Origin: a virus
Lineage: Duplodnaviria > Heunggongvirae > Uroviricota > Caudoviricetes
Strand: one strand, 5' to 3'
IMG/VR virus record: IMGVR_UViG_3300034102_002786
Coordinates: 18,413 to 82,412 of that record
Length of the DNA: 64,000 bases
Positions 1 through 64,000 of this stretch are shown piece by piece; positions within the stretch are counted from its first letter, which is position 1; every line of letters starts with the position of its first letter. The notes beneath the pieces were generated by a model. The model was not told the DNA's origin, made no database searches, and saw only the letters and a list, made by a program, of their open reading frames with translations. A program made the translations under genes and the position numbers.

Positions 1-2
1 TC

Positions 3-671
3 CGTAGTTACGATTTAGAAAATCCTTATCCAGAGGAAGGTTACAGACAAATGATAGCACGCTTGGCAGATGTAAACTTTGCGCCAACACAACTTTCCGC
101 TGAAAACTTAGATGCGGAAAGAGTAAAAGGAGATATTCATATAGTTGGAAATACTGTATTGGATAATCTCCTAAAGTATGACAAAGGTAGTTATGGTGAT
201 ACTATCTTAGTAACAATGCATCGTAGAGAAAACTTTTATTGGATGGATGAATGGTTTAAGCAGATTAATCAGTTAGCAATTGATTATCCACAGTATAAAT
301 TTATACTACCAATGCATCCAAATCCAAACGTTCAAAAGCATAAGGGGTTATTGACAAACATAAATGTTGTTGAACCCCTTACGCACGATGAAACTATTAA
401 CATTCTAAAGGATTCTAAGTTAGTAATAACTGATAGTGGTGGATTGCAAGAGGAAGGGGCTTTCTTTAACAAAAAAGTAATAGTTTGTAGAAAAGTAACA
501 GAAAGACCAGAGGGGAAAGGTTCTGGGCATTTATTTGTTTGCGAAACCCCAGAAAAACTATCCGATTTATTTTGTGAATTAGAAAAAAATCCGTATATTT
601 GTAAACCTTGTCCATATGGAGATGGGAAAGCATCGGAAAAAATTTATAAAATATTAAAAGATGAATTATAA
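3..671 (+). CDS. UDP-N-acetylglucosamine 2-epimerase (non-hydrolysing), C-terminal ~220 aa; the gene continues upstream of the window
   Basis: Reading frame is open to the window edge. Motifs HRRENF and DSGGLQEE are typical of the WecB/epimerase_2 family. Confidence 0.7.
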   Translation, partial: RSYDLENPYPEEGYRQMIARLADVNFAPTQLSAENLDAERVKGDIHIVGNTVLDNLLKYDKGSYGDTILVTMHRRENFYWMDEWFKQINQLAIDYPQYKFILPMHPNPNVQKHKGLLTNINVVEPLTHDETINILKDSKLVITDSGGLQEEGAFFNKKVIVCRKVTERPEGKGSGHLFVCETPEKLSDLFCELEKNPYICKPCPYGDGKASEKIYKILKDEL

Positions 672-1848
672 AGTTACGTTTTTAAATCATGCATCGTTTT
701 CAATTGAAACAGACAATTCAATTACATTAGTTGACCCTTGGTATTTTGGTAGAATATTCAATAATAGTTGGTCTTTACTTAAAGATACTGATGATAGTAA
801 AATTGATTATTCAAAAGTAAAATATATTTCGGTATCACATGAACACCCAGACCATTTACATTGGCCTACATTAAAATACATTAAAACAAAAACTGATAAC
901 GAAATTACAATTATATTTCCTCGTAGAACTAATCCAAATGTAATGGATGAATGTAAAAAGCTTGGATACAGTTTTGCATACATTGACCATTATATTGAAA
1001 CTGAAATAGAAGAAGGGTTTACAATAACAGCATTTCCTGAAGGACATGATAGCGCATTGGTTTATAGAATTGGTGATGATGTGATTTGTAATCAGAATGA
1101 TGCTTATTTAGATGATGAAGTTCTTCCTCGAATGAAACAAATGTTTCCTAAAATTGATTTATGGTTATTCCAATTTAGTTTAGCTGGTTATTATGGTAAT
1201 AGTACCGAACCAAATGCAATTATTGAAAAAGGTACAAAATTTCATATAGATAAATTTATTAGATACCAAAATTATCTTCAACCAAAAATGAGTGTACCAT
1301 TTGCTAGTTATGTTTATTTTTGTAAGCAATACAATGACTACATAAATGATTACGCTGTTAGTTTGAATGACTTACTTCCACTTACAAAATATAAAACTCA
1401 AATACCATTTTACAATGAAGAAATATCATTAACATCAAATGAAAATAATGATACCAATATTGTTAAATGGAATGATGTTATAGCAAATTGTAGAAAAGAA
1501 ATAACTACTGTTAGTGATTTCCCAAGCGAAGATTCTATTATAAATGAACTTAATAAATTATATGATTCGGGTTATAGAATAGAAGGTCCTGGTATGGTAA
1601 TACTTGAATTTTTTGATTATAGTAAAAATTTACTTATTGATACAAAGAATAAACAATTTGTGTTTATAACTAAAGAAGAAACACCAACCCAATGGATAGC
1701 TGGTATTTTGCCCGGAGAAGAATTGATGGCTTATTTAAAAACTCCTTGGGGTGGTGATACACTAAACATAACCGGTGCTTTTATTAAAAAACATCAACAA
1801 TTATGGCACATTTTTTTAATGGCAAGAGAACATTTATACCATAGATAA
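661..1848 (+). CDS. MBL-fold metallo-hydrolase domain protein
   Basis: HEHPDH (HxHxDH) metal-binding motif near the N-terminus. Overlaps the upstream stop, as in a tightly packed operon. Confidence 0.5.
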   Translation: MNYKVTFLNHASFSIETDNSITLVDPWYFGRIFNNSWSLLKDTDDSKIDYSKVKYISVSHEHPDHLHWPTLKYIKTKTDNEITIIFPRRTNPNVMDECKKLGYSFAYIDHYIETEIEEGFTITAFPEGHDSALVYRIGDDVICNQNDAYLDDEVLPRMKQMFPKIDLWLFQFSLAGYYGNSTEPNAIIEKGTKFHIDKFIRYQNYLQPKMSVPFASYVYFCKQYNDYINDYAVSLNDLLPLTKYKTQIPFYNEEISLTSNENNDTNIVKWNDVIANCRKEITTVSDFPSEDSIINELNKLYDSGYRIEGPGMVILEFFDYSKNLLIDTKNKQFVFITKEETPTQWIAGILPGEELMAYLKTPWGGDTLNITGAFIKKHQQLWHIFLMAREHLYHR

Positions 1849-1849
1849 T

Positions 1850-2632
1850 ATGAGAAATAAACAATTTCAAAAAGAACTAACTTTTTTCTTAAATAAATTA
1901 AGAAATAACCAAAACTTTGCCTTCGTAAGATTTTCTGATGGTGAGCAATATATTCTTGATAACCAAGAATTAAAATTAGATGATAATCTTATTCAAATTG
2001 GTGAGCATAAGCAAGGTGGTTTATATAAATCGCAAGATTTTAAACACTTTGACCCAATAGAACATGCACATATTAGAGAATTATTATTAGAATCTGCGAA
2101 ACATAAACAATCAGAATACTATAAAGGAATCGGATGTGTTTGTTGTAATGGTAGAGAATATGTTGACAAACAAATTAAAATGTTTAATGGTGATTCTGAT
2201 GATTTAACTTGGGCAAATCTATGGGTTAATGGAAATTATCCAACATTTATAAGTTGGGTACTACCAGAACTTTATAATAAAAATTGTGTTATGGTTTGTC
2301 ATAAAGATGCCGATACATCCAAACTACCATTTGTTGTAAAAGATTTTAGAGTTGGTTACAATGCTATGGTAAATGATTTGCATGTAATTGATGAAATTGA
2401 TAATTGGATTACGGAAAATAAAATAGAAAATCACGTATTTCTTTTCTCAGCATCATCATTTACAAATATAGCTACTTATAAACTATATAAAAAACACCCA
2501 AATAACACCTTTATTGATATTGGTACTTGCTTAACACCATTAATGAAAATGCCAACAGAAAGAGATTATCTTCAAAGGTTTTGGTATTATAGAGGTGGTG
2601 GTGACCTTCAAAAAATATGTATATGGAATTAG
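1850..2632 (+). CDS. hypothetical protein in the glycan locus
   Basis: 260-aa ORF packed against its neighbours; no motif recognised. Confidence 0.5.
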   Translation: MRNKQFQKELTFFLNKLRNNQNFAFVRFSDGEQYILDNQELKLDDNLIQIGEHKQGGLYKSQDFKHFDPIEHAHIRELLLESAKHKQSEYYKGIGCVCCNGREYVDKQIKMFNGDSDDLTWANLWVNGNYPTFISWVLPELYNKNCVMVCHKDADTSKLPFVVKDFRVGYNAMVNDLHVIDEIDNWITENKIENHVFLFSASSFTNIATYKLYKKHPNNTFIDIGTCLTPLMKMPTERDYLQRFWYYRGGGDLQKICIWN

Positions 2633-3234
2633 TAGAATGTACGAAAGACTATTGGGAGTTTGTTAGAAAGCTTCGAATGGATGGTAGAGTAATTGATGGC
2701 TTTTTACAAACAACTCCAATTACCGAAGAACAACAGATAAAGTATATGACAGATAATTCACAACATTATCGTATTGCTTTATTAGATGGTAAGCCCGCAG
2801 GATATGTTGGTGTGATTGAAGATGATATTAGAGTATGTACCCATCCTGATTTTTTTGGAATGGGAGTTGGTAAGTTTATGATAAAATCAGCTATGGCTAT
2901 ATGGCCAACTGCATACGCTAAAGTAAAGCATGGTAATATTGCTAGTGATAAGTTATTCATTAGTTGTGGGTTTGAAGTAAGTGGTAGGGATGAAAACTTC
3001 ACATACTATAAACTAAAAAATAAAATGGTTAGCTTAAAAAGTTCAATTACACAAAAAGGAAAATATGTTTCTAAGATTCTACACTTTGTTGGTGGAGAAA
3101 AAAGAACATTTAATGGAGTTGATACTGATTCAATTAAGCAGGGACAGTTCACAAAGTTTGAAACAAAAGATGGTAGACTTGTTATGATAAATGATAAGAA
3201 TATCCTTTGTATAGAAATAATAAAAGAAGATTAA
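2617..3234 (+). CDS. GNAT-family N-acetyltransferase (putative)
   Basis: GMGVGK resembles the acetyl-CoA-binding motif A. Size and position in a sugar-modification operon fit. Confidence 0.45.
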   Translation: MYMELVECTKDYWEFVRKLRMDGRVIDGFLQTTPITEEQQIKYMTDNSQHYRIALLDGKPAGYVGVIEDDIRVCTHPDFFGMGVGKFMIKSAMAIWPTAYAKVKHGNIASDKLFISCGFEVSGRDENFTYYKLKNKMVSLKSSITQKGKYVSKILHFVGGEKRTFNGVDTDSIKQGQFTKFETKDGRLVMINDKNILCIEIIKED

Positions 3235-3235
3235 C

Positions 3236-3868
3236 ATGATTAAATTACACAACCCATACAAAATCGTAAAGATGTTTGAGGAAGAAGTGGCAGAGTACAC
3301 TGGAGCTCCTTTCGCTATTTCAATTGATAGTTGCACAAATGCACTATTCCTTATTTGTAAGTACTTAGAAGTTAAAGAGGTAACCATACCATCTAAAACT
3401 TATCTATCAGTACCACAATCAATCATCCACGCCGGTGGTGAAGTTATATTTGATAGGAGACCTGAAACAAATCATTGGGTTGGGGCTTATCAATTGAAAC
3501 CATATCCAATTTGGGATGCAGCTAAAAGATTTACTCAAGGTATGTATCAACCCGGAACTTATATGGGATTATCATTTCATATTAAAAAGTTACTTCCAAT
3601 TTGGAAAGGTGGTATGATTCTTACTGATGACCCTAAAGCAGCTGAATGGTTTAAGAGAGCAAGATATGAGGGTAGAAGTGAGAAGTATTATAAGGATGAT
3701 GATATTGAGTTCTTAGGTTGGAATATGTATATGACTCCACAACAAGCAGCACATGGATTGGCAATGATGCAAAACTTACCTTTACACAATTCGGACCAAG
3801 GTGAATTGAATGGCTATAGAGATTTAACCGAATTCACTGTTTTCAAAAATAATAAAGTTATACAATAA
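3236..3868 (+). CDS. DegT/DnrJ/EryC1/StrS-like sugar aminotransferase (short form)
   Basis: DSCTNALFL and WDAA...GGMILTDD segments resemble the PLP sugar-aminotransferase fold. The ORF is only 210 aa, so it may be truncated. Confidence 0.4.
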   Translation: MIKLHNPYKIVKMFEEEVAEYTGAPFAISIDSCTNALFLICKYLEVKEVTIPSKTYLSVPQSIIHAGGEVIFDRRPETNHWVGAYQLKPYPIWDAAKRFTQGMYQPGTYMGLSFHIKKLLPIWKGGMILTDDPKAAEWFKRARYEGRSEKYYKDDDIEFLGWNMYMTPQQAAHGLAMMQNLPLHNSDQGELNGYRDLTEFTVFKNNKVIQ

Positions 3869-4725
3869 TGATAACATTCCATAGATTAGGAGAAAATGGA
3901 AGATTAGGAAATCAATTATTTCAATATGCTGCTTTAAAGGGGTTGGCTACTAAGAATGGTTACCAAATGAAAATACCAAACCCACAAACTATGAGCTGGC
4001 ATGGTCAGATTTCTTTGTTGGATAAGTTTAATATTAATTGTGAATATTTGACTCAAGAAGATGCAAATAAATTACAAAACTTATATGAAGAACCAACTTG
4101 GCAAAAATATGACTCAAACTTCTTTAGTGTACCAGACAATACAACAATAGATGGGTATTATCAAAGTATATTTTACTTTGAACATATAGCTGAGGAAATT
4201 AAAAAAGAACTTACTCCAAAGAATGAATATTTGGATAAAGGAATGAACTATATTGATTTCTTAAAAGAGCAACATCAATGTGAAATTGTTAGTGTGCATG
4301 TTAGGAGAGGTGATAATATGACTAATGGGCAAACTGGATTGATTCAAGCGTATGAACCTGATGGAATGTATGAAACTTATTTCAAAGAAGCAAAGAAAGT
4401 ATTCGATGGAAAGAATGTAAAGTTCTTAGTATTCACCGGTGGGCAGAGATTCAATGAAGACAATAGTATTGATGTTGATTGGTGTAAACAATTCTTTGGC
4501 GAAGATGGATTTCTTTTTTCTGAAGGACAGGAACAAATTGATGATTATTGTAGAATAATGAGTTGTGACCATAATATACTATCACATGCAAGTAGTTTCG
4601 GATGGTGGGCAGCATATGTTAATCCAAACCCAAACAAAATAGTTGTAGCGCCAGAATGGTATCACCCCGATGAACCAACTTTAAAAAGGGAAAAATTTTA
4701 CCCAAAAGAATACATTTTAAAATAA
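3868..4725 (+). CDS. glycosyltransferase family 11 (alpha-1,2-fucosyltransferase-like)
   Basis: N-terminal GRLGNQLFQYA and internal HVRRGD are the GT11 signature motifs. Confidence 0.75.
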   Translation: MITFHRLGENGRLGNQLFQYAALKGLATKNGYQMKIPNPQTMSWHGQISLLDKFNINCEYLTQEDANKLQNLYEEPTWQKYDSNFFSVPDNTTIDGYYQSIFYFEHIAEEIKKELTPKNEYLDKGMNYIDFLKEQHQCEIVSVHVRRGDNMTNGQTGLIQAYEPDGMYETYFKEAKKVFDGKNVKFLVFTGGQRFNEDNSIDVDWCKQFFGEDGFLFSEGQEQIDDYCRIMSCDHNILSHASSFGWWAAYVNPNPNKIVVAPEWYHPDEPTLKREKFYPKEYILK

Positions 4726-4730
4726 AAACA

Positions 4731-5432
4731 ATGGAATTAATATTTGATATAGGATTTAACGTTGGTGAATTTACACAAACATGCTTTAACAAATTCCCAA
4801 ATTGCTCAGTAGTGGCAGTTGAAGCTAATCCGGATTTAGCGGCTAGAGTTTCAAATCATTTTTATACAAACTACAATTTTACACTTTTAAACAATTTAGT
4901 TTCCAATAAGGAAGGAGACATGGTTGATTTTTACATATCAAAATATGCAACAGGTGTATCAACGGCTTCAACAACCTTTATGGAGAATTCTAGATTTACA
5001 AAAGGAAGTAAAAATGTTGAAGCAAATTCAATTAAATGGGAAGCTCCTATTAAAATAGAATCTATAAGTTTGGATAGTATGCTTGAAAGATTTGGTATAC
5101 CCGATTTAATAAAAATTGATGTTGAGGGATATGAATTAAATGTGTTGCAGGGACTAACACAAAAAGCAAATGATATTTGTTTTGAGTGGCATGAAGAAGA
5201 AGCAGAACAATTATATAAAATATTAGACCATTTGGAAAGTTTGGGTTATGACCAATTTGGTGTCATTGGCTGGTTTGATGAAGGTGACGTATTTCCTAAA
5301 GCAACATTTTCAGATAAGGGAGACCCATATTTGGAATACCCAAAAAACTTTTACAAAAGAAGTGAATTGGAATTGGAAAAAATAATTAATTCAGAAAGAC
5401 GTATAAATTATGGTATGTTTTTCGTAAAATAA
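4731..5432 (+). CDS. FkbM-family methyltransferase
   Basis: DIGFNVGEF and IKIDVEGYELNVLQG are FkbM-domain motifs. Confidence 0.6.
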   Translation: MELIFDIGFNVGEFTQTCFNKFPNCSVVAVEANPDLAARVSNHFYTNYNFTLLNNLVSNKEGDMVDFYISKYATGVSTASTTFMENSRFTKGSKNVEANSIKWEAPIKIESISLDSMLERFGIPDLIKIDVEGYELNVLQGLTQKANDICFEWHEEEAEQLYKILDHLESLGYDQFGVIGWFDEGDVFPKATFSDKGDPYLEYPKNFYKRSELELEKIINSERRINYGMFFVK

Positions 5433-5439
5433 TAAATGA

Positions 5440-6366
5440 ATGAAAATAGTAGCAGAACATAGTGGAGAATATGGCGATGTCATAAATAGTTTTTATAATT
5501 TAGAAAGATTTGATGATAACTCTGAAACAGAAGTATTATTTCAAGGATATGCAACATCAATTAATTCAGAACTAAAAGAAAAATATAAAAACTTTAATAA
5601 ACGTACATATCTTAATTTAGAAGCACCTTGTGCATATTGTAGTACAACTAATTGTAATGATGAGCAAGAGTATTTTACACATGTATATACGTTATGTCCA
5701 TATACATGTGATTGGATGAATAAAAAAAGTTCTACAAAATTTATACCAATACCATTCCCATATGCTAAAGAATCTTTTGAATCAATTGATTACACTGCCG
5801 AAAAAACATATGATGTAATTTATATGGGTCATTTATTAGGACAGGAGCATTTTAAAATAATTGATATAATGAAAAATTACAATTATGTTCATGCATCCAT
5901 AAGCGGCTATCAGGCACCATATACACCAACCCATATTAATATTCAAAGTAAATTGAAATGGGATATACTTTCCAAAAGTAAAGTTTCAATAGCAATGAAC
6001 TTAGCACCAATTAATAATGGACATTCTGGTTTTATAACCAAATATGATGGTTGGCAAAACAACCAAGCATTTAAAGATTTGGAAAGTGGATATATACCAC
6101 AATTTAAACCAAGAGTGATAGAATCTATGGTTTGTAAAACTTTGGTTTTGGTAAAATATGACCAATGGAATGTTATAGAAAATTGGTTCACGCCAAACGA
6201 ACATTTTATATATTGGTATAACTTAGAAGACCTTTTTTATAAATTATATCACATTATTCATAACTATAAATCATATCAACCAATTGTAGATGCTGCATAT
6301 GAAAAAGTAAAGGAATACGAGATTGAAAAAATATATCAAAAAATGAAAAATTATGAATCACTTTAA
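5440..6366 (+). CDS. hypothetical protein in the glycan locus (possible glycosyltransferase)
   Basis: 308-aa ORF in operon context; no motif recognised. Confidence 0.45.
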   Translation: MKIVAEHSGEYGDVINSFYNLERFDDNSETEVLFQGYATSINSELKEKYKNFNKRTYLNLEAPCAYCSTTNCNDEQEYFTHVYTLCPYTCDWMNKKSSTKFIPIPFPYAKESFESIDYTAEKTYDVIYMGHLLGQEHFKIIDIMKNYNYVHASISGYQAPYTPTHINIQSKLKWDILSKSKVSIAMNLAPINNGHSGFITKYDGWQNNQAFKDLESGYIPQFKPRVIESMVCKTLVLVKYDQWNVIENWFTPNEHFIYWYNLEDLFYKLYHIIHNYKSYQPIVDAAYEKVKEYEIEKIYQKMKNYESL

Positions 6367-7081
6367 ATCAAAGTTTTTAGGAAATGAAATTTTACTATCA
6401 GATAAATGTAACTCTATATGGGGTGCTTCTCGTGGTGGTGAAATTTATGATGAGCAATTAATAGCAACTTTTTATAATAATATAATCTTTAACAGAGATA
6501 CCATTAATTTTTTTGATATAGGTGCTAATACTGGTAGTTTTATATTTTTACCAATACTTAATAAATCAATTAAATGCTATGCATTCGAACCAAATCCATT
6601 GGCATTTGAAGCATTAGAAGAAAATATTAAACTTAATGGTTTAGAAGATAATGTAAAACCATTCAACTTAGGAATGTGGTCAGAAAAAAAAGAATTGGAA
6701 TTAAAAGTTCCTTTAGATATGACAGATAGTGGTTTGGCAACGTTAGGAGATAACCCATCAAGATTTCAGTATGATAATAAATCTGGTGAATACAAAAACT
6801 TTAAAGTAAATTGTGAAACAATAGATGATTTAATGGAATCTTTACAATTAGAAAGTTTAGACCTTTTAAAAATTGATACGGAAGGTGCTGAACTTAACAT
6901 CTTAAAAGGTGCAGAAAAAACTTTAAGAGAATATCAACCATCAATTCTTTTGGAATATGATGACAAAAATACAACACAATTTGGATATAAAAAAGATGAT
7001 ATAGTTGAATTATTAAAATCATATGGATACTCAACATTCAAACTTATGGCATCTTCCGATTTATACGCAAGTGTTCTTTAA
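6353..7081 (+). CDS. FkbM-family methyltransferase
   Basis: FFDIGANTGSF, CYAFEPNP and LLKIDTEGAELNILKG are FkbM-domain motifs. Confidence 0.65.
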   Translation: MNHFKSKFLGNEILLSDKCNSIWGASRGGEIYDEQLIATFYNNIIFNRDTINFFDIGANTGSFIFLPILNKSIKCYAFEPNPLAFEALEENIKLNGLEDNVKPFNLGMWSEKKELELKVPLDMTDSGLATLGDNPSRFQYDNKSGEYKNFKVNCETIDDLMESLQLESLDLLKIDTEGAELNILKGAEKTLREYQPSILLEYDDKNTTQFGYKKDDIVELLKSYGYSTFKLMASSDLYASVL

Positions 7082-7092
7082 AAACAAAAATT

Positions 7093-8046
7093 ATGAATAT
7101 AGAACAATTTAAAAACAAAACAATTTTAGTTACTGGAGCTAGCGGCTTCGTAGGTAAAAATTTAGTAGAGGAACTACAAAGACAGGGTTTTACAAATCTT
7201 TTAACACCATCTTCATCCGAAGTGGATTTTACGAGAGAAAACGATGTAAGAGGATATTTTCAATTACATCAACCACAAATAGTGTTACATATAGCAGGTT
7301 TAGTTGGTGGTATTGCTGCAAACAAAGCAAGACCAGCTGAGTTCTTTTATAAGAACGCAATGATGAGTGTGTTGATTAATCATTATTCTTATGTTAATGG
7401 TGTTGAGAAGTTGGTATCATTAGCAGCCGGTTGTGGGTATCCAAAAGAAATACCTGTACCATTTTCAGAAGATGATTTTTGGAATGGATTACCTGATATG
7501 AATTCGTATGGTTATTCATTGGCTAAGAAAAACTTAGTAATTGGTGGGTGGGCATATAGAGAACAATATGGTTTCAATACAACGGTATTACTACCAGCTA
7601 ATCTTTACGGACCTTATGATAACTTCCATTTAGAAAATTCGCATGTAATTCCTGCATTGATTAGAAAGTTCATCGCAGCTAAAGAATCAAATTCACCTAC
7701 CGTTGAAGTATGGGGAACTGGTGTAGCAACAAGAGAATTCTTATATGTTGGTGATACTGTTAAAGCAATCATTGACGCTATGGCTTGTAATGAAACAGGT
7801 CCTTTCAATTTAGGAACTGGTGTTGAAACATCTATTAAAGAATTAAACGAAACTATCGCTAAGTTAGTAGGATACGAAGGTGAGATTGTTTGGGATACAA
7901 CTAGACCAGATGGGCAACCAAAGAGATTCTATGATATGAGTAAGTTCAAAGAAACATTTGGATATGTACCAAATACAACTTTGGAGGATGGTTTAAAACA
8001 AACTATTGAGTGGTATTCAAACAACAAAGAAAACGCAAGATTATAA
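7093..8046 (+). CDS. fcl: GDP-L-fucose synthase (GDP-4-keto-6-deoxymannose 3,5-epimerase/4-reductase)
   Basis: Matches Fcl/WcaG along the whole length: TGASGFVG NAD-binding motif, NLYGPYDNFHLENSHVIPALIRKF, VWGTG..REFLYVGD and RPDGQPKR. Confidence 0.9.
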   Translation: MNIEQFKNKTILVTGASGFVGKNLVEELQRQGFTNLLTPSSSEVDFTRENDVRGYFQLHQPQIVLHIAGLVGGIAANKARPAEFFYKNAMMSVLINHYSYVNGVEKLVSLAAGCGYPKEIPVPFSEDDFWNGLPDMNSYGYSLAKKNLVIGGWAYREQYGFNTTVLLPANLYGPYDNFHLENSHVIPALIRKFIAAKESNSPTVEVWGTGVATREFLYVGDTVKAIIDAMACNETGPFNLGTGVETSIKELNETIAKLVGYEGEIVWDTTRPDGQPKRFYDMSKFKETFGYVPNTTLEDGLKQTIEWYSNNKENARL

Positions 8047-8762
8047 TGTTAGAAAGATTTTTAAATGAAAACGGAAAATTCGATATTCCATCGGATGTAG
8101 AAAGCATCAGATTTGATATAGGATTGAGCTATTGTGCACCAAATTCATCATATTGGTTAAATAAAAATAAAAATACTTTTGTTATTGGAATTGAAGCTAA
8201 TAAATACGCTGTAGATTCTATTATAAGGAATGGTTTATATACTAATCAATATGGTATTGGTGTTTCGTTTCCAAATGATAACTTTTTATTATTAAATCTT
8301 GCACTTGATAACGTTGCCGAAAAAACAACAAAACCATTTTATCATATGTCTAATGATGTTGGTGTTTCATCTCTTTTGAAACCAACAAATCAATTAGATG
8401 ATTCGGTTAGAGAATTAAGTGATGTTGATGTTTATCCATTTTTTGAATTACTTGATAGAATAGATTGGGAAAGATTTGACCATATTGACATTGTTAAAAT
8501 AGATACTCAAGGAAAAGATTTAGATATAATCAAAAGTGCTGGAAAATATTTAGATAAAATAGTTTATTTAAATTGTGAAGTAAATACTTTTAATTATTAT
8601 GAAAATAACCCCAAACCAATTGAATTTGACGAATTTTTATTAGCAAATAATTTTGAAAAAATAGTAAATAATTCTTATGTTAATGGTGAGGTTGTTGATT
8701 CAACATATTTTAATAAAAAATATGAAACATTAAGAAATAAAATTGATTCATTCGTATTATGA
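8046..8762 (+). CDS. FkbM-like methyltransferase (putative)
   Basis: IDIVKIDTQGKDLDIIKSAG resembles the FkbM catalytic segment. Start set at the internal ATG, just past the fcl stop. Confidence 0.45.
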   Translation: MLERFLNENGKFDIPSDVESIRFDIGLSYCAPNSSYWLNKNKNTFVIGIEANKYAVDSIIRNGLYTNQYGIGVSFPNDNFLLLNLALDNVAEKTTKPFYHMSNDVGVSSLLKPTNQLDDSVRELSDVDVYPFFELLDRIDWERFDHIDIVKIDTQGKDLDIIKSAGKYLDKIVYLNCEVNTFNYYENNPKPIEFDEFLLANNFEKIVNNSYVNGEVVDSTYFNKKYETLRNKIDSFVL

Positions 8763-9730
8763 AAAAAATATTAGTTACGGGCGGAGCGGGATTTATAGGT
8801 TCTCATTTAGTTAAGAGATTAGTTGAAAGAGGACATGAAGTTACTGCTATTGATAATTTGGAAAGAGGTAAAGTTGATTTCGTTGAAAACATTAAACGAT
8901 TAAAATTGGTTGTATGTGATTTGACAGATTACGAAACAATGCAGCAATTCTTTGAAGATAAAGATGTGGTTATACATTTGGCATCTAAAGTTGGTGGTAT
9001 TGGTGTTTATTTGGATAATCCATATGGTGTTATGAAAACAAATATGGAGATGGATGCAAATGTTTTGAAAGCAATATTGCATTACAAAATAGATACATAT
9101 TTTTACGCATCATCGGCACACATTTATCCAAAGGAGTTACAAATGATTGCAGACTCTCCAATGATTAAAGAATCAGATGCATATCCAGCTAATCCCGAAC
9201 TAACATATGGTTGGGCAAAACTAATTGGTGAAAAATCAATTGAATCGGCAATAGTTGAAAACGATTGGTTAAAAGCAGCAATAGCAAGATTCATTGGTAT
9301 CTACGGACCAAATCAAGACTTTGGATTGGAAACTGGTTCAGTAATTCCTGTATTCTCACATAGAGCAATCAAATATCCTGAAGTACCATTTAGAGTATGG
9401 GGTACTGGTAAAGAAACTCGTTCTTATTGTTACATTGATGATGCTTTGGATTGTATTGAAAAGATGATTGAAGCAATGGATACTAAGCAATTAGTAGGTC
9501 CATACAATGTTGGTAAAGGTGAAAGATGTACGGTAGAAGATATAGCAAATACGGCTGTTGAAATAAGTGGAAAGGATATTGAAATAGAATGGGATACTGA
9601 TAAGAAAACAGTAATATGGGGACAGTGGTGTGATGTATCTAAAGCAAAAGAAGAATTAGATTGGGAAGCACAAACATCTCTGAGAGATGGGATGATAAAA
9701 GTATATAACGATATAAAACAAAGATTATGA
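8759..9730 (+). CDS. NAD-dependent sugar-nucleotide epimerase/dehydratase (SDR family)
   Basis: N-terminal VTGGAGFIGSHLV Rossmann motif and an SDR-type YxxxK region. 323 aa. Confidence 0.8.
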   Translation: MKKILVTGGAGFIGSHLVKRLVERGHEVTAIDNLERGKVDFVENIKRLKLVVCDLTDYETMQQFFEDKDVVIHLASKVGGIGVYLDNPYGVMKTNMEMDANVLKAILHYKIDTYFYASSAHIYPKELQMIADSPMIKESDAYPANPELTYGWAKLIGEKSIESAIVENDWLKAAIARFIGIYGPNQDFGLETGSVIPVFSHRAIKYPEVPFRVWGTGKETRSYCYIDDALDCIEKMIEAMDTKQLVGPYNVGKGERCTVEDIANTAVEISGKDIEIEWDTDKKTVIWGQWCDVSKAKEELDWEAQTSLRDGMIKVYNDIKQRL

Positions 9731-10662
9731 AAGTATTAATTACAGGTGGTGGGGGTTATTTAGGTTCAACCCTTACTAAACATTTATTAGAAGCAGGTTA
9801 CACTGTTACTGTGTTGGATAATTTGATGTATGGTCAATTATCACTATTACATTTATTTGGAAATCCTAAATTCCATTTTGAATTGGGGGATGTTAGAGAT
9901 AAAAAACTTTTGCAAGAATTAGTATCATTGAACGATGTTATTATTCCATTAGCAGCAATTGTAGGTATGCCGGCATGTAAAGCTAATCCAGAATTAACGG
10001 TAGCTGTGAACTATCAACAGATAGCAGATGTATTAGAAGTATTAAGAGATGACCAAAAGTTAATCTTACCAAATACCAATTCACAATATGGTTCATCGGA
10101 TTCAATCATTACTGAAGAATCGCCATTCAAACCATTATCATTATATGCAACAACTAAGTGTGATGCTGAAAACGCAATGTTAGCAAAAGGAAATGGTGTA
10201 TCGTTGAGATTGGCAACTGTGTTTGGTGTATCACCTCGTATGAGAACTGACCTTTTAGTAAATGACTTTACATATAAGAGTGTGGTAGATGGTTACTTAG
10301 TGTTATTTGAAGGACACTTTAAAAGAAACTACATACACGTTCAGGACATAGCTCGTACATTCCAATTTGTTATTGAAAATTATGAGAAGTGTAAGGGGCA
10401 AGCATTTAATGTTGGATTATCAACCGCTAACTTATCTAAATTAGAATTAGCAGAAAAAATTAAATCACATATCCCATCATTAGTAATTAAGCAAGATGAT
10501 TTCAAAGAAGATTTTGATAAAAGAAACTATATCGTATCAAATGAGAAATTAGAAGCGTTAGGATGGAAACCAATTTATGATTTGGATTATGGAATCAAAC
10601 AATTGATACAGGCTTACAAATTGGTAGTTAAGAAAAATAATCAAAATTTTACAAATTTATAA
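9727..10662 (+). CDS. NAD-dependent sugar-nucleotide epimerase/reductase (SDR family)
   Basis: ITGGGGYLGSTLT Rossmann motif. 311 aa. Confidence 0.7.
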   Translation: MKVLITGGGGYLGSTLTKHLLEAGYTVTVLDNLMYGQLSLLHLFGNPKFHFELGDVRDKKLLQELVSLNDVIIPLAAIVGMPACKANPELTVAVNYQQIADVLEVLRDDQKLILPNTNSQYGSSDSIITEESPFKPLSLYATTKCDAENAMLAKGNGVSLRLATVFGVSPRMRTDLLVNDFTYKSVVDGYLVLFEGHFKRNYIHVQDIARTFQFVIENYEKCKGQAFNVGLSTANLSKLELAEKIKSHIPSLVIKQDDFKEDFDKRNYIVSNEKLEALGWKPIYDLDYGIKQLIQAYKLVVKKNNQNFTNL

Positions 10663-10663
10663 T

Positions 10664-11068
10664 ATGACAGAAAGAAAGTATTTACCTACATTAAGTGAAT
10701 TAGTTGACCGTTTAAGTATCGTTCAATTAAAAGAAGTATTCATTACCGAACATAAAGAAGAATACGCGGAAGAAATAAAAGCAATTGTGCATGATATTCA
10801 ATTGTATTTGGATGAAAGTAAAGAACCAATTACAGCTGAAACAATCAGAGCGATTATAGTTTTATCACAAATGAACTTACATATTTGGCATAACGAATCA
10901 AATTATCGTAAGGGAATTAAAGATGGTAATAATTTAGAATTAACACATGGATTAAATGGAATCCGTAATGTTGCTAAAAACAAAATTCAAGAAGTAATGG
11001 GTGGTAGAAAAGATTATAAGATTGATTGCTTAGCAGCAGAATTTAAAGATTGGGAAATTAGTTGGTAG
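10664..11068 (+). CDS. hypothetical protein
   Basis: 134-aa ORF in operon context. Confidence 0.5.
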   Translation: MTERKYLPTLSELVDRLSIVQLKEVFITEHKEEYAEEIKAIVHDIQLYLDESKEPITAETIRAIIVLSQMNLHIWHNESNYRKGIKDGNNLELTHGLNGIRNVAKNKIQEVMGGRKDYKIDCLAAEFKDWEISW

Positions 11069-11069
11069 T

Positions 11070-11828
11070 ATGAAAATATTAGTTATAGGAGATAGTTGTA
11101 AAGATGTATTCATTTATGGTAAAGCAAATAGACTTTGCCCTGAAGCTCCTGTACCTGTATTCATTCCACAAAGAAAGACTGAAACAGGTGGTATGGCAGC
11201 TAACGTATATGAAAATATAGAATCATTGGGTGTTGAAGTTGATTTAGTTACGAATTCGGAAGTTATTACTAAAACAAGATATGTTGAGGAAAAAACAAAC
11301 CATCAAATCATTAGAGTAGATTCTGATTCGGCCAAATCAAAAAGAGTAGAAGGACTAGAATATATTCCTTTTGAAAATTATTGCGCAGTTATTATATCAG
11401 ATTACAATAAAGGATTTTTAGAGTATGATGATATTGAGTATATTTGTTCAAAGCATGATATTGTATTCATTGATACTAAAAAGATTATTAATGAAAAAAT
11501 GTTAGGAGCTAGGTTCATTAAAATAAATGAGCATGAGTATGAAAACAATATCGCAGCTGGACAATACTTCAAAGAATTCTACGATAAATTAATTGTAACT
11601 ATGAGTGGAAAGGGATGTAAGTATATGGATAAAGAATACAATGTGGCAGAAGTTGAAGTTAGAGATAATAGTGGCGCCGGAGATTCATTTATTTCTGCAT
11701 TGGTAATTCAATATTGTAGAACAAATGATATTCAAAGTGCAATAATTTATGGTAATGAATGTGCCACAATAGCAGTTCAACATAAAGGAGTTACTAAAGT
11801 TGGTAAACATTTAAAAGCACTTCCATGA
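11070..11828 (+). CDS. PfkB-family sugar kinase resembling HldE domain I (heptose-7-phosphate kinase-like)
   Basis: ILVIGDSCKDVFIYGKANRLCPEAPVPVF and TGGMAANV match the RfaE/HldE kinase-domain pattern. A C-terminal GAGD anion-hole motif is present. Confidence 0.6.
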   Translation: MKILVIGDSCKDVFIYGKANRLCPEAPVPVFIPQRKTETGGMAANVYENIESLGVEVDLVTNSEVITKTRYVEEKTNHQIIRVDSDSAKSKRVEGLEYIPFENYCAVIISDYNKGFLEYDDIEYICSKHDIVFIDTKKIINEKMLGARFIKINEHEYENNIAAGQYFKEFYDKLIVTMSGKGCKYMDKEYNVAEVEVRDNSGAGDSFISALVIQYCRTNDIQSAIIYGNECATIAVQHKGVTKVGKHLKALP

Positions 11829-13201
11829 CAAAATTAATAATATTTGATTTGGATGGTGTATTGGTTGAAGCAAAACAAATACATTACGATACGCTTAATC
11901 AGGCTCTTAGAGAAACTGAAATCGTAACAGGTAATGAATATGTTATTACCGAAGCTGAGCATCTTTCAATTTATGATGGATTAAAGACAACCCAAAAATT
12001 AGAACTACTTACAAAAAATAAAGGACTACATCCTGAGTTTTATGACAATATTTGGTTTAGAAAACAACACCTAACAATTCAGGCAATATCACAATTGCAA
12101 ACAAATCATATATTGGTTTATCTATTTAATGAGTTGAGGGAAAGGGGGTATCAGCTCGCATGTTGCTCAAACTCAATTAGGCGCTCGGTATTGGTAATGC
12201 TTTCAAAGATAGGTCTTATTGAGTATATGGACTTAATCCTCTCCAATGAGGATGTAAAGAACTCTAAACCGCATCCTGAAATGTATTGGAAGGCTATGAG
12301 TATGATGGGTGTATTGCCGGAAGAAACCCTAATTGTAGAAGATTCTCCACATGGGTTATTGGCAGCAAGTAGAAGTAGAGCAAGTGTATTAAGAGTAGAT
12401 AACCCGCATGATTTGACATTGGAAAAAATAACAAACAAATTAAACGAAAAGAAAAGTATGAGTACACCAAAATGGCAAGGTGGTAAGATGAATGTATTAA
12501 TTCCAATGGCAGGAGCAGGAAGTAGATTTCAACAGGCAGGTTATACATTTCCAAAACCACTAATTGATGTGGAAGGTAAACCAATGATTCAGGTTGTAGT
12601 GGATAACTTAAATATAGAAGCTACATACATTTATGTAGTACAAAAAGAACATAGAGAAAAGTATAATTTAGATACTCTCCTAAACTTAATCACTCCTAAT
12701 TGTAAGATTGTAGAAGTTGATGGTTTGACTGAGGGAGCTGCTTGTACAACCCTATTAGCAAAAGAATATATTGATAACGATGCTCCATTGGTTATGGCAA
12801 ACTCTGACCAATTTGTAGAGTGGGATTCAAATGAGTTTATGTATAAGATGATTGAACAAAAAGTTGATGGTGGTATTGTTACTTTTAAAGCAACACATCC
12901 AAAATGGTCATTCGCTAAAGTAGATGACTATGGATATGTAACAGAAGTTGCGGAGAAGAATCCAATTTCAGATATAGCAACTGTTGGTGTTTATTATTGG
13001 GCTAAAGGTTCTGACTATGTTAAATATGCGGAACAAATGATTGATAAGAACATCAGAACTAACAACGAATTTTATACTTGTCCAACATTTAATGAAGCAA
13101 TTGAAGATGGTAAGAAAGTAAAAACATTTAACATTGAAAAAATGTGGGGATTGGGAACACCTGAGGATTTAAAATATTACTTAGAAAATTATAACAAATA
13201 A
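11825..13201 (+). CDS. bifunctional protein: HAD-family phosphatase/mutase domain fused to a sugar-1-phosphate nucleotidylyltransferase domain
   Basis: N-terminal IIFDLDGVLVEA is the HAD motif I. The C-terminal half begins MNVLIPMAGAGSRFQ..PKPLIDVEGKPMIQ, a nucleotidyltransferase G-x-G-x-R signature. Confidence 0.6.
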   Translation: MTKLIIFDLDGVLVEAKQIHYDTLNQALRETEIVTGNEYVITEAEHLSIYDGLKTTQKLELLTKNKGLHPEFYDNIWFRKQHLTIQAISQLQTNHILVYLFNELRERGYQLACCSNSIRRSVLVMLSKIGLIEYMDLILSNEDVKNSKPHPEMYWKAMSMMGVLPEETLIVEDSPHGLLAASRSRASVLRVDNPHDLTLEKITNKLNEKKSMSTPKWQGGKMNVLIPMAGAGSRFQQAGYTFPKPLIDVEGKPMIQVVVDNLNIEATYIYVVQKEHREKYNLDTLLNLITPNCKIVEVDGLTEGAACTTLLAKEYIDNDAPLVMANSDQFVEWDSNEFMYKMIEQKVDGGIVTFKATHPKWSFAKVDDYGYVTEVAEKNPISDIATVGVYYWAKGSDYVKYAEQMIDKNIRTNNEFYTCPTFNEAIEDGKKVKTFNIEKMWGLGTPEDLKYYLENYNK

Positions 13202-14427
13202 TGGCACAATATCAACGTATAACATTTATTATACCTTGCCGAAATAATTTAAAATATTTAAAGCAAGCAGTTAATAGTATTGAAGATTGTTATGGGGATA
13301 CTCATAACATAGTAATATTAGATGATGCTTCTAATGATGGAACTTGGGAATGGGTAAACAACCTAAATAAACCATACATTAAAACATATAGGAATGGTTC
13401 TGATAATAGAGTAGGACATACTGTACTTTATGATATTGGTATTAGATTAGCCGAAACTCCGGTAGTAACTATATTACATTCGGATATGATTGTAACTCAA
13501 AACTATGTTGGGAATATGCTAAAACATTTAAAACCAATGAGCGTAGTTTCAGCAACTCGTATTGAACCACCATTACATCCACCTGGTCCTGAAAAGTATG
13601 TAATGGATTTTGGTATGGAGCCGGAATCATTTGATAATGGTGCATTCCAAAAGTTCGTTTATGAAACCGAATATGTGATGGAAGATAAAACAACAAAAGG
13701 TATCTTTGCACCTTGGATGTTATATAAAGAAGATTTTGTTTGTATTGGTGGACATGACCTTTTATTCGCACCAATGGAGTTGGAAGATTCTGATATATTC
13801 AATAGATTTCATTTACAGCAATATGAGTTAATACAAAGTAGAGATGCTTTTGTATATCATATGACTTGTAGAGGTTCACGTTTCAAAGATGGCATTGAAA
13901 TAGAAAAGGTAATTGATTTACCAGATGGAACAAAATGGTATAAACCAAAAGATTCTGAAGAATATACAAAACTTCGTCAAAACAAATTTAGAGAATGGTG
14001 GAGAAAATGGCATACTGATGTTTTACATGATGAACTTATGATGCCAATTGTACCAAACAGATACGATACCTCATTTGTAGTTCATAATTGTACACCTTAT
14101 TTGTTAGGTGTTTTAGAACCTTGGTGTGACCATATTTACGTTGATTGTGATTTTTCTGCTTATATAGCAAACGAAGAAAATCAATCAATGTTCAAAATAT
14201 CAGAAAAGGTTCATAACATAGGAGATTTGATGAGAGGTGATGTACAAATATTGTTTGATGGCTCTAAATTAAAAAATGAACACTATGGGCAGTTTATAAA
14301 AAACATACCATTTATAATTCAACAAACGGATTCAATTGGTAGTTTTGAATGGGATATATTCCAAATACATATACTTAATTTAAGGACAAAAGATATGGTC
14401 CCACCATTTTTCAAAAACGTATTTTAA
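13201..14427 (+). CDS. glycosyltransferase family 2
   Basis: ITFIIPCRNN...ILDDASNDGT is the GT-A fold signature. Confidence 0.65.
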   Translation: MAQYQRITFIIPCRNNLKYLKQAVNSIEDCYGDTHNIVILDDASNDGTWEWVNNLNKPYIKTYRNGSDNRVGHTVLYDIGIRLAETPVVTILHSDMIVTQNYVGNMLKHLKPMSVVSATRIEPPLHPPGPEKYVMDFGMEPESFDNGAFQKFVYETEYVMEDKTTKGIFAPWMLYKEDFVCIGGHDLLFAPMELEDSDIFNRFHLQQYELIQSRDAFVYHMTCRGSRFKDGIEIEKVIDLPDGTKWYKPKDSEEYTKLRQNKFREWWRKWHTDVLHDELMMPIVPNRYDTSFVVHNCTPYLLGVLEPWCDHIYVDCDFSAYIANEENQSMFKISEKVHNIGDLMRGDVQILFDGSKLKNEHYGQFIKNIPFIIQQTDSIGSFEWDIFQIHILNLRTKDMVPPFFKNVF

Positions 14428-14428
14428 T

Positions 14429-15277
14429 ATGAATATAATTGTAACAGGAGGAGTTGGTTTTGTTGGAACTAATTTAGTAAAAAGGTTAAAAGAAGAAGGG
14501 CACAAAGTAATTGTAATAGATGATTATTCTGTTGGAGTGGTTGATAATCAAATTGAAGGAGTAAGATACCTTCCTATGAATGTAGAGCAAATTGATTTTA
14601 TCAAAGGCGATGAAGTTGATTTATGCTTTCACTTAGCAGCATTAAGTAGAATACAACCATCATTTGAAACTCCATCGGATTTCTTTAGAGTAAACGTAAG
14701 TGGTACTGAAGCTGTATGTGATTGGGCTAGAAAGTGGAATGTAAAAGTAGTATATAGTGGTTCATCTTCACAATGGCATGACCCATTTCAATCACCTTAC
14801 GCAATGTATAAAAAGTTAGGTGAGGATGTATGTAAGATGTATCGTAAAGTATTTGGAACTAACATTGAGATTGCAAGATTTTATAATGTGTATGGTCCAT
14901 ACGAAATTACTGATGGTAAGTGGGCAGCTGTAATTGGTAAGTGGAGAGGTCAATGTATAACACAAAAAGCAATAACTATTGTTGGTGACGGTAAACAACG
15001 TAGAGATTTCACTCATATTGATGATATTGTTGATGGATTAATTAAAATAGGATTTGGAACTGAAACACATGAAGATGCATGGGAGTTGGGAACTGGTTTT
15101 AACTATTCACTTAATGAGGTTGCTGATATGTTTGTTAAAAAGTTTGGCGTTGATAAAGTTTATATGCCTAACCAAAAAGGTAATTATAGAGAAACTTGTA
15201 GAGAAAATAACGATGCTTTGGAGAGATTAAATTGGAAACCAACCGATAAATTAAAAGATTATATAAATTCATTATGA
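14429..15277 (+). CDS. NAD-dependent epimerase/dehydratase (short SDR)
   Basis: IVTGGVGFVGTNLV Rossmann motif. Confidence 0.7.
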   Translation: MNIIVTGGVGFVGTNLVKRLKEEGHKVIVIDDYSVGVVDNQIEGVRYLPMNVEQIDFIKGDEVDLCFHLAALSRIQPSFETPSDFFRVNVSGTEAVCDWARKWNVKVVYSGSSSQWHDPFQSPYAMYKKLGEDVCKMYRKVFGTNIEIARFYNVYGPYEITDGKWAAVIGKWRGQCITQKAITIVGDGKQRRDFTHIDDIVDGLIKIGFGTETHEDAWELGTGFNYSLNEVADMFVKKFGVDKVYMPNQKGNYRETCRENNDALERLNWKPTDKLKDYINSL

Positions 15278-16176
15278 AAAAAAGAACCCTAATTTGTATC
15301 CATGTAATGCCATCCGAAATGGAAATGTTTGAAAGACTTATGATTCAAATGCATAAAGCCTTTAAATATCTTAATAACGATGATGATGTTACAATTAAAG
15401 CCACACTAAACCTAAATCCAAAATTAACAGATTGGGATAATAGCGAATACAAACAATCATATTTTGTAGCCAGATTTGGTGTTCTTTTTAATGGATTAAA
15501 AAATATAAATGAAATTATATTAGATACATCTTGTTGGGGAACTACACAACAAAAGAGAGAAAGTTATAAATTGGATTATGACCAATTTATATTTTGTGAT
15601 ACTGATATTCTGTTTCACGAACATATGTTACGATACCAATTGGATGTATCTTACAAATTAGATGGTATTTATTTATTATCTCCATCTTTACCAAAATGGT
15701 GGGATACTAGTTGGGACTACTTAACACATTCTGAATATTTAGATAAACCATTTGGATATGCAATAGATTCAAAAGAAGTTATTGAAAATACATACAATCA
15801 AAAAATTAATTTTATAAGTGCAAAGCAAATTCCAACACTTAAATTTGGATGTGGAATGCATACTTTATATTCTAAATCATTTTGGGAATTAGTAGATATT
15901 CCGGAATCATTTGGGGGATATGGGCCTGAAGATACATATGGGATGGAAGCCGGAAAGATAGCAATAAAATTAGGATACAATGTACAACAATTTGTATTAG
16001 ATGGGGTTTATATAACAGAGGATTATATTAATAGGGTACCTGAATTTGCTGATAAAATAAAACCAATAGATAAGAAAAAGGAGTTTTATGATAGGGCCTA
16101 TGATATAGCAAGACAAGAAATTTCAACATTCGCTACAAAATTAATTCAAAAAAATCAACCTAATCTTCAAATCTAA
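15274..16176 (+). CDS. hypothetical protein (last gene of the glycan operon)
   Basis: 300-aa ORF; no motif recognised. Confidence 0.5.
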   Translation: MKKRTLICIHVMPSEMEMFERLMIQMHKAFKYLNNDDDVTIKATLNLNPKLTDWDNSEYKQSYFVARFGVLFNGLKNINEIILDTSCWGTTQQKRESYKLDYDQFIFCDTDILFHEHMLRYQLDVSYKLDGIYLLSPSLPKWWDTSWDYLTHSEYLDKPFGYAIDSKEVIENTYNQKINFISAKQIPTLKFGCGMHTLYSKSFWELVDIPESFGGYGPEDTYGMEAGKIAIKLGYNVQQFVLDGVYITEDYINRVPEFADKIKPIDKKKEFYDRAYDIARQEISTFATKLIQKNQPNLQI

Positions 16177-16202
16177 TATTTATTATCGTAAAATTAGATG
16201 AA

Positions 16203-16529
16203 ATGAATATAAAAGAGCAAATTAGAGCTATAATAAGAGAAAACTTCATAAAAGAGATGGGTATTAACGATACTCACCTTAAAGCTATTATGAAATACTA
16301 TGATAGAGGTACTCCATCTACAAAGAAGCAAGTAGCTATTGTAGTAACTGGAAAGAAAACATCAAATAGAGGTCAGATTCTAAATGACCTTATGGATATG
16401 GACTACCATGAAATTTTGGATACCGAAAAGAGATTGAAGTATGTAAAAGAATACTTCGATAAGAAAGGACAAGAAAGAGTTGCAGCAGCGTTACCTCAAA
16501 CTGAAGAAGAACCACAAAAAGACATCTAA
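16203..16529 (+). CDS. hypothetical protein
   Basis: 108-aa ORF. Confidence 0.45.
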   Translation: MNIKEQIRAIIRENFIKEMGINDTHLKAIMKYYDRGTPSTKKQVAIVVTGKKTSNRGQILNDLMDMDYHEILDTEKRLKYVKEYFDKKGQERVAAALPQTEEEPQKDI

Positions 16530-16841
16530 ATGGAAAACATATATTCGGTATTAATAACGGCAATCACAGTATTAAGTGGAACAACCGCATTTCGTTACTA
16601 TGAAAAGAGAGCAATGCGTAAGGAGAAAGATGATGAGTTTATCAGACATGATTGCAAAGACCGTATTACTAAATTAGAAGCACTTCTCGCCGCATCTTCC
16701 AGAGAGAAGGATGAATTACGAAAGATGGTTTTGGATATGACAGCTAAAGTAGCTGAATTGAGTGTTAAAGTGGAATTCCTTACCAAAGAGAATGATAAAT
16801 TAGTAAAGACTCCAAGAAACAAAAAATTATTAAACGGATAA
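16530..16841 (+). CDS. hypothetical protein with N-terminal transmembrane helix and coiled coil
   Basis: 103-aa ORF; hydrophobic N-terminus followed by a heptad-like region. Confidence 0.45.
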   Translation: MENIYSVLITAITVLSGTTAFRYYEKRAMRKEKDDEFIRHDCKDRITKLEALLAASSREKDELRKMVLDMTAKVAELSVKVEFLTKENDKLVKTPRNKKLLNG

Positions 16842-16844
16842 GAA

Positions 16845-17135
16845 ATGGCAAATGTATCACTTAAATCATTATTAGTAGAAGTATCTAATCCTAAATTGGA
16901 AAAGATAGTAAAACAAACTTTAGGTAGTAAAGTTCGTCTTGAGCACTTTAAGGATAAAATGTGGATTGTAGCTCCGGGTGATTTTTATTCTAAGACCAGA
17001 TTAAATCAAATGGTAGATGATTTAATTGAAGCTATACCAGCAGCAATGTTAGCAGCTCCCGTTGGTGATAGAGGACCTATACGATTAGGTACTGGTGGAG
17101 CTACTGAAGGATTTATTGTAATTAAATTAAAATAA
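16845..17135 (+). CDS. hypothetical protein
   Basis: 96-aa ORF. Confidence 0.45.
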   Translation: MANVSLKSLLVEVSNPKLEKIVKQTLGSKVRLEHFKDKMWIVAPGDFYSKTRLNQMVDDLIEAIPAAMLAAPVGDRGPIRLGTGGATEGFIVIKLK

Positions 17136-17144
17136 TAGGTTTTA

Positions 17145-17876
17145 ATGCCAATCTCAAGAACTTTATTTACTGAAGATAAGAAGTTAAGGGTATTTGATTT
17201 TGATGATACACTTGTCAAAACATCTTCTTTTATATATGTAACTCATAAAGATGGTAAGAAATCAAAATTAAGTCCTGGTCAATATGCTGTTTACAAAGAA
17301 AGACCTGGTGATGTATTTGATTATGCCGATTTTCAAAAGGTATCAAATCCAAAGTTAATTAAAGGGTATTTTGAATTATTAAAAAGAATGTCTGCATCTG
17401 ATAGCGGTAGAACTATTTACATTCTTACTGCTAGGAGTGCATATAAACCTGTTTATGACTTTATTAGAGATTTAGGAATTCGTAATTTAAATGTTGTTGC
17501 TTTAGGTGATGCTGATCCTGAAAAGAAAGCAGACTGGATTGAAGCAAAAGTAAGGGATGAGAAGTATGATGATGTTTTCTTTGTAGATGATTCAATTAAA
17601 AATGTTGAGGCAGTACGAAAAAGATTAAAAAAGTACCCAAACATAAAACAAAAGATTCAGCATGTAAAATCAAAAGAAGAATCTCAACCTAAAGTATTTA
17701 ATCCAATATCACAAAATTGGCATTCTTTTATGCAGAAATCACAAAAAGAAAAAGATACGATTTTAAATAAAAGAATTAAAAATCCTGAAACAAACAAAGA
17801 TATAAAAATTGCATCTGCTTTACGTTATGATAAAGACTCCAAAGTTTATAAAGCAGCTATACAACAAATTAAATAA
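17145..17876 (+). CDS. HAD-like phosphatase (putative, PNK-phosphatase-like)
   Basis: VFDFDDTLV is a DxDxT HAD motif I near the N-terminus. Confidence 0.4.
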   Translation: MPISRTLFTEDKKLRVFDFDDTLVKTSSFIYVTHKDGKKSKLSPGQYAVYKERPGDVFDYADFQKVSNPKLIKGYFELLKRMSASDSGRTIYILTARSAYKPVYDFIRDLGIRNLNVVALGDADPEKKADWIEAKVRDEKYDDVFFVDDSIKNVEAVRKRLKKYPNIKQKIQHVKSKEESQPKVFNPISQNWHSFMQKSQKEKDTILNKRIKNPETNKDIKIASALRYDKDSKVYKAAIQQIK

Positions 17877-17879
17877 TAT

Positions 17880-18152
17880 ATGGGAGTATCAATAGTTATA
17901 GTGGACTGTACAAAGCAGGACATAAATAAGGCTCTTAAAGAATTCAAAAGAAAGGTTATTAAGTCTGGGCATATAATAGAATTAAAAAACCGAAAGGAAT
18001 ACACTAAGCCCACAACTCAAAAGAGAGAAGAAAAACAAAAGGCTATTCGTAGAAATCAAAGAGAAGTAATTTTGGACAAAATTGCTATCGGAACACTTTC
18101 TGAATCAGCATTGGGAACTAAGAAGAAGAAAAGGGGATTTTCTCAAGATTAA
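17880..18152 (+). CDS. hypothetical protein
   Basis: 90-aa basic ORF. Confidence 0.45.
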   Translation: MGVSIVIVDCTKQDINKALKEFKRKVIKSGHIIELKNRKEYTKPTTQKREEKQKAIRRNQREVILDKIAIGTLSESALGTKKKKRGFSQD

Positions 18153-18218
18153 AATCATTTCTTTTAGTATTTGAATATATTTACTGTTATAACATTACAA
18201 AAATAACATAAAAGAACC

Positions 18219-20609
18219 ATGTCATTAATATTAAGAATTCCTAAAGGCTCTCCACTTACAGCTTCCGAAATGGATGCCAACTTTTCTTATCTTGAAAATT
18301 TGATAAATATTGGAACATCCGGTACTGGCGGTTCTGCTGGCTCAGGTGGCTCATCTGGTTCAAGCGGAAGTAGTGGTACAAGTGGGTCAAACGGAAGTAG
18401 TGGCTCAAGTGGCTCTAGCGGTACTAATGCAAGTGCAGGTTCATCTGGTTCATCTGGTAGTAGTGGTTTATCACAAAATGGTACTGATGGTTCAAGCGGT
18501 TCAAGCGGCTCATCGGGTAGTTCAGGAGAAAGTGGTAGTAGTGGTTCAAGCGGCTCAAGTGGTTCATCCGGTCAAAGTGGGACATCTGGTGTAAATGGAG
18601 AAAATGGTACATTCTTTGGAACTTCGGGAAGTTCTGGTTCATCTGGAGTGAATGGTGTACAAGGTTCACCTGGTTCTTCTGGTTCAAGCGGCTCAAGTGG
18701 AGAAAGTAGTTCAAGCGGTTCAAGCGGTTCAAGCGGTTCAAGCGGAATTTCGGGAGATTCTGGTACAAGTGGTGTAAATGGTACATCTGGTTCTTCTGGT
18801 AGTAGTGGATTACCTGGTTCATCAGGTTCTAGCGGCTCATCGGGTACAAATGGTTCACAAGGAAGTGATGGCTCAAGTGGGTCATCAGGTTCTAGCGGTG
18901 GTCCGGGATTGCCTGGTACTGATGGTTCAAGCGGAAGTAGTGGCTCAAGCGGTACAAGCGGCTCAAGCGGAAGTAGTGGGTCATCGGGTAGTAGCGGTAC
19001 TGATGGTGCTGGTACATCTGGCTCGAGCGGCTCAAGCGGTACAAGCGGAACTTCCGGTAATGGTTCGCCAGGAACTTCTGGCACAAGCGGTACATCTGGC
19101 ACAAGCGGCTCATCTGGTGAAAATGGTACAAGTGGCTCAAGCGGTAGTAGTGGTTCATCGGGTACAAGTTTACTTCCATTATCAGGCAGTACAAATAATG
19201 GTCTAATAACTTATTTACCGGCTGGAAGTGGAAGTGTTGAAACTAATCTTACATTTGATGCAGTAACAAATACTTTATCCGTTTATGGTAAAGCACATAT
19301 TAGTGAATTTGTAAGTGCATCTGGGGTTTATTTATCACAATCAGCAAATCCTGAAATTGTTTCTCCATCATCGTTAAGTTTGACAGCAGCAACTGTAGTA
19401 TTAATTTCATCATCATCACTTAGGTTGGCATCTTTTACAAACGCTCAAACCAATAGTTTAGTATTAGGTGAGGGACAGTTGATTTATAATTCAAGTGAAG
19501 CAAAAATTATGGGTTATACGGATTCTAAATGGAGACCGATAGCTTATGATGAAATAGTAACAGCTATTAATACATTTACAGGTTCAGCTAGAATTGAATT
19601 AAATAATATAGAATCTTACACTGCTTCATTAAAAGCAGTAGCTATTGTTTCATCATCAACTCAAATACAAAACTATGATGTATTTGCTTTAAACTCAAAT
19701 TTATATGAATCAACTGGTTCTATAAAAGGAGAAATTTCGGCAATAGAATTATATACTGCTTCATTAAAAGCAGTAGATATTGTATCTTCATCAACCCAAA
19801 TATCAAACTATTATAAATTTGCAGAAACCGCATCGGCAAACACTTTTTATGGTACTCAAACAATTAGTGGTTCATTTAACTTAACCGGTTCAATGATACA
19901 AAGTGGATTAAGCACACTAATTGGTAACACTATATTAAGTGGTAGTATTCAAATGAGTGGGTCAACCGTTCAAACTGGAGACAACACGCTAATTGGTAAT
20001 ACTGTATTAAGTGGTTCTGTTTTTGTAAGTGGTAGCACGCACTTCCAAAATTCAATAATGACCGTAACGGGTTCATCATACTTTACTGGTTCAATGTATG
20101 TTGATGGTGATTTTTACAAAAATAGACAGAAGCAGTTTAATTTCCTATCATTGGTAAATACGGGTTCGTTATTACTAACACAAAACCAATTGTATTCCGC
20201 ATCTTTTGTTAATGGAGTATCACCATTATATGTAAAAAGTGGTATGTATTTAAGTGGAAGCGCTGGCGCGAATACTTATACGAAAATAGTTTTTGAACAT
20301 ACTGGTATTTACAACTTCCAATATAGTATTCAAATGGATACTAACGATAATCAGATTGCAACCCTTCATACTTGGTTTGCAAAAAATGGAACTGATGTTG
20401 AGTATTCTAACTCCGTATTTGGTGTAGCTAATAACGGATATAGTATTGGTTCAATGAATTTAATATATACTATGGAATCTGGTAGTTATATGGAGTTACG
20501 ATATGCAACTTCGGATACTAATTTAGAATTAGCAAGTGTTAGTAGTTCATTGGTTCCTGTTAGACCTATAGCGCCAGCCATCATAGCAACTGTAACACAA
20601 GTAGCATAA
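18219..20609 (+). CDS. collagen-like repeat fibre protein (putative tail or virion fibre), with an N-terminal attachment-like domain, ~300 aa of G-S/T-S triplets and a C-terminal globular domain
   Basis: 796-aa ORF. The N-terminus SLILRIPKGSPLTASEMDANFSYLENL resembles conserved phage fibre N-termini. Residues ~30-310 are uninterrupted Gly-X-Y triplets in which X and Y are almost only Ser, Thr, Asn, Asp or Glu. Confidence 0.75.
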   Translation: MSLILRIPKGSPLTASEMDANFSYLENLINIGTSGTGGSAGSGGSSGSSGSSGTSGSNGSSGSSGSSGTNASAGSSGSSGSSGLSQNGTDGSSGSSGSSGSSGESGSSGSSGSSGSSGQSGTSGVNGENGTFFGTSGSSGSSGVNGVQGSPGSSGSSGSSGESSSSGSSGSSGSSGISGDSGTSGVNGTSGSSGSSGLPGSSGSSGSSGTNGSQGSDGSSGSSGSSGGPGLPGTDGSSGSSGSSGTSGSSGSSGSSGSSGTDGAGTSGSSGSSGTSGTSGNGSPGTSGTSGTSGTSGSSGENGTSGSSGSSGSSGTSLLPLSGSTNNGLITYLPAGSGSVETNLTFDAVTNTLSVYGKAHISEFVSASGVYLSQSANPEIVSPSSLSLTAATVVLISSSSLRLASFTNAQTNSLVLGEGQLIYNSSEAKIMGYTDSKWRPIAYDEIVTAINTFTGSARIELNNIESYTASLKAVAIVSSSTQIQNYDVFALNSNLYESTGSIKGEISAIELYTASLKAVDIVSSSTQISNYYKFAETASANTFYGTQTISGSFNLTGSMIQSGLSTLIGNTILSGSIQMSGSTVQTGDNTLIGNTVLSGSVFVSGSTHFQNSIMTVTGSSYFTGSMYVDGDFYKNRQKQFNFLSLVNTGSLLLTQNQLYSASFVNGVSPLYVKSGMYLSGSAGANTYTKIVFEHTGIYNFQYSIQMDTNDNQIATLHTWFAKNGTDVEYSNSVFGVANNGYSIGSMNLIYTMESGSYMELRYATSDTNLELASVSSSLVPVRPIAPAIIATVTQVA
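18300..19200 (+). repeat. coding low-complexity repeat (GGN-AGY-AGY)n encoding (Gly-Ser-Ser)n
   Basis: Repeated ggttcaagcggctcaagtgg-type units. The repeat creates spurious ORFs in all six frames of the track. Confidence 0.85.
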
Positions 20610-20656
20610 TTTATTTTAAATTATTTTAAAATAAAATACTTATGTAAAACAAAGTT

Positions 20657-21073
20657 ATGATATATTGGTTTACGGGGCAGCCGGGTACGGGCAAAACAAT
20701 ACAAGCAAACAAACTTAAAGAACTTCTCCAAACGGAAAAACGTAATTGGAGAAAGGATGTCTTTCATATTGATAACGATACGTTTGATATAAATGAAGCA
20801 CAAATAATTTCAGCCTTTTTAAATAATAATAATTGTGATGTTGTAGTTTCTATCACATCGCCTGATTTAAAACAAAGAGAGGAATTCAAAAATAAATGCG
20901 GTGATGGTATAGTAGAGATATATGTACATGCTAATAAGAAAAAATTGAAAGATAGAATGTGCGAATACGAACAACCGCAAGAAAACTTTTTTGATATGGA
21001 TACAACATCAGATAATGCAGTACAATCATTTACTAAATTAGTTCATTATTTGAGAGAAAACCAAAAGATATGA
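20657..21073 (+). CDS. P-loop NTPase, putative nucleotide/nucleoside kinase
   Basis: Walker A GQPGTGKT at the N-terminus; 138 aa. Confidence 0.5.
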   Translation: MIYWFTGQPGTGKTIQANKLKELLQTEKRNWRKDVFHIDNDTFDINEAQIISAFLNNNNCDVVVSITSPDLKQREEFKNKCGDGIVEIYVHANKKKLKDRMCEYEQPQENFFDMDTTSDNAVQSFTKLVHYLRENQKI

Positions 21074-21330
21074 ACAAAATAGAAGAAATATTTAGGGCTT
21101 GGAAAATATCATATAATCCAAATGAATGGGAAAGCGGATTGGCTATTGCTAGAATGGAAATTTGTGATAAATGCGATTCTAAAAAAGATAATCCATATAT
21201 TCATTGTGGAGAGTGTGGGTGTATGCTAAGTAAAAAAATATATACGCCTGTTATGGGTGGTTGTCCAAGAGGAAAATGGATTTCGGTAGAAATTGAATTT
21301 GAAAATAAAAAAAATAATCCGAAAAAATAA
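21070..21330 (+). CDS. Cys-rich small protein (putative zinc-binding)
   Basis: CDKCDS...CGECGC...GGCPRG cysteine clusters. Confidence 0.45.
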   Translation: MNKIEEIFRAWKISYNPNEWESGLAIARMEICDKCDSKKDNPYIHCGECGCMLSKKIYTPVMGGCPRGKWISVEIEFENKKNNPKK

Positions 21331-21378
21331 AATTGATATACTTATATAAAGAAAGCAAATAAGTCTATCAAAATTGTT

Positions 21379-21942
21379 ATGGAAGAGCAAAAAGAATTTA
21401 GGGAATTTCCTAACTTTGACCCTACAAAGAATTTATCATTGGCACCCCAACGAAGAACAAAGAGGGGATTGGGTGCTAGACCTTTATTAGAAAGTGAAAT
21501 AAAGGATATACAAAAAAAAGCCCGTTCGGCGGCTGAAGCAGCAAAATTATTAGGGGTATCATATAATACCTATAAAAAATACGCAAGAGAATATGGTGTA
21601 TTTGAGGACCTTAAAAATCCACACGGATTGGGTATAAGAAAAGGAACTCAAACCCAGGGTGGATTTCATGCATTGGACGATATTATAGCTGGTAAGTATC
21701 CAAAGTATCCTGTATGGAAACTTAAAAAAAGATTACTACTTAGTGGCTATGTTGAAGAAAAATGTTCAAATTGTGGATTTGAAGAAAGGAGAATAACAGA
21801 CCATAGAGTTCCATTAGTTTTAGACTTTTTAGATGGTAACAAAAAGAATCATCAATACGATAATTTAAGAATGTTGTGTTTCAATTGTTCGTTCTTAATA
21901 AATGGAAACCTTTCTGGACCTAAAAAAGAATATGAATATTAA
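21379..21942 (+). CDS. HNH homing-endonuclease-like protein with N-terminal helix-turn-helix
   Basis: C-terminal CSNCG...DHRVPLVL...NHQYDNLRMLCFNC is an HNH motif; AAKLLGVSYNTYKKYAREYG is HTH-like. Confidence 0.6.
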   Translation: MEEQKEFREFPNFDPTKNLSLAPQRRTKRGLGARPLLESEIKDIQKKARSAAEAAKLLGVSYNTYKKYAREYGVFEDLKNPHGLGIRKGTQTQGGFHALDDIIAGKYPKYPVWKLKKRLLLSGYVEEKCSNCGFEERRITDHRVPLVLDFLDGNKKNHQYDNLRMLCFNCSFLINGNLSGPKKEYEY

Positions 21943-21974
21943 TTTGGAAAATTCAGAAAAAAGTAGTATATTTG
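21943..21974 (+). promoter_or_regulatory. Bacteroidetes-type promoter (-33 TTTG, 20-nt spacer, -7 TATATTTG)
   Basis: aaTTTGgaaaattcagaaaaaagtagTATATTTGtaat, ~30 nt upstream of the ATG at 22001. Confidence 0.55.
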
Positions 21975-22000
21975 TAATTAAACATTAAAAACATAAAATT

Positions 22001-22222
22001 ATGGCAAAGTATTTTGAAGTTACAGTAACAGTACAACATGAGGTAGATGGCGGTAAAGGTGGTACAAAAATCAAAAAAGTGAAAGAAAACTATTTGGTTG
22101 ATGCTATGACCGTTACGGAAGCTGAAGCTAGGGTAGTTAAAGAATTCGAAAAAGCAGGTATTCAATTAGACTATGAAGTATCTGCGGCTAAAGAATCTAA
22201 AATCTTACAAGTTATTAAATAA
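22001..22222 (+). CDS. hypothetical protein
   Basis: 73-aa ORF downstream of a promoter motif. Confidence 0.45.
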   Translation: MAKYFEVTVTVQHEVDGGKGGTKIKKVKENYLVDAMTVTEAEARVVKEFEKAGIQLDYEVSAAKESKILQVIK

Positions 22223-22479
22223 TGGCTTTTGAAACTAAAATAGAAGAAGTTAAAGAAGTAGTATTAAGGAGAGTACCACCGGGTGATAGATGGCAGCCGG
22301 TAGACTCTCCTTCTACCATTTTAGAATCTCTAACCGATGGGTTGGAGTATCATTTTCAACAAACCGGACAAACGGATTTCTTCCTATCAGCTCGTAAAGG
22401 GACGGTAGAAGTAATCTATAAAGAGGAAATAAAGGTTGAGAAACCTGTTAAAAGATACTCTTTATACGATGAGGATTAA
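22222..22479 (+). CDS. hypothetical protein
   Basis: 85-aa ORF. Confidence 0.45.
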   Translation: MAFETKIEEVKEVVLRRVPPGDRWQPVDSPSTILESLTDGLEYHFQQTGQTDFFLSARKGTVEVIYKEEIKVEKPVKRYSLYDED

Positions 22480-22531
22480 GTTTGTTTACAAAAAAACTAT
22501 ATATTTATAGATAAACCTTAAAACAAAAATT

Positions 22532-22780
22532 ATGGGAACATTTTTAATTATTTTGGCAGTTCTTGCAATCGGTGGTACATTCGCATACTTCGGTATGAAG
22601 TCTGGAAAGATTGAAGATAAGAACAACAATAACATTCCAGATACTATCGAAGAAAAAATCGAAGAAGTTAAGGAAGTTGCAGTTAAAGTAAAGAAAGTAG
22701 CTGATAAGGCTAAAAAAGTTGCTAAGACTATTGTTGTTGAAAAGAAAAAGCCAGCAGCAAAGAAGAAGACTAGTAAGTAA
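22532..22780 (+). CDS. small membrane-anchored Lys-rich protein
   Basis: N-terminal TM helix followed by a KK-rich tail. Confidence 0.45.
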   Translation: MGTFLIILAVLAIGGTFAYFGMKSGKIEDKNNNNIPDTIEEKIEEVKEVAVKVKKVADKAKKVAKTIVVEKKKPAAKKKTSK

Positions 22781-22783
22781 TCA

Positions 22784-23578
22784 ATGAAAAAGCTTATATC
22801 CGAACTATCTACTATCCAAAAAGAGCTAAAGGAAATCAGAACAAACTTATTCGTAGATATTATCACCGAAGGAGTTGATGATCCTGGTATCCTTAAATGT
22901 ATCTTTTTGGCTGGTGGACCGGGTAGCGGTAAATCCTACACGGCAAAGGAAATCTTTGGTGTTGGTAGGGGAGAAATGGATTCGGTATCGGCAGGTGGAT
23001 TGAAGATAATCAATTCAGACACCGCATTTGAACAAGCTCTCAAAAAAAGAGGAATCAATCCAAAAGATTTAGCAGACATCGAAAAGAATGACCCTAACTT
23101 CTGGGCTTTTATAGCTGGGGAGACTGGTGATTCTATTCGTAATAAGGCTAAAGAGGTTACTAAGAAACAACAAGAATTTTACGAAGCAGGACGTTTAGGA
23201 ATGATAATTGACGGAACGGGAGATGAAGTTCTTAAAATCCGTAACAAAAAAGACAAAGCCGAAAAGCTTGGATATGATTGTTATATGGTATTCGTAAACA
23301 CTTCGTTGGAAGTTGCATTAAAAAGAAATGCTGAAAGAAGCAGAAGCCTACCTGAATCGTTGGTAAAAGACGTTTGGAGAAAGTGCCAAGAGAATATGGG
23401 TAAGTTTCAGGGAATATTCCACAACAATTTTATCATAGTAGATAATACGGAATACCATCCAGTTTCTAAATCAGTACAAAAGCAAGTTGATTCTTTCCTT
23501 AGAAAACCAATTGAAAACCCAATAGGAAAAAAATGGATATTGGGTGCAAGAGCTCTAAAGAAAGTTAGAAGCAAATAA
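22784..23578 (+). CDS. polynucleotide-kinase-like P-loop kinase (T4 Pnk kinase-domain-like)
   Basis: CIFLAGGPGSGKSYTAKEIFG...IINSDTAFEQ parallels T4 Pnk IILTIGCPGSGKSTWAREF...IISDTNLNPE. No fused phosphatase domain. Confidence 0.5.
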   Translation: MKKLISELSTIQKELKEIRTNLFVDIITEGVDDPGILKCIFLAGGPGSGKSYTAKEIFGVGRGEMDSVSAGGLKIINSDTAFEQALKKRGINPKDLADIEKNDPNFWAFIAGETGDSIRNKAKEVTKKQQEFYEAGRLGMIIDGTGDEVLKIRNKKDKAEKLGYDCYMVFVNTSLEVALKRNAERSRSLPESLVKDVWRKCQENMGKFQGIFHNNFIIVDNTEYHPVSKSVQKQVDSFLRKPIENPIGKKWILGARALKKVRSK

Positions 23579-23618
23579 TAGGTTACGTTACAAATTTACG
23601 TTAAAATTGTAACAACAA

Positions 23619-23744
23619 ATGGCTAAATCAGTAGGTTCGGCAAACAAAGTATCTTTTGGTAAAAGAAAGAGTAATCCAAAAGGAAAAAAATCGTATGGTC
23701 CTAAAGCACAAGCACCTAAAAAGTATAGAGGACAGGGTAGATAA
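23619..23744 (+). CDS. small basic protein (41 aa)
   Basis: Hand-translated ORF MAKSVGSANKVSFGKRKSNPKGKKSYGPKAQAPKKYRGQGR; below the ORF-track cutoff. Confidence 0.3.
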   Translation: MAKSVGSANKVSFGKRKSNPKGKKSYGPKAQAPKKYRGQGR

Positions 23745-23753
23745 AATGGGTTT

Positions 23754-23915
23754 ATGAAAAACGGAAAAGCTTACTTGAAAAAGTTTGTGTATAACGAAAT
23801 TGATGAAGAAGAATTATACATAAAAGATAAAAGCAAAGTTAAGAAACAAAAACCAAAGAAGAAGGACTCAAAACCAATTAAAGGTAAAAAGAGTTATTCT
23901 GATGATTGGGATTAA
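23754..23915 (+). CDS. small Lys-rich protein (53 aa)
   Basis: Hand-translated ORF MKNGKAYLKKFVYNEIDEEELYIKDKSKVKKQKPKKKDSKPIKGKKSYSDDWD. Confidence 0.3.
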   Translation: MKNGKAYLKKFVYNEIDEEELYIKDKSKVKKQKPKKKDSKPIKGKKSYSDDWD

Positions 23916-24337
23916 TATATAGAGTTATGAATAAATGGTTATGGAGAGCGCTCGGCTTACTTTTTGTAGGTTGTGCATACATAGGAGCTATTGTACCAGG
24001 CGTACCTATGACAACTTTTGTGGTACTAGCTGCATGGGCATTCGCTAAAAGTTCGCCAGCATTAAATCATTGGTTGCATACGCACCCAACATTCTCACCA
24101 CATCTTATCAGATGGGAAACTAAAAGAATATATCCAACAAAGGTTAAGTATATTATGCTTCTTTGTTGTTTGGTGAGCTATACATTTCTATTATTTACAT
24201 TACATAAAGTGGGAGCACTGATTGGGATAGCATTATTTATGTTATTTTGGTTAGTATGGGCTTGGAGATTTCCCGGTTCAGAAGAAGAATATGAGCGTAG
24301 AGTAAAAGCCGGTAAAAAAATTGGCTGGACAAAATAA
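23906..24337 (+). CDS. DUF454/YbaN-like inner-membrane protein
   Basis: Pattern W..LG..FVGCAYIGAIVPGVPMTTFVVLAAWAFAKSSP is typical of the YbaN family; 3-4 TM helices. Confidence 0.55.
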   Translation: MGLIYRVMNKWLWRALGLLFVGCAYIGAIVPGVPMTTFVVLAAWAFAKSSPALNHWLHTHPTFSPHLIRWETKRIYPTKVKYIMLLCCLVSYTFLLFTLHKVGALIGIALFMLFWLVWAWRFPGSEEEYERRVKAGKKIGWTK

Positions 24338-24357
24338 CATAATGTATAGTTATACGA

Positions 24358-25125
24358 ATGGAAGATGTTACTATTATTGTTCAAGGTAGAATTTCACAAG
24401 AAGCCTATGATTTTTGGTTAGAAAATTATAAGCAATATAAAGTTATTATTTCTACATGGGTTGATAATCAAATTAATTTTTTGAACATTCACGATAACTT
24501 TAGAATAATTTTATCACAAATACCATTACTATCTGGTGACCAAAATTTGAATTATCAATTAATATCCACAATTAATGCCTTAGAGTGTGTTACAACAAAA
24601 TATGTAATAAAAATAAGGGGTGATGAATATTGGTCAAATTTAGAAAATATTGTAAATACCATAAAGAAAAATGAAGATAAGATATATACATCATCCGTAT
24701 TTTTTAGACATTGGTCATTTGCAGAATATCACGTATCGGACCATTTGATGGCGGGAACAAAAGAAAATATGTCATTAATGTTTAAAGAAACTAAACATAA
24801 TTTTGATAATGGTAAGTTAAATGTTTCCAAATGGATAATAGATGGTAAATTTTGGAAGTGGGGTAATACGCATTCTCCTGAAGAGCGATTAACAAAATCT
24901 TATTTAAATGCAAAACACCCTAATAAATTTGAAAAAATTGATGGTAGAATTTTAATGAAAGAAAATTTTGATATTCTAAATATTGATGTATTAAAACCAT
25001 ATAAGATAAAAGCAAATTGTTTCAAAGTAGAATGGAGAGATAATTTTATACCAGAAAGAAATTATAGTATTTCCACAATTGACCAACTATTTAGTGATGA
25101 GCCTTATAAAATTCCAAATAAATGA
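24358..25125 (+). CDS. member 1 of a three-gene paralog family (with 25571 and 34483), function unknown
   Basis: Shares N-terminal IIVQG...ISTW and internal NYQLISTIN motifs with the proteins at 34483 and 25571. Confidence 0.5.
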   Translation: MEDVTIIVQGRISQEAYDFWLENYKQYKVIISTWVDNQINFLNIHDNFRIILSQIPLLSGDQNLNYQLISTINALECVTTKYVIKIRGDEYWSNLENIVNTIKKNEDKIYTSSVFFRHWSFAEYHVSDHLMAGTKENMSLMFKETKHNFDNGKLNVSKWIIDGKFWKWGNTHSPEERLTKSYLNAKHPNKFEKIDGRILMKENFDILNIDVLKPYKIKANCFKVEWRDNFIPERNYSISTIDQLFSDEPYKIPNK

Positions 25126-25574
25126 TATACATATCACATAGAGGAAATGTAAACGGAAGGGTAACAGATGCCGAAAATAAACCTGAATATATAGATGAAG
25201 CAATTACATTAGGATATGATGTTGAAATTGATGTTTGGTATGTTGATGGTAAATGGTCGTTAGGACACGATGAGCCACAATACGAAATAGATTTTGATTG
25301 GATGGATGATAGAAGTGATAGGTTGTGGATTCATTGTAAGAATAAACACGCAGTTGAATATTTTGCAGAAAATGATTATGAAGCCGCTAATATCAATTGG
25401 TTTTGGCATGAAGAAGATACAATGACATTGACATCATTTAATTATGTTTGGGTATATCCTGGTAAACAGCCAATTAAAAAAAGTATAGCAGTAATGCCCG
25501 AAATAAATAATGATGATGTTTCAAAGTGTAGTGGAATATGTTCAGATTACATTCAAAAATATAAAGAGCAATGA
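25122..25574 (+). CDS. hypothetical protein
   Basis: 150-aa ORF. Confidence 0.45.
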   Translation: MIYISHRGNVNGRVTDAENKPEYIDEAITLGYDVEIDVWYVDGKWSLGHDEPQYEIDFDWMDDRSDRLWIHCKNKHAVEYFAENDYEAANINWFWHEEDTMTLTSFNYVWVYPGKQPIKKSIAVMPEINNDDVSKCSGICSDYIQKYKEQ

Positions 25575-26386
25575 AAATAGCATTATGTTTTTCGGGTCAT
25601 ATGAGAGACCTAAATGAAACAAAAACTTTTTGGACTGAACTTATTGAAAAATATAAGATGGATGTATATGCTTCATTTTGGGATGAAGAAAATGAAGATA
25701 AAGGTGATACTATAAATAATTTTCTAAAAATATATACACCAAAAAAATGGGAAGTTGAAAGATATGATGTTTTTAAAGAAACAACATTAGATATTGCTTC
25801 TATGTATGTCGACCCACCATCCTTTTTCAATGATGGTTTAAAAAAAGCAGCAAAAGAATTTAGACAAATATCAATGTACTATAAAATATGGAGAGCTAAT
25901 ATGCTATCCAAACATATAGGAATTGAATATGATTTGGTAATAAGAGCAAGAACAGACATTGTATTGGATGATAATTTTGAAATTAGATATAATCAAATGC
26001 TGAATATCCCTATGGGTAGAATTAAAGCACAAATGTGGCCCGATTCGGCAAGTATTACTGATATATTTGCGTATGGTACACCAAAAATTATGGATTACTA
26101 CGCATTTGTATTTTTAAAAGCAATGGAATATCAGCAGGCTGGACATTATATGATTCCTGCAGAACATTTACTACACGTTCACTTTAAAAAGATTCATATT
26201 CAAATAAGAAGCTTTCCAAATTATCTATTGATTACAAGAGTTTGGAAAGATTCACCACATGAATATTATAACAACTACGTTTCCCCAGCGGAAGAAACTA
26301 TTGAATGTAGTGATGAAAAGGAACTAAATGTTAATCCAGCCGGCACATTTGTAAAAGATGTAAAAAAAGAGTTCAAAGTAGATTAG
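25571..26386 (+). CDS. member 2 of the paralog family
   Basis: MKIALCFSGHMRD...ASFWDEENE parallels VTIIVQGRIS...ISTWVDNQ and VVIQGTYEN...WSTWNY. Confidence 0.45.
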   Translation: MKIALCFSGHMRDLNETKTFWTELIEKYKMDVYASFWDEENEDKGDTINNFLKIYTPKKWEVERYDVFKETTLDIASMYVDPPSFFNDGLKKAAKEFRQISMYYKIWRANMLSKHIGIEYDLVIRARTDIVLDDNFEIRYNQMLNIPMGRIKAQMWPDSASITDIFAYGTPKIMDYYAFVFLKAMEYQQAGHYMIPAEHLLHVHFKKIHIQIRSFPNYLLITRVWKDSPHEYYNNYVSPAEETIECSDEKELNVNPAGTFVKDVKKEFKVD

Positions 26387-26418
26387 TTTTTCGTTTAGTT
26401 TAATATCATTATATTTAA

Positions 26419-26604
26419 ATGAAAAATATTAGCACTATGAATATTGAAAATAAAGTAAAACAGGTGATTGATATGCTAGAAGATGCTATGTCCTTTGAAG
26501 ATTGGCGTAGGGTAGAAGATGCCCACAAAGAACTGACATTCCTTTTTGAAGAAATTGAGTCATCTTTTCCTATGGATGGGTATGATGATGAGGAATTGGA
26601 TTAA
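26419..26604 (+). CDS. hypothetical acidic protein
   Basis: 61-aa ORF. Confidence 0.4.
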   Translation: MKNISTMNIENKVKQVIDMLEDAMSFEDWRRVEDAHKELTFLFEEIESSFPMDGYDDEELD

Positions 26605-26624
26605 GCATAACTGGTTGATTTTCA

Positions 26625-26635
26625 ATCACTTATAA
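26625..26635. promoter_or_regulatory. operator-like inverted repeat TTGAtttTCAA
   Basis: One of at least 11 intergenic copies of TTGA-N3-TCAA. Confidence 0.4.
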
Positions 26636-26651
26636 AAAAGATTAAAAAAGA

Positions 26652-26690
26652 TTTTGCTATATCAGGAAATCTTCGTATATTTGGGTATAA
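26652..26690 (+). promoter_or_regulatory. Bacteroidetes-type promoter (-7 TATATTTG at 26675-26682)
   Basis: gaTTTTGctatatcaggaaatcttcgTATATTTGggtat, upstream of the ATG at 26714. Confidence 0.55.
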
Positions 26691-26713
26691 TTAATCAACA
26701 AAACCCCTTTTAT

Positions 26714-28930
26714 ATGAGTTGGTATTCCGATTTTAAGACAGGTACAAAAGACCACTTAGTTAGTGGCAAATCCAAAAAAAGTAAATCATATAGTTCTTAT
26801 GGTAAATCCTCTTGGTGGATGGACGATTGGGATGTGGATTACCACTCTCCAGTTTATAGTACATACACTACAAAAGAGATTGCTACTAAGAACCTATATA
26901 AGTTGGCAGCTCATCGTAGAGCAATCGCTAACTTCGTATCTATTGTAACAGGTCAATCTATTCCTGTTAAGTTTTCAACTAAAGGCGATTCCTATACTGA
27001 TGGTAAGGTAGTAACTATTTCGGCTAACATAGCTGAACCGAAGGAGTTTGACCCGGCCGTAGGTTTGGCATTGCATGAAGGTTCACACATCAAACTTTCC
27101 AATTTCCAATTATTGAGAGATTTGGATTCGGCAATACATCGTATTGTTGGTAGTGAAGAATACAAACGATTGGATGAAGTTTCTAAAGCTAAAGGTATTC
27201 AATACTTTACAGGTATTGTGAAAGACTTACTTAACTATGTAGAAGATAGAAGGATTGATAACTTCATCTACAAATCAGCACCCGGTTATAGAGATTATTA
27301 TCGTTCAATGTATGATAAGTTTTTCAATGACCCTGCTATTGATAAGGGTATGAAATCTGATGAGTTCACCGAAGAAACGTTTGAGGCTTATATGTTCCGA
27401 TTGATTAACCTACATTCTAAATTCAGTAGGTTAGATGCCCTTAAACAATTACGTTCTATCGCTTCGGTAATTCAACTTAATCAAATCAGTAGGTTGAGAA
27501 CAACTGAAGATGCACTTAAAGTTGCTATTGAAGTTTACTCAATAATTGTGGAAGCTATTGAACCACTTAATCAGCAACAACAACAAAACGGAATTGGACA
27601 AGGTAGTGGTAATGGGCAAGCAGGTGAGGGTGAGCAAGAAGCGGGTGAAGATGATATTGATGTTCAAATGAGTGATGATGATGGTGATGATAAAAGTGGT
27701 GATACCAATGGTGATTCGGATATGAGTGGTGATTCTAATGAACCTGCTGAAGATGGTAAAGGTATGACCGGTAAGATTAGTGTTAAAGTTGGTAAAGGTG
27801 GTAAACCTTCCGATAAACCTGCTGATGGTAGATTATCACAAAGACAGATGGACATCATTCGTAAGAAGATTGAGAAACAAAAAGAGTTCTTACGTGGTAA
27901 CATTAAGAAATCTAAAATGTCTCAATCTGAATCCAAACAACTTCAATCAATTGAGGAAGCTGGCGCAGAGATGAAAGTAGTAGCACAGGATTATTATGGT
28001 ACTTCTTCTTCGTTCAAAGGTATTGAATGTGTTGTGGTTAAGAAGATGACTCGTAGCTTAATGGAGCAAGATAACTTCCCACTTACAACCAAAAGATGGA
28101 GTAGTACCGAAGATACTATGTATGAGCAGCACGCTAAAGAAGTGTTAGAAGGTATTCGTATTGGTACTTTATTGGGTAAGAAAATGCAAGTTAGAGGTGA
28201 GAGTAGAGAAACGATTTTCAATCGCCAGCTTGTAGGTAAGATGGATAAACGAATGGTATCTTCTTTGGGGTATGGTAATGAGCATGTGTTCTTTACTAGA
28301 GAGATTGATATGTTCAAAAAAGCTAACCTACATATTTCAGTAGATGCCTCTGGTTCAATGAGTGGTTCTAAGTGGAATAAAACTATGACTAATATTGTGG
28401 CATTGGCTAAGGCAGTTGATATGATTCCTAACCTTAACATTCAAATTAGTTTCCGTACAACAACTGGTGAGTTACCTTATATTGTATTGGCTTATGATAG
28501 TAGAGTGGATAAGTTTATGAAGGTTAAGCAGTTGTTTGGTTATTTACATCCAAACGGAACTACGCCTGAAGGTTTGTGTTTCGAAGCAATTTCAAAACAA
28601 ATGGTAGGTAGTAATGGCGAAGTTGATTCATACTTCTTAAACATATCAGATGGTGAACCTTACTTCCATGGCAAGGGTATGAGTTATAGTGGTAGTAATG
28701 CAGCTAAACACACTCGTAAGATGATGAAATCTATTGAGAGTATGGGTATCAAAGTATTGAGTTACTTTGTGGCAGATAATGGTTACGATATGGATGAAAC
28801 CACAAATAGTTCAGCTCGTATATTCAAAGAGTGTTATGGACCTTCAGCTAGTTATATTAATGTAACTAATGTAAACGAAGTGGCCCGTACAATGAACAAA
28901 TTGTTTATGAGTAAACCACAAAATTCATAA
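26714..28930 (+). CDS. CobT-like protein with C-terminal von Willebrand factor A (vWA) domain
   Basis: MIDAS motif DASGSMSGSKW in the C-terminal third. Start moved to the ATG downstream of the promoter, because the track's TTG start lies inside it. Paired with the downstream AAA_5 ATPase. Confidence 0.65.
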   Translation: MSWYSDFKTGTKDHLVSGKSKKSKSYSSYGKSSWWMDDWDVDYHSPVYSTYTTKEIATKNLYKLAAHRRAIANFVSIVTGQSIPVKFSTKGDSYTDGKVVTISANIAEPKEFDPAVGLALHEGSHIKLSNFQLLRDLDSAIHRIVGSEEYKRLDEVSKAKGIQYFTGIVKDLLNYVEDRRIDNFIYKSAPGYRDYYRSMYDKFFNDPAIDKGMKSDEFTEETFEAYMFRLINLHSKFSRLDALKQLRSIASVIQLNQISRLRTTEDALKVAIEVYSIIVEAIEPLNQQQQQNGIGQGSGNGQAGEGEQEAGEDDIDVQMSDDDGDDKSGDTNGDSDMSGDSNEPAEDGKGMTGKISVKVGKGGKPSDKPADGRLSQRQMDIIRKKIEKQKEFLRGNIKKSKMSQSESKQLQSIEEAGAEMKVVAQDYYGTSSSFKGIECVVVKKMTRSLMEQDNFPLTTKRWSSTEDTMYEQHAKEVLEGIRIGTLLGKKMQVRGESRETIFNRQLVGKMDKRMVSSLGYGNEHVFFTREIDMFKKANLHISVDASGSMSGSKWNKTMTNIVALAKAVDMIPNLNIQISFRTTTGELPYIVLAYDSRVDKFMKVKQLFGYLHPNGTTPEGLCFEAISKQMVGSNGEVDSYFLNISDGEPYFHGKGMSYSGSNAAKHTRKMMKSIESMGIKVLSYFVADNGYDMDETTNSSARIFKECYGPSASYINVTNVNEVARTMNKLFMSKPQNS

Positions 28931-28934
28931 CTAA

Positions 28935-28983
28935 TTGATTATCAATGAGTTAGCAAAAATACAGCTAACTCATTGATTTTCAA
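28935..28983. promoter_or_regulatory. two operator-like sites (TTGAttaTCAA at 28935-28945 and TTGAtttTCAA at 28973-28983)
   Basis: Same TTGA-N3-TCAA motif; the sites flank a 14-bp perfect hairpin. Confidence 0.4.
28941..28980 (+). terminator. hairpin terminator candidate after the vWA gene
   Basis: ATCAATGAGTTAGC-aaaaataca-GCTAACTCATTGAT is a perfect 14-bp stem followed by TTTT. Confidence 0.45.
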
Positions 28984-29014
28984 CCATTTGTAATCTCAAA
29001 AAATAATTAAAAAA

Positions 29015-29055
29015 ACATTTGGTAGTTTCAGGTATTTTTCGTATCTTTACGAAGT
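29015..29055 (+). promoter_or_regulatory. Bacteroidetes-type promoter (-33 TTTG at 29018-29021, -7 TATCTTTA at 29042-29049)
   Basis: aaacaTTTGgtagtttcaggtatttttcgTATCTTTAcgaag is nearly identical to the tRNA-array promoters. Confidence 0.55.
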
Positions 29056-29105
29056 AAGATTGATAAGAAATAACAATTATTATTTATATTTAAAACCCCT
29101 TAATT

Positions 29106-30311
29106 ATGGCAAAGTCTAATGTAGACAAAGTGAGTAAAGTAATCTTCAAAGTAGTGAAGGTAGGCTCACATTTCAAACTAGCAAATACTGCTGGTAAAAT
29201 TGTAGGTACTAACGGAATTAGTACTGGTACTCGTAAGAAAGCTTTCGAAGCTGGTAAAGCACTTCGTAAAGTAGTTGGTAGTGGTGGTAAGATTCAATAC
29301 CGCTTAACCGATATGGCTGAATTTGATAACTTAGTTGCTCCATTGAAAAGCAACGCCGAAGTTAATGTTGAGAAATTGGATAATCATAAAGAGATTACCG
29401 ATTTTATCCATAACGAATCGGTTAAACTTAAACCTGAAGGATTGGTTATTTCAGACCTTAAATGGAAATACCTTATTCGTTCAGCTGTGAGAGCTAAAAA
29501 TATTATGATGACTGGACCTGCTGGTTGTGGTAAGACATTAGCAGCTAAAGCATTAACTAAAGGTTTAAAGAGACCTGATTTCTATTTCAACTTAGGTGCT
29601 ACGCAAGATGCTAGAGCAACGTTGATTGGTAACACGCACTTTGATTCTAAGAAAGGTACTTTCTTCGCTGAATCCGCTTTCGTAAAAGCAATCACCACTC
29701 CAAACGCTGTTATCCTATTGGATGAGTTGAGTAGAGCACATCCTGATGCTTGGAATATTCTTATGACAGTGTTGGATTTGGGACAACGTTACCTTCGTTT
29801 GGATGAAGCTGTTGATTCACCAATTGTAAATGTGGCTGAAGGTGTTACCTTTATCGCTACGGCTAACATTGGTGGTGAATATACATCAACGCGTGTTCTT
29901 GACCGTGCTATCTTAGACCGTTTCACTACAATTGAAATGGATGTATTGAACGATACGCAGGAGTTTGACTTGTTAAAGTATATGTATCCAGCTGTTAATG
30001 ATGATGATTTGAAAGCAGTAGCTGAAATCGCTCACCATACTAGAGAAATAGCTAAAGGTGGTGATGGTAAATTATCAACTGGTGTATCAACTCGTGCTAG
30101 TGTAGAAACTGCTGGACTTATCTATGATGGATTCAGTTTGTTCGAAGCAGCTGAGATTAGTATGTTCCCCTTCTTCAGTAATGATGGTGGTGTGGATAGT
30201 GAACGTACCTATGTTAAGCAGTTGGTACAAAAGTATGTAAAGGATGAGAAAGCTGATGAGGCTTTATTCACCGAACCAACCGAAGATGATAGTGAAAAAA
30301 TTGTTTGGTAA
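29106..30311 (+). CDS. CobS-like AAA+ ATPase (MoxR/CbbQ/AAA_5 family)
   Basis: Walker A MMTGPAGCGKT and Walker B VILLDELSRAHPD...NILMTVLD. Confidence 0.75.
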   Translation: MAKSNVDKVSKVIFKVVKVGSHFKLANTAGKIVGTNGISTGTRKKAFEAGKALRKVVGSGGKIQYRLTDMAEFDNLVAPLKSNAEVNVEKLDNHKEITDFIHNESVKLKPEGLVISDLKWKYLIRSAVRAKNIMMTGPAGCGKTLAAKALTKGLKRPDFYFNLGATQDARATLIGNTHFDSKKGTFFAESAFVKAITTPNAVILLDELSRAHPDAWNILMTVLDLGQRYLRLDEAVDSPIVNVAEGVTFIATANIGGEYTSTRVLDRAILDRFTTIEMDVLNDTQEFDLLKYMYPAVNDDDLKAVAEIAHHTREIAKGGDGKLSTGVSTRASVETAGLIYDGFSLFEAAEISMFPFFSNDGGVDSERTYVKQLVQKYVKDEKADEALFTEPTEDDSEKIVW

Positions 30312-30403
30312 TTTAAGGGGTTAAATCCAAACATAAGGTGGGTGACTTCGGTCATCCACCATTTTTTGTAAACAAACATTTTTTTAATGGTCATTCATAG
30401 TAT

Positions 30404-31030
30404 ATGTTAAAGAAAGCAAACGAAAACGAAGTAATTGATTCCTTTGAGAAGAAGAAAAGGATTAGAGATGCGGCTAAATACTATGGCCTGTTTTTAGAAT
30501 CATTAGGATTTGATTATGAGGCTGACCCACAAACGGTAGAAACTCCTTTGAGGGTAGCTAAAGCTTGGGTAGAGGATTTGGTTAAAGGGAGTATGACACA
30601 TGCACCAAATATAACTGTATTTCCAAATGAGGAAGGTTATGATGGTATAGTAATTCAGACTGGTATTAAGGTGAACTCAATGTGCGCTCACCATAACTTA
30701 CCTTTCTATGGATATGCAGCTGTAGCTTATCTGCCCGAAAAGAATGTAATAGGATTGAGTAAGTTGAATAGAGTTGTAGATTGGTTTAGTAGAAGGCCAC
30801 AAATGCAGGAATCGCTTACACAACAAATACACAAATACCTTAGTGATAAATTGGAATGTGAGCATGTGGCGGTATCAATCAGCGGACATCACCTTTGTTG
30901 TGGTATGAGAGGTGTACAACATCCTGATTCCTTAATGACTACCAATAAATTTAGTGGTAGGTTTTTGGAAAAGGATAATTTGGTGAGAGAAGAATTTATG
31001 AACGCTATAAAAATGAATAAACTTAATTAA
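30404..31030 (+). CDS. folE: GTP cyclohydrolase I
   Basis: SMCAHHNLPFYG catalytic motif (CEHH-type) and GLSKLNRVVDWFSRRPQMQE. Confidence 0.85.
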   Translation: MLKKANENEVIDSFEKKKRIRDAAKYYGLFLESLGFDYEADPQTVETPLRVAKAWVEDLVKGSMTHAPNITVFPNEEGYDGIVIQTGIKVNSMCAHHNLPFYGYAAVAYLPEKNVIGLSKLNRVVDWFSRRPQMQESLTQQIHKYLSDKLECEHVAVSISGHHLCCGMRGVQHPDSLMTTNKFSGRFLEKDNLVREEFMNAIKMNKLN

Positions 31031-31031
31031 T

Positions 31032-31202
31032 ATGAGTAAGGATACAACAAAAGACTGGATGGATAAGTTAGTGAAGAACTATCGCATACCAGAGGAAGCA
31101 CCAAAGGAAAATAAAGAACCTGCAAGGTTATTAAAAGAGTCCCAACTTCGTATCATTATGGAGAGGGATAAAAAAGATTTAGTAAACAAAAAAAATAAAT
31201 AA
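31032..31202 (+). CDS. small hypothetical protein (56 aa)
   Basis: Hand-translated MSKDTTKDWMDKLVKNYRIPEE...; packed between folE and the next gene. Confidence 0.3.
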   Translation: MSKDTTKDWMDKLVKNYRIPEEAPKENKEPARLLKESQLRIIMERDKKDLVNKKNK

Positions 31203-31203
31203 A

Positions 31204-31548
31204 ATGATAAATTTTTTAAAAAAGTACAAAGAACAAATCTTTAATGTGATTACCATATTTTTGATTTTAGAATTCGCAATTTATCCCGGTCTTACAACTG
31301 CTAATACATTTTCAAATATAATGGCAGGTATTGGATTATTGCTATTAATTATTTGGGGTGGTTTGGCACTTTATTCTTATGTAACATCTGATAAAGGTGG
31401 GATAGTTGATAAAGAGGAATTGAAGGAAGCTGAACAAATGGTTAAAGAAAACCCAAAGAAAAGAAATCCTAAACAATTTGATGGTGTTAAGAGTGATGAA
31501 CCTTTTGTAAAGACTAGAAAAAAATCAGTAACTAAAAAAACAAAGTAA
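31204..31548 (+). CDS. membrane protein (two TM helices)
   Basis: Hydrophobic N-terminal half. Confidence 0.45.
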   Translation: MINFLKKYKEQIFNVITIFLILEFAIYPGLTTANTFSNIMAGIGLLLLIIWGGLALYSYVTSDKGGIVDKEELKEAEQMVKENPKKRNPKQFDGVKSDEPFVKTRKKSVTKKTK

Positions 31549-31549
31549 T

Positions 31550-32473
31550 ATGGAATCAATGAGTGAAAGATTTGCACGTTTGGAAAGAGAACGTGACGAA
31601 GAACTTAAACAATATAAATTAGAACAACAATTAAAAATTAAAAAGATGACAAAAATTATTGGTGGTAGTGTTATAGGATTATTCCTAATGGTATTCCTTT
31701 TCAAATCTTGTGAAAGAATTGATGCAGGACATGTGGGTGTTAAAGTAAACCTTTATGGTGATAACAAAGGTGTAAGTGATGTGACTGAAGTAACTGGTAT
31801 GGTATTCTATAATCCAATTACGCATAGCATCTATGAGTTCCCAACGTTTATTCAACACAAAGAATATACAGGTGATAATTCATTCGTAGTAAATAGTAAA
31901 GATGGTAGTGAGTTCCATGTATCACCAATCATTAACTATTCAGTAAAGAGAGAGAAAGTTCCGGCAATCTTCGCTAAATATCGTAGAAGTTTGGACCAAA
32001 TAGAAGAAGGTTTTTTAAAGACAGCTGTATTTGATGCCTTCCGTTTGGCAACTAACGTTTATACTGCTGATGAATTAATTAGTAATAGACAGAAGTTTGA
32101 AATAGAAGTTCGTAGAATATTAGAAGGACAGTTATTAGCAGAAGGATTTGTAGTTAATCAATTCACATCTAACTTAGTATATCCCGAAACATTCAAAACA
32201 GCTATTGAAGCTAAGAATAACGCAGTACAATCGGCATTGATGGCTGAGAATAAAGTTAAGCAAGCAGAAGCTGAAGCTAAGATTAAAGTAGCAACTGCAG
32301 AAGGTAATGCACAGGCACTAATTACTTCCGCTAAAGCTGAAGCTGAAGCAAATAGGATGAAACAGCAAACATTGACACCGTTACTTATTCAATTGGAATA
32401 TGTACAAAAATGGGATGGTAAATTGCCGGTATATGGCGAAGTTCCACAATTGTTCAGAAACATCCAAAAATAA
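31550..32473 (+). CDS. SPFH/band-7 (prohibitin/HflKC-like) domain protein
   Basis: N-terminal TM helix, an SPFH-like core (HVGVKVNLYG...) and a C-terminal Ala/Glu-rich coiled coil. Confidence 0.55.
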   Translation: MESMSERFARLERERDEELKQYKLEQQLKIKKMTKIIGGSVIGLFLMVFLFKSCERIDAGHVGVKVNLYGDNKGVSDVTEVTGMVFYNPITHSIYEFPTFIQHKEYTGDNSFVVNSKDGSEFHVSPIINYSVKREKVPAIFAKYRRSLDQIEEGFLKTAVFDAFRLATNVYTADELISNRQKFEIEVRRILEGQLLAEGFVVNQFTSNLVYPETFKTAIEAKNNAVQSALMAENKVKQAEAEAKIKVATAEGNAQALITSAKAEAEANRMKQQTLTPLLIQLEYVQKWDGKLPVYGEVPQLFRNIQK

Positions 32474-32483
32474 ATTTTTAGAG

Positions 32484-32510
32484 AAAGTCTTGGTAATTCC
32501 AAGACTTTTT
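32484..32510 (+). terminator. rho-independent terminator overlapping the next promoter
   Basis: AAGTCTTGG-taatt-CCAAGACTT is a 9-bp perfect stem followed by TTTTT. Confidence 0.6.
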
Positions 32511-32522
32511 CGTATATTTGTA
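32489..32522 (+). promoter_or_regulatory. Bacteroidetes-type promoter (-7 TATATTTG at 32513-32520)
   Basis: The -33 TTGG lies in the terminator stem, 20 nt upstream of TATATTTG. Confidence 0.5.
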
Positions 32523-32533
32523 TAGTTAATTAA

Positions 32534-32830
32534 TTGTTCAACCTTAAAAGGCATAAAATGAAAACCTTTAAAGATTTAGATTTTAAACCACACCCAAATA
32601 CAGGGCATCTTGGTGGGGTTCAGGCTCGTATCACATTTGATAATGGATATGGTGCATCAATTGTTCAAACCGAATTTAGTTATGGTGGTAAGGATGGTTT
32701 GTATGAGTTAGCAGTGTTCGGTAAGAATGGACATATTACATACGATACTCCAATTACAAATGATGTGTTGGGTTATCTGAAAGCAGAAGAAGTATCTAAA
32801 ATTATGGAACAAATTCAATTGTTGAAATAA
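32534..32830 (+). CDS. hypothetical protein
   Basis: 98-aa ORF downstream of the promoter. Confidence 0.5.
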   Translation: MFNLKRHKMKTFKDLDFKPHPNTGHLGGVQARITFDNGYGASIVQTEFSYGGKDGLYELAVFGKNGHITYDTPITNDVLGYLKAEEVSKIMEQIQLLK

Positions 32831-33255
32831 TGCAACCAACAAAGTATCCCGAAGCAGCAGCATTTGTACCCGGTAGAAGAAAATATTGTAGACGAAAAGT
32901 AAAGGATATGCGATTTGAAATGGCTACACGTAAATCCGGCAGAGATGGTATAAGTGATTCTCAATTCCAACACATATTAGGTAAGTTGCAGGCAGCTGGT
33001 CACTTAAAGATTGAAGGGTTTACTAACTTCAATGTTACTAAAGAAGTTTTTGAACCTATGGCGAATGTGCCGGGTAGTGGTGGACATGTTGATAAATACA
33101 CAATCAGTTTTAAGAGTAGTATGGGTGAGAATATGAAAGGTAATAGACCTCATTTAAAAGGATACTTAACTTCGGCATCTGATAATGATAAAGAGTATAA
33201 GTTAAAGGGATGGTTCAATGAAGATGGGACTATTCGATTGTTAATAACAAATTAA
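32830..33255 (+). CDS. hypothetical protein
   Basis: 141-aa ORF. Confidence 0.5.
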   Translation: MQPTKYPEAAAFVPGRRKYCRRKVKDMRFEMATRKSGRDGISDSQFQHILGKLQAAGHLKIEGFTNFNVTKEVFEPMANVPGSGGHVDKYTISFKSSMGENMKGNRPHLKGYLTSASDNDKEYKLKGWFNEDGTIRLLITN

Positions 33256-33259
33256 TTAT

Positions 33260-33751
33260 ATGGGATATAATCCATTTAGATGGTGGACTAAAGGTAGACC
33301 AAACAAACCACTTAAAGCAGATACTCCATTGTTGTTAAAGATAAGGAATGGTGACTTTGATTATTCGTATATGTTCAATGAAGCTAAAGGGATGAGAGAA
33401 ACTGCTACCAAAGCTTATGAACAAACATATAAGAACTATGGTGGAACTGACCAAAAGAATAGGGAACAGGCTGCATTGGAAGCCAGTAGAATGAAAAGAG
33501 TGAAAGCTATTAAGTTGGAGTTGGAAGCAGCTAGAGATGAGGAAATCATATTATGGAAGTTGAGGACGGAATTAAAGAAGGAATTTGGAAAGGATTTGTG
33601 GGATAAAGCTATGGAAAGACAAAGAGGAAAAGGTACATTAGAGGATTTGTATGAATGGTATAGGAAAAACAGCAAAGTGAAAAATCCGCAATCTATACAG
33701 GATATTCAGTTGAGGAAACCGAATACCAAAGGGTTGGAATATTTATTCTAA
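33260..33751 (+). CDS. hypothetical protein
   Basis: 163-aa ORF. Confidence 0.5.
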   Translation: MGYNPFRWWTKGRPNKPLKADTPLLLKIRNGDFDYSYMFNEAKGMRETATKAYEQTYKNYGGTDQKNREQAALEASRMKRVKAIKLELEAARDEEIILWKLRTELKKEFGKDLWDKAMERQRGKGTLEDLYEWYRKNSKVKNPQSIQDIQLRKPNTKGLEYLF

Positions 33752-33767
33752 CAAAAGATACCGTACT

Positions 33768-33962
33768 ATGAACAACTTAATCAAATTACAGTCCTTAAAT
33801 GTATGGGCTGACGAAACTGGAGTTTATCAATCAAATGATGATGGAACGCCAAATGTAGAAGATAAAAAATTATATAGTGATATAAATCCGGAGTGGTTTC
33901 AAAACTTATCTTCGGAAGATAAAGAGCAAATTTCAATTATTATTAAAAACAAAAACAACTAA
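33768..33962 (+). CDS. hypothetical protein
   Basis: 64-aa ORF. Confidence 0.4.
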   Translation: MNNLIKLQSLNVWADETGVYQSNDDGTPNVEDKKLYSDINPEWFQNLSSEDKEQISIIIKNKNN

Positions 33963-33971
33963 AAAACAGTT

Positions 33972-34247
33972 ATGGAAATCGTAAAGAGCAGATTCGGACA
34001 TGAGAGAAGTATTGAAAGAATCAATCTAAACAAAGTTAGAGTGTTAGGAGAATCGCAGTTTGTTCGTAAATCTCAAAATAAGAATGGGGATATGACCCTA
34101 TTTGATTTTGAAGGTGGACCGGCTTACACTTTAGGTGGTAAGTTAAACTTCGAAAAAATGTTGTGGAAGATTAGAGGCATTGAACCAAAGGATAGTGGGT
34201 ACAAAGACCTTTATGAGGTTATACTATATATAGACCCAATTTATTAA
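33972..34247 (+). CDS. hypothetical protein
   Basis: 91-aa ORF. Confidence 0.45.
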   Translation: MEIVKSRFGHERSIERINLNKVRVLGESQFVRKSQNKNGDMTLFDFEGGPAYTLGGKLNFEKMLWKIRGIEPKDSGYKDLYEVILYIDPIY

Positions 34248-34249
34248 TT

Positions 34250-34438
34250 ATGGAATTAGAACCATTACAACAAATTCAGATAGATAAGTTAAATGAACTT
34301 ATAGCATCTCAATCATTACAACCAACGCCGGAGCAATTAGGAAGAAAAGTATTTAATGCCCAAACAGGTGAATTACAATTATATGTAGATAATGGTAATG
34401 GTGGTGTAAGATTGGCATCGGTGAATTTGTTCGAATAA
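34250..34438 (+). CDS. hypothetical protein
   Basis: 62-aa ORF. Confidence 0.4.
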   Translation: MELEPLQQIQIDKLNELIASQSLQPTPEQLGRKVFNAQTGELQLYVDNGNGGVRLASVNLFE

Positions 34439-34482
34439 CGAATCCGAAGGATGAGTCGTTATGGAAAATTTCTTGATAGTTT

Positions 34483-35139
34483 ATGCCAAGACCAAATAAA
34501 TGTGTTGTTATCCAAGGAACGTATGAAAATAAAGAATCCGTAAAGAAAATAAGGAATTCTTTTTTACTATCCGGTGATTACCAAATCATTTGGTCAACTT
34601 GGAATTATATACCTAAAGATTGGTTTTATCCAAGTGAGATTGTAATTCAAAATAATCCACCATCTCACTCCGGACACGCCAACTACAATTACCAAAAGAT
34701 TTCTACAATCAATGGTATGATGAAAGCAATGGAGTTGGGATATAAAAGGGCTATAAAGTGGAGAAGTGATATGATACCAACCAATCCATTTAAATTATAT
34801 GAATTGTTTGGTGATGGGTTAAACATATATTTTTGGGTTAATTCTGAAATGGGATATGTGGCTGATTTTGTATTTGAGGGTGAATGTGAAGATATTATAA
34901 AAATATTTTCGCCGGAAGACGGACATAAAGAGAAATTAATTTTTCCGGAACATTCTATAACCCGTCAAATTTATAGGAATGAATTAAATTTTAAAACACA
35001 AACGTTTGGGCAGAATTTAACAAATGAAAATGATATATTTTGGATAAAACGAAATTATCATTTATCAGAGAATAAAAACCACCCATCTTTGTATTTTACT
35101 AGGATACCATTAAATTGGAAAGCGTATCCATTAATTTAA
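34483..35139 (+). CDS. member 3 of the paralog family (with 24358 and 25571)
   Basis: VVIQGTYENKE...IIWSTWNY and NYNYQKISTINGM match IIVQGRISQE...ISTWVDNQ and NLNYQLISTINAL of the 24358 protein. Confidence 0.5.
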   Translation: MPRPNKCVVIQGTYENKESVKKIRNSFLLSGDYQIIWSTWNYIPKDWFYPSEIVIQNNPPSHSGHANYNYQKISTINGMMKAMELGYKRAIKWRSDMIPTNPFKLYELFGDGLNIYFWVNSEMGYVADFVFEGECEDIIKIFSPEDGHKEKLIFPEHSITRQIYRNELNFKTQTFGQNLTNENDIFWIKRNYHLSENKNHPSLYFTRIPLNWKAYPLI

Positions 35140-35261
35140 ACTTTCCAATATTTAAGGGTATGAAACTTATACTCTTAAAATTAGAAGCAACATTCATAGC
35201 ATTCGGCCTTGCTATGTATGAGTATTGGAAAAATCAAAGGCCGTATTAAAAACTAAAAATT

Positions 35262-35660
35262 ATGGCATACGGAGAAAAGGTCATTGACCATTATCAAAAC
35301 CCCCGTAATGTTGGTACGTTGGATAAGAGTAAACCAACGGTGGGGACTGGGTTAGTTGGGGCGCCCGAATGTGGTGATGTAATGAGGCTCCAAATCCAAA
35401 TCGAAGATGGTATCATAACGGATGCCAAATTCAAAACTTTCGGATGTGGCTCGGCAATCGCAGCCAGTTCCTTAGCAACTGAATGGTTAAAGGGAAAGAG
35501 TGTAGATGAGGCGGCTAAGTTGGATAATATGGATTTAGTTGAGGAATTATCTCTACCACCTGTAAAGATACATTGTTCGGTATTGGCGCAGGATGCAGTT
35601 CAAGCCGCTATCAATGATTACCGAACAAAAAACGGATTAGAACCAATTAAATTTGATTAA
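35262..35660 (+). CDS. iscU: Fe-S cluster assembly scaffold IscU/NifU-like
   Basis: Full-length match to IscU: NPRNVG, GAPECGDVMRLQI, FKTFGCGSAIASSS and LPPVKIHCSVLA. Confidence 0.9.
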   Translation: MAYGEKVIDHYQNPRNVGTLDKSKPTVGTGLVGAPECGDVMRLQIQIEDGIITDAKFKTFGCGSAIAASSLATEWLKGKSVDEAAKLDNMDLVEELSLPPVKIHCSVLAQDAVQAAINDYRTKNGLEPIKFD

Positions 35661-35970
35661 TATGAAAAAGTTATTGAACTGGTTAAGGAGTATATTCGGC
35701 CAAAAAGTAGGTGCTGAGTTACACATTTATTCTATTAAGTGGGAGAAACCTTTGGATGGAACGCAGATTAGGGCGGTTATTAATACGATGATAAATTATT
35801 TCCCACCTAATTGTAAACCGAGTAGTATAACCACAACATCATCATCTACATCTTTTAATTTTTATTCAACCTGCCTAAGTGGACAGCAATTAAAAGATAT
35901 TGGTGAAAAGGCTGTAAGTGGGGCTAAGGTTCAATCGGTTTGGTTAGATGGAACTCAAATTTTACCATAA
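35653..35970 (+). CDS. hypothetical protein
   Basis: 105-aa ORF. Confidence 0.45.
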   Translation: MINMKKLLNWLRSIFGQKVGAELHIYSIKWEKPLDGTQIRAVINTMINYFPPNCKPSSITTTSSSTSFNFYSTCLSGQQLKDIGEKAVSGAKVQSVWLDGTQILP

Positions 35971-36167
35971 TGGAAGATAAGATAGAAATAAACGATGGAC
36001 ACTATTTGGAGTTATTAGATAGATTACACGTTATAATGTGTAACTTAAATGACCATTGTTTGGAACACCCATTGGCTCAATCTGATGAAGAAATAAAATT
36101 CAAAATAGAATACGCATTAGGACAAGTCTGGGATGCGTATCAAATGGTTGGAAGTAAAACAAAATAA
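35970..36167 (+). CDS. hypothetical protein
   Basis: Start moved to the internal ATG after the upstream stop. Confidence 0.4.
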   Translation: MEDKIEINDGHYLELLDRLHVIMCNLNDHCLEHPLAQSDEEIKFKIEYALGQVWDAYQMVGSKTK

Positions 36168-36168
36168 T

Positions 36169-36348
36169 ATGAAAAAATTATTTAGAAGTACAACAGATAG
36201 TAGAATAGGTGGAGTGTGTGGTGGTATCGCCGAATATACAAATAGTGACCCAACAATTTGGAGATTACTTTTTTTGGCATTAATATGTGCTCCATTCCCT
36301 ATGATTTTTATGTACTGTTTGGCGTGGATTATTATACCTAAAAAATAA
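36169..36348 (+). CDS. PspC-domain membrane protein
   Basis: RSTTDSRIGGVCGGIAEYTNSDPTIWRLLF followed by a TM helix is the PspC domain signature. Start at the internal ATG. Confidence 0.7.
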   Translation: MKKLFRSTTDSRIGGVCGGIAEYTNSDPTIWRLLFLALICAPFPMIFMYCLAWIIIPKK

Positions 36349-36352
36349 AATT

Positions 36353-36622
36353 ATGAAAGAGTTTATTGCAAAGTATCAGAAAGCAATTGTAGGAACGGGA
36401 GCCGTATCGGTACTCCTTATATGTTTCTTACAACAAAAGGAATTAAGTAAGTTAAGAGCTGAAGTTAAAGTACAAACAGCAGCTGCTGACTCACTTCATA
36501 ATGAAAACTTCCCTTGCCAAATTGAGTTAGGTAGATACCAAATTGCGTATCAAATCCTATTGGAAAGAAATCCAAAAGCGGCCAAAGAGTATGGTGATAT
36601 AATATCTGAAGAAACTGAATAA
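36353..36622 (+). CDS. hypothetical membrane-anchored protein
   Basis: 89-aa ORF with an N-terminal TM helix. Confidence 0.45.
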
Positions 36623-36624
36623 TT

Positions 36625-36954
36625 ATGGTAACACTACAACCTAAAGCATTAGAACACATAATCCAATTAATGAAGGAAGGTGGTTTAACGTCTGATACTC
36701 ATAACTTACGAGTTGGTATCAAAGGTGGTGGATGTAGTGGGTTATCTTATACAATGGATTTCGATGATAAGATAGAACCTACTGATGAAGTGGTAGAGGC
36801 TGATGGATTGAAAGTAGTAATTGATAGAAAGAGTTTACTATATCTTTATGGTACTCAATTGACATATTCAGATGGATTAAATGGTAAAGGATTTCAATGG
36901 GAGAATCCAAACGCATCTCGAACTTGTGGATGTGGTGAATCGTTTTCACTATGA
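36625..36954 (+). CDS. iscA: Fe-S cluster insertion/carrier protein, IscA/ErpA/HesB family
   Basis: GGGCSGLSY and the C-terminal [14 protein letters not shown] are the HesB signatures. Confidence 0.9.
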
Positions 36955-37315
36955 TGAAGTTCTTTCTCAAATTAGCAACTATACTTTTGTTATTGGGAGT
37001 TATAATTTTTGTAATACCATTGGCTATATTTATTAATATAGTAATGCTATTGGATTCATATATTACCCAAATATATCGTTATTATAAAAGAAAAAGATAA
37101 TTATTAGTAAAAATTTTAATATGTCATTAACTAAGAAACAAAAGAAAGTAAGAAGGCGTAATCAGTTAGCAAAAAAGACCCGTAAAATGTTGTTTAAAAA
37201 GGGGTTATTTGGAAAAAAATGCTAATCTAATATAAGAATACTCAAAGACTTGCATGCCATGCGGGAGACACCCTTAAAATTGCTCTAAAAGCGTTTTAAG
37301 ACCCACTTTAACCCA

Positions 37316-37351
37316 TTGAAAATCAACTGATTATAACTCGTTGAAAATCAA
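37316..37351. promoter_or_regulatory. two operator-like sites (TTGAaaaTCAA at 37316-37326 and 37341-37351) in a larger inverted repeat
   Basis: aacCCATTGAAAATCAActgattataactcgTTGAAAATCAATGGGtt. Confidence 0.45.
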
Positions 37352-37359
37352 TGGGTTAT

Positions 37360-37400
37360 TTATTTGATTTATTCCAAAAAAATTCGTATATTTGTATATT
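37360..37400 (+). promoter_or_regulatory. Bacteroidetes-type promoter (-33 TTTG at 37363-37366, -7 TATATTTG at 37387-37394)
   Basis: 20-nt spacer; sits immediately downstream of the operator pair. Confidence 0.55.
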
Positions 37401-37410
37401 ATAAAAAGTT

Positions 37411-37935
37411 ATGAGACGTAAAATTATATTCATAGATGTAGATGGCCCATTGGCTTGGGCAACTTGGAATGATGGCAAGGTTACTATCAAAGGTGGACCG
37501 GAAGACTTTACAATACCATACCCTTGGGTTAAAGAAGATTGTGAAGCACTACAAAAAATATGCGATGAAACAAACGCTGAGTTAGTACTTAGTTCAGATT
37601 GGAAAAAACATTTCACATTCAATCAGATGAAACACATTTTCTGGCACTATGGAATTACCGCACATTTGGTTGATATAACCACACATCAGGACTTATGGCA
37701 CAAAATGAGTAGACCATCCATAGACCACGAAAGAGCATTAGAAGTTGCTAAGTGGGCTAAAGATAATAAGATAACAAATTGGATTGCTATTGATGACCTT
37801 CGTTTAGGTGAGCAATTCAAATGGTTATCACCCAAAGTTCCAATGTGGAGGCATGTGGCAGTTGATGGTGATTGGGGGCAAGGTGGTAGATTGCGAGATA
37901 AGGTAGAAGAATGTATAACAAAACTAAACCGATAA
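37411..37935 (+). CDS. HAD-like hydrolase (putative nucleotidase/phosphatase)
   Basis: IIFIDVDGPLA is HAD motif I. Confidence 0.4.
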   Translation: MRRKIIFIDVDGPLAWATWNDGKVTIKGGPEDFTIPYPWVKEDCEALQKICDETNAELVLSSDWKKHFTFNQMKHIFWHYGITAHLVDITTHQDLWHKMSRPSIDHERALEVAKWAKDNKITNWIAIDDLRLGEQFKWLSPKVPMWRHVAVDGDWGQGGRLRDKVEECITKLNR

Positions 37936-37937
37936 AA

Positions 37938-39209
37938 ATGAGTAAAAGAGAACAAATATTAGAAAAGGAAAGACAACTTATTAAACTGTTGGAAAGTGAT
38001 ATTATGGTTGATGATGATACACCAGAAGAACTATTAGAAGCAATTAGAGAAGCTTATGATAATGATGAAATTGTAAGTGAGAGAGGCACCAGTCTTGGTG
38101 ATGTAACAACTGGACAACCATATCGTTTGAGTGATGTAGATGATTTTCCATTTGGTACATATATTCAAAACCAAACGGGAAAGATTATCACAAAGCACTT
38201 CCGAATCAGCGATGATTATCAGATTAAGCAAGCACCATTCTTTACGGCAGTTAAAGAAATGGGGTTCACTAGAATTTATGTTAGAGAATTCTATGGACAT
38301 AATAACTATGGTGCTAGTGAAGTATGGGAAAAGAGAAATGGTGGGGTAACTACTCTAATCAATATCTCAAATGTAATTCGTAAATGGAATGGTAAGGTTA
38401 AGAAATCATTCAAAGATAGTATTGGAGTAGATGTTCAGGTATATTCGAATGATGAATCGGAAATATATACCAAATTAGTTGAAAGAATTATCGGATTGGG
38501 TAAGAAACGAAAGCATGAAAGTAATAACATTGCTTTAGTTATTCAAACCCCAAGAGGATATGATACAACTTCGTTTGAATTACCTGACCAAAAGTTAGAT
38601 ATTGAATTGGGATATGGAAAAGGATTCAAACCAATTCACGAAAAGATTATCAACACACTTAACCAAAAGAATGGTAAAGGATTGGTACTCTTACACGGTA
38701 CGCCGGGTACGGGAAAGACTCACTACCTAAAGTATATAGCAAGTAAGATTAAGGATAAGAGAGTTTTATTCATCCCACCTTATTTAGCAGACTTCATTAC
38801 ATCACCTGAGATGACACCATTCCTAATTCAGAATAGTAATTCAATCCTATTCATTGAAGATGCGGAGAGAGTAATTACGGATAGAAACAATGGTGGGGCA
38901 AATGGGGTATCTAATATCCTTAATATTACCGATGGTATCCTAAGTGATATTCTAAAGATTCAGATTGTTGCAACATTCAATATGGATAAAGCTAAGATTG
39001 ATTCGGCATTACTTCGTAAAGGTAGATTGATTGCAGAACATAAGTTCGATGCATTACCTATTGATGATGCTAACAATCTATTGAAACACTTAGGTAAAGA
39101 TTATGTGACAACCAAACCAATGACACTAACTGAAATATATAACATAGGAGAGGAAGAATACAAATCAGAAGATAAGTATTCACCAATCGGATTCAATAAT
39201 AGATATTAA
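37938..39209 (+). CDS. AAA+ family ATPase
   Basis: Walker A LHGTPGTGKTH and Walker B ILFIEDAE. Start set at the ATG after the upstream stop. Confidence 0.7.
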   Translation: MSKREQILEKERQLIKLLESDIMVDDDTPEELLEAIREAYDNDEIVSERGTSLGDVTTGQPYRLSDVDDFPFGTYIQNQTGKIITKHFRISDDYQIKQAPFFTAVKEMGFTRIYVREFYGHNNYGASEVWEKRNGGVTTLINISNVIRKWNGKVKKSFKDSIGVDVQVYSNDESEIYTKLVERIIGLGKKRKHESNNIALVIQTPRGYDTTSFELPDQKLDIELGYGKGFKPIHEKIINTLNQKNGKGLVLLHGTPGTGKTHYLKYIASKIKDKRVLFIPPYLADFITSPEMTPFLIQNSNSILFIEDAERVITDRNNGGANGVSNILNITDGILSDILKIQIVATFNMDKAKIDSALLRKGRLIAEHKFDALPIDDANNLLKHLGKDYVTTKPMTLTEIYNIGEEEYKSEDKYSPIGFNNRY

Positions 39210-39210
39210 T

Positions 39211-39420
39211 ATGAAAGGTTATTACGCTATATATAATCATCGTTCAAACCAATGGCTTTCTCAAGGTGGTACTTGGATGGAAGATACCGATACCTACAAA
39301 GACGTAAATAATGTAAGAAAATTTTCAACACTATCTGATGCGGAATTCTATTTGGTAGGTGGTAGTGTGTATAAGAATGATTATAAAGATTTTTTCACAA
39401 TTCGTAAAATATATTTTTAA
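39211..39420 (+). CDS. hypothetical protein
   Basis: 69-aa ORF. Confidence 0.4.
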   Translation: MKGYYAIYNHRSNQWLSQGGTWMEDTDTYKDVNNVRKFSTLSDAEFYLVGGSVYKNDYKDFFTIRKIYF

Positions 39421-40163
39421 TGTTTGATAAATCAAAACTAATAATATTGGTTACTGGTACAAATATAGAACCTTACGATAAAAATTGGAAGGAATCTGAA
39501 AGAACTTGGATACCCGAATTAAGAAAATTAGGATATAACATAAAGATTTCGATTGGTGTCCCTAGTTTATCAAATTATTATCTTTTAGATAACGATAAAA
39601 TTTATTTTAAAACATATGATACTAAGGATGGTTTGGTTGATAAAAGTATTAAGCTGCCAATAAAATGGATACTTGCAGAAACAAAATATCAATACTATAT
39701 GAGAATTGATTCAGATTCTTTTGTAGCCCCATTAAGATTTGAAAAAATGTTAAATGAAAATTTTATCAAATATGGTGATGTTGATTATATGGGATGTTCT
39801 ATTCCGGTAGATATGTGGTGGGATAAACCACCTATGAGATTCCATATAATGAAAAAAGGAATTTATGCAAGTGGAGCTGCATATTTTCTTTCTAAAAAAG
39901 CTATGATATTGGCAGATAGGGATATGAGAATAGATGATGATAAGGAATTACAATGGGATGATTTGGTTTTGGGGAGAGCTATGTGGGAAAACAATATACC
40001 ACTTTTGCATGATGGTAGAATTTTACTACACTCAAAATATTATATGGGATTTCAATACCCTAACAACGAAGTACCCGATATATCAATACCAAATTCATAT
40101 TTAGCAATTCAACACTATATGAACGGGCATATGGATGAGGCAAAAAATAAATTAGGATTTTAA
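39420..40163 (+). CDS. DxD-motif glycosyltransferase-like protein, paralog A (fringe/beta3GalT-like?)
   Basis: About 50 percent identical to the 41043 product: LVTGTNIEPYDKNWKE vs MVTGTTIEPWDQNWKE, RIDSDSFVAP in both, and the C-terminal LAIQHYMNGHMDEA in both. Confidence 0.45.
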   Translation: MFDKSKLIILVTGTNIEPYDKNWKESERTWIPELRKLGYNIKISIGVPSLSNYYLLDNDKIYFKTYDTKDGLVDKSIKLPIKWILAETKYQYYMRIDSDSFVAPLRFEKMLNENFIKYGDVDYMGCSIPVDMWWDKPPMRFHIMKKGIYASGAAYFLSKKAMILADRDMRIDDDKELQWDDLVLGRAMWENNIPLLHDGRILLHSKYYMGFQYPNNEVPDISIPNSYLAIQHYMNGHMDEAKNKLGF

Positions 40164-40173
40164 AACAAAAAAT

Positions 40174-40545
40174 ATGAACACAATTAAACAATATGGATTA
40201 GCAATACTTTGCGTTATATTTGGAACTATTGCTTTCCTAAACTATGCCCGATTCAAAGGTAGAGAATTGGAGATAGAACAATTAAGTAGAGATAATGAAA
40301 ATCTAAGACAACATATAATTACCTTAGATGAAAAAATAACCTTATTGGATAGTTATCCATACGAACATTCAGAAATAAAAAAAGAAAACAATGACAGAGT
40401 TACTGATTTTCCTAAACATAATGATTTTGGAAATTGTACTAAGTATAGACAATGCGGCTGTACTTGCGGCGATGGTAAAGGAGTTACCAAAAGACCAGCA
40501 AAAAAAGGCGCTGACTTACGGGATAGCGGGAGCATACCTTTTTAG
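40174..40545 (+). CDS. hypothetical small membrane protein; its 3' part overlaps terC in another frame
   Basis: N-terminal TM helix plus coiled coil up to ~40390; the remainder is probably frame-overlap read-through. Confidence 0.25.
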   Translation: MNTIKQYGLAILCVIFGTIAFLNYARFKGRELEIEQLSRDNENLRQHIITLDEKITLLDSYPYEHSEIKKENNDRVTDFPKHNDFGNCTKYRQCGCTCGDGKGVTKRPAKKGADLRDSGSIPF

Positions 40546-41041
40546 AGGATTAGCTTTACTATTCGCATCCGTTCTTATCAAATTGGTATGGTTGAAAGTA
40601 GCAGGTGGATTGTATCTTATGTACTTAGCATATAAAGCCCTATCTTCAAAAGTTGAGCAGGGTGGTGAGAGTAAGATGACAATTAAGATACCATTTCTAT
40701 CAGCACTTTGGTCTACTATCGTAGCAATTGAGATGATGGATTTAGTATTCAGTATTGATAATGTATTTGCCGCTGTAGCATTCACACCTAACTTATGGTT
40801 GATATGTGGTGGGGTATTCATTGGTATCCTTGCTATGAGATTTGCAACAACAAAGTTTGTGAAAGTGTTAGAGAAAAATCCTATATTGGAGAGAGTAGCA
40901 TATTGGGTAATTGGAGCATTGGGATTGAAGTTAGTATCATCATATTGGTTGCATGATTTGAATACTGAAAGCATAGATGCAGTATTCTCAATCTTAACTT
41001 TATTAGCGTTTATTATACCTTTAATTTTGAAGAAAAAATAA
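40391..41041 (+). CDS. TerC-family integral membrane protein
   Basis: LEIVLSIDNAAVLA and a second SIDNVFAAVA repeat are the TerC signature; multiple TM helices. Confidence 0.7.
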   Translation: MTELLIFLNIMILEIVLSIDNAAVLAAMVKELPKDQQKKALTYGIAGAYLFRGLALLFASVLIKLVWLKVAGGLYLMYLAYKALSSKVEQGGESKMTIKIPFLSALWSTIVAIEMMDLVFSIDNVFAAVAFTPNLWLICGGVFIGILAMRFATTKFVKVLEKNPILERVAYWVIGALGLKLVSSYWLHDLNTESIDAVFSILTLLAFIIPLILKKK

Positions 41042-41042
41042 T

Positions 41043-41801
41043 ATGGCTTTTGATATATCTAAAATGGTAATTATGGTAACCGGCACAACAATTGAGCCGT
41101 GGGACCAAAATTGGAAAGAATGTAGAAGGACTTGGGTAACTTCTTTGAGAAATATGGGATACCATGTTTACATAGCAATTGGTAACCCTGATTTGGAACA
41201 TTACTATAAAATAGAAGAAGATATAATTTGGTTTAAAGCAGATGATACAAAGTTGGGCTTATATGATAAATCAATTAGGTTACCAATAAAATGGATATTA
41301 GAAGAAACAGGATATGAATACTATTTCAGAATTGATTCAGATTCATTCGTTGCTCCTAAGAGATTTCATAATATGCTTATTCAAAATTTTAATGAAATAT
41401 CAAATATTGATTATATGGGTTGTTGTCATCCGAATGATGGTTGGAATCCATTTCATATTAATAGATACTATGTGTTAAAAAGCGGATATATAGCTAGTGG
41501 GTGTGGATATTTGGTTAGTAAAAAAGCAATGGAAATTGCACAAAGAGATATGAGAATAGTTGAAGACCCTTTGGATTGTACAATTGATGATTGGGTTTTG
41601 GGTAGAGCGATGTATGAAAACGGAATTTATCTATTGCATGATTCAAGAATATTATTTGAATCAAAGTATAAATCATTGGCATTAGACCCATATAACATAG
41701 GATTACCAGATATAGCTGAGCCGGAATCGCATTTGGCAATACAACATTATATGAATGGTCATATGGATGAAGCATTTGAAAAATTAGGATATAAAATATA
41801 A
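41043..41801 (+). CDS. DxD-motif glycosyltransferase-like protein, paralog B
   Basis: See 39420; the two paralogs flank terC. Confidence 0.45.
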   Translation: MAFDISKMVIMVTGTTIEPWDQNWKECRRTWVTSLRNMGYHVYIAIGNPDLEHYYKIEEDIIWFKADDTKLGLYDKSIRLPIKWILEETGYEYYFRIDSDSFVAPKRFHNMLIQNFNEISNIDYMGCCHPNDGWNPFHINRYYVLKSGYIASGCGYLVSKKAMEIAQRDMRIVEDPLDCTIDDWVLGRAMYENGIYLLHDSRILFESKYKSLALDPYNIGLPDIAEPESHLAIQHYMNGHMDEAFEKLGYKI

Positions 41802-41804
41802 GTT

Positions 41805-42050
41805 ATGCACAACCCCTTTTGTTACATCGGTTGCCACAACTGGGAATACCGAAAAGAAAAACATCCAGTTACAAATCACCCAATGGGTCTACCAACTATT
41901 AGAGTAGTAGTAAGAGAATGTAAATGGTGTGGGCATAGAGAGCATCATTCCCTTCCTAGAGTTGGAAAGAAATTTACTCTATGGAAATCATTTGATGATA
42001 TAAAGAGGGATGAATGTATAGATATTAAAAGAGTTAGAGATGAAATTTAG
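41805..42050 (+). CDS. small Cys/His-rich protein
   Basis: CYIGCHNW...CKWCGHREHH. Confidence 0.4.
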   Translation: MHNPFCYIGCHNWEYRKEKHPVTNHPMGLPTIRVVVRECKWCGHREHHSLPRVGKKFTLWKSFDDIKRDECIDIKRVRDEI

Positions 42051-42399
42051 AACGAGAAAATTAATAAAGCCCGGTGACCTAAATGCTAGAGGCACACTAT
42101 TTGGCGGACAGGTATTGAAGTGGATAGATGAAGAAGCATCCATATTTACAATATGCCAATTAGGTGAGCGAAGTATTGTTACAAAGGCAATGAGTGAAAT
42201 CAACTTTGTGGCATCTGCAAAAACTGGTGACATTATTGAGATAGGATGCGAGTTAGTACAATTTGGTACAACATCAGTTACAATTTCATGCGAAGTTCGA
42301 AATAAAGATACTAAGCAAACTATCATTAAAATTGATAAGATTGTATTTGTTGCGGTAGATGAAAACGGAAGACCAAAACCACATGGTATAATAAAATGA
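42040..42399 (+). CDS. hotdog-fold acyl-CoA thioesterase (YciA-like)
   Basis: GDLNARGTLFGGQVLKWIDEEASI matches the hotdog thioesterase core. Confidence 0.8.
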   Translation: MKFRTRKLIKPGDLNARGTLFGGQVLKWIDEEASIFTICQLGERSIVTKAMSEINFVASAKTGDIIEIGCELVQFGTTSVTISCEVRNKDTKQTIIKIDKIVFVAVDENGRPKPHGIIK

Positions 42400-42941
42400 G
42401 TAAATGGATTTGCCAATACTGCGGACAAGATACATCTGATGTAGATTATGATTACTTAGTTGGTAATAATCATTTAGCATGTATATTACTGGCTAATGAT
42501 GATAAAGGTGTGAAGATAGAAAATTGGAATAAGTTAGATAATAAAGTATTTGAGATAGCTGGAGTTCCTATGAGAGTATCCGGAACTCAAATATTAGAAT
42601 CACGTTATACCATTGATGTATATGAAATGGTGGATGGTGACCAGTTTGTGAGAGTAGATTTGTGGGCTGATAATATGGAACTGAGCGTTAAGATATTTCC
42701 GCCTAAACAATTTACAACAATACCAATTCATTTGGAAAGGTATGTAGTAAAGGAACACCTAAAAGACCCAACCATTTTTTTAAGTACTGTTGAGAGTTTA
42801 GTAATAACTGATACAGAGGTGAAGAATTTTCTAACATTTCTTAGGGATAGGCTTAATTCCAAAAATGGTAAAACCGGTATTGTAAGTCATGTCATTAATA
42901 ATGGTAGTACAATGACATTTGGTTCAGCAAGTCTTTGGTAA
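42396..42941 (+). CDS. hypothetical protein
   Basis: 181-aa ORF. Confidence 0.5.
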   Translation: MSKWICQYCGQDTSDVDYDYLVGNNHLACILLANDDKGVKIENWNKLDNKVFEIAGVPMRVSGTQILESRYTIDVYEMVDGDQFVRVDLWADNMELSVKIFPPKQFTTIPIHLERYVVKEHLKDPTIFLSTVESLVITDTEVKNFLTFLRDRLNSKNGKTGIVSHVINNGSTMTFGSASLW

Positions 42942-42968
42942 TCTCAGGAATTTTTCGTATATTTGTAA
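42931..42968 (+). promoter_or_regulatory. Bacteroidetes-type promoter (-33 TTTG at 42934-42937, -7 TATATTTG at 42958-42965)
   Basis: gtcTTTGgtaatctcaggaatttttcgTATATTTGtaaaATG. Confidence 0.55.
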
Positions 42969-42969
42969 A

Positions 42970-43320
42970 ATGAATTTTATAGTTGAATTTTGTAAGGGTG
43001 CGTTATATGGATTGGTGGCCCAAATTATTACTTTTGTACAATTACAAGGTAATATTAAATGGGGATTATTATCCAAATATCCAATATTGACGCTTTTAAC
43101 ATCAATACCAATGGCTTACCTATTTATGAAATCGGTAGAGCATTTTGTTGTTGCTTATAATGGTGAAATATGGCCTAGTAGATTAATAGGATTTGCAATA
43201 GGTATAATTGTATTTGCTATAATGAGTATCTTAATGTTTAAAGAACCAATAACTATGAAAACGTTTGTGTGTTTGATGTTGGCATGTTGCATATTGGGAG
43301 TTCAAATTTTTTGGAAATGA
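42970..43320 (+). CDS. membrane protein (3-4 TM helices)
   Basis: Start moved to the ATG at 42970 just downstream of the promoter; hydrophobic throughout. Confidence 0.45.
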   Translation: MNFIVEFCKGALYGLVAQIITFVQLQGNIKWGLLSKYPILTLLTSIPMAYLFMKSVEHFVVAYNGEIWPSRLIGFAIGIIVFAIMSILMFKEPITMKTFVCLMLACCILGVQIFWK

Positions 43321-43559
43321 TAATTAATATCTTACCGGATGAGTTAGAGCCGGAATTTGTAAATAGTTGGAAGATGGGACTCTTAAGAGAACCCTCTATT
43401 GATTATGCTACAAATGCCATACATTGTTTGTTTGAAGGTAATGATGTAATCGTTTTTAGATTTGATAAATATGGTTGGATAAATGATAATAGATACAACA
43501 CATATTTTGTATCAGCTGGAAATGCTGGTATAACAATACGAATAGAAAAAACTTTATAA
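43317..43559 (+). CDS. hypothetical protein
   Basis: Start at the internal ATG, with ATGA overlap on the upstream stop. Confidence 0.35.
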   Translation: MIINILPDELEPEFVNSWKMGLLREPSIDYATNAIHCLFEGNDVIVFRFDKYGWINDNRYNTYFVSAGNAGITIRIEKTL

Positions 43560-43591
43560 AAACCCAACTTTTTTAATTAAAATTAATATAT

Positions 43592-43753
43592 ATGAGTGGA
43601 TATACAATTTTCGGAATCATTTTAGTGGTAGTATCACTTTGGATGGCCTATGAAATTTGGAGAGCACCTTTAATGCAAGAGACAGAAGATGGTGGACTTC
43701 GAACAATAAGACCAACAAAGAAGTTAAGTGACTTATTTAAAAAGAAAAAGTAA
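43592..43753 (+). CDS. small membrane protein (53 aa)
   Basis: Hand-translated MSGYTIFGIILVVVSLWMAYEIW... Confidence 0.3.
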   Translation: MSGYTIFGIILVVVSLWMAYEIWRAPLMQETEDGGLRTIRPTKKLSDLFKKKK

Positions 43754-43754
43754 T

Positions 43755-44321
43755 ATGAAAGTACAAATTACAGATTCTTTTACTAAATCACTTAAAAGAC
43801 TAATATGGCATCAGCATTGGTTATACCGAACCTATGCCACCTTCCGATATGATATTCCACTCTTTGTAAAGAATGTGTGGAGATTCAGAAGGGAGTTATG
43901 GGACCATCAATGGTGGGATTATCGTTACACTTTGAATATGATGGAACGTTCTCTTATCATAATGGAAAAGGGAATGGGTACGAAGGGAATGGAAGTGAGC
44001 GAGACTAGAGAACCAAAAGTGAAATCTATGAGAAGGGCTTTGGAGTTACTTCGTAATAATAGAGAAGATAACTTTGTAGAAAGAGCTGAAGCTGAATTAG
44101 GTCCTATTACTAGATGGGATTGGGAATTGGATGAGGAAGGTGTAATGATTGATAGAGATACACCGGAACAAAAAGAACATAATCGTAACGTATTCAAAAG
44201 AGCACGTGAGATTGAAGATAGTGAGTGGAAAGAATTGTGGGAAATTTTTAAAGGCACTAAGAACTCAAAGAAGTACGGTAAAAATTATGATGGTACTGAT
44301 ATGAGAGCTTGGTGGGATTAA
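43755..44321 (+). CDS. hypothetical protein (Trp-rich)
   Basis: Start at the ATG after the upstream stop. Confidence 0.5.
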   Translation: MKVQITDSFTKSLKRLIWHQHWLYRTYATFRYDIPLFVKNVWRFRRELWDHQWWDYRYTLNMMERSLIIMEKGMGTKGMEVSETREPKVKSMRRALELLRNNREDNFVERAEAELGPITRWDWELDEEGVMIDRDTPEQKEHNRNVFKRAREIEDSEWKELWEIFKGTKNSKKYGKNYDGTDMRAWWD

Positions 44322-44348
44322 GCAAGGAAAAAACAAAAACAATAATAT

Positions 44349-44558
44349 ATGGTAACTTTGGGCTTAGTTACATTTATTGTTCTTTCTTGCGGTTTGTTAG
44401 CGTGGAGATGGGTAAGGGGTATTGACTACATGAAAGAAAATCATCCTGATTACAAAGGAGAAGATTTTCTGAATTGGGACAATGATGCTGATGTAACCAA
44501 AATTGCTGGTAGGGATGGATGGGATGATAATCTCGTTCACACCGAAGGTGATTTCTAA
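44349..44558 (+). CDS. hypothetical protein
   Basis: 69-aa ORF with an N-terminal TM helix. Confidence 0.4.
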   Translation: MVTLGLVTFIVLSCGLLAWRWVRGIDYMKENHPDYKGEDFLNWDNDADVTKIAGRDGWDDNLVHTEGDF

Positions 44559-44569
44559 GAGTAGACAGT

Positions 44570-44845
44570 ATGATGGAAACAATCGGATTTATTGGTAGCA
44601 TACTTTTAGCAGTATGTGGTATTCCAGAAGTGGTTCGCACTATTAAAGATAACAAATGTCATTTAGGATGGAACTTTTTGTTACTTTGGTTTGGTGGCGA
44701 ACTTTTCATGCTTACATATATTATACCAATGAAAGACCTTCCATTATTATTAAACTATGTATTCAATACGGCATTAGTAGGAATAATGCTATTTTATAAA
44801 ATCAAAAACACAAAATATGTTACCATTAAAAGAAGCAATCGCTGA
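44570..44845 (+). CDS. membrane protein
   Basis: 91-aa ORF with 2-3 TM helices. Confidence 0.45.
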   Translation: MMETIGFIGSILLAVCGIPEVVRTIKDNKCHLGWNFLLLWFGGELFMLTYIIPMKDLPLLLNYVFNTALVGIMLFYKIKNTKYVTIKRSNR

Positions 44846-45362
44846 GAAGCATTCGTTAGCAGAAAAAATGACATTCAATCAAAGAATGTTAAACGGAGAA
44901 TTGAGTAAAGAAGAATATATCGCATATCTTTGCCAACAATTAGGAATATTCGATGCGATAGAAAGAGGTAGAACACTACCACACCCATCCCTTAACAGAG
45001 TTGATAATATCTTAAAAGATATTCAAGAACTGATGGAAATTGGCGATGATGCTGGGTTGGAAATTGACCTTTTAGATTCAACTGAAAAATATTTTTTATA
45101 TATTAAATCATTATCGGATGAAGAAATACTTCCGCACATTTATCTTAACTACTTAGCCCTAATGTTTGGTGGGCAGATGATGAAATCAAAAGTTCCTGGT
45201 AATGGTAAGATGTATGAGTTCGATGGTGATATGAGGGAAGTTGCTGGAAGTATTAGAGCAATTCAAAAAGATGAATGGGCAGACGAAGCAAACAAAGCAT
45301 TAGATTACAATATAGCTATTTTTGATGAACTACAACGAATATCTGAATCAGCTGGCGAATAA
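44817..45362 (+). CDS. heme oxygenase
   Basis: LKEAIAEKHSLAEKMTFNQRMLNGELSKEEYIAYLCQQLGIFDAIE follows the heme-oxygenase proximal-helix pattern (K.H...E....L.G.....Y...L.Q.Y.I..A.E). Confidence 0.7.
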   Translation: MLPLKEAIAEKHSLAEKMTFNQRMLNGELSKEEYIAYLCQQLGIFDAIERGRTLPHPSLNRVDNILKDIQELMEIGDDAGLEIDLLDSTEKYFLYIKSLSDEEILPHIYLNYLALMFGGQMMKSKVPGNGKMYEFDGDMREVAGSIRAIQKDEWADEANKALDYNIAIFDELQRISESAGE

Positions 45363-45954
45363 GTTTCAACAAATGGTGTTAGCTGCACCTAAAGTTGGGA
45401 CTGTATTTACCGAAGACTTTGGATGGGTTAATCATCGTTACGAATCTTCCACATTTCGTTTGGCCCATATCGAAAGGTATTGGGATAAGAATATAGAAGT
45501 ACTTCACTTTACTACCTTTCCACACAAATGGAGTCCAGAACCTATATTTGGGTTTGATGTAATTTGTACTGAAAACAAAGTAACAGGATGTTATATGGAT
45601 TTGAGTCCGGGTCTGAAGGATTACCCATTTGATAATGGTATTGATTTTAAGGATAGGAAACCATTACCTGAATGGGCTACTGTATTTTCTGATAAGTTTA
45701 TAATGTTGAAGCCGGAAAGTAATGAAGAATTTATTCGTTTTTGTGATTGGGTGTTGGACAGATATGATTGGTATCTTAATTCTATCTTATGGATGGAAAA
45801 GAAAGTAGAAGATATTAATAGTGTAATAGAGAAGCAGAATATTTATTGTCAAATACAGGCAACAAACCCTCGAACATTTTCAGCATTAAAAGCTAAGATT
45901 GGTGAGGAAAAAGCTCGTTATTTTATGGAAAACATACTATTCCCAAAAATATGA
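45322..45954 (+). CDS. ferredoxin-dependent bilin reductase (PcyA/PebS/PcyX-like)
   Basis: LAHIERYWDKNIEVLHFTTFPHKWSPEPIFGFDVICTENKVTGCYMDLSP matches the FDBR core (AHVERY..K.DVLH.V.FP....LPIFG.D.V......S.AI.DLSP). Overlaps the heme-oxygenase gene by 41 nt; alternative start ATG at 45373. Confidence 0.7.
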   Translation: MMNYNEYLNQLANKFQQMVLAAPKVGTVFTEDFGWVNHRYESSTFRLAHIERYWDKNIEVLHFTTFPHKWSPEPIFGFDVICTENKVTGCYMDLSPGLKDYPFDNGIDFKDRKPLPEWATVFSDKFIMLKPESNEEFIRFCDWVLDRYDWYLNSILWMEKKVEDINSVIEKQNIYCQIQATNPRTFSALKAKIGEEKARYFMENILFPKI

Positions 45955-46316
45955 CACCAAAAAAAATATACATAGATTTTGGAACTCCCATAGAAGAATG
46001 GGCTGATAATAACAAAGGAGTAATTATGGATTCCATATATTCCAATGTATTTGATTTTGTAGAATCCGAAGAAGATGATAGAGTAGTACTTCAGGTATCA
46101 CCAAAGATACCACAAAGAAGAAGACCGGCGGCACTTAAAGAACCACCTATTAATGTGGATTTTATCATATCGAAGGACGATATTGATTTAACACTACGAA
46201 AGATGATGGAATATTATATTGAGGTGGAAGAATATGAAAGGTGTGCTGAAATCCAAAAGCTACAAAACGGAGAAAAAAAACCCAAAAAGAAAAGTAAAAA
46301 AGAGGCTTACTGGTAA
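45951..46316 (+). CDS. hypothetical protein
   Basis: 121-aa ORF with a Lys-rich C-terminus. Confidence 0.45.
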   Translation: MTPKKIYIDFGTPIEEWADNNKGVIMDSIYSNVFDFVESEEDDRVVLQVSPKIPQRRRPAALKEPPINVDFIISKDDIDLTLRKMMEYYIEVEEYERCAEIQKLQNGEKKPKKKSKKEAYW

Positions 46317-46343
46317 AAACTATATTTATACAAAAAATAAATA

Positions 46344-46799
46344 ATGTTCGTACCAAATCATTTGCATCTATTGGTAAAGGGATACTTAAAATCCCCACCA
46401 CAAACAGAAAAAGTGTTAAACATATGGTTTACACAATTGGTTGACAACGTAGGAATGAAAGTTGTTGCAGGTCCTACATCGGTTTATGTTAATGAACCGG
46501 GCAACGAAGGGATAACGGGAACGGTAACATTAGCAACATCGCATGCATCTATTCACGTTTGGGATAACGAAAATCCGGCTATGTTTCAATTTGATATTTA
46601 TAGTTGTTCGGATTTTAAACCAAAAGATGTACTAAACCATATAGATGATTGGTTTGGATTAACTGAAGCACATTGGCAGTTTATAGATAGAAACGGTAAA
46701 GATTTTAAAGTGATTGATTCGGGTCATTTTAAAAAGAGTGTTGTAAGAAAAATTACCGATGTATTTAAAACGAAAAAAGTAGTTGATGAACTTGGATGA
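46344..46799 (+). CDS. speD: S-adenosylmethionine decarboxylase proenzyme (SpeH/class 1 AdoMetDC)
   Basis: GPTSVYVNEPGNEGITGTVTLATSHASIHVWDNE carries the pyruvoyl-forming Ser region typical of small AdoMetDC. Confidence 0.7.
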   Translation: MFVPNHLHLLVKGYLKSPPQTEKVLNIWFTQLVDNVGMKVVAGPTSVYVNEPGNEGITGTVTLATSHASIHVWDNENPAMFQFDIYSCSDFKPKDVLNHIDDWFGLTEAHWQFIDRNGKDFKVIDSGHFKKSVVRKITDVFKTKKVVDELG

Positions 46800-47430
46800 T
46801 ATTAAATATGGTAATACAACTAAAGAACAGGAGCAGAAGGTAAGAGAAGACCGTTCCGGTATCATCAAAGACTGCGAAGAAACTGGTATCATCAAAGATG
46901 TATTAGAAAATCATCCATTTCCCAAAAATTCATCCGAAGAAACTAAAAACGAGTTAGATTATTTGTTAAGAATTACAAAAGAAGCATCCGAAGAAGATTT
47001 AAAATTTTGTAAGTTAATAGAAACCAATCACTATGATTTCTTTGTTATAGTTGGAAAAAAGCTGGGATTAGATGTTAGCAAGGAAGAAATACTAAAATGG
47101 GTTGGTGATGTGGACCCGATTCTATTTTACCTTAAAGATAAGTTCAATAGACCAAGGCCATATCAATTGGCAAAGGAACTAAACTTACCACTTTATCCAA
47201 TAACCGCATCTGATGCAAATTCAGCAGCATATCCATCTGGTCATACTTTAGATTTTTTAGTAATATTATATCATTTTGGAAAAATGAAGCCGGAAATTGC
47301 GGATGAAGTAGATGACTTTTATCATCAAATAAAAAGAGTAAGAGAATTGAGTGGATTACATTATCCATCTGATAGAAAAGTATCTGAATATTTATTTAAG
47401 CAGTTAGTTAAGAATAAATTAATAAAATAA
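46783..47430 (+). CDS. PAP2-superfamily phosphatase
   Basis: KDKFNRPRP, PSGH and SGLHYPSD are PAP2 motifs 1-3. Confidence 0.7.
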   Translation: MMNLDDIKYGNTTKEQEQKVREDRSGIIKDCEETGIIKDVLENHPFPKNSSEETKNELDYLLRITKEASEEDLKFCKLIETNHYDFFVIVGKKLGLDVSKEEILKWVGDVDPILFYLKDKFNRPRPYQLAKELNLPLYPITASDANSAAYPSGHTLDFLVILYHFGKMKPEIADEVDDFYHQIKRVRELSGLHYPSDRKVSEYLFKQLVKNKLIK

Positions 47431-47469
47431 GTTACAAACCTTAACGAAAGAAACCATATATGGACGACG

Positions 47470-47718
47470 GTGACAGTGAAAAAAACAATCAAAAAATTAG
47501 AAAACAAAGAGAGCAGATTGATGCTCTATCGCGATACATCATTGATGCTGGCAATGTTTTTTCTACCTTTGGGGTACGATGCACTGTTCAAGCTATTGAT
47601 GGATATAACAGGCTCATATTGGGGAGCAGACGTGGTCTTTTACTCAATTTCAGGCTGCTTTTGGTTGGCATATATATTGTTTACCAAACGTTTAAATAAA
47701 TTTGGAAAATCCGAATAA
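47470..47718 (+). CDS. small membrane protein
   Basis: 82-aa ORF; an alternative-frame ORF at 47460..47699 also exists. Confidence 0.35.
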   Translation: MTVKKTIKKLENKESRLMLYRDTSLMLAMFFLPLGYDALFKLLMDITGSYWGADVVFYSISGCFWLAYILFTKRLNKFGKSE

Positions 47719-47735
47719 ATTTAGTATCTTTGTAT
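47701..47735 (+). promoter_or_regulatory. Bacteroidetes-type promoter (-33 TTTG at 47701-47704, -7 TATCTTTG at 47725-47732)
   Basis: TTTGgaaaatccgaataaatttagTATCTTTGtatag. Confidence 0.55.
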
Positions 47736-47737
47736 AG

Positions 47738-47971
47738 ATGGAAATCAACGAAAACATATTAAAACTTAAACTTAAAGAATCCGAATTAAAGGAAGAATTA
47801 GCAAGTGCTGAAGCTCACATACCTGTAAATAATATGGGTAAATGGGCTCGTCAAACTAAAATTGACCGTATTTCGGAAAGACTAAAGAAGGTGCAAGAAA
47901 AAATCCATTTTCACGATTCTATATATTTATCTAATGAAATATACAATGAATGGAAAAAGGATGTAAAGTAG
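47738..47971 (+). CDS. hypothetical coiled-coil protein
   Basis: 77-aa ORF. Confidence 0.4.
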   Translation: MEINENILKLKLKESELKEELASAEAHIPVNNMGKWARQTKIDRISERLKKVQEKIHFHDSIYLSNEIYNEWKKDVK

Positions 47972-48636
47972 TACGTTTGGATGAAGCTTCTTTAGGTAGA
48001 GTTCTCCAACACATTCAGGGCAAAAAGAGTGTGAAAAATTGGGGTATGCTTACCGCATATAGATATTCTAATACTCCAAACCAAAATAAAAAACTTAATA
48101 AAGAATTAGAAGCTGAATTAAGGCAGATGGGGCATGGATTCTTTAAAGTAGAAGGTCATTGGGTTGAGTGCCAGGATGGTAACCTATCATACGAAGATTG
48201 TCCGAAGAACTTACTAAAAGATGCTATCGAAGAATCACTTTTCGTTCCAAATATTTCAGCAAAAGATATTCACAACTTAGGTAAAAAATACGGACAGGAT
48301 GCGGTTATCTTTGGTGGTGAACAAACTAAAGGAAACGCAACTCTTATATTCAAAGATGGTAAGGTAGAAAATATTGGTAAGTTTTCTCCTGATAAAATAC
48401 AACAAGCTTATTCAAAACTAAAAGGCGGAAAAACTTTTGTATTTAAGCCAGAAGAACCTAAAGTTTCTGATGATGAAACAAAGTTAATGCATTTATTACC
48501 AAAAGATATTTTAGACAAAACTATTAAAAATCCAGCAACAGGAAATATGATTAAAGTTAAATCAGCTTTAGCATACGATGAGAAACACCCTGTATTTAAG
48601 GCAGCTCAAACATTTGTTGCACAATCTAAAAAATAA
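47950..48636 (+). CDS. hypothetical protein
   Basis: 228-aa ORF. Confidence 0.5.
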   Translation: MEKGCKVVRLDEASLGRVLQHIQGKKSVKNWGMLTAYRYSNTPNQNKKLNKELEAELRQMGHGFFKVEGHWVECQDGNLSYEDCPKNLLKDAIEESLFVPNISAKDIHNLGKKYGQDAVIFGGEQTKGNATLIFKDGKVENIGKFSPDKIQQAYSKLKGGKTFVFKPEEPKVSDDETKLMHLLPKDILDKTIKNPATGNMIKVKSALAYDEKHPVFKAAQTFVAQSKK

Positions 48637-48637
48637 A

Positions 48638-48672
48638 TTTGGCGGATTCGTATCTTTTTAGTATATTTGTAT
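48638..48672 (+). promoter_or_regulatory. Bacteroidetes-type promoter (-7 TATATTTG at 48662-48669)
   Basis: aaTTTGgcggattcgtatctttttagTATATTTGtat. Confidence 0.45.
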
Positions 48673-48748
48673 ATACTTATTAATTCTATGTGTATAACTC
48701 ATTGATTCTGAGGCATTTATGAAAGTTATCCACATTTAGAAAAAAAGA

Positions 48749-48782
48749 TTTGGTAGTTTGAAAAATTATTTGTATCTTTACA
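48749..48782 (+). promoter_or_regulatory. tandem promoter copy P1 (-33 TTTG at 48749-48752, -7 TATCTTTA at 48773-48780), immediately upstream of the first tRNA
   Basis: aaaaaagaTTTGgtagtttgaaaaattatttgTATCTTTAcaaagtt. Confidence 0.6.
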
Positions 48783-48806
48783 AAGTTCTTTTAAATAATA
48801 TAATAT

Positions 48807-48878
48807 TGTGGGGTAGAGCAGAGGTAGCTCGCAAGGCTCATAACCTTGAGGCCGTTGGTTCGAATCCTTCCCCCGCAA
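48807..48878 (+). tRNA. tRNA-Met-like (anticodon CAT), copy 1; the T-stem has two T-T mismatches
   Basis: Acceptor TGTGGGG/CCCCGCA, D-stem GAGC/GCTC, anticodon stem CAAGG/CCTTG with loop CTCATAA, T-loop TTCGAAT. The acceptor is identical to the tRNA at 52002. Confidence 0.55.
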
Positions 48879-48887
48879 CAAAAAAGA

Positions 48888-48921
48888 TTTGGTAGTTTGA
48901 AAAAATTATCGTATCTTTACA
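48888..48921 (+). promoter_or_regulatory. tandem promoter copy P2
   Basis: aaaaagaTTTGgtagtttgaaaaaattatcgTATCTTTAcaaagtt. Confidence 0.55.
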
Positions 48922-49040
48922 AAGTTAAGGTTGAAGCCATCAACTAATAAAACCGATTGAGTGACTCGTTAAACATTAGTTTCGTTAGAGTGAAAAGAAA
49001 CTACAAAGCCGGATACTTTAACTAACTAATTAAAAAAAGA

Positions 49041-49074
49041 TTTGGTAGTTTGAAAAAATTATCGTATCTTTACT
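49041..49074 (+). promoter_or_regulatory. tandem promoter copy P3
   Basis: aaaaagaTTTGgtagtttgaaaaaattatcgTATCTTTActaagatt. Confidence 0.55.
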
Positions 49075-49140
49075 AAGATTCAAAAATAAAGTAGTTGATT
49101 GGTTCGCCAGAAAACAAAATTGAGAATCTTTAAAAAAAGT

Positions 49141-49174
49141 TTTGGAAAATTGAAAAAGATTTCGTATCTTTACT
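49141..49174 (+). promoter_or_regulatory. tandem promoter copy P4
   Basis: TTTGgaaaattgaaaaagatttcgTATCTTTActctgttc. Confidence 0.5.
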
Positions 49175-50368
49175 CTGTTCTTAAAACAAAAGTTCTTTAA
49201 CATATTGAAGATACTACACATAGTAACCTTGTGTTACATAGTGTACGATGGCCGCCTATGGTCATTAAATAAACTACGAAAGTAGGATAAAGTGAATCAT
49301 TTGGTTAAATGATTTGCGGTTTGTAATCCGTTTAGGGTTATGAGCTTGAGTAGGCAAGTGAGATATTACTTGGGCTTTGTATGTGAGGGTAACACTGTAG
49401 CAGAAGAGTTTGGGTAACTGGGGGTATGTAGAACCTTCGGTTGAGTTCGGAAGAACAATAAGAATAACTCATAGAATTATTGTAAGACATAGAAAGCTAA
49501 TCCCTTTTTACTATTGCGTGATTCAATACCAAAGTGGTCTTGATAATCAAGCTATCCGAAAGGACGTAAGATAAGACTGTGTACGCGTGGTGGCGTTACT
49601 ATCCTTTAATGTGGGACACCAATCCCTATTAATGAAGATGACTTGAAGTATGGCGTTGAGATAACGCATTGGGTAGTTTAGTATTCTCTCGTTCAAAAGA
49701 TGGGGGAGCTGGTGATGGACCGCTACCTGAATCAATCTACAAACCAAAACTTTATATTTTCAATTTAGGTTTGAAAAACTATAATTAAACATAAAGCATA
49801 AGTGTCCATCAGTTGTGACCGAAAGGTGCATACATAGTTGGGAGTTGTTCCCAGCCATAAACGCCCGCAAGGTGGTTATGATTTTTACGAAAAGCTTATA
49901 GACCCGCAAGGTTGAATCAGTTCGGCAGGATTGAATAAGGGGAGTAGTAAGAGAGTAAGTTACAACTTTAAGAGTGGTTATACTTTACTAACCTGCATTG
50001 ACTGGTACATCTCAAAAGGGTGTGGAAACGAAAGGAATCAAAATAATCTTTCTAAAGCTAGTTATCCCAACGTGTATTCTCAACGTTTTTACTTTCTCAA
50101 TGGTTGTATATTGGTTCGATTCCAATAGAGAGAGCAAATTCATCCTGTAAGATGAATTATCGTGGTCTTTCTTTTACATAATGTTCACCTATTGAGAATA
50201 AAGAGTTATGTAGACCTAAAAGAACAAAACTAATGTAGACAGTATAGGCTGGTTTTTGTAAGTTTGACTGTTAATCCCTTATCAAATAGGGCTAAACGAA
50301 AATGGTTGACACGATAGATACCTGTGGTTAGGCAAGCGCTCGGAAAGTTCCCACCTTACAAAAAAACT

Positions 50369-50440
50369 TTCCATTTATGCGGTGTAAGTGTTACGGTAGC
50401 ACATTTCACATTCCAGTGAAAAGGAGAGGTTCAATTCCTT
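50369..50440 (+). ncRNA. tRNA-like element (pseudo-tRNA) with a 6-nt anticodon loop
   Basis: Acceptor TGCGGTG/CACCGCT (6 of 7 bp), T-arm AGAGG-TTCAATT-CCTTT, anticodon stem TTCAC/GTGAA with loop ATTCCA. Confidence 0.2.
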
Positions 50441-50505
50441 TCACCGCTCTACTAACAACTGAAAAGTTGTTCGTTTCATATCTTAATTTTTATTACAACT
50501 TAGAT

Positions 50506-50530
50506 GGGGGTGCTTCGGCATCCCCTATTT
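50506..50530 (+). terminator. rho-independent terminator with a UUCG tetraloop
   Basis: GGGGGTGC-TTCG-GCATCCCC is an 8-bp stem followed by TATTT. Confidence 0.55.
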
Positions 50531-50776
50531 AAGCCTGATGAAACTAACAACAATTCGGAAAAAATTATTTATATATACTTATTAATATAACAAAGTGATG
50601 AAAACTTTAACACTACATACAAATTGTTCGCAACCTACATTGAGAAATGAGTGGGCAGGCATTCGTATGTTTAGTACGATTAGTAATCCGGCAAACTTAG
50701 GCAAGGTGGATTATATTTGTACACAGTTAGAGGAAGCATCAGGTTGGTAATAGATTATACTTAAAACAACATAGAA

Positions 50777-50816
50777 AGACCTCTAACTGAATCAAATCGG
50801 TTAGAGGTTTTTTCGT
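50777..50816 (+). terminator. rho-independent terminator
   Basis: AGACCTCTAAC-(12-nt loop)-GTTAGAGGTTT followed by TTTTT; ends 6 nt before tRNA-Asn. Confidence 0.6.
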
Positions 50817-50821
50817 TTTAA

Positions 50822-50893
50822 GCTCCTTTGGCGCAGCGGTAGCGCAGCAGACTGTTAATCTGTTGGTCCTTGGTTCGAATCCAAGAGGGAGCG
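50822..50893 (+). tRNA. tRNA-Asn (GTT)
   Basis: Acceptor GCTCCTT/AGGGAGC, D GCGC/GCGC, anticodon loop CTGTTAA, T-arm CTTGG-TTCGAAT-CCAAG. Confidence 0.85.
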
Positions 50894-50926
50894 CAGTATA
50901 TGTTCTTTGACATATTGGGATAAGTT

Positions 50927-51001
50927 GGAAGTTTAGCTCAGCTGGTTTAGAGCATCACGTTTACACCGTGAGGGTCATAGGTTCGAATCCTGTAACTTCC
51001 A
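50927..51001 (+). tRNA. tRNA-Val (TAC)
   Basis: Acceptor GGAAGTT/AACTTCC, D GCTC/GAGC, anticodon arm TCACG-TTTACAC-CGTGA, T-loop TTCGAAT. Confidence 0.85.
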
Positions 51002-51106
51002 CAACATGTTCCATACACATTCCTACAATCTCTCAGTTGAAAGCTGTTGTAGGATTGAGTGAGTAGCACGATAGGGCTATCAAATGTGAGTTATATGGAA
51101 CGCCAT

Positions 51107-51188
51107 TGGGGTATCGCATAGTGGCAATTGCGGCTGACTGTAAATCAGCTCTCATTTGAGTTCGGCGGTTCGAGTCCGTCTACCCCAA
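51107..51188 (+). tRNA. tRNA-Tyr (GTA), class II with a long variable arm
   Basis: Acceptor TGGGGTA/TACCCCA, anticodon arm GCTGA-CTGTAAA-TCAGC, 14-nt variable arm, T-arm GGCGG-TTCGAGT-CCGTC. Confidence 0.8.
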
Positions 51189-51192
51189 CACC

Positions 51193-51265
51193 GGTGATGA
51201 AGCTAACTAGGTAGAAGCGAAAGACTGAAAATCTTTAGGAAGTGGTTCGATACCACTCATTACCA
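51193..51265 (+). tRNA. tRNA-Phe (GAA)
   Basis: Acceptor GGTGATG/CATTACC, anticodon arm AAAGA-CTGAAAA-TCTTT, T-arm AGTGG-TTCGATA-CCACT. Confidence 0.8.
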
Positions 51266-51287
51266 CTTAACAATTAAAAAAACAATT

Positions 51288-51497
51288 ATGGCAGATTTTA
51301 ATCATGGAGTTGGTACATTAATAAAAGAGTTGGTGACACCAAAAGGAAAAATTGAAATGGGTAGTAAAGGAATAGTAACTGCGTATCTACCAGAAGATGG
51401 TAAGTTCGCAGTAGATTTTGGAAATGGACAATGGATAACATTTGATAAAATATCATTGGACGAATATTGTAAAATAGAATTAGAAGATAACAATTAA
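51288..51497 (+). CDS. hypothetical protein embedded in the tRNA array
   Basis: 69-aa ORF between tRNA-Phe and tRNA-Lys. Confidence 0.4.
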   Translation: MADFNHGVGTLIKELVTPKGKIEMGSKGIVTAYLPEDGKFAVDFGNGQWITFDKISLDEYCKIELEDNN

Positions 51498-51537
51498 AAA
51501 CAAATACTATGGAAAGTGACAAGTATGACAAAAGTCA

Positions 51538-51611
51538 GACCTCTTAGCTCAGTTGGTTAGAGCACTATACTTTTAATATAGGAGTCAATGGTTCGAATCC
51601 ATTAGGGGTCA
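51538..51611 (+). tRNA. tRNA-Lys (TTT)
   Basis: Acceptor GACCTCT/AGGGGTC, D GCTC/GAGC, anticodon arm CTATA-CTTTTAA-TATAG, T-arm AATGG-TTCGAAT-CCATT. Confidence 0.85.
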
Positions 51612-51686
51612 CAAAAAGTTCCGAACTTAATATTGAGTTAAAATAATGATGTACACATTATACGATAGGATGGAAACCTATCACAT

Positions 51687-51760
51687 TGGAGTATAGCTCA
51701 GTTGGTTAGAGCGCTAATCTGATACGTTAGATGCCGCAGGTTCGAATCCCGCTACTCCAA
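51687..51760 (+). tRNA. tRNA-Ile (GAT)
   Basis: Acceptor TGGAGTA/TACTCCA, D GCTC/GAGC, anticodon arm CTAAT-CTGATAC-GTTAG, T-loop TTCGAAT (one A-C mismatch in the T-stem). Confidence 0.75.
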
Positions 51761-51765
51761 CACAC

Positions 51766-51836
51766 ATGGGTATAGTGAAATGGTATCATGCCGGTCTCCA
51801 AAACCGTTGTTGTGGGTTCGAATCCTACTACCCGTG
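51766..51836 (+). tRNA. tRNA-Trp (CCA)
   Basis: Acceptor ATGGGTA/TACCCGT, D GTGA/TCAT, anticodon loop CTCCAAA, T-arm GTGGG-TTCGAAT-CCTAC. Confidence 0.7.
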
Positions 51837-51841
51837 CAATT

Positions 51842-51914
51842 GGCTCTTTAGTGAAATGGATTATCACACAACGCTACGGACGTTGGGTTAAAGGTTCGAA
51901 TCCTTTAGGGGCTA
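51842..51914 (+). tRNA. tRNA-Arg (ACG)
   Basis: Acceptor GGCTCTT/AGGGGCT (three G-U pairs), D GTGA/TCAC, anticodon arm CAACG-CTACGGA-CGTTG, T-arm AAAGG-TTCGAAT-CCTTT. Confidence 0.7.
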
Positions 51915-51922
51915 CATAATAA

Positions 51923-51993
51923 GGCGAGTTGTTAGAGTGGTGATATGAAGTTCTGCAAAAACTTTTACACAGGTTCGAATCCTGTACTCGCCT
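51923..51993 (+). tRNA. tRNA-Cys (GCA)
   Basis: Acceptor GGCGAGT/ACTCGCC, anticodon arm AAGTT-CTGCAAA-AACTT, T-arm ACAGG-TTCGAAT-CCTGT; the D-arm pairs weakly. Confidence 0.75.
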
Positions 51994-52001
51994 CTTGATA
52001 T

Positions 52002-52073
52002 TGTGGGGAGATTAGGTAATCCGTTTGGTCTCATAAGCCAGATATTCAGGTTCAATTCCTGGCCCCGCAACCA
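52002..52073 (+). tRNA. tRNA-Met-like (CAT), copy 2, with a reduced D-arm and an encoded 3' CCA
   Basis: Acceptor TGTGGGG/CCCCGCA, anticodon loop CTCATAA, T-arm TCAGG-TTCAATT-CCTGG, ends A-CCA. Candidate initiator or Ile-lysidine tRNA. Confidence 0.55.
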
Positions 52074-52076
52074 AAT

Positions 52077-52151
52077 GGTGTTTGAAGCATTAAGGTGATG
52101 CGCTAGTTTGTGGAGCTAGATAAGACGGTTCGATACCGTCCTTACACCCCA
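52077..52151 (+). tRNA. tRNA-His (GTG) with the extra 5' G(-1) and an encoded CCA
   Basis: G-1 plus acceptor GTGTTTG/CTTACAC (two T-T mismatches), D GCAT/ATGC, anticodon arm CTAGT-TTGTGGA-GCTAG, T-arm GACGG-TTCGATA-CCGTC, discriminator C. Confidence 0.65.
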
Positions 52152-52153
52152 AC

Positions 52154-52243
52154 GGAGAGTTGCCTGAGTGGCCGAAAGGGCCGGTTTGCTAAACCGTTGT
52201 ACGGAGTTAATCTGTACCGAGAGTTCGAATCTCTCACTCTCCG
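52154..52243 (+). tRNA. tRNA-Ser (GCT), class II
   Basis: Acceptor GGAGAGT/ACTCTCC, anticodon loop TTGCTAA, long variable arm TGTACGGAGTTAATCTGTACC, T-arm GAGAG-TTCGAAT-CTCTC. Confidence 0.8.
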
Positions 52244-52252
52244 CATAAATAA

Positions 52253-52286
52253 TTTGGATAATTGAAAAATTATTCGTATATTTGTA
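52253..52286 (+). promoter_or_regulatory. Bacteroidetes-type promoter inside the array (-33 TTTG at 52253-52256, -7 TATATTTG at 52277-52284)
   Basis: aaTTTGgataattgaaaaattattcgTATATTTGtataac. Confidence 0.55.
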
Positions 52287-52306
52287 TAACTTAAAACATA
52301 AAAGAG

Positions 52307-52735
52307 ATGAACGTAAAACAGGCTTTAAAAGCAAAGAACAAACTTACCACTCAAATCAAAGCGTTATATGAAATCGCTAAGAATCATAACTCAATTGAGG
52401 AAGGTAACCTGCGTAGATATTCCGTAAATGGAGTATTGAATGAAGCAGAAGAATTGACCAAAGAGTTGGTTGATTTAAAAACTAAAATCCATCAGGCTAA
52501 CCAACCTGTATATGGTAAGATTTTCCTAATGGCAGAGCTAAAAGGAAAGGTAAAGCAACTTAAAGGAATGAGTTGTGAAGAAGGTAAAGTAACCGAAAGA
52601 TTTGGTTCAATCCAATCGGTGAAAGAAGTAGAAATTAATATCGCTCAAAAAGACCAAATGATAAAAGATTTGGAAAATCAAATTGAGGGATTGCAGGATG
52701 AGTTGGATGTGTATAACGCAACTACAACCATCTAA
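52307..52735 (+). CDS. hypothetical coiled-coil protein embedded in the tRNA array
   Basis: 142-aa ORF downstream of the internal promoter. Confidence 0.5.
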   Translation: MNVKQALKAKNKLTTQIKALYEIAKNHNSIEEGNLRRYSVNGVLNEAEELTKELVDLKTKIHQANQPVYGKIFLMAELKGKVKQLKGMSCEEGKVTERFGSIQSVKEVEINIAQKDQMIKDLENQIEGLQDELDVYNATTTI

Positions 52736-52947
52736 TAAAAAATTGGGAAGATGTGAGTGATGAAATTTGTTTTTATTATTATCTTGCAAATCTGACGCAT
52801 TGCCAATCAGTATTAAACGATGATGATTAAATAATTTCAACTCTCAAATCTTGATAGAGTCAACATTCGCGCAATGTCAACACACTCAAAACTCTTATTA
52901 ATTGGTAATCATATTAACTTATTGATTCACCACATCAACCCATCTAT

Positions 52948-53019
52948 GCTCGGTTCGTCTAACGGTTAGGACACCACCCTTTCACGGTGGTGATACGGGT
53001 TCGATTCCCGTACCGAGTA
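52948..53019 (+). tRNA. tRNA-Glu (TTC)
   Basis: Acceptor GCTCGGT/ACCGAGT, D GTCT/GGAC, anticodon arm CCACC-CTTTCAC-GGTGG, T-arm ACGGG-TTCGATT-CCCGT; resembles bacterial tRNA-Glu throughout. Confidence 0.85.
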
Positions 53020-53113
53020 CAATAGCATACATCACAATCAGTCAAGCCGTATTTAGCTGTTAGTGTATGTTAGATAAGAGAAAGAAACGGCTGGGACATT
53101 CTCTTATCAAAAC

Positions 53114-53185
53114 GCTTCCAAAGCATTGCAGGCGATGCGCTTGACTTGTAATCAAGATAATTCGGTTCGATTCCGGATGGAAGCT
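53114..53185 (+). tRNA. tRNA-Thr (TGT)
   Basis: Acceptor GCTTCCA/TGGAAGC, D GCAT/ATGC, anticodon arm CTTGA-CTTGTAA-TCAAG, T-arm TTCGG-TTCGATT-CCGGA. Confidence 0.85.
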
Positions 53186-53260
53186 CAAACTAATTCATTG
53201 AGGTGTTTGTCAACCAGTGCATGACATGGATGGTGCGGATAAAGGTGAATTAGTGATTAA

Positions 53261-53334
53261 GGATTGTTGGTGAAGTTGGTTATCATGCCACCCTGTCACG
53301 GTGGAGTTCACGGGTTCGAGTCCCGTACAATCCG
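53261..53334 (+). tRNA. tRNA-Asp (GTC)
   Basis: Acceptor GGATTGT/ACAATCC, D GTGA/TCAT, anticodon arm CCACC-CTGTCAC-GGTGG, T-arm ACGGG-TTCGAGT-CCCGT. Confidence 0.85.
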
Positions 53335-53582
53335 CAAAAGGTATAATTAGATTGTATATGCAATTAGCTCGGCAATCTTTAACACCTGCAGATGTGAGGT
53401 GATTATACTTTTAAGTTGTTTCATACACTTAACACACCTAGTAACAAGGTAAGGCACATAGAGTTACATAGAGGCATGGAGTAATTACCCAACGCCACAT
53501 TCGGACTACAAATGTAGATTAGGTTCAGACGTTGTAGAGAAAGAGATGTTAAGAGTAAACTTGCAAGTTGAAACAACTGTTT

Positions 53583-53659
53583 GGTTCGGTAGCTCAGTTG
53601 GATAGAGCAACAGCCTTCTAAGCTGTGGGTCAAAGGTTCGAATCCTTTCCGAATCACCA
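53583..53659 (+). tRNA. tRNA-Arg (TCT) with an encoded CCA
   Basis: Acceptor GGTTCGG/CCGAATC, D GCTC/GAGC, anticodon arm ACAGC-CTTCTAA-GCTGT, T-arm AAAGG-TTCGAAT-CCTTT, then A-CCA. Confidence 0.85.
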
Positions 53660-53674
53660 AATAAAAAGTAAGAC

Positions 53675-54121
53675 ATGAAAAATGTAACTTTAGTAACATG
53701 CTTCTTTTTGTTATTCATTCCGCATAATATAAATAACTCTGAAAGGAGTGAGGAAGAAGTTGTGGATGAAATAATAGAAAAGAAAAAGTTACCTTATGAT
53801 TTAGTGACCGTAACAACGTACACTGTATCTAAAGGTGAAACCGATTCAACTCCATTAATTACCGCAAGTGGTTACAAATTGGATAGCCTTAATCCAAAGA
53901 AACAAAAGGTAATAGCAATAAGCAGAGACCTGAAACGAAAGTATAAGTTTGGACAAAAAGTAAGAGTGAAGGGTGCTGGTAAATTAGATGGTGTATATAC
54001 CGTCAGAGATTTAATGGCGAAGAGATGGACAAAAAAGATTGATATATTAATTAACCCAGATGATAAAGGAACAAAAATCAGAAAGGTTAAGTTATATAAT
54101 GTAGCAAACATAGGGAATTAG
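53675..54121 (+). CDS. secreted 3D-domain protein (MltA/YocH-like cell-wall-binding or lytic fold)
   Basis: N-terminal signal-like segment, then VTVTTYTVSKGETDSTPLITASGYKL...VRVKGAGKLDGVYTVRD, which follows the 3D-domain pattern (TAYT..E.D..P.TASG). Its 3' end overlaps tRNA-Pro by 10 nt. Confidence 0.6.
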   Translation: MKNVTLVTCFFLLFIPHNINNSERSEEEVVDEIIEKKKLPYDLVTVTTYTVSKGETDSTPLITASGYKLDSLNPKKQKVIAISRDLKRKYKFGQKVRVKGAGKLDGVYTVRDLMAKRWTKKIDILINPDDKGTKIRKVKLYNVANIGN

Positions 54122-54185
54122 CGTAGCCCGGTATCGCGCTTGGTTTGGGACCAAGAGGTCGTCAGTTCGAATCTGGCATTCCCTA
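54112..54185 (+). tRNA. tRNA-Pro (TGG)
   Basis: Acceptor AGGGAAT/ATTCCCT, anticodon arm CTTGG-TTTGGGA-CCAAG, T-arm GTCAG-TTCGAAT-CTGGC. Confidence 0.8.
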
Positions 54186-54218
54186 CGAAAAGATTTGGAT
54201 AAGTGAAATATAAAATAA

Positions 54219-54446
54219 ATGGCAAAGTATATTAAAACCGCATTCATACGAGATTTAGAAATCAAATTGCAAAATGAAGAAATTTCATATGGTAAAGCGA
54301 TTGAACTTATTCAAGAAGAAGTTATTGAAAATTATAAAAAAGATAATACCTTATTGAAAAAAATAAAAAGATTATTAGGTGAGGTTTGGCTAGGATTTAA
54401 GATAGCTGAAGGAAACCGAAATAAATCTCAATGGGGTAAATTTTAA
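54219..54446 (+). CDS. hypothetical protein embedded in the tRNA array
   Basis: 75-aa ORF. Confidence 0.4.
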   Translation: MAKYIKTAFIRDLEIKLQNEEISYGKAIELIQEEVIENYKKDNTLLKKIKRLLGEVWLGFKIAEGNRNKSQWGKF

Positions 54447-54447
54447 A

Positions 54448-54482
54448 TTAGGATAATTAAAATATTATTCGTATCTTTGTAT
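54448..54482 (+). promoter_or_regulatory. promoter inside the array (-7 TATCTTTG at 54472-54479; degenerate -33)
   Basis: ggataattaaaatattattcgTATCTTTGtatag. Confidence 0.45.
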
Positions 54483-54504
54483 AGTTATTTGAAATAGTAT
54501 CGCC

Positions 54505-54590
54505 GCCGAGGTGATGGAATGGTAGACATGAAAGACTTAAAATCTTTTGAGCAGAAATAGCTCGTGTGGGTTCGACTCCCATCCTCGGTA
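54505..54590 (+). tRNA. tRNA-Leu (TAA), class II
   Basis: Acceptor GCCGAGG/CCTCGGT, D-arm TG-ATGG-AATGGTAG-ACAT, anticodon arm AAAGA-CTTAAAA-TCTTT, 18-nt variable arm, T-arm GTGGG-TTCGACT-CCCAT. Confidence 0.8.
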
Positions 54591-54600
54591 CGTTCAATTA

Positions 54601-54674
54601 GGGGAAGTAGCTCAGTTGGCTAGAGCATCTGCCTTGCACGCAGAGGGTCATGGGTTCGACTCCCTTCTTCTCCA
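54601..54674 (+). tRNA. tRNA-Ala (TGC) with the G3:U70 identity pair
   Basis: Acceptor GGGGAAG/CTTCTCC (G3-T70 wobble), D GCTC/GAGC, anticodon arm TCTGC-CTTGCAC-GCAGA, T-loop TTCGACT. Confidence 0.8.
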
Positions 54675-54678
54675 CATC

Positions 54679-54752
54679 GGACCTATAGCTCATTCGGTTA
54701 GAGCAACTGACTCATAATCAGTAGGTGCTTGGTTCGATTCCAAGTGGGTCCA
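54679..54752 (+). tRNA. tRNA-Met (CAT), copy 3, canonical elongator-like
   Basis: Acceptor GGACCTA/TGGGTCC, D GCTC/GAGC, anticodon arm ACTGA-CTCATAA-TCAGT, T-arm CTTGG-TTCGATT-CCAAG. Confidence 0.85.
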
Positions 54753-54760
54753 CAAAAATT

Positions 54761-54833
54761 GCGGAAGTAGCTCATTCGGTAGAGCACAACCTTGCCAAGG
54801 TTGGGGTGGCCAGTTCGAGCCTGGTCTTCCGCT
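54761..54833 (+). tRNA. tRNA-Gly (GCC)
   Basis: Acceptor GCGGAAG/CTTCCGC, D GCTC/GAGC, anticodon arm CAACC-TTGCCAA-GGTTG, T-arm GCCAG-TTCGAGC-CTGGT. Confidence 0.85.
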
Positions 54834-54893
54834 CAAAAGGACTTTAATGGTTGAAGTACAAAACCGAAGTAGGTTAGTCCCACCTACACAAAA

Positions 54894-54966
54894 GCGAGAG
54901 TAGCTCATTTGGTAGAGCGGTAGCCTTCCAAGCTTCAGGTGGCCAGTTCGAGCCTGGTCTCTCGCT
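54894..54966 (+). tRNA. tRNA-Gly (TCC)
   Basis: Acceptor GCGAGAG/CTCTCGC, D GCTC/GAGC, anticodon loop CTTCCAA (one mismatch in the stem), T-arm GCCAG-TTCGAGC-CTGGT. Confidence 0.75.
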
Positions 54967-55025
54967 CAAGTGGGCCTGTTAGTATTAGGCCGCAAGAAGA
55001 ATAGATGTTTTTCAATTACTACAAA

Positions 55026-55053
55026 CTCAAGCATTAATTTGCTTGGGTTTTAT
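55026..55053 (+). terminator. hairpin plus T-tract (weak terminator or attenuator) before tRNA-Gln
   Basis: CTCAAGCA-ttaatt-TGCTTGGG followed by TTTTATT. Confidence 0.35.
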
Positions 55054-55125
55054 TGCCCGATGATGTAATGGTTAGCATCACAGATTTTGATTCTGTTCGT
55101 ATTGGTTCGAGTCCAGTTCGGGTAA
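55054..55125 (+). tRNA. tRNA-Gln (TTG)
   Basis: Acceptor TGCCCGA/TCGGGTA, anticodon arm ACAGA-TTTTGAT-TCTGT, T-arm ATTGG-TTCGAGT-CCAGT. The track's TTG-start ORF at 55053 overlaps this tRNA and is rejected. Confidence 0.75.
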
Positions 55126-55136
55126 CAAAAAATATT

Positions 55137-55598
55137 ATGAAATATAAAATTTCATTTGAAGATATAAATAAAATAAAAGAGGTTTACAAAAATGGTAATG
55201 ATACTAGATATGTACCTAGCAATTCAGATGATATAAATAGTCCATATTTCATAAAAAGTGAAAGATTTTTTTGTGATTTAAAAAATGATGAATTACTAGA
55301 TATTATAAAAAATAATATACCAATAGATGATGTTAATGAATGTATAACATCAATTCATTATATAAATTACAAAAAAGGTGAAGGGGCAAAAGAACATAGT
55401 GATATTGGTGCATCTAATAAAACTTTTATTTTCATTCTAAACGATGAATTTGAAGGTGGTGAATTTCATTTGGATAAAAATTATGTTCCATTAGTGAAAG
55501 GAGATATAATAGCTTTTAATGGAAATCAGCTACACTTAGTTAAACCAATTAAAAAAGGAAATAGAGAGGTTTTAGTTGTCTTTCTAAAAAATAAATAA
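55137..55598 (+). CDS. 2OG-Fe(II) oxygenase superfamily protein (prolyl-4-hydroxylase/PKHD-like)
   Basis: HSD...H facial triad candidates (EHSDIG, then LHLVKP) and a C-terminal RE.LVVF strand. Start set at the ATG after tRNA-Gln. Confidence 0.65.
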   Translation: MKYKISFEDINKIKEVYKNGNDTRYVPSNSDDINSPYFIKSERFFCDLKNDELLDIIKNNIPIDDVNECITSIHYINYKKGEGAKEHSDIGASNKTFIFILNDEFEGGEFHLDKNYVPLVKGDIIAFNGNQLHLVKPIKKGNREVLVVFLKNK

Positions 55599-55625
55599 AA
55601 ATTTTAATAATTAAAAACAAATGTT

Positions 55626-55889
55626 ATGGGATTATTTTGGACGTATTATGTAATTTGTTTCATCTATTGTCTTGTAATGTCAATACGAAAATGGAATAGA
55701 GATGTAAGAGCAGGTGGTTTAGGTATATCACCTGGTTTAGATTCTTTGGCTCTATTGATTATGTGTTGGATATTAGCACCAGTAGATATATTCTTAACTT
55801 GGGTTAGGGTATATAAAGAAGCAGAAGAAGCAAGAAGAAATCAAAGTACTTTAGATACTAAAGACTTTAAAGATGAAAAAGTATTCTAA
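55626..55889 (+). CDS. small membrane protein
   Basis: 87-aa ORF with two TM helices. Confidence 0.45.
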   Translation: MGLFWTYYVICFIYCLVMSIRKWNRDVRAGGLGISPGLDSLALLIMCWILAPVDIFLTWVRVYKEAEEARRNQSTLDTKDFKDEKVF

Positions 55890-55906
55890 TTATTAGAGTA
55901 CTAAAC

Positions 55907-55991
55907 AGAGAGTTGGCCGAGTGGTTGATGGCGGCAGTCTTGAAAACTGTTTTACTGAAAGGTAACGGGGGTTCGAATCCCTCACTCTCTG
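55907..55991 (+). tRNA. tRNA-Ser (TGA), class II
   Basis: Acceptor AGAGAGT/ACTCTCT, 3-bp D-stem GCC/GGC, anticodon arm GCAGT-CTTGAAA-ACTGT, 16-nt variable arm, T-arm GGGGG-TTCGAAT-CCCTC. Confidence 0.8.
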
Positions 55992-55996
55992 CACAT

Positions 55997-56143
55997 TGTA
56001 AGGTGTTGGAATTGGCAGACAAGCCCTCCTGTCTCGGGGGTGGTGAGCACGAAATAGGTTAGTAATATGGGGTAGACCACCATCCTGCAGGAATGTGTTA
56101 CTAACTGAATCGCACTATGGTGGTTCGAATCCATCTCTTACAG
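55997..56143 (+). tRNA. 147-nt tRNA-like gene (Leu-like D-arm) carrying a ~78-nt insertion between the anticodon-arm region and the T-arm; anticodon unresolved; possibly intron-containing or disrupted
   Basis: Acceptor TGTAAGG/TCTTACA (7 bp), D-arm TG-TTGG-AATTGGCAG-ACAA is almost identical to the adjacent tRNA-Leu genes, candidate anticodon arm CCCTC-CTGTCTC-GGGGG, T-arm GGTGG-TTCGAAT-CCATC. The insert 56041-56118 contains a 9-bp hairpin GGTTAGTAA...TTACTAACT and the palindrome TCCTGCAGGA. Confidence 0.4.
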
Positions 56144-56148
56144 CAAAG

Positions 56149-56230
56149 GCCCCGTTGATGGAATTGGTAGACATGCCAGACTTAGGATCTGGTGCTGAGA
56201 AGCATAAGAGTTCGAGTCTCTTATGGGGCA
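56149..56230 (+). tRNA. tRNA-Leu (TAG), class II
   Basis: Acceptor GCCCCGT/ATGGGGC, D-arm TG-ATGG-AATTGGTAG-ACAT, anticodon arm CCAGA-CTTAGGA-TCTGG, 13-nt variable arm, T-arm AAGAG-TTCGAGT-CTCTT. Confidence 0.8.
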
Positions 56231-56246
56231 CTCAAAAACAAAATTT

Positions 56247-56702
56247 ATGAAGTACAAAAAGCTTTATGGTAGAGAAGAATTTGAACTTATCCCTTATGTT
56301 AAAAACTATTTTGAAAACAATGAAAATATTGAACTTCTTATCGGATGTGATTCGCAAAACTTTGCCGATAAAACAATATATGCCGTTGTTGTGGCTTTGT
56401 ACCATAACGGAAAAGGAGCTCATGTACTTTATAGAAGATGGAAAGCAGATAGAGAACCAACCCGTTCAGTAAGATTATTAAACGAAGTTTGGTATGCAAT
56501 TGAAGCAGCTGAATATTTAAGAGAAGCTGGTATTCCAAAACCAAAGTGGATTGATATTGATTTGAATCCAGATCCACGCTTTAAATCAAATGAAGTGTTC
56601 AGACAAGCAGTTGGTATGGTAGAAGGTATGGGGTATGAAGTACGATATAAAACATTAGGTCCAATTGCAACTTATGCAGCTGACCACTTAGTAAAAATAT
56701 AA
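56247..56702 (+). CDS. hypothetical protein
   Basis: Start moved to the ATG at 56247, because the track start at 56223 lies inside tRNA-Leu. Confidence 0.5.
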   Translation: MKYKKLYGREEFELIPYVKNYFENNENIELLIGCDSQNFADKTIYAVVVALYHNGKGAHVLYRRWKADREPTRSVRLLNEVWYAIEAAEYLREAGIPKPKWIDIDLNPDPRFKSNEVFRQAVGMVEGMGYEVRYKTLGPIATYAADHLVKI

Positions 56703-56703
56703 T

Positions 56704-57303
56704 ATGAGTTACTCATCTGTTCAAGACTTATTTATTAGTATTCCTCAAAAAGTATTACTTGTTGGAAACGGTGATATTAAAAATATGGGAAGTATAATAG
56801 ATAGTTATGAATATGTAATTCGTTTCAATGATTTCCAATTGGATGGACATGAAGAAAATGCAGGTACTAAAATATCTGCATTATCTTTGCATTGCAGTGA
56901 CTTTTCTCACAAACATACAAAGTATTTAGAAAAAAATTATATAAAGTATAGTGGTAGTGTTCCTATATTTACAACATCACCAAAGTATCCAAACAGCAAA
57001 GATGATATAATACATATACAATCTGGAACTAAACTATTGGATGTATCACTTCCTTTGATGATTAGCCCAACATTTAGACTTTCATCGGGAGGAACTTTAG
57101 CATTAAATTTATCTTTGTTCTTTAATAAAGAAGTACATTTAGTTGGGTTTAATTTTTTCTTAAAATCAGGTCATTACTACGATAAAGATTTTACAAACGA
57201 AGAATTTTGGAAAAAAATTATGGGAACTGATGTTGTTGAACATGATGGTGAGTTTGAAAAAAGAATACTAACTAATTTTAAGAACATTCACATAATTGAT
57301 TAA
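56704..57303 (+). CDS. sialyltransferase-like glycosyltransferase (GT29/GT42-like sialyl-motif L)
   Basis: VLLVGNGDIKNMGSIIDSYEYVIRFNDFQLDGHEENAGTKIS follows the sialyl-motif L pattern (V.GNG..L.....ID..D.V.R.N...). Confidence 0.5.
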   Translation: MSYSSVQDLFISIPQKVLLVGNGDIKNMGSIIDSYEYVIRFNDFQLDGHEENAGTKISALSLHCSDFSHKHTKYLEKNYIKYSGSVPIFTTSPKYPNSKDDIIHIQSGTKLLDVSLPLMISPTFRLSSGGTLALNLSLFFNKEVHLVGFNFFLKSGHYYDKDFTNEEFWKKIMGTDVVEHDGEFEKRILTNFKNIHIID

Positions 57304-58597
57304 TATGAAAATAGTTGCGTTTTTACCTGTAAAGGGAACAAGTTCAAGAATAGAAAACAAAAATATAAAATTGTTGGATGGTAAACCACTATTCTTACAT
57401 ACATTAGAAAAACTTTTACAATGTGATATTATAGACGAAGTTTATTTAGATACTGAATCCAATGAGGTAATTGGTATGGCATCTCATTTAAATCATTTTG
57501 TATTAAAGAGAGACCATTCTTTGGCTGATAATAAAACCGATGGTAATAAATTATTTATGAATGAAGTTAGGCAAGTGGATGCCGATATATACATTCAGAT
57601 TTTATGTACATCACCTTTTATAGAAACCAATACAATTAAATTAGCAATAAATCAAATAGTACATTCCAAATATGATTCGGCTGTTTTAGTTAGAGATGAA
57701 AAATTATATACGTGGACAGATGGTAAGCCTGTGTATGATATAAACAATATACCTAACAGTGTTGATTTGGAAAGTACAACAATTGAAACTATGGGATTAT
57801 ACATAGTAAAAAAAGAATGTGCTATACAAACTCAAAGAAGAATAGGTGATAATCCATTTTTAGTTAAAGCAAGTATAATCGAAGCCATTGATGTTAATTG
57901 GCCTGAAGATTTTGAATTGGCAAATCTTATAGCAGCTGGTTTGAGAGAGAAAGATAGAATCTTATTGGATAACCTAAAAAGTCAATTGAATAGTTCGATG
58001 CTATCGGATTTGTTAGATGATTTGGGATATTCAACTATAATAAACGGATTACAACCAAACATAATTGATGCTAAGATTTTTGGTAGAGCTAAAACTTTGA
58101 AGATACGAAAGTTAAAAGAAGGTGATAGTTACAAAGGAATATACAATGCATTACATAGTTATAATACAATAGTACCAAATGATGTTATAATTGTTGAAAA
58201 CGAAATATCAGATTACGCATACTTTGGTGAACTAAATGCTAACTTAGGAATACGTTCTGGTGCGGTTGGTGCAATTGTTGGTGGGGTTACTAGAGATTCA
58301 GCTGATGTAAAGAAATTAGGGTTTCCTGTATTTGCTAAAGGTAATAAATGTATTGATGTTAGAAGGCGTGCAACTTTGGATGGAATAAATGTTCCAATAC
58401 AAATAGAAGGTGTTAGGATACTACCCGGTGATTTAGTATTTGCTGATAACGAAGGTATTGTTGTTATACCAAAAGAAATTGAGAAAAAATTATTGGCTAT
58501 GGCTATGGAAGTTTGTATGAAAGAAAAAAGTGTATTGTTGGATATAGCTAATGGTATAGGAGTTGATGAACTTGTAAAACGAAATGGAGAATTCTAA
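57296..58597 (+). CDS. fusion of a CMP-N-acylneuraminate (or CMP-nonulosonate/KDO) cytidylyltransferase domain with a C-terminal RraA-family domain
   Basis: The N-terminal KIVAFLPVKGTSSRIENKNIKLLDGKPLF is the NeuA/KdsB signature. The C-terminal GIRSGAVGAIVGGVTRDSADVKKLGFPVFAKG...GDLVFADNEGIVVIPKE is the RraA/MenG-like fold. Confidence 0.7.
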   Translation: MINMKIVAFLPVKGTSSRIENKNIKLLDGKPLFLHTLEKLLQCDIIDEVYLDTESNEVIGMASHLNHFVLKRDHSLADNKTDGNKLFMNEVRQVDADIYIQILCTSPFIETNTIKLAINQIVHSKYDSAVLVRDEKLYTWTDGKPVYDINNIPNSVDLESTTIETMGLYIVKKECAIQTQRRIGDNPFLVKASIIEAIDVNWPEDFELANLIAAGLREKDRILLDNLKSQLNSSMLSDLLDDLGYSTIINGLQPNIIDAKIFGRAKTLKIRKLKEGDSYKGIYNALHSYNTIVPNDVIIVENEISDYAYFGELNANLGIRSGAVGAIVGGVTRDSADVKKLGFPVFAKGNKCIDVRRRATLDGINVPIQIEGVRILPGDLVFADNEGIVVIPKEIEKKLLAMAMEVCMKEKSVLLDIANGIGVDELVKRNGEF

Positions 58598-59020
58598 ATG
58601 GATATTACTAAAGAAGTTATAAATCATTTGGCTAATAATATAAAAACCGAAATAGCAGTTTCACCTTTAGACGGTGTTGGTGTATTTGCCATCAAAGATA
58701 TTAAGAAAGGTGAAGATGTGTTTCCAATTTGGGAAGGTGAAACTGGAATTTATGTTGTACCTAATAGTGATTTGGATAAAATACCAAAATCGGTGCAACA
58801 TTTACTTCACAAATATTTTATCAACGAAGAATGTGGATATAAGATAATACGATTATTCAAAGGATTAAATTTCTTATTCCACGGATTCAGTTATTGTAAT
58901 TCAGCACACCCTAATATAGAAAATGTAAACATTGATATAAATGGGATAGCACTACGAGATATAAAAGCAGGCGAAGAAATTTTAGAATGGTACACAGAGA
59001 ATATAAACTTAGAAAATTAA
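58598..59020 (+). CDS. SET-domain protein (putative protein-lysine methyltransferase)
   Basis: HGFSYCNSAHPN (resembling NHSC.PN) followed by IALRDIKAGEEILEWY is the SET C-terminal signature. Confidence 0.5.
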   Translation: MDITKEVINHLANNIKTEIAVSPLDGVGVFAIKDIKKGEDVFPIWEGETGIYVVPNSDLDKIPKSVQHLLHKYFINEECGYKIIRLFKGLNFLFHGFSYCNSAHPNIENVNIDINGIALRDIKAGEEILEWYTENINLEN

Positions 59021-59061
59021 AAATTAAGATATGTATATATAAACATTAAAACTTAAAAGTT

Positions 59062-59406
59062 ATGGGAACACAACATGTGCCGTTACAAATTGATGAAAAC
59101 AACAATGTAACAAAAGTAGGACACGATATGGGTGGTTCGTATGAATACACCACAATTAAAGATAACGAACAATTTGATAATTGCGTAATTTGTGGAAAAA
59201 CTACGGTGTATAGAACACAGCAACATATTGATACTAGAATCGGATATGTTGAAGGCGTTGGACAACTTTGTGGAAATTGTTATACGGGTGGTTCACCTTC
59301 AGGCAGAGAAATGATTACAATACCAAAACATTGGGTATTGGGGACACCAAATGACCAAGAATTGGGTAAAAAAGTTAGGGCCTATTATTGGGAAAATTAC
59401 GGATAA
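59062..59406 (+). CDS. hypothetical Cys-rich protein
   Basis: CVICG...CGNCYTGG. Confidence 0.45.
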   Translation: MGTQHVPLQIDENNNVTKVGHDMGGSYEYTTIKDNEQFDNCVICGKTTVYRTQQHIDTRIGYVEGVGQLCGNCYTGGSPSGREMITIPKHWVLGTPNDQELGKKVRAYYWENYG

Positions 59407-59585
59407 TCATAACTCATTGATTTTCAACAACTTATAACTCATTGATTTTCAATGGGTTATTTTTTGTCAAAAACTTTTTTATTGATAATCAACACGTTAG
59501 AATTTGTGAGACAAAAATAATCACTAAAATATTTGTTTAATTCAAATACAATTACTACCTTTACTATGTAATAAAACTTAAAAAT
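59407..59585 (+). repeat. duplicated ~180-bp intergenic regulatory module, copy A (three TTGA-N3-TCAA sites plus a conserved promoter-proximal block)
   Basis: Roughly 80-85 percent identical by eye to 63781-63972: cattgattttcaa (twice), ttattgaNaatcaacacgttag, ctaaaatatttg, tttactatgtaataaaacttaaaaat(t)atg. Confidence 0.7.
59417..59492. promoter_or_regulatory. three operator-like sites (59417-59427, 59442-59452, 59482-59492)
   Basis: TTGAtttTCAA twice and TTGAtaaTCAA; the first two extend to CATTGA-N3-TCAA(tg). Confidence 0.5.
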
Positions 59586-60062
59586 ATGAAGGTCAATTTA
59601 GGAATTGTGGTAGCATCCCACTTAAACGATGCGATGATTGAAGTAAATTTCAATACGGAATTGGCAACCAAACGTATGAAGTTTGTAAAAGCTCTTACTT
59701 TCCATAATCAGAATTTGGAATTGGGTGTAACCGATGAGTATTTGAATTGGTTATGGTCTGAATTGGATAACGGTAATTGGGGTGGTGAATATGATAATTC
59801 AACTAATTATTCAATTGTAAAAAACGAAGGTAATATCAGAAACTATTATTTAGAAGCTTTCCCAACCGATGAATTGGGTATTGAAATTAATCCTGAAGCT
59901 ACCTTTGCTGGTTTACAAAAAGTTTTGGATAACTTTGAAGATGTTTATGAATACATTGGCGTTGGTGATAGTTTGGTAAGAGAGCGTGTATTCGATAAAT
60001 TGGCAATAACAATGGGTGTAGAATATGATGTAATTTATTCACAATGGTTATTGTCCGCTTAA
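59586..60062 (+). CDS. hypothetical protein
   Basis: 158-aa ORF downstream of module A. Confidence 0.5.
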   Translation: MKVNLGIVVASHLNDAMIEVNFNTELATKRMKFVKALTFHNQNLELGVTDEYLNWLWSELDNGNWGGEYDNSTNYSIVKNEGNIRNYYLEAFPTDELGIEINPEATFAGLQKVLDNFEDVYEYIGVGDSLVRERVFDKLAITMGVEYDVIYSQWLLSA

Positions 60063-60086
60063 TTAATCAATTAAATAAAAATAAAT

Positions 60087-60365
60087 ATGAACAAGTTAGT
60101 TTTTAAAGTTAATGAGAAGGCTTGTATAGCTTTCCTTAAAAAGTATCCTTTGGTATGTAACCTTATGGAGAATTCCAATGGTAAAGATTTAATGTCCGCT
60201 TATAAGAAGTTCTTAAAGTTAAAGGAAATGAATGAATCTAAGTTGGGTGGTAGAGCTGAATGTATAGGTTCGGTTTCATTTGGTACTAAGACATTCTATA
60301 AATACGATTGGGATGCTTGTAGTGGATGGGCTGAAGTTTTTCAATTTTATAAAAATAAAAAATAA
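60087..60365 (+). CDS. hypothetical protein
   Basis: 92-aa ORF. Confidence 0.45.
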   Translation: MNKLVFKVNEKACIAFLKKYPLVCNLMENSNGKDLMSAYKKFLKLKEMNESKLGGRAECIGSVSFGTKTFYKYDWDACSGWAEVFQFYKNKK

Positions 60366-60369
60366 GAAT

Positions 60370-60582
60370 ATGAATAAAGTAAATGATTTAAAACAAGTTA
60401 TTGGGAAAGATGTTTCTCAAAACTTTTCACCAACTTGTAGAGCAAGATTGGTTAAAGTAAATAAAGTGAATTCAACATTTGAATCAGTTCCATCGCCATA
60501 CGATAAGTTCCCTAAGCCGGAGTTTGTTGGAGTTAAGTACAAAGTACCTAATTGGATTGCATGGAATAGTTTCTTTTATTAA
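60370..60582 (+). CDS. hypothetical protein
   Basis: Start at the internal ATG after the upstream stop. Confidence 0.4.
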   Translation: MNKVNDLKQVIGKDVSQNFSPTCRARLVKVNKVNSTFESVPSPYDKFPKPEFVGVKYKVPNWIAWNSFFY

Positions 60583-60602
60583 TAAAATTAAAAATTAAGT
60601 AT

Positions 60603-61244
60603 ATGATTTATAAAACAAATCAGCCGGCTATATTTACGGCACAAACGTATGGTACTAAAACTACCGTAGAGATTGACCATTGTGACTTGGACTTGGATGA
60701 AGTTATGGATGCTTTCCAAACACTTATCAAAGGTATGGGGTATCACAACGATGCTTTCAAACAATGGATATTGGAAAGAGCAGAAGAGTATAGAGAAGAT
60801 GAAACGCCCCAATATGATAGTGCCGGATTTTCTTATAACAATAGATTAGATTCTACATTGAAAAATGTATTAGGTGATGCCAATCCATTGGTAGATGAAA
60901 TTCGTTCACACTATGTAAGTAACGAAGAAGCTGATGAAGATTATCGTTCAACATTGTTGCAGGATTCTCAAAGATATGAAGATTCAAAAAAATTCAATGG
61001 TATTACACAAAAGTTATTGGATTATGTAGATAGGAGAGGTGCAGTATCTTATACTGAATTACATACTTATTACAAAATTCATTCTGGTTCGAATAGTTTC
61101 TCACACATATTGGCTAATTTGAGAATACCTTATAAGAATCGTAAAACACAAAGGTACTTAGCTAAAGAGGGTAAACGTTATTCAGATGCTAAGTATGTGA
61201 TTAAGGTAGCTAATCCATCAAATTGGGTAGAAGTAGATTATTAA
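60603..61244 (+). CDS. hypothetical protein
   Basis: 213-aa ORF. Confidence 0.5.
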   Translation: MIYKTNQPAIFTAQTYGTKTTVEIDHCDLDLDEVMDAFQTLIKGMGYHNDAFKQWILERAEEYREDETPQYDSAGFSYNNRLDSTLKNVLGDANPLVDEIRSHYVSNEEADEDYRSTLLQDSQRYEDSKKFNGITQKLLDYVDRRGAVSYTELHTYYKIHSGSNSFSHILANLRIPYKNRKTQRYLAKEGKRYSDAKYVIKVANPSNWVEVDY

Positions 61245-61262
61245 TAAATAAAAATTAAAGTT

Positions 61263-61517
61263 ATGGATATTAGAGAAAAATATAGAGAGCGAGCTATTCA
61301 ATTCGCTAAAGAGTGGAATGAAGAAAATGTAAGTGACCATATTTTTGATATTATGGTTTCTATTATGGCCACAAGAGATAAATCATCTTACGCAGGTGGT
61401 GGATTTGTTGAAGCAGTTGTAGCTAACAATTTGTATTTGGCTATGAGTAGAGCCGATTCCGATTGTAGAAAGAACATATTCTTATTAACAATGTGTAACG
61501 CTAATTGTTACGCTTAA
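61263..61517 (+). CDS. hypothetical protein
   Basis: 84-aa ORF. Confidence 0.45.
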   Translation: MDIREKYRERAIQFAKEWNEENVSDHIFDIMVSIMATRDKSSYAGGGFVEAVVANNLYLAMSRADSDCRKNIFLLTMCNANCYA

Positions 61518-61547
61518 AAACTAATTGTAAAACCTAAAAATTAAATT

Positions 61548-61790
61548 ATGGCAAGTATTGACATTGATATTGAAGAAATCATATATTCGATGACTAGTTG
61601 GGAAAAACAGGAATTAGCAGATGAACTTTATGATGATGGGTATGTTCCAAAACAAATGGGTGGAGTGCATCCTGATGATGTACCAACAGGTGACTTTGAT
61701 AAAGAAGTGAGTAAACTTATTGGTAATAGTTGGAGATTATCAAAAGAAGATGAAGAAACGATTTTACGAATCGCAAATAAATTAATCTAA
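61548..61790 (+). CDS. hypothetical protein
   Basis: 80-aa ORF. Confidence 0.45.
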   Translation: MASIDIDIEEIIYSMTSWEKQELADELYDDGYVPKQMGGVHPDDVPTGDFDKEVSKLIGNSWRLSKEDEETILRIANKLI

Positions 61791-62006
61791 ATGAAAGCAA
61801 TAGAAGCATTTTTAATTGTAATTGGATTGTTGTTATTATCAGCAATCATTTTGGCGTTTCCAACAATGTTCCTTTGGAATTGGTTAATGCCTAGAATTTT
61901 TGGTGTAACACAAATTACCTTATACGAAGCTATGGGTATTAATTTTCTTACACACATTCTTTTCAAATCAAACGTAACTATTAAAAGAGATGGCAATGAA
62001 AACTAA
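61791..62006 (+). CDS. small membrane protein
   Basis: 71-aa ORF with two TM helices. Confidence 0.4.
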   Translation: MKAIEAFLIVIGLLLLSAIILAFPTMFLWNWLMPRIFGVTQITLYEAMGINFLTHILFKSNVTIKRDGNEN

Positions 62007-62169
62007 TATTACAATAGAAGAACAAATGGATATTGAATTGATATTGGAAGAAGCAGGTGCTTGGGGACTTCGTTATGAAGTTGAAGAAACTGCTAAAAAA
62101 TATCACCATGAAGATGGACATCCTATTGTAGATGCGTATCATTTCGCTTACGAAGATTGGATTAAATAA
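61990..62169 (+). CDS. small acidic hypothetical protein (59 aa)
   Basis: Hand-translated MAMKTNITIEEQMDIELILEEAGAWGLRYEVEE... Confidence 0.3.
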   Translation: MAMKTNITIEEQMDIELILEEAGAWGLRYEVEETAKKYHHEDGHPIVDAYHFAYEDWIK

Positions 62170-62175
62170 TAAACT

Positions 62176-62484
62176 ATGTTAGTAGAAAATTGGGATAAAC
62201 TTTATGGTGAGAATTTATTCACACCTGATACAATGTATGGATTTGATAAAGATACAATGACTATAGCACCCGATGCACAAGTTGTTCGTATAGCTCCGAT
62301 GAGTGGTAAGGGTAATACTCCTTTCACTATTGTTGTAACCAAAGCCCAAAATCGTATCAAATGCGGAATCTACATTGATAGGCAATGGAATCCAATTGAG
62401 ATATTTGAAATGAGCAAATTGGATTTGAAAACAATAGATACGTTCAAAAAATTATTATCCTACAAAATAGCAAATCATGAATAA
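62176..62484 (+). CDS. hypothetical protein
   Basis: 102-aa ORF. Confidence 0.45.
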   Translation: MLVENWDKLYGENLFTPDTMYGFDKDTMTIAPDAQVVRIAPMSGKGNTPFTIVVTKAQNRIKCGIYIDRQWNPIEIFEMSKLDLKTIDTFKKLLSYKIANHE

Positions 62485-62845
62485 AAAAGAAGTAGAGAGA
62501 TTGGCTGAAATCTATTTAGATAGAACAATAGAACTTTTGGGTGAAAGTAAATACCATCCACATGCACCGTATTTAGTTGTAGAATACAGTCCGAATTCGG
62601 AAGGTATTGATAACGATTGGCATGGTGAATATGATGATGAAGAAAACGAAATTATAATCTATTCAAAAAATATAACATCAAAGAGTGATTTGGCAAAAAC
62701 AATAGTACACGAATACACTCATTATTTACAAGACCCAAAATGGATGGCACGATATTATAGTATGGGATATAAGTATCATAATCACCCATACGAAAAACAG
62801 GCATTTATAATGGAAGAACTAAATTGGTTTAAGATATGCAAATAG
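62477..62845 (+). CDS. hypothetical protein with an HExxH motif (possible SprT/WLM-like metallopeptidase)
   Basis: IVHEYTHYLQ. Confidence 0.3.
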   Translation: MNKKEVERLAEIYLDRTIELLGESKYHPHAPYLVVEYSPNSEGIDNDWHGEYDDEENEIIIYSKNITSKSDLAKTIVHEYTHYLQDPKWMARYYSMGYKYHNHPYEKQAFIMEELNWFKICK

Positions 62846-63054
62846 AAATGATAAATGCAAATAATAGTGTGTGGGTAATAAAAAGAAAATTTAAAGCAGA
62901 TAGTTGGTTTGTTCAGGGATTATTCTCTAATAAATTTACAGCTCAAGAAGCTTGTGAAGCATATCACGTTGAAAAACTATTGAGAGGACCGGATGATACA
63001 CACTATTTAGTAAACGAAGTACCTGAAGCTGAAATTGTAAACGATACTATTTAG
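62836..63054 (+). CDS. hypothetical protein
   Basis: 72-aa ORF. Confidence 0.4.
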   Translation: MQIEMINANNSVWVIKRKFKADSWFVQGLFSNKFTAQEACEAYHVEKLLRGPDDTHYLVNEVPEAEIVNDTI

Positions 63055-63058
63055 AACT

Positions 63059-63385
63059 ATGAAGTATGACCCACAAAATGAGTTGACTGATGAACAACTG
63101 AAAGAATTATCCGAAGATGATTTCTTTGAGTATTTGGATACCAAAGCAGCTTACTTAAAAGAGTTCACAGTTCCATTAGACCAATACCACACTAAGAAAT
63201 ATGCATCTGTGGCAGCCGGTGGTAATCTTTCAACTAAACAATTGAGAGAGGCTAAGAAGATTGGTAGGGAAGGTGAATGGGTTCGTAACGAGAAGATAAG
63301 AGATGCTGCTAAAAACATTACTGCCAAAGTTCCTGATTTGTATGTTAAACATCACAAAACTGACCGCTCACAATGGTTTGAATAA
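63059..63385 (+). CDS. hypothetical protein
   Basis: 108-aa ORF. Confidence 0.45.
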   Translation: MKYDPQNELTDEQLKELSEDDFFEYLDTKAAYLKEFTVPLDQYHTKKYASVAAGGNLSTKQLREAKKIGREGEWVRNEKIRDAAKNITAKVPDLYVKHHKTDRSQWFE

Positions 63386-63395
63386 TTAATAAGTT

Positions 63396-63626
63396 ATGAA
63401 AGAATTAGACCTTCACGGATTATTACATCACCAAGTTAGAGATGAAGTTGAGAACTTTGTTTTACTTAACGCCAAAGAACTACCTATCAGAATCATAATA
63501 GGTAATTCTATCCGAATGAAAAACCTTACTGAAAACATTTTATATAAACATAAATTTGAATGGTATATCCCAGCGCATAACGCCGGTGAAATTATTGTTA
63601 CCTTTGATAAAGATTATAAACTATAA
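63396..63626 (+). CDS. Smr-domain protein (small MutS-related nuclease domain)
   Basis: ELDLHGLLHHQVRDEVENFVL...IRIIIGNS follows the Smr pattern (LDLHG...A...FL.....IIHGKG). Confidence 0.6.
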   Translation: MKELDLHGLLHHQVRDEVENFVLLNAKELPIRIIIGNSIRMKNLTENILYKHKFEWYIPAHNAGEIIVTFDKDYKL

Positions 63627-63629
63627 CCT

Positions 63630-63797
63630 ATGGGCAAGTTTTATGAAAATTTGGATGACCTTAATAAGTTAATTAAGAAGCTTGAAAAAAGAGATGAAGT
63701 ATCTATATTCTTATTAAGAGCAATAGCTTACGCTAAGGATAACCCAAACTTATCAGTTCACGAAATAATAAAGAACACTAAGGACGAAAGATTCTAA
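63630..63797 (+). CDS. small hypothetical protein (55 aa)
   Basis: Hand-translated MGKFYENLDDLNKLIKKLEKRDEVSIFLLRAIAYAKDNPNLSVHEIIKNTKDERF. Confidence 0.3.
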   Translation: MGKFYENLDDLNKLIKKLEKRDEVSIFLLRAIAYAKDNPNLSVHEIIKNTKDERF

Positions 63798-63972
63798 CCC
63801 ATTGATTTTCAATGACTTATGTAACTTATTGATTTTCAATGAATTATATTAGTTAAAAAATTCTTTATTGAGAATCAACACGTTAGCATTTAGACCCCAA
63901 AAATAACCCCTAAAATATTTGGATATATCGTGCCGTTTTTGTACATTTACTATGTAATAAAACTTAAAAATT
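63781..63972 (+). repeat. duplicated ~180-bp intergenic regulatory module, copy B
   Basis: See copy A at 59407-59585. Confidence 0.7.
63802..63878. promoter_or_regulatory. three operator-like sites (63802-63812, 63829-63839, 63868-63878)
   Basis: TTGAtttTCAA twice and TTGAgaaTCAA. Confidence 0.5.
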
Positions 63973-64000
63973 ATGGCTACGAGCAATTTCCACAACGTAA
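63973..64000 (+). CDS. 5' end of a gene continuing past the window (MATSNFHNV...)
   Basis: ATG immediately after module B in the aaaattATGG context; open to the window end. Confidence 0.3.

What the first reader, a model, noticed from the sequence alone, without database searches (positions are those of the whole stretch)
48807..56230. Phage tRNA array decoding all 20 amino acids (26 canonical tRNAs), biased to A/U-ending codon readers
I identified anticodons Met (CAT, three copies), Asn GTT, Val TAC, Tyr GTA, Phe GAA, Lys TTT, Ile GAT, Trp CCA, Arg ACG and TCT, Cys GCA, His GTG (with G-1), Ser GCT and TGA, Glu TTC, Thr TGT, Asp GTC, Pro TGG, Leu TAA and TAG, Ala TGC (G3:U70), Gly GCC and TCC, and Gln TTG. 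Thirteen have T at the wobble position, matching the AT-rich codon usage. Several encode their own CCA. Internal promoters, small ORFs and a 2OG oxygenase are interspersed. A complete set suggests translational autonomy during host shutoff.
Basis: seen in the sequence. Interest (0 to 1): 0.6.

Follow-up and report, generated by a model that had tools for sequence, protein, structure and literature searches.

The report
Phage tRNA island with GOLLD RNA

Summary
Small corrections: 12, not 13, have U34, and only 3 encode CCA. The set is close to a minimal complete decoder. It is cognate to the commonest codon of every family in which a U34 tRNA competes, and the only unreadable codon (CGG) occurs once in 15,921 window codons. 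Related 200-270 kb IMG/VR phage contigs carry the same array in nearly the same order, so it is a conserved jumbo-phage feature. The host is probably Bacteroidota, judging by promoter type and the absence of Shine-Dalgarno sites. Phage tRNA sets covering all 20 amino acids are already known. GOLLD is followed at once by a tRNA "top-half" minihelix and later by a Gly-like tRNA with an aberrant anticodon loop. GOLLD next to tRNA arrays is also published. A 147-nt tRNA-shaped RNA with an ~80-nt variable arm (55997-56143) has strong covariation and occurs in at least 100 phage contigs, but has no Rfam family.

The parts
48638..49172 (+). Five tandem Bacteroidota-type promoter copies (TTTGG..N..GTAT[A/C]TTT[G/A]) at 48638, 48749, 48888, 49041 and 49141. 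The second precedes tRNA-Met and the fifth ends 12 nt before the conserved GOLLD block.
   Evidence: The motif occurs 24 times in the window against 6.0 expected, with 0 of 100 shuffles reaching 24.
48807..48879 (+). tRNA-Met(CAT) number 1, initiator-like: A11:U24, D-arm close to my recollection of the E. coli tRNAfMet sequence, U1:A72. Relatives have C1xA72, U1xU72 or C1xU72 mismatches. The T-stem has two U.U mismatches in the window copy.
   Evidence: (59.9 bits).
49184..50088 (+). GOLLD RNA, full length about 900 nt. The Rfam model covers only the conserved 3' domain, 49669-50086.
   Evidence: 295.9 bits, gathering score 150, model positions 1-416 of 416. The block 49184-50135 is conserved in all relatives. 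GOLLD sits in the same place in L001, L003, L005, L010, L014 and L017.
50092..50135 (+). tRNA 'top-half' minihelix starting 4-6 nt after the last GOLLD hairpin. It has a 7-bp acceptor-like stem, AATGGTT, a canonical T-arm (GGTTCGATTCC) and a C at the discriminator position, but no anticodon arm.
   Evidence: Across 9 distinct sequences, 98.3% of cells are paired, 3 of 7 acceptor pairs show compensatory change, and the covariation score is 0.406 against 0.177 for shuffles (0 of 500).
50136..50448 (+). Insertion relative to the closest relative L001. Its 3' end is the Gly-like tRNA.
   Evidence: the L001 alignment jumps from window 50135 to 50449. No homolog of 50137-50377 was found in any fetched locus.
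50378..50449 (+). Non-canonical tRNA-Gly(UCC)-like. It keeps G1:C72, C2:G71, G3:C70, U73, C35 and C36, but the anticodon loop is C-AU-UCC-A-G (8 nt, or 6 nt if C:G pairs).
   Evidence: 'tRNA-???', anticodon 'tc'; Rfam tRNA 34.1 bits; fold z-score -3.9. Homologous copies directly follow GOLLD in L003, L010, L016, L018, L024, L027, L057 and L092.
50598..50750 (+). Small ORF (50 aa), conserved in L001, L013 and L014 (63-88% aa identity). It is followed by a hairpin plus T-run at 50781-50815, 6 nt before tRNA-Asn.
   Evidence: No Pfam hit.
50822..50894 (+). tRNA-Asn(GTT)
   Evidence: 69.6 bits.
50927..51002 (+). tRNA-Val(TAC)
   Evidence: 68.7 bits.
51107..51189 (+). tRNA-Tyr(GTA)
   Evidence: 53.9 bits.
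51193..51266 (+). tRNA-Phe(GAA)
   Evidence: 58.6 bits.
51288..51497 (+). Small ORF (69 aa), identical in L001.
   Evidence: No Pfam hit.
51538..51612 (+). tRNA-Lys(TTT)
   Evidence: 69.8 bits.
51687..51761 (+). tRNA-Ile(GAT)
   Evidence: 67.1 bits.
51766..51837 (+). tRNA-Trp(CCA)
   Evidence: 58.3 bits.
51842..51915 (+). tRNA-Arg(ACG)
   Evidence: 55.7 bits.
51923..51994 (+). tRNA-Cys(GCA)
   Evidence: 54.9 bits.
52002..52073 (+). tRNA-Met(CAT) number 2. It has U1:A72, A73, an encoded CCA and an unusually small D-loop. It is the weakest Rfam score of the set.
   Evidence: (30.3 bits against a gathering score of 29).
52077..52151 (+). tRNA-His(GTG) with encoded G-1, C73 and CCA. The acceptor stem has U5.U68 and U6.U67 mismatches, which are also present in L001, L003 and L013.
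   Evidence: (41.4 bits).
52154..52244 (+). tRNA-Ser(GCT)
   Evidence: 52.3 bits.
52253..52284 (+). Promoter motif copy upstream of ORF 52307.
52307..52735 (+). ORF of 142 aa, coiled-coil-like, unknown function. Present in L012, L014, L019 and L073, but elsewhere in those loci.
52948..53020 (+). tRNA-Glu(TTC)
   Evidence: 64.8 bits.
53026..53108 (+). Conserved 83-nt spacer element, 93-94% identical in 5 loci. Unknown.
   Evidence: fold z-score -2.9; no Rfam hit.
53114..53186 (+). tRNA-Thr(TGT)
   Evidence: 51.6 bits.
53187..53260 (+). Conserved 74-nt hairpin element. Its core also lies directly after GOLLD in L005 and L007.
   Evidence: fold z-score -2.6.
53261..53335 (+). tRNA-Asp(GTC)
   Evidence: 63.7 bits.
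53413..53578 (+). Conserved ~165-nt element, 92-95% identical in 7 loci whose proteins are only about 70-80% identical. It has a 9-bp terminal inverted repeat. It could be an RNA or a miniature mobile element; this is unresolved.
   Evidence: only 1 compensatory pair; no Rfam hit; z-score -1.3.
53583..53659 (+). tRNA-Arg(TCT), CCA encoded.
   Evidence: (71.9 bits).
53675..54121 (+). ORF of 148 aa, conserved between tRNA-Arg(TCT) and tRNA-Leu(TAA) in 14 loci. Its stop codon lies inside tRNA-Pro. Unknown function (phrog_21574).
54112..54186 (+). tRNA-Pro(TGG). It sits in a different slot in the relatives.
   Evidence: (63.9 bits).
54219..54446 (+). ORF of 75 aa, found only in this window among the fetched loci.
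54449..54479 (+). Promoter-like -7 box GTATCTTTG with a degenerate -33 (TTAG), upstream of tRNA-Leu(TAA).
54505..54591 (+). tRNA-Leu(TAA)
   Evidence: 55.4 bits.
54601..54675 (+). tRNA-Ala(TGC), G3:U70.
   Evidence: (67.7 bits).
54679..54753 (+). tRNA(CAT) number 3: elongator Met or tRNA-Ile2 (lysidine). It has C4:G69 and C5:G68, as I recall E. coli tRNA-Ile2 having.
   Evidence: (69.3 bits). ATA makes up 40% of Ile codons.
54761..54834 (+). tRNA-Gly(GCC)
   Evidence: 60.7 bits.
54894..54967 (+). tRNA-Gly(TCC), canonical CTTCCAA loop.
   Evidence: (59.0 bits).
55023..55053 (+). Strong hairpin plus UUUUAU immediately upstream of tRNA-Gln. Terminator or processing site.
   Evidence: spacer z-score -5.0.
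55054..55126 (+). tRNA-Gln(TTG)
   Evidence: 53.5 bits.
55134..55598 (+). 2OG-Fe(II) oxygenase (154 aa from the ATG). Variable cargo, absent from the fetched relatives.
55626..55889 (+). 87-aa predicted membrane protein, conserved upstream of tRNA-Ser(TGA) in 13 loci.
55907..55992 (+). tRNA-Ser(TGA)
   Evidence: 57.5 bits.
55997..56143 (+). tRNA-shaped RNA with an ~80-nt branched variable arm. It occupies a normal 'tRNA slot', 4 nt after tRNA-Ser and 5 nt before tRNA-Leu. Invariant bases are U1:A72, G2:C71, G73, G34, U35, C36 and C38. Position 37 is a pyrimidine.
   Evidence: 96.9% of cells paired, 32 of 45 pairs with compensatory change, covariation score 0.489 against 0.175 for shuffles and at most 0.109 for slid controls. 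No Rfam family. No INPHARED match.
56149..56231 (+). tRNA-Leu(TAG)
   Evidence: 52.6 bits.
56247..56702 (+). DUF458/YkuK RNase H-like protein (PF04308). It is embedded in or flanks the array in all 20 related loci.
   Evidence: (8e-19). Most homologs are 151 aa, so the start is probably 56247.

Best explanation
The region is the tRNA/non-coding-RNA island of an uncultured jumbo phage of roughly 200-270 kb, probably infecting Bacteroidota. It encodes a near-minimal but complete decoding set: 26 tRNAs, 24 anticodons and all 20 amino acids, with U34 readers wherever there is a choice. Inferred mechanism: transcription starts from Bacteroidota-type promoters, five of them stacked at the head of the island, and gives polycistronic precursors. 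Host RNase P and RNase Z cut these at each tRNA or tRNA-like module. A CCA-adding enzyme completes the 23 tRNAs that lack CCA. Host synthetases charge them. The result is that the phage's AT-rich genes can be translated whatever happens to the host tRNA pool, whether that is dilution, degradation late in infection, or cleavage by anticodon nucleases. The island also produces GOLLD, a giant RNA that forms multimeric cages in published work and has no known function. GOLLD has its own promoter, and its 3' end is probably set by RNase P cleavage at the tRNA-like minihelix that follows it. At least one more conserved tRNA-shaped RNA of unknown role is made here too. Shown: the genes, their conservation, the codon match, the promoter motif and the RNA structures. 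Inferred: the transcription units, the processing, the charging and the selective reason.
For: The 26 tRNAs are confirmed by two methods. The same array, in near-identical order, occurs in 20 IMG/VR loci from contigs up to 274 kb. GOLLD lies in the same position in six of seven relatives searched. Codon usage of 70 window ORFs has GC3 = 0.228, and every U34 tRNA is cognate to the commonest codon of its family. CGG, the only codon with no possible reader, occurs once in 15,921 codons. ATA (484 codons) requires an Ile2-type CAT tRNA, and three CAT tRNAs are present. By my arithmetic, coverage is 88.4% of codons if U34 reads only A and G, and more than 99.9% with four-way wobble. The promoter motif TTTG-N19-21-TAnnTTTR occurs 24 times against 6.0 expected, and copies sit in intergenic gaps, including five at 48638-49172. 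Shine-Dalgarno-like 4-mers precede only 3 of 51 start codons against a 9.5% background, and the upstream regions are A-rich, as described for Bacteroidota (PMC6847099). Dense spacing of 2-9 nt between many tRNAs fits co-transcription and RNase P/Z processing. The GOLLD 3' minihelix shows covariation. Published context: GOLLD is 'often near tRNA islands', and GOLLD env-38 lies 'downstream of Met-tRNA' (PMC12286853). Jumbo phages with tRNAs for all 20 amino acids are known (XacN1, PMC5852040).
Against: There are no expression data, so the promoters, processing sites and transcription units are predictions. Hairpin plus T-run structures sit directly upstream of tRNA-Asn (50781-50815) and tRNA-Gln (55023-55053) and could terminate read-through, and no promoter motif was found for the 50822-52244 block. 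The host is not identified, so codon compensation cannot be told apart from pool replacement or anti-nuclease protection. Several tRNAs have oddities that might impair function: U.U mismatches in tRNA-His and in the T-stem of tRNA-Met number 1, and Met number 2 scores only 30.3 bits. The window holds no CCA-adding enzyme, synthetase or TilS, so the system depends on the host.
Confidence: 0.75

Rival explanations
1. Pure codon compensation. The tRNAs exist only to top up isoacceptors that are rare in a host with a different, GC-richer codon usage.
For: The U34 bias matches the phage's A-ending codon preference. This is the classical explanation, as summarised in PMC10264068.
Against: A complete 20-amino-acid set includes tRNAs with no synonymous choice (Met, Trp) and the G34 readers that every bacterium has. 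That looks like wholesale replacement, not a top-up. If the host is an AT-rich Bacteroidota, as the promoter and start-site context suggest, the mismatch would be small. The host is unknown, so this was not tested.
Confidence: 0.3
2. Counter-defence. The phage tRNAs replace or outlast host tRNAs that are cleaved by anticodon nucleases or tRNA-depleting defence systems. The non-canonical tRNA-likes (the Gly-like tRNA and the giant-arm RNA with a GUC loop) act as nuclease-resistant variants or decoys.
For: This hypothesis is published for phage tRNAs (PMC10264068). The Gly-like tRNAs next to GOLLD vary exactly at loop positions 32/33 while keeping the GlyRS identity bases. The giant-arm RNA keeps G34, U35, C36 and C38 but has a pyrimidine at 37 and a variable position 33.
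Against: The 26 canonical tRNAs have ordinary-looking anticodon loops. No host nuclease is known. The decoy idea is speculation.
Confidence: 0.3
3. The region is a cellular or mobile-element tRNA array, like the Mycobacterium tRNA arrays that carry GOLLD, and not part of a phage.
For: GOLLD-bearing tRNA arrays exist in bacterial chromosomes (PMC6582537).
Against: All 64 kb codes on one strand with tight, overlapping genes. Relatives are IMG/VR viral contigs of 207-274 kb. Several ORFs hit PHROG families. No housekeeping genes were seen. No capsid or terminase gene was identified in the window itself.
Confidence: 0.05
4. Many of the genes are decaying pseudogenes carried along by a large genome, so the 'complete set' is an accident.
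For: A few members are degenerate: the Gly-like tRNA with an aberrant loop, Met number 2 at 30 bits, and stem mismatches in His and Met number 1.
Against: The same 20-amino-acid repertoire and gene order persist across relatives whose proteins are only 58-92% identical. 24 of 26 tRNAs score above 50 bits. Even the odd elements show compensatory changes.
Confidence: 0.05

Closest known systems
Large tRNA gene clusters of jumbo phages, such as Xanthomonas phage XacN1 (56 tRNA genes for all 20 amino acids; PMC5852040) and Shigella phage Sf14 (26 tRNAs for 19 amino acids; PMC12482277)
   Same: Dozens of tRNA genes clustered on one strand, covering all or nearly all amino acids, interspersed with small ORFs, in a phage of 200 kb or more.
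   Different: Here the set is close to minimal: one tRNA per codon family, U34 only, and no C34 isoacceptors. It sits in a different, uncultured lineage with no megablast relative in INPHARED. The host is probably Bacteroidota.
GOLLD RNA (Rfam RF02032) next to tRNA islands: GOLLD env-38 'downstream of Met-tRNA' (PMC12286853) and GOLLD inside Mycobacterium tRNA arrays with an embedded pseudo-tRNA (PMC6582537; Morgado 2020, cited)
   Same: A GOLLD 3' domain matching the full Rfam model lies just downstream of a tRNA-Met and at the head of a tRNA array, with tRNA-like sequence attached.
   Different: In this clade the tRNA-like module is not in the internal linker. It directly follows the 3' terminal hairpin, either as a full Gly(UCC)-like tRNA or as a minihelix reduced to acceptor stem plus T-arm. 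Most other IMG/VR GOLLDs I sampled end in a hairpin plus T-run instead. I found no description of this 3' module in the papers I could read.
Phage T4 tRNA cluster with its two small stable RNAs of unknown function (species 1 and 2, rnaC/rnaD). This rests on my own knowledge and was not checked here.
   Same: Non-tRNA stable RNAs of about 120-140 nt sit in tRNA slots of a phage tRNA cluster and are presumably released by the same processing enzymes.
   Different: No sequence similarity was detected: blastn of 55997-56146 against 50,697 phage records gave no match. The structure here is an explicit cloverleaf with a giant variable arm.
MALAT1/mascRNA-type 3'-end formation in mammals. This rests on my own knowledge and is an analogy only.
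   Same: A long non-coding RNA is directly followed by a tRNA-like structure that RNase P could cut, which would define the 3' end of the long RNA.
   Different: A different domain of life, and no homology. Cleavage here is only inferred.
Type II (long variable arm) tRNAs and tRNA-Asp identity (review PMC9976931)
   Same: The 147-nt RNA has a cloverleaf, a Leu/Ser-type D-arm, a long variable arm and G73 (the serine identity features). It also has all five strong aspartate determinants: G73, G34, U35, C36 and C38.
   Different: The variable arm is about 80 nt and branched, whereas by my recollection type II tRNAs have roughly 13-21 nt. Position 37 is a pyrimidine, position 33 is not always U, and pair 1:72 is U:A, whereas the G1:C72 pair is strictly conserved in bacterial tRNA-Asp. 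ARAGORN and the Rfam tRNA model both reject it.

Membership tests
tRNA (Rfam RF00005), 26 genes | Cloverleaf scoring above the family's gathering score (29 bits), plus a 7-nt anticodon loop called by an independent tool | tested here: met
   26 hits of 30.3-71.9 bits; the same 26 called by ARAGORN with 3-nt anticodons.
Phage tRNA array covering all 20 amino acids | At least one anticodon for each of the 20 amino acids, clustered in a viral genome | tested here: met
   One search gives 20 isotypes by anticodon; the homologous arrays lie on IMG/VR viral contigs of 207-274 kb. The window itself was not shown to contain virion genes.
GOLLD RNA (RF02032) | Match to the conserved 3' domain model above the gathering score (150 bits), over the full model length | tested here: met
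   295.9 bits, E 1e-83 to 1e-84, model positions 1-416 of 416, not truncated.
GOLLD RNA (RF02032) | Variable 5' domain giving a total length above about 800 nt | tested here: inconclusive
   about 485 nt upstream of the Rfam hit (49184-49668) are conserved at 70-87% in all relatives, and a promoter motif ends at 49172. The 5' domain structure was not modelled.
GOLLD RNA (RF02032) | Homo-oligomeric nanocage assembly | not testable with these tools
   Known for GOLLD env-38 by cryo-EM (PMC12286853).
Bacterial initiator tRNA (tRNA-Met number 1, 48807) | Unpaired or weak 1:72 pair, A11:U24, and three G:C pairs at the bottom of the anticodon stem (features from my own knowledge) | tested here: inconclusive
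   A11:U24 is present. The 1:72 pair is U:A in the window and CxA, UxU or CxU in relatives. Only two G:C pairs (G30:C40, G31:C39) are present.
tRNA-Ile2 (lysidine, CAT anticodon), candidate 54679 | TilS determinants (C4:G69 and C5:G68 in E. coli, from my own knowledge), or a score from an isotype-specific model | tested here: inconclusive
   C4:G69 and C5:G68 are present in the window copy; they are not conserved in all relatives (U5.G68 or A4:U69). Isotype models are not available here. The need for this tRNA is shown by 484 ATA codons.
tRNA-Gly (for the odd tRNA-like at 50378) | Bacterial GlyRS identity set (U73, G1:C72, C2:G71, C35, C36; PMC9976931) together with a canonical 7-nt anticodon loop carrying U33 | tested here: not met
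   The identity bases are present, but the loop is 6 or 8 nt. Relatives have G33 or C33. ARAGORN gives no isotype. It is Gly-like but not a canonical tRNA-Gly.
tRNA-Asp or tRNA-Ser (for the 147-nt RNA at 55997) | Canonical tRNA geometry recognised by tRNA finders, plus the isotype's identity set | tested here: not met
   The Asp determinants G73, G34, U35, C36 and C38 are invariant, and G73 plus a long variable arm gives a Ser-like identity. But the Rfam tRNA model scores 12.6 bits, ARAGORN finds nothing even with introns allowed, position 37 is a pyrimidine, and the variable arm is about 80 nt.
2OG-Fe(II) oxygenase (PF13640) | Score above Pfam's gathering score | tested here: met
   28.7 bits against 27, a marginal pass; phrog_61 '2OG-Fe(II) oxygenase', 1.2e-15.
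DUF458/YkuK RNase H-like (PF04308) | Score above Pfam's gathering score | tested here: met
   68.4 bits against 25; 1021 homologs with E <= 1e-10; all 120 listed carry PF04308.

The most novel reading that the evidence does not exclude
The 147-nt element at 55997-56143 is the first-noticed member of a widespread, phage-specific class of tRNA-shaped RNAs with an ~80-nt branched variable arm. It keeps the full aspartate identity set (G73, G34, U35, C36, C38), but its anticodon loop (pyrimidine at 37, variable position 33) is unfit for normal decoding. That would make it an aminoacylatable non-decoding tRNA, a decoy for an enzyme that reads GUC/GUN anticodon loops, or a protein-binding scaffold released by tRNA processing. 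Together with the tRNA-like 3' cap on GOLLD, it suggests that these islands use tRNA modules as processing punctuation for a family of non-tRNA phage RNAs.
Probability: 0.45. Interest if true: 0.7.

Novelty: new member of a known kind. Interest (0 to 1): 0.45.

Why it matters
The array itself adds one more example, from an uncultured and probably Bacteroidota-infecting jumbo-phage clade, to a well-documented phenomenon. Its value is as a clean case of a near-minimal complete decoder matched to the phage's own codon usage. That fits replacement of the host tRNA pool better than a simple top-up. More useful for open questions: the function of GOLLD is unknown more than 15 years after its discovery. 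This clade offers a conserved, testable architecture: stacked promoters, initiator tRNA, GOLLD, then a tRNA-like 3' handle. It predicts how the RNA is made and trimmed. The giant-arm tRNA-like RNA is abundant in phage metagenomes, strongly structured, and missing from Rfam 15 and from the papers I could search. If it is chargeable, it would be a new kind of viral tRNA mimic.

Tried and rejected
- **Close relatives in INPHARED.** Megablast of the array against INPHARED phages gave only tRNA-sized hits and no close relative.
- **Sigma-70 promoters and terminators.** Neither scan showed clear enrichment (38 against 29.5 +/- 4.4; 7 against 5.3). I dropped sigma-70 promoters in favour of the Bacteroidota-type motif.
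- **Second repeated motif.** ATATACTTATTA (48671 and 50573) is not convincingly enriched: 5 sites against 2.2 expected, reached by 3 of 100 shuffles.
- **Tests on the 147-nt RNA.** ARAGORN with introns allowed found nothing on the Ser-Leu spacer. Rfam E-value searches on short sub-regions gave no family for the 147-nt RNA or the Glu-Arg spacers. Blastn of the 147-nt RNA against INPHARED gave no match.
- **Genome scan.** The single genome-contig scan, with a 16-mer core, returned mostly chance hits. About 500 are expected in 596 Gb, and only 3 of 120 loci hold the whole element, all short contigs in MAG bins (Bacteroidia, Algoriphagus and one untitled locus). It gives only a weak hint of the host.
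- **Host name.** The search for homologs of the DUF458 protein returned no organism names.
- **The 165-nt element (53413-53578).** It is too conserved to test for covariation: only 1 compensatory pair. RNA or miniature mobile element remains open.
- **Gene neighbours of the giant-arm RNA.** They showed no consistent translation-related partner.
- **Giant eukaryotic virus.** I considered this because of the collagen repeats, glycosyltransferases and tRNAs, and rejected it. All genes are on one strand with overlapping, operon-like spacing, tRNA-His has an encoded G-1, the promoter motif is bacterial, and the relatives are filed as phage in IMG/VR.
- **Cyanophage.** I considered this because of the heme oxygenase, bilin reductase, SAM decarboxylase and CobS-like genes. 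I judged it less likely than a Bacteroidota phage, given the promoter motif and the depletion of Shine-Dalgarno sites. It is not excluded.

Full report
**1. Observation**

ARAGORN finds 27 genes on the + strand between 48807 and 56231. Of these, 26 are canonical tRNAs and one is an odd 'tRNA-???' with a 2-nt 'anticodon' at 50378-50449. The Rfam tRNA covariance model independently finds the same 26 above its gathering score (30.3-71.9 bits).

Reading the sequences confirms the encoded G-1 and C73 of tRNA-His and the G3:U70 pair of tRNA-Ala. Two details need correcting:
- Twelve, not thirteen, have T at position 34.
- Only three encode CCA: Met at 52002, His, and Arg-TCT.

**2. What kind of genome**

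The window has 30-35% G+C, positive GC skew throughout, and almost all ORFs on the + strand with overlapping ends. It has no close relative among 50,697 deposited phage genomes.

I used the RNase H-like ORF at the 3' edge of the array as a probe. It retrieved 20 IMG/VR loci at 58-92% amino-acid identity, from viral contigs of up to 274 kb.

These relatives carry the same + strand array with nearly the same order: Asn-Val-Tyr-Phe-Lys-(Pro)-Ile-Trp-Arg-Cys-(Met)-His-Ser ... Glu-Thr-Asp-Arg ... Leu-Ala-Met-Gly-Gly-Gln-Ser-Leu. Loci whose flanks span the array hold 21-26 tRNAs per 20-kb stretch. The array is therefore a conserved feature of a jumbo-phage clade, not a local accident.

The embedded ORFs are of two kinds:
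- Conserved in relatives: the 148-aa ORF at 53675, the 87-aa membrane protein at 55626, and the DUF458 protein at 56247.
- Variable cargo: the 2OG oxygenase at 55134 and the ORF at 54219.

**3. Host**

A motif matching the Bacteroidota sigma-A consensus (TTTG-N19-21-TAnnTTTR) occurs 24 times against 6.0 expected. The strong copies share an extended consensus and lie in intergenic gaps. Sigma-70-type sites are not clearly enriched.

Shine-Dalgarno-like 4-mers precede only 3 of 51 start codons, below the 9.5% background, and positions -13 to -3 are A-rich. This is the pattern described for Flavobacterium johnsoniae and other Bacteroidetes (PMC6847099).

Three short MAG contigs hold the giant-arm RNA described below; two carry titles, Bacteroidia and Algoriphagus. 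I consider a Bacteroidota host probable but not shown. The cyanophage-like auxiliary genes in the window keep an alternative open.

**4. Decoding capacity**

I tabulated 15,921 codons from 70 + strand ORFs. GC3 is 0.228. In every family where a U34 tRNA competes with other possible readers, the phage's tRNA is cognate to the commonest codon: GCA, GAA, AAA, TTA, CCA, CAA, AGA, TCA, ACA and GTA.

There are no C34 isoacceptors apart from the obligatory CAT and CCA. The only sense codon that no member could read (CGG) occurs once. ATA makes up 40% of Ile codons (484), so one CAT tRNA should be a lysidine-type tRNA-Ile2.

Coverage, by my arithmetic:
- 88.4% of codons if U34 reads only A and G.
- Essentially 100% if U34 reads all four bases, as in other minimal tRNA sets.

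So the 'bias to A/U-ending codon readers' is real. It is better described as a near-minimal complete set.

**5. The three CAT tRNAs**

- **Number 1 (48807)** is initiator-like. It has A11:U24 and a D-arm close to my recollection of the E. coli tRNAfMet sequence. Its 1:72 pair is weak in the window and mismatched in relatives.
- **Number 3 (54679)** has C4:G69 and C5:G68, as I recall E. coli tRNA-Ile2 having, but relatives do not all keep them.
- **Number 2 (52002)** scores barely above threshold and has a tiny D-loop.

Which of numbers 2 and 3 is Ile2 remains open.

**6.

Rfam finds a full-model GOLLD match at 49669-50086 (295.9 bits against a gathering score of 150). The conserved block in relatives runs from 49184 to 50135. 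A promoter copy ends at 49172. The RNA is therefore about 900 nt, and the Rfam model covers only its 3' domain.

GOLLD lies between the lone initiator-like tRNA-Met and the dense array, and it does so in six of seven relatives tested. Some relatives also have a tmRNA 1-1.4 kb upstream, but the window has none.

This context is published. GOLLD is 'often near tRNA islands', env-38 is 'downstream of Met-tRNA', and tRNAs can be embedded in its linker (PMC12286853; PMC6582537; PMC12990946).

**7. The GOLLD 3' flank**

In this clade the last GOLLD hairpin is followed within about 5-12 nt by a tRNA-like module. It takes one of two forms.

In the window and eight other distinct sequences, it is a minihelix at 50092-50135. 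This has a 7-bp acceptor-like stem, AATGGTT and a canonical T-arm, but no anticodon arm. The stem keeps pairing through compensatory changes: 98.3% of cells are paired, and the covariation score is 0.406 against 0.177 for shuffles (0 of 500).

In other relatives (L003, L010, L016, L018, L024, L027, L057, L092), the same position holds one or two complete Gly(UCC)-like tRNAs. These keep the bacterial GlyRS identity bases, but the anticodon loop often lacks U33 (CGUCCAG, CCUCCAG, CGACCAG). The identity set is taken from PMC9976931.

The window's odd tRNA-like at 50378 belongs to this family. Its loop is CAUUCCAG. It has been displaced 290 nt downstream by an insertion that L001 lacks.

Outside the clade, most GOLLDs I sampled end in a hairpin plus T-run.

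What survives in the minihelix is exactly the acceptor/T-arm half that RNase P, RNase Z and the CCA-adding enzyme recognise (established knowledge). I therefore infer that the module serves as a processing handle that defines the GOLLD 3' end. This is an inference, by analogy with MALAT1/mascRNA.

**8. A tRNA-shaped RNA with a giant variable arm**

The 156-nt 'spacer' between tRNA-Ser(UGA) and tRNA-Leu(UAG) has 49% G+C and is up to 91% identical in 13 relatives, more conserved than its surroundings. It begins 4 nt after tRNA-Ser and ends 5 nt before tRNA-Leu, so it fills a tRNA slot.

About 100 fetched loci hold the whole element, giving 69 distinct sequences of 144-176 nt.

RNAalifold on 32 diverse copies gives this structure:
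- a 7-bp acceptor stem;
- a short D-stem with a large D-loop, which in many copies carries an extra hairpin;
- a 5-bp anticodon stem with a 7-nt loop YYGUCYC;
- a T-arm;
- an ~80-nt branched variable arm.

Support is strong. 96.9% of cells are paired and 32 of 45 pairs show compensatory changes. The covariation score is 0.489, against 0.175 for shuffles (0 of 500) and at most 0.109 for slid controls.

The invariant bases include G73, G34, U35, C36 and C38. These are the five strong aspartate identity determinants (PMC9976931). A long variable arm plus G73 is the serine identity signature in the same review.

However, position 37 is a pyrimidine, position 33 varies, and pair 1:72 is U:A. ARAGORN and the Rfam tRNA model both reject it.

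It has no Rfam family and no blastn match in deposited phages. I found no description in the searchable literature. Its gene neighbours give no functional clue. Its function is unknown. An aminoacylatable non-decoding tRNA mimic or a decoy are my leading guesses.

**9. Other conserved spacers**

Several tRNA-sized gaps are far more conserved than neighbouring proteins:
- 53413-53578: 165 nt, 92-95% identical in 7 loci, with a 9-bp terminal inverted repeat. Covariation is untestable.
- 53026-53108.
- 53187-53260, whose core also follows GOLLD in L005 and L007.
- 54835-54888.

None matches Rfam. The 'tRNA array' is better seen as an RNA-gene island.

**10. Interpretation and novelty**

Phage tRNA clusters covering all 20 amino acids are known (XacN1, PMC5852040), and so is GOLLD next to such clusters. 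The finding as stated is therefore a new member of a known kind.

'Translational autonomy' overstates it, because processing, CCA addition for 23 tRNAs, lysidine formation and charging all depend on enzymes not seen here. The data fit independence from the host tRNA pool.

Whether the selective reason is codon compensation, replacement of degraded host tRNAs or evasion of tRNA-targeting defence (PMC10264068) cannot be decided without the host.

The parts I could not find described in Rfam or the searchable papers are the tRNA-like 3' cap on GOLLD and, above all, the giant-arm tRNA-shaped RNA.

Noticed in passing
window 56247-56702; L094 (Ruegeria phage RpAliso) 4986-5480: A DUF458/YkuK RNase H-like protein (PF04308) sits in or next to the tRNA array in all 20 related loci. 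It also sits inside the tRNA array of the unrelated Ruegeria phage RpAliso, next to a peptidyl-tRNA hydrolase, and overlaps a tRNA-Ala annotation in Leptolyngbya phage Lbo-JY46. In Vibrio phage phi-Grn1 it is not near tRNAs. It may be an RNA-processing nuclease linked to phage tRNA islands. It has 1021 metagenomic homologs with E <= 1e-10.
   Followed up: partly
window 55997-56143: A tRNA-shaped RNA with an ~80-nt branched variable arm and an invariant aspartate identity set. It has strong covariation, occurs in at least 100 phage contigs and has no Rfam family. See the report.
   Followed up: yes
window 53413-53578: A ~165-nt element that is 92-95% identical across 7 phage loci whose proteins are about 70-80% identical. 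It has a 9-bp terminal inverted repeat (GTTGTTTCA...TGAAACAAC) and GCAAGTTG at both ends. It could be a structured RNA or a miniature mobile element.
   Followed up: partly
window 53187-53260; L005 8222-8270; L007 8174-8222: A ~50-nt hairpin core (TTTGTCAACCAGTGCATGACATGGATGGTGC) lies between tRNA-Thr and tRNA-Asp in the window. In L005 and L007 it lies directly after GOLLD, where the window has the minihelix.
   Followed up: no
L003 6184-6557, L005 5648-6023, L007 5598-5973, L017 6473-6828, L018 6466-6852: Relatives encode a tmRNA 1-1.4 kb upstream of tRNA-Met/GOLLD, with tags ending ...DYAVAA, ...DYAIAA or GEYNYAIAA. The window has no tmRNA anywhere in its 64 kb. An S-AdoMet lyase-family gene (47950-48636) lies directly upstream of tRNA-Met in the window.
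   Followed up: partly
window 44817-46799 and 29106-30311: A cyanophage-like set of auxiliary genes: heme oxygenase (44817), ferredoxin-dependent bilin reductase (45322), SAM decarboxylase (46344) and a CobS/CbbQ-like AAA_5 ATPase (29106). This is odd for a phage whose promoters and start sites look Bacteroidota-type.
   Followed up: no
window 1-16200, 18219-20609, 55134-55598, 56704-58597: A large glycan-biosynthesis cluster (two NAD epimerases/dehydratases, a GT2, a HAD-nucleotidyltransferase fusion, a GT29 sialyltransferase-like protein and a cytidylyltransferase-RraA fusion) plus a 796-aa collagen-repeat protein. The prolyl-hydroxylase-type 2OG oxygenase inside the tRNA array could act on the collagen-like protein.
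   Followed up: no
window 52077-52151 and 48807-48879: tRNA-His has two adjacent U.U mismatches in its acceptor stem (5:68 and 6:67), conserved in L001, L003 and L013. The window's initiator-like tRNA-Met has two U.U mismatches in its T-stem, which relatives have only in part.
   Followed up: partly
window 54112-54121: The stop codon of the conserved 148-aa ORF lies inside the 5' acceptor strand of tRNA-Pro, a 10-nt overlap between gene and tRNA.
   Followed up: no
window 58598-59020: A SET-domain protein (PF00856, 6.7e-11) lies just downstream of the island.
   Followed up: no
window 48880-49172: Promoter copies 3 and 4 are each followed by only about 50-110 nt before the next promoter. The first segment (48926-49030) is partly conserved in more distant relatives. 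These could be short transcripts, or simply stacked promoters driving GOLLD.
   Followed up: partly

What the first reader, a model, noticed from the sequence alone, without database searches (positions are those of the whole stretch)
55997..56143. 147-nt tRNA-like gene with a 78-nt insertion: intron-containing or element-disrupted class II tRNA
Perfect 7-bp acceptor, a D-arm nearly identical to the two tRNA-Leu genes and a canonical T-arm are all present. Between the anticodon-arm region and the T-arm lies a 78-nt segment with its own 9-bp hairpin and a PstI-site palindrome (TCCTGCAGGA). The putative anticodon loop CTGTCTC is non-canonical. It could be a self-splicing or protein-spliced intervening sequence, a mini-element insertion, or a precursor of a suppressor tRNA.
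Basis: seen in the sequence. Interest (0 to 1): 0.7.

Follow-up and report, generated by a model that had tools for sequence, protein, structure and literature searches.

The report
Oversized tRNA-Asp look-alike RNA in phages
This is an intact gene for a 148-base tRNA-shaped RNA, conserved in more than a hundred uncultured phages, that keeps the nucleotides which mark a tRNA as "aspartate" but has lost the hallmarks of decoding and carries a large extra arm whose tip looks built to pair two copies together; no description of it turned up.

Summary
Window 55997-56144 (+) folds as a tRNA with a 78-nt segment between the anticodon arm and the T arm. It lies 4 nt from tRNA-Ser and 4 nt from tRNA-Leu in a 27-tRNA phage array.

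The interpretation does not hold. This is not an intron, a mobile insertion, a pseudogene or a suppressor precursor. At least 118 distinct homologues in IMG/VR phage contigs keep the segment. Covariation supports eight helices: 97.6% of cells paired, and 29 of 41 pairs show compensatory changes. Shorter relatives of 75-118 nt, with arms of 5-31 nt, show that the 78 nt are an expanded class II variable arm.

The family keeps all five strong aspartate identity nucleotides (G73, G34, U35, C36, C38). Position 33 varies and position 37 is a pyrimidine, so decoding is unlikely. The arm tip (TCCTGCAGGA here) is a perfect palindrome in 112 of 116 members, in at least 19 different sequences. That points to tip-to-tip homodimers.

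Best reading: a non-decoding, probably dimeric tRNA-Asp mimic, matured like a tRNA, that engages AspRS or another tRNA-Asp-binding protein. Its function is untested. Rfam 15 does not contain it, and five literature searches found no description.

The parts
55997..56144 (+). Whole gene of the tRNA-shaped RNA (U1 to C74), 148 nt
   Evidence: Covariance model R1 scores it 151.4 bits, E = 1e-38. It lies 4 nt after tRNA-Ser(tga) 55907-55992 and 4 nt before tRNA-Leu(tag) 56149-56231.
55997..56003 (+). Acceptor stem, 5' strand (TGTAAGG). U1 and G2 are conserved.
   Evidence: 115 of 118 unique homologues have 7/7 pairs. Five of the 7 pairs show compensatory changes.
56004..56023 (+). U8, G9, a 3-bp D stem (56006-08 / 56020-22) with a Leu-type D loop (GAATTGGCAGA), and G26
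   Evidence: The D stem covaries: UUG/CAA, GUG/CAC, ACG/CGU, GCG/CGC. A14/A15 and G18G19 are invariant. The 26:44 pair covaries as A.C / G.U.
56024..56040 (+). Anticodon-like arm: 5-bp stem and 7-nt loop CUGUCUC. G34 U35 C36 lie at 56031-56033, U37 at 56034 and C38 at 56035.
   Evidence: All 5 stem pairs covary. GUC is invariant. Position 33 is U 49 / C 42 / A 12 / G 1. Position 37 is U 91 / C 11 / A 2. Position 38 is C 100 / A 4.
56041..56118 (+). Expanded variable arm (78 nt). Helices: V1 56042-45/56113-16; V2 56050-52/56110-12; V3 56057-67/56096-56106. A 4-nt bulge lies at 56046-49. An internal loop AAUA (56053-56) / GAA (56107-09) separates V2 from V3.
   Evidence: V1, V2 and V3 all show compensatory changes: 3 of 4, 3 of 3 and 8 of 11 pairs. 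The motifs GAAAUAG and UGAAUC are nearly invariant.
56069..56081 (+). V4: conserved small hairpin GGGG-UAGA-CC(A)CC
   Evidence: GGGKUWGACCAC is nearly invariant in the long-armed family. Its outer pair covaries: G-C in 53, U-A in 22. The motif is absent in one divergent member, L021.
56083..56092 (+). V5: perfect 10-nt palindrome TCCTGCAGGA at the tip of the arm; putative homodimerisation site
   Evidence: 112 of 116 members have a perfect palindrome of at least 8 nt here, in at least 19 different sequences. The central 4 nt are always self-complementary. Only 1 of 133 class II tRNA variable arms from the same loci has such a palindrome. The hairpin form is -1.4 kcal/mol; the duplex form is about 17 kcal/mol better.
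56119..56135 (+). T arm: GGTGG TTCGAAT CCATC
   Evidence: GGTTCGAATCC is nearly invariant and the stem covaries.
56136..56144 (+). Acceptor stem 3' strand (TCTTACA), discriminator G73 (56143) and C74 (56144)
   Evidence: G73 is present in 116 of 116 members and C74 in about 99%. All 27 tRNAs of the array also encode C74.

Best explanation
The stretch is an intact gene for a tRNA-shaped non-coding RNA. It belongs to a phage RNA family for which I found no prior description.

What is shown:
- The body is a genuine class II tRNA fold: a 7-bp acceptor stem, a 3-bp D stem with a Leu-type D loop, invariant A15 and U48, a covarying 26:44 pair, a 5-bp anticodon stem and a canonical T arm.
- The 78-nt 'insertion' is an evolutionary expansion of a normal class II variable arm into five helices (V1-V5). 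It is conserved in sequence and structure.
- The loop keeps G34 U35 C36 C38, and the 3' end keeps G73. These are the five strong aspartate identity determinants. G2-C71 is also kept.
- The two positions that matter for decoding have drifted: position 33 is any base and position 37 is a pyrimidine.
- The tip of the arm is a perfect palindrome in almost every member, although its sequence differs between members.

What is inferred:
- The RNA is co-transcribed with the tRNA array. It is released by RNase P and 3' processing, completed by CCA addition like its neighbours, and keeps its arm rather than being spliced.
- Two copies pair tip to tip through V5 as a 10-bp duplex.
- The dimer acts as a mimic of tRNA-Asp. 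It engages a protein that reads the aspartate identity set: the dimeric AspRS, possibly with aspartylation, or a host nuclease that targets tRNA-Asp.
- It does not deliver aspartate on the ribosome.
For: Family and structure:
- There are 118 unique homologues, 115 of them with a 7/7 acceptor stem.
- Covariance model scores separate cleanly: long-armed members 100-177 bits, short-armed relatives 59-94 bits, ordinary tRNAs 40 bits or less.
- 97.6% of cells are paired and 29 of 41 pairs have double changes. All 500 shuffles and all slid versions score lower.
- 26:44 covaries, and A15 and U48 are invariant.

The arm is retained, not removed:
- Arm motifs are more conserved than the acceptor stem.
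- Arm lengths form a continuum.
- No intron or ribozyme model matches.

Aspartate mimicry:
- G73 is present in 116/116 members.
- GUC is invariant, even when searched for negatively.
- C38 is present in 100/104 and G2-C71 in 98%.
- The identity set is taken from Giege & Eriani 2023, PMC9976931.
- ARAGORN calls the trimmed RNA and the short-armed relatives tRNA-Asp(gtc).

Not a decoder:
- Position 33 is U/C/A/G and position 37 is U or C in 102 of 104.
- A canonical tRNA-Asp (loop CUGUCAC) coexists in the window and in every array seen with at least 18 tRNAs.

Dimerisation:
- Palindrome statistics and controls.
- Energies.

tRNA-like maturation:
- 4-nt spacers to the flanking tRNAs, the same strand as the array, the same C74 convention, and U at position -1 in most members.
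Against: - No expression, end-mapping, aminoacylation or dimerisation data exist. Every functional step is inferred.
- From general knowledge, AspRS is a class II synthetase that approaches tRNA from the variable-loop side, so a 78-nt arm could clash with it.
- G1-C72, which helps position the 3' end in bacterial AspRS, is replaced by U1-A72.
- A long arm plus G73 plus G2-C71 also resembles the serine identity set, so SerRS could be the synthetase.
- No Asp-specific anticodon nuclease is known to me.
- Short-armed relatives have arms of ordinary class II size that a ribosome could accommodate. The ancestral function could therefore be decoding.
- Perfect palindromes might arise from a mutational mechanism or a DNA-level role rather than from RNA dimerisation.
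Confidence: 0.5

Rival explanations
1. A working 'stealth' tRNA-Asp. It is charged by AspRS and reads GAC/GAU on the ribosome. Everything not needed for charging or pairing (positions 32, 33 and 37, the D arm type, the variable arm) has been changed so that a host nuclease targeting tRNA-Asp no longer recognises it.
For: - It keeps exactly the AspRS determinants plus the anticodon.
- The concept is precedented for phage tRNAs (van den Berg 2023, PMC10264068; T5 tRNAs against PARIS and retron effectors, listed).
- Short-armed relatives have ordinary class II dimensions, and each is often the only tRNA-like gene in its locus.
- A GUC:GAC pairing has two G-C pairs and may tolerate a pyrimidine at position 37 (inference).
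Against: - Position 33 takes all four bases within the family, whereas U33 is near-universal in elongator tRNAs.
- Position 37 is a pyrimidine in 98% of members.
- A 78-nt five-helix arm, an extra D-loop hairpin in 87 of 115 members and a self-complementary tip are hard to reconcile with passage through the A, P and E sites.
- The phage already has a canonical tRNA-Asp.
Confidence: 0.2
2. A tRNA scaffold carrying a functional RNA module. The tRNA body only provides processing and stability. The active part is the expanded arm, which would bind a protein or ligand or act as an assembly element. The Asp-like loop would be a relic.
For: - The arm motifs GAAAUAG, GGGKUWGACCAC and UGAAUC are the most conserved parts of the molecule.
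- A second family in related phages uses a tRNA-Leu-like scaffold (AGUCAGG...CCUGACU-A73) with hypervariable middles, up to 6 copies per locus.
- The engineered tRNA-scaffold principle is well known.
Against: - GUC, C38 and G73 are invariant across both the long-armed and the short-armed relatives. The short-armed relatives lack the module altogether. The loop and discriminator are therefore under selection independently of the arm.
Confidence: 0.15
3. An intron-containing tRNA-Asp. The 78 nt are excised by self-splicing or by a protein, leaving a tRNA of about 70 nt.
For: - In-silico removal gives a sequence that ARAGORN calls tRNA-Asp(gtc), and ARAGORN's relaxed intron mode also forces a tRNA-Asp call.
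- One relative, L273 (75 nt), has a 5-nt variable loop.
Against: - The position is wrong for bacterial group I tRNA introns, and 78 nt is too short.
- No Rfam intron or ribozyme matches at E <= 10.
- There is no bulge-helix-bulge motif.
- Even after removal, the loop remains non-canonical.
- Intermediate arm lengths look like expansion of an arm, not gain or loss of an intron.
Confidence: 0.04
4. A decayed tRNA gene, or a tRNA disrupted by a small mobile element, with no function.
For: - Standard tRNA finders miss it.
Against: - At least 118 distinct sequences are conserved across phages whose neighbouring protein is only 53-92% identical.
- Compensatory changes occur in every helix.
- There are no terminal repeats.
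Confidence: 0.01

Closest known systems
Class II tRNAs (bacterial tRNA-Leu, tRNA-Ser, tRNA-Tyr)
   Same: 3-bp D stem, Leu-type D loop, A15-U48, a stem-forming variable arm that starts right after position 44, canonical acceptor and T arms, and location in a tRNA array.
   Different: - The arm is 78 nt with five helices, against roughly 13-21 nt with one helix.
- The discriminator is G73, not the A73 of Leu and Tyr.
- The anticodon is GUC.
- U33 and purine 37 are not kept.
- tRNA models do not detect it.
tRNA-Asp(GUC)
   Same: G73, G34, U35, C36, C38 and G2-C71. The loop CUGUCUC differs from the phage's own tRNA-Asp loop CUGUCAC only at position 37.
   Different: tRNA-Asp is a class I tRNA with a 4-bp D stem, a 4-5-nt variable loop and G1-C72. 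Here the body is class II, the first pair is U1-A72, position 37 is a pyrimidine and position 33 is variable.
Allo-tRNAs and other non-canonical cloverleaf tRNAs of bacteria and phages (Mukai et al. 2017, PMC5389517)
   Same: Unusual tRNA-shaped RNAs with long variable arms and G73, found in metagenomes and phages, whose anticodons do not match their likely charging identity.
   Different: Allo-tRNAs have 8/4 or 9/3 acceptor/T configurations. This family has the standard 7/5 configuration and a far larger arm. That paper was not read in detail here.
tRNA-like non-coding RNAs (bacterial Y RNA YrlA, the tRNA-like domain of tmRNA, plant-virus tRNA-like structures)
   Same: They reuse the tRNA elbow and acceptor to be handled by tRNA enzymes while serving a non-decoding role. 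Some are aminoacylated.
   Different: - In YrlA the RNA ends lie in the Ro-binding stem, not the acceptor stem.
- tmRNA has G3.U70 and a tag reading frame.
- Viral tRNA-like structures are 3' ends of genomes with pseudoknotted acceptors.
- None of these models matches.
   Same: A self-complementary apical sequence, kept palindromic while its sequence changes, is the signature of RNA-RNA self-association. GOLLD, encoded 6 kb upstream in this window, forms homo-oligomers (PMC12286853).
   Different: Here the palindrome spans the whole small hairpin (8-12 nt) at the tip of a tRNA variable arm. There is no sequence or structural similarity to those RNAs, and self-association is untested.
Engineered tRNA scaffolds for recombinant RNA expression
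   Same: A tRNA body gives correct processing and stability to an embedded foreign RNA module.
   Different: The engineered scaffold replaces the anticodon arm. Here the anticodon arm is retained and conserved, and the module sits in the variable arm.

Membership tests
Canonical elongator tRNA (Rfam RF00005 / ARAGORN) | Cloverleaf with a 7-bp acceptor, D arm, 5-bp anticodon stem with a 7-nt loop, and T arm GTTCRANYC | tested here: met
   All helices are present and covary. The tertiary signatures U8, A14, G18G19, 26:44 and A15/U48 are present.
Canonical elongator tRNA (Rfam RF00005 / ARAGORN) | U33 and purine 37 in the anticodon loop | tested here: not met
   The window copy has U33 but U37. 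In the family, position 33 is U 49 / C 42 / A 12 / G 1 and position 37 is a pyrimidine in 102 of 104.
Canonical elongator tRNA (Rfam RF00005 / ARAGORN) | Detected by tRNA models, with a variable region of about 24 nt or less | tested here: not met
   No ARAGORN call and no Rfam tRNA match, even at E <= 10. The variable region is 78 nt. It is called tRNA-Asp(gtc) only after trimming.
Aspartate-accepting tRNA (AspRS identity set) | The five strong determinants G73, G34, U35, C36 and C38 (PMC9976931) | tested here: met
   All five are present in the window copy. In the family: G73 116/116, GUC invariant, C38 100/104.
Aspartate-accepting tRNA (AspRS identity set) | G1-C72 and G2-C71, as conserved in bacterial tRNA-Asp | tested here: inconclusive
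   G2-C71 is present in 98% of members, but the first pair is U1-A72 in 98%.
Aspartate-accepting tRNA (AspRS identity set) | Actual aspartylation by AspRS | not testable with these tools
   This needs an in vitro charging assay.
Serine-accepting class II tRNA | Long variable arm plus G73 (plus G2-C71); anticodon irrelevant | tested here: inconclusive
   All three features are present. However, the arm is 4-5 times the normal length and G1-C72 is absent. SerRS recognition depends on arm orientation, which could not be tested.
Leucine-accepting tRNA | A73 discriminator with A15-U48 and G18G19 | tested here: not met
   The core elements are present, but the discriminator is G73 in all members.
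tRNA with a group I intron | Intron in the anticodon loop with a P1-P9 catalytic core of about 200 nt or more | tested here: not met
   The insert lies in the variable region and is 78 nt. There is no Intron_gpI or any ribozyme match at E <= 10.
tRNA with an archaeal-type (bulge-helix-bulge) intron | Two 3-nt bulges on opposite strands separated by a 4-bp helix | tested here: not met
   There is only one bulge: 4 nt, on the 5' strand, between V1 and V2. The 3' strand is continuous.
tmRNA | tRNA-Ala-like domain with G3.U70, pseudoknots and a tag reading frame | tested here: not met
   ARAGORN's tmRNA search found none. The 3:70 pair is U-A.
Bacterial Y RNA (YrlA) | A Ro-binding stem formed by the RNA ends, with the tRNA-like module distal to it | tested here: not met
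   No Rfam match. The RNA ends form the acceptor stem.
Miniature mobile element inserted in a tRNA gene | Terminal inverted repeats, target-site duplication, and presence/absence polymorphism at an otherwise identical site | tested here: not met
   There are no consistent flanking repeats across members. The arm covaries as RNA, including G.U pairs. Arm lengths are graded.
Self-associating RNA with a palindromic apical sequence (HIV-1 DIS type) | An apical sequence kept self-complementary through sequence change | tested here: met
   112 of 116 members have a perfect palindrome of at least 8 nt, in at least 19 versions, with six different self-complementary central tetranucleotides. Controls: 7% of shuffles and 1 of 133 class II arms.
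Self-associating RNA with a palindromic apical sequence (HIV-1 DIS type) | Demonstrated dimer in solution | not testable with these tools
   Only nearest-neighbour energies are available: about -17 kcal/mol in favour of the duplex.

The most novel reading that the evidence does not exclude
Phages make aminoacylatable but non-decoding tRNA mimics. This one would be a tip-to-tip homodimer presenting two tRNA-Asp look-alikes with the spacing to capture a dimeric tRNA-Asp-reading protein, either AspRS or a defence nuclease. Together with the tRNA-Leu-like scaffold family seen in related phages, which keeps exactly the LeuRS identity set, it would define a class of phage RNAs that exploit synthetase identity rules for purposes other than translation.
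Probability: 0.2. Interest if true: 0.85.

Novelty: new variant of a known kind. Interest (0 to 1): 0.68.

Why it matters
If the reading is right, this is a widespread phage RNA (more than 100 contigs) that standard tRNA finders and Rfam miss or mislabel. The short-armed relatives are called 'tRNA-Asp' by ARAGORN.

It would be a natural example of three things:
- a tRNA body used as a platform for expansion segments;
- selection that preserves synthetase identity elements while discarding decoding elements;
- an RNA-RNA dimerisation signal at the tip of a variable arm.

It gives directly testable hypotheses for the open question of what phage-encoded tRNA-like genes do beyond codon supply, including possible decoys in the tRNA-targeting arms race. 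It also matters for annotation. Counting these genes as tRNA-Asp, or as 'tRNA with intron' or pseudogenes, distorts phage tRNA censuses.

Tried and rejected
1. Intramolecular 'kissing' between the GUC loop and the GAC of the conserved GACCAC motif. Both are invariant, so there is no covariation to test. The neighbouring position does not covary in a Watson-Crick way. The divergent member L021 keeps GUC but lacks GACCAC, as do the short-armed relatives. Not required; dropped.
2. Functional link to the downstream RNase H-like gene (PF04308, 56247-56702). It is present near the RNA in only 14 of 113 loci that were fetched independently of that gene.
3. Group I intron, hammerhead, other small ribozymes and riboswitches. 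No Rfam match at E <= 10. The GAAA...CUGA motifs flank a two-way internal loop, not a three-way junction.
4. Bulge-helix-bulge intron. The geometry is absent.
5. Queuine-insertion (TGT) substrate. It needs U33-G34-U35, and position 33 is not conserved.
6. Replacement of a missing tRNA-Asp. A canonical tRNA-Asp coexists.
7. Bacterial origin. Only 5 real hits among 185,579 species genomes, all on tiny contigs of Bacteroidota MAGs, which are probably phage fragments.
8. Cultured relatives. None in 50,697 phage records by blastn, for either the element or a short-armed relative.
9. tRNA-related enzymes in the window. Pfam scans of 45 ORFs gave only sugar-metabolism and other auxiliary genes.
10. 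Promoter or terminator next to the gene. Nothing convincing.
11. Packaging-RNA analogy. In one lineage the RNA lies just upstream of a small ORF, TerL and portal. These phages have ordinary large terminases, and in jumbo phages the gene sits in the tRNA array. This was treated as synteny, not as evidence.
Full report
CONTEXT. The window is part of an uncultured large phage. All genes lie on the + strand and GC content is about 32%. It carries a block of sugar-nucleotide and glycosyltransferase genes, plus heme oxygenase, bilin reductase, AdoMet decarboxylase and TerC. It also carries a GOLLD RNA and an array of 27 ARAGORN-called tRNAs between 48.8 and 56.2 kb. The finding lies between tRNA-Ser(tga) 55907-55992 and tRNA-Leu(tag) 56149-56231, with 4-nt spacers on each side.

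THE OBSERVATION. The sequence reads as follows:
- TGTAAGG (acceptor 5' strand)
- TG
- TTG-GAATTGGCAGA-CAA (D arm)
- G
- CCCTC-CTGTCTC-GGGGG (anticodon-like arm)
- 78 nt
- GGTGG-TTCGAAT-CCATC (T arm)
- TCTTACA (acceptor 3' strand)
- G73, C74

The acceptor stem has six Watson-Crick pairs and one G.U. The D loop is almost that of the neighbouring tRNA-Leu genes. The main hairpin of the 78-nt segment has 11 pairs rather than 9. TCCTGCAGGA lies at 56083-56092. ARAGORN, the Rfam tRNA model and every other Rfam family miss the element, even at E <= 10. Single-sequence folding is not significant (z = -1.75).

IT IS A CONSERVED GENE.
- Loci fetched through the downstream 151-aa ORF contain homologues of the whole 147 nt at 70-91% identity, insert included.
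It found only five real hits among 185,579 species genomes, all on small contigs of Bacteroidota MAGs.
- In total there are 118 unique sequences of 144-176 nt. Of these, 115 have a 7/7 acceptor stem with many different sequences.
- A covariance model built from 24 of them scores members at 100-177 bits and ordinary tRNAs at 40 bits or less.
- On a MAFFT alignment not fitted to any structure, 97.6% of cells pair. Shuffles give 77.9% and slid partners give 40-50%. Twenty-nine of 41 pairs show compensatory double changes, spread over all eight helices.
- Mutual information also recovers the tRNA tertiary pair 26:44 (A.C / G.U). A15 and U48 are invariant.

The RNA therefore adopts a genuine class II tRNA fold.

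ANATOMY OF THE 78 NT. After one unpaired base the segment runs as follows:
- V1 (4 bp)
- a 4-nt bulge
- V2 (3 bp)
- an asymmetric purine-rich internal loop (AAUA / GAA)
- V3 (11 bp)
- a junction bearing two tips: V4, a conserved small hairpin GGGG-UAGA-CC(A)CC, and V5, a short GC-rich element

The motifs GAAAUAG, GGGKUWGACCAC and UGAAUC are more conserved than the acceptor stem. Most members (87 of 115) carry an additional hairpin inside the D loop. The window copy does not.

NOT AN INTRON, ELEMENT OR SUPPRESSOR.
- The segment sits in the variable region.
- It is far too short for a group I core.
- It matches no ribozyme or intron model.
- It lacks bulge-helix-bulge geometry.
- It has no consistent flanking repeats.

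A further scan found about 34 unique short-armed relatives (75-118 nt). They share U1-A72, G2-C71, U8G9, the 3-bp D stem, the GGCAGAC D loop, the NNGUCUC loop and G73-C74, but their variable regions are only 5-31 nt. The model scores them at 59-94 bits. One of them (L213/L218, 91 nt) has the same acceptor and loop sequence as the window copy. Others (L250, L223, L279, L244) have intermediate arms with V1 and remnants of the internal-loop motifs. The 78 nt are therefore an expansion of a pre-existing class II arm, comparable to an rRNA expansion segment.

The anticodon is GUC, which does not match a stop codon. Three scans demanded the family motifs but a different base at position 34, 35 or 36. 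Each returned only the same three loci, and all three are register shifts that still read CUGUCUC.

WHAT THE CONSERVATION PATTERN SAYS. In the loop the counts are:
- G34, U35 and C36 are invariant.
- C38 is present in 100 of 104.
- Position 33 is U 49 / C 42 / A 12 / G 1.
- Position 37 is U 91 / C 11 / A 2.

The short-armed relatives show the same pattern. G73 is invariant, and G2-C71 is present in 98%.

According to Giege & Eriani 2023 (PMC9976931), aspartate identity rests on five strong determinants, G73, G34, U35, C36 and C38, with G2-C71 as a minor one. The family keeps exactly these. It gives up U33 and purine 37, which matter for the anticodon U-turn and for codon-anticodon stacking (general knowledge).

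The phage's own tRNA-Asp (53261-53335) has the loop CUGUCAC and G73. A canonical tRNA-Asp coexists in every array seen with at least 18 tRNAs. ARAGORN calls the in-silico trimmed element, and the short-armed relatives, tRNA-Asp(gtc).

I read this as selection for recognition by a protein that reads the aspartate identity set, not for decoding.

Caveats:
- U1-A72 replaces G1-C72.
- A long arm plus G73 plus G2-C71 also resembles serine identity.
- From general knowledge, a class II synthetase faces the variable-loop side of the tRNA, where a 78-nt arm might clash.

THE PALINDROMIC TIP.
- In 112 of 116 unique members, the 22 nt after GACCAC contain a perfect palindrome of at least 8 nt. It is 10 nt in 81 members.
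- There are at least 19 different versions, including GCTTGCAAGC, GCCGGCCGGC, AGCCGGCT, GCTGCAGC, GCTAGCTAGC, TCCGGCCGGA, TCCTGCAGGA, GCATGCATGC, GCTCGAGC, GCTGGCCAGC, AGCGCGCT and GCTCGCGAGC.
- The central four bases would be the loop of a hairpin and cannot pair within one. They are always self-complementary: TGCA, GGCC, CCGG, AGCT, TCGA or CGCG. Only 1 in 16 random tetranucleotides has this property.
- Shuffles of the same 22 nt reach 8 nt in about 7% of cases.
- Of 133 distinct class II tRNA variable arms from the same loci, only one does.
- By my reading of the sequences listed, the short-armed relatives have ordinary hairpins.
- Thermodynamically the V5 hairpin is marginal: -1.4 kcal/mol here, and none is predicted for the 8-nt versions. 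The intermolecular duplex is about 16-19 kcal/mol better.

Symmetric change across a hairpin 'loop' is the signature of intermolecular pairing, so I infer tip-to-tip homodimers. Short D-loop hairpins in some lineages are also perfect palindromes. A mutational or DNA-level origin of the palindromes cannot be excluded.

GENOMIC SETTING.
- In jumbo phages the gene is usually the last member of the tRNA array, on the same strand. A tRNA-Ser is the nearest upstream tRNA in 52 of 116 loci, within 300 nt in 47 of them.
- A small two-helix membrane protein (window 55626-55889) lies upstream in 43 of 116 loci.
- The RNase H-like gene downstream (PF04308) accompanies it in only 14 of 113 independently fetched loci.
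- In smaller phages the RNA, short- or long-armed, is often the only tRNA-like gene within 5-14 kb.
- In one lineage it sits between a 170-aa ORF and a 77-94-aa ORF followed by the large terminase and portal genes.

A phage that carries only this 'tRNA' is hard to explain by codon supply.

MECHANISM: BEST GUESS AND RIVALS.
- Best guess (about 0.5). The RNA is matured like a tRNA and retains its arm. It dimerises through V5 and acts as a non-decoding mimic of tRNA-Asp towards AspRS, possibly being aspartylated, or towards a nuclease that targets tRNA-Asp.
- 'Stealth' decoding tRNA-Asp that evades such a nuclease (about 0.2). This is precedented in concept: PMC10264068, and the T5 examples listed. 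It is disfavoured by the free position 33, the pyrimidine at 37, the size of the arm and the self-complementary tip.
- A tRNA scaffold for an arm-borne module, with the loop as a relic (about 0.15). This is disfavoured because GUC, C38 and G73 are equally conserved in relatives without the module.
- Spliced intron (about 0.04).
- Pseudogene or mobile element (about 0.01).

COMPARISON AND NOVELTY. The closest known things are:
- class II tRNAs (body);
- tRNA-Asp (identity);
- non-canonical phage and bacterial tRNAs such as allo-tRNAs;
- tRNA-like non-coding RNAs (YrlA, tmRNA, viral tRNA-like structures);
- for the tip, palindromic dimerisation loops.

It fails membership of canonical tRNA on three counts: the loop, the arm size and model detection. 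It fails membership of every intron or tRNA-like family tested. No Rfam 15 family matches. Five full-text literature searches found no description, and no cultured phage carries it. I classify it as a new variant of a known kind, namely tRNA-derived non-coding RNA or non-canonical tRNA. Its function is unknown and needs experiment.

Noticed in passing
window 49669-50086 (+), within the ORF-poor stretch about 48900-50800: A GOLLD RNA (Rfam RF02032, 295.9 bits, full-length model match) lies just downstream of tRNA-Met 48807-48879. GOLLD forms 14-mer nanocages and is typically found near phage tRNA islands (PMC12286853).
   Followed up: partly
window 50378-50449 (+): ARAGORN calls a 72-nt 'tRNA-???' with a 6-nt anticodon loop (AUUCCA) right after the GOLLD region. 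The Rfam tRNA model does not reach its gathering score there. This may be another non-canonical tRNA-like RNA, or part of the GOLLD linker.
   Followed up: no
L120 (six copies, - strand: 5129-5276, about 5956-6033, 6142-6262, 6477-6616, 7682-7830, 7946-8052); also L133, L136, L088, L195, L182, L075, L078: A second family of tRNA-shaped RNAs has an almost invariant acceptor (AGUCAGG/CCUGACU), a tRNA-Leu-type D arm, a T arm and A73-C74. The anticodon and variable arms are replaced by hypervariable 40-100-nt inserts (total length 79-149 nt). It retains exactly what E. coli LeuRS needs (A73, A15-U48, G18G19; PMC9976931), but its acceptor differs from the phages' real tRNA-Leu genes.
   Followed up: partly
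Homologues of the element, e.g. L017 2021-2189, L082 2967-3137, L004 2712-2883: 87 of 115 family members carry an extra hairpin inside the D loop; the window copy has none. Long versions share a 7-nt loop, CUCAGUU. Short versions are often perfect palindromes (GCGTACGC, AGCCTAGGCT, GATTGACACGCGTGTCAATC), which could be a second self-pairing site.
   Followed up: partly
L213, L218, L212, L273 and about 30 other loci: Short-armed relatives (75-118 nt) are called 'tRNA-Asp(gtc)' of 85-98 nt by ARAGORN, although tRNA-Asp is never class II and these have U37 and any base at position 33. Such genes are probably mis-annotated as ordinary tRNA-Asp in phage genomes. In most of these loci it is the only tRNA-like gene.
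   Followed up: partly
L212, L222-L224, L227, L239, L253, L272, L275, L283 and 15 long-armed loci (e.g. L105, L108): Conserved synteny in one phage lineage: exonuclease (phrog_298) ... 170-aa ORF - the RNA - 77-94-aa ORF without any family match - large terminase (phrog_6681) - portal (phrog_6547).
   Followed up: partly
window 48807-56231 (all tRNA genes): Every tRNA gene of the array encodes C74 after the discriminator. Only three encode a full CCA (Met 52002-52073, His 52078-52151, Arg-tct 53583-53659). Several have U1-A72 (two Met, Tyr, Ile, Gln).
   Followed up: no
window 55626-55889 (+): An 87-aa predicted two-helix membrane protein with no Pfam or PHROG match is the most frequent protein neighbour of the RNA. 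It lies upstream in 43 of 116 loci.
   Followed up: partly
window 56247-56702 (+): An RNase H-like protein (PF04308/DUF458, E = 7e-19) lies directly after the tRNA array. Distant relatives occur in Vibrio, Ruegeria and huge uncultured phages, where some are annotated as ribonuclease.
   Followed up: partly
window 51-16176, 39420-48636, 56704-58597: Dense auxiliary metabolism:
- UDP-GlcNAc 2-epimerase, several NAD-dependent sugar epimerases/dehydratases, DegT aminotransferase, FkbM methyltransferases and GT2/GT11/GT29 glycosyltransferases.
- A CMP-sugar-type cytidylyltransferase fused to an RraA-like domain.
- TerC, heme oxygenase plus ferredoxin-dependent bilin reductase, AdoMet decarboxylase and a SAM-lyase-like protein.
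- A 796-aa collagen-repeat protein at 18219-20609.
   Followed up: no
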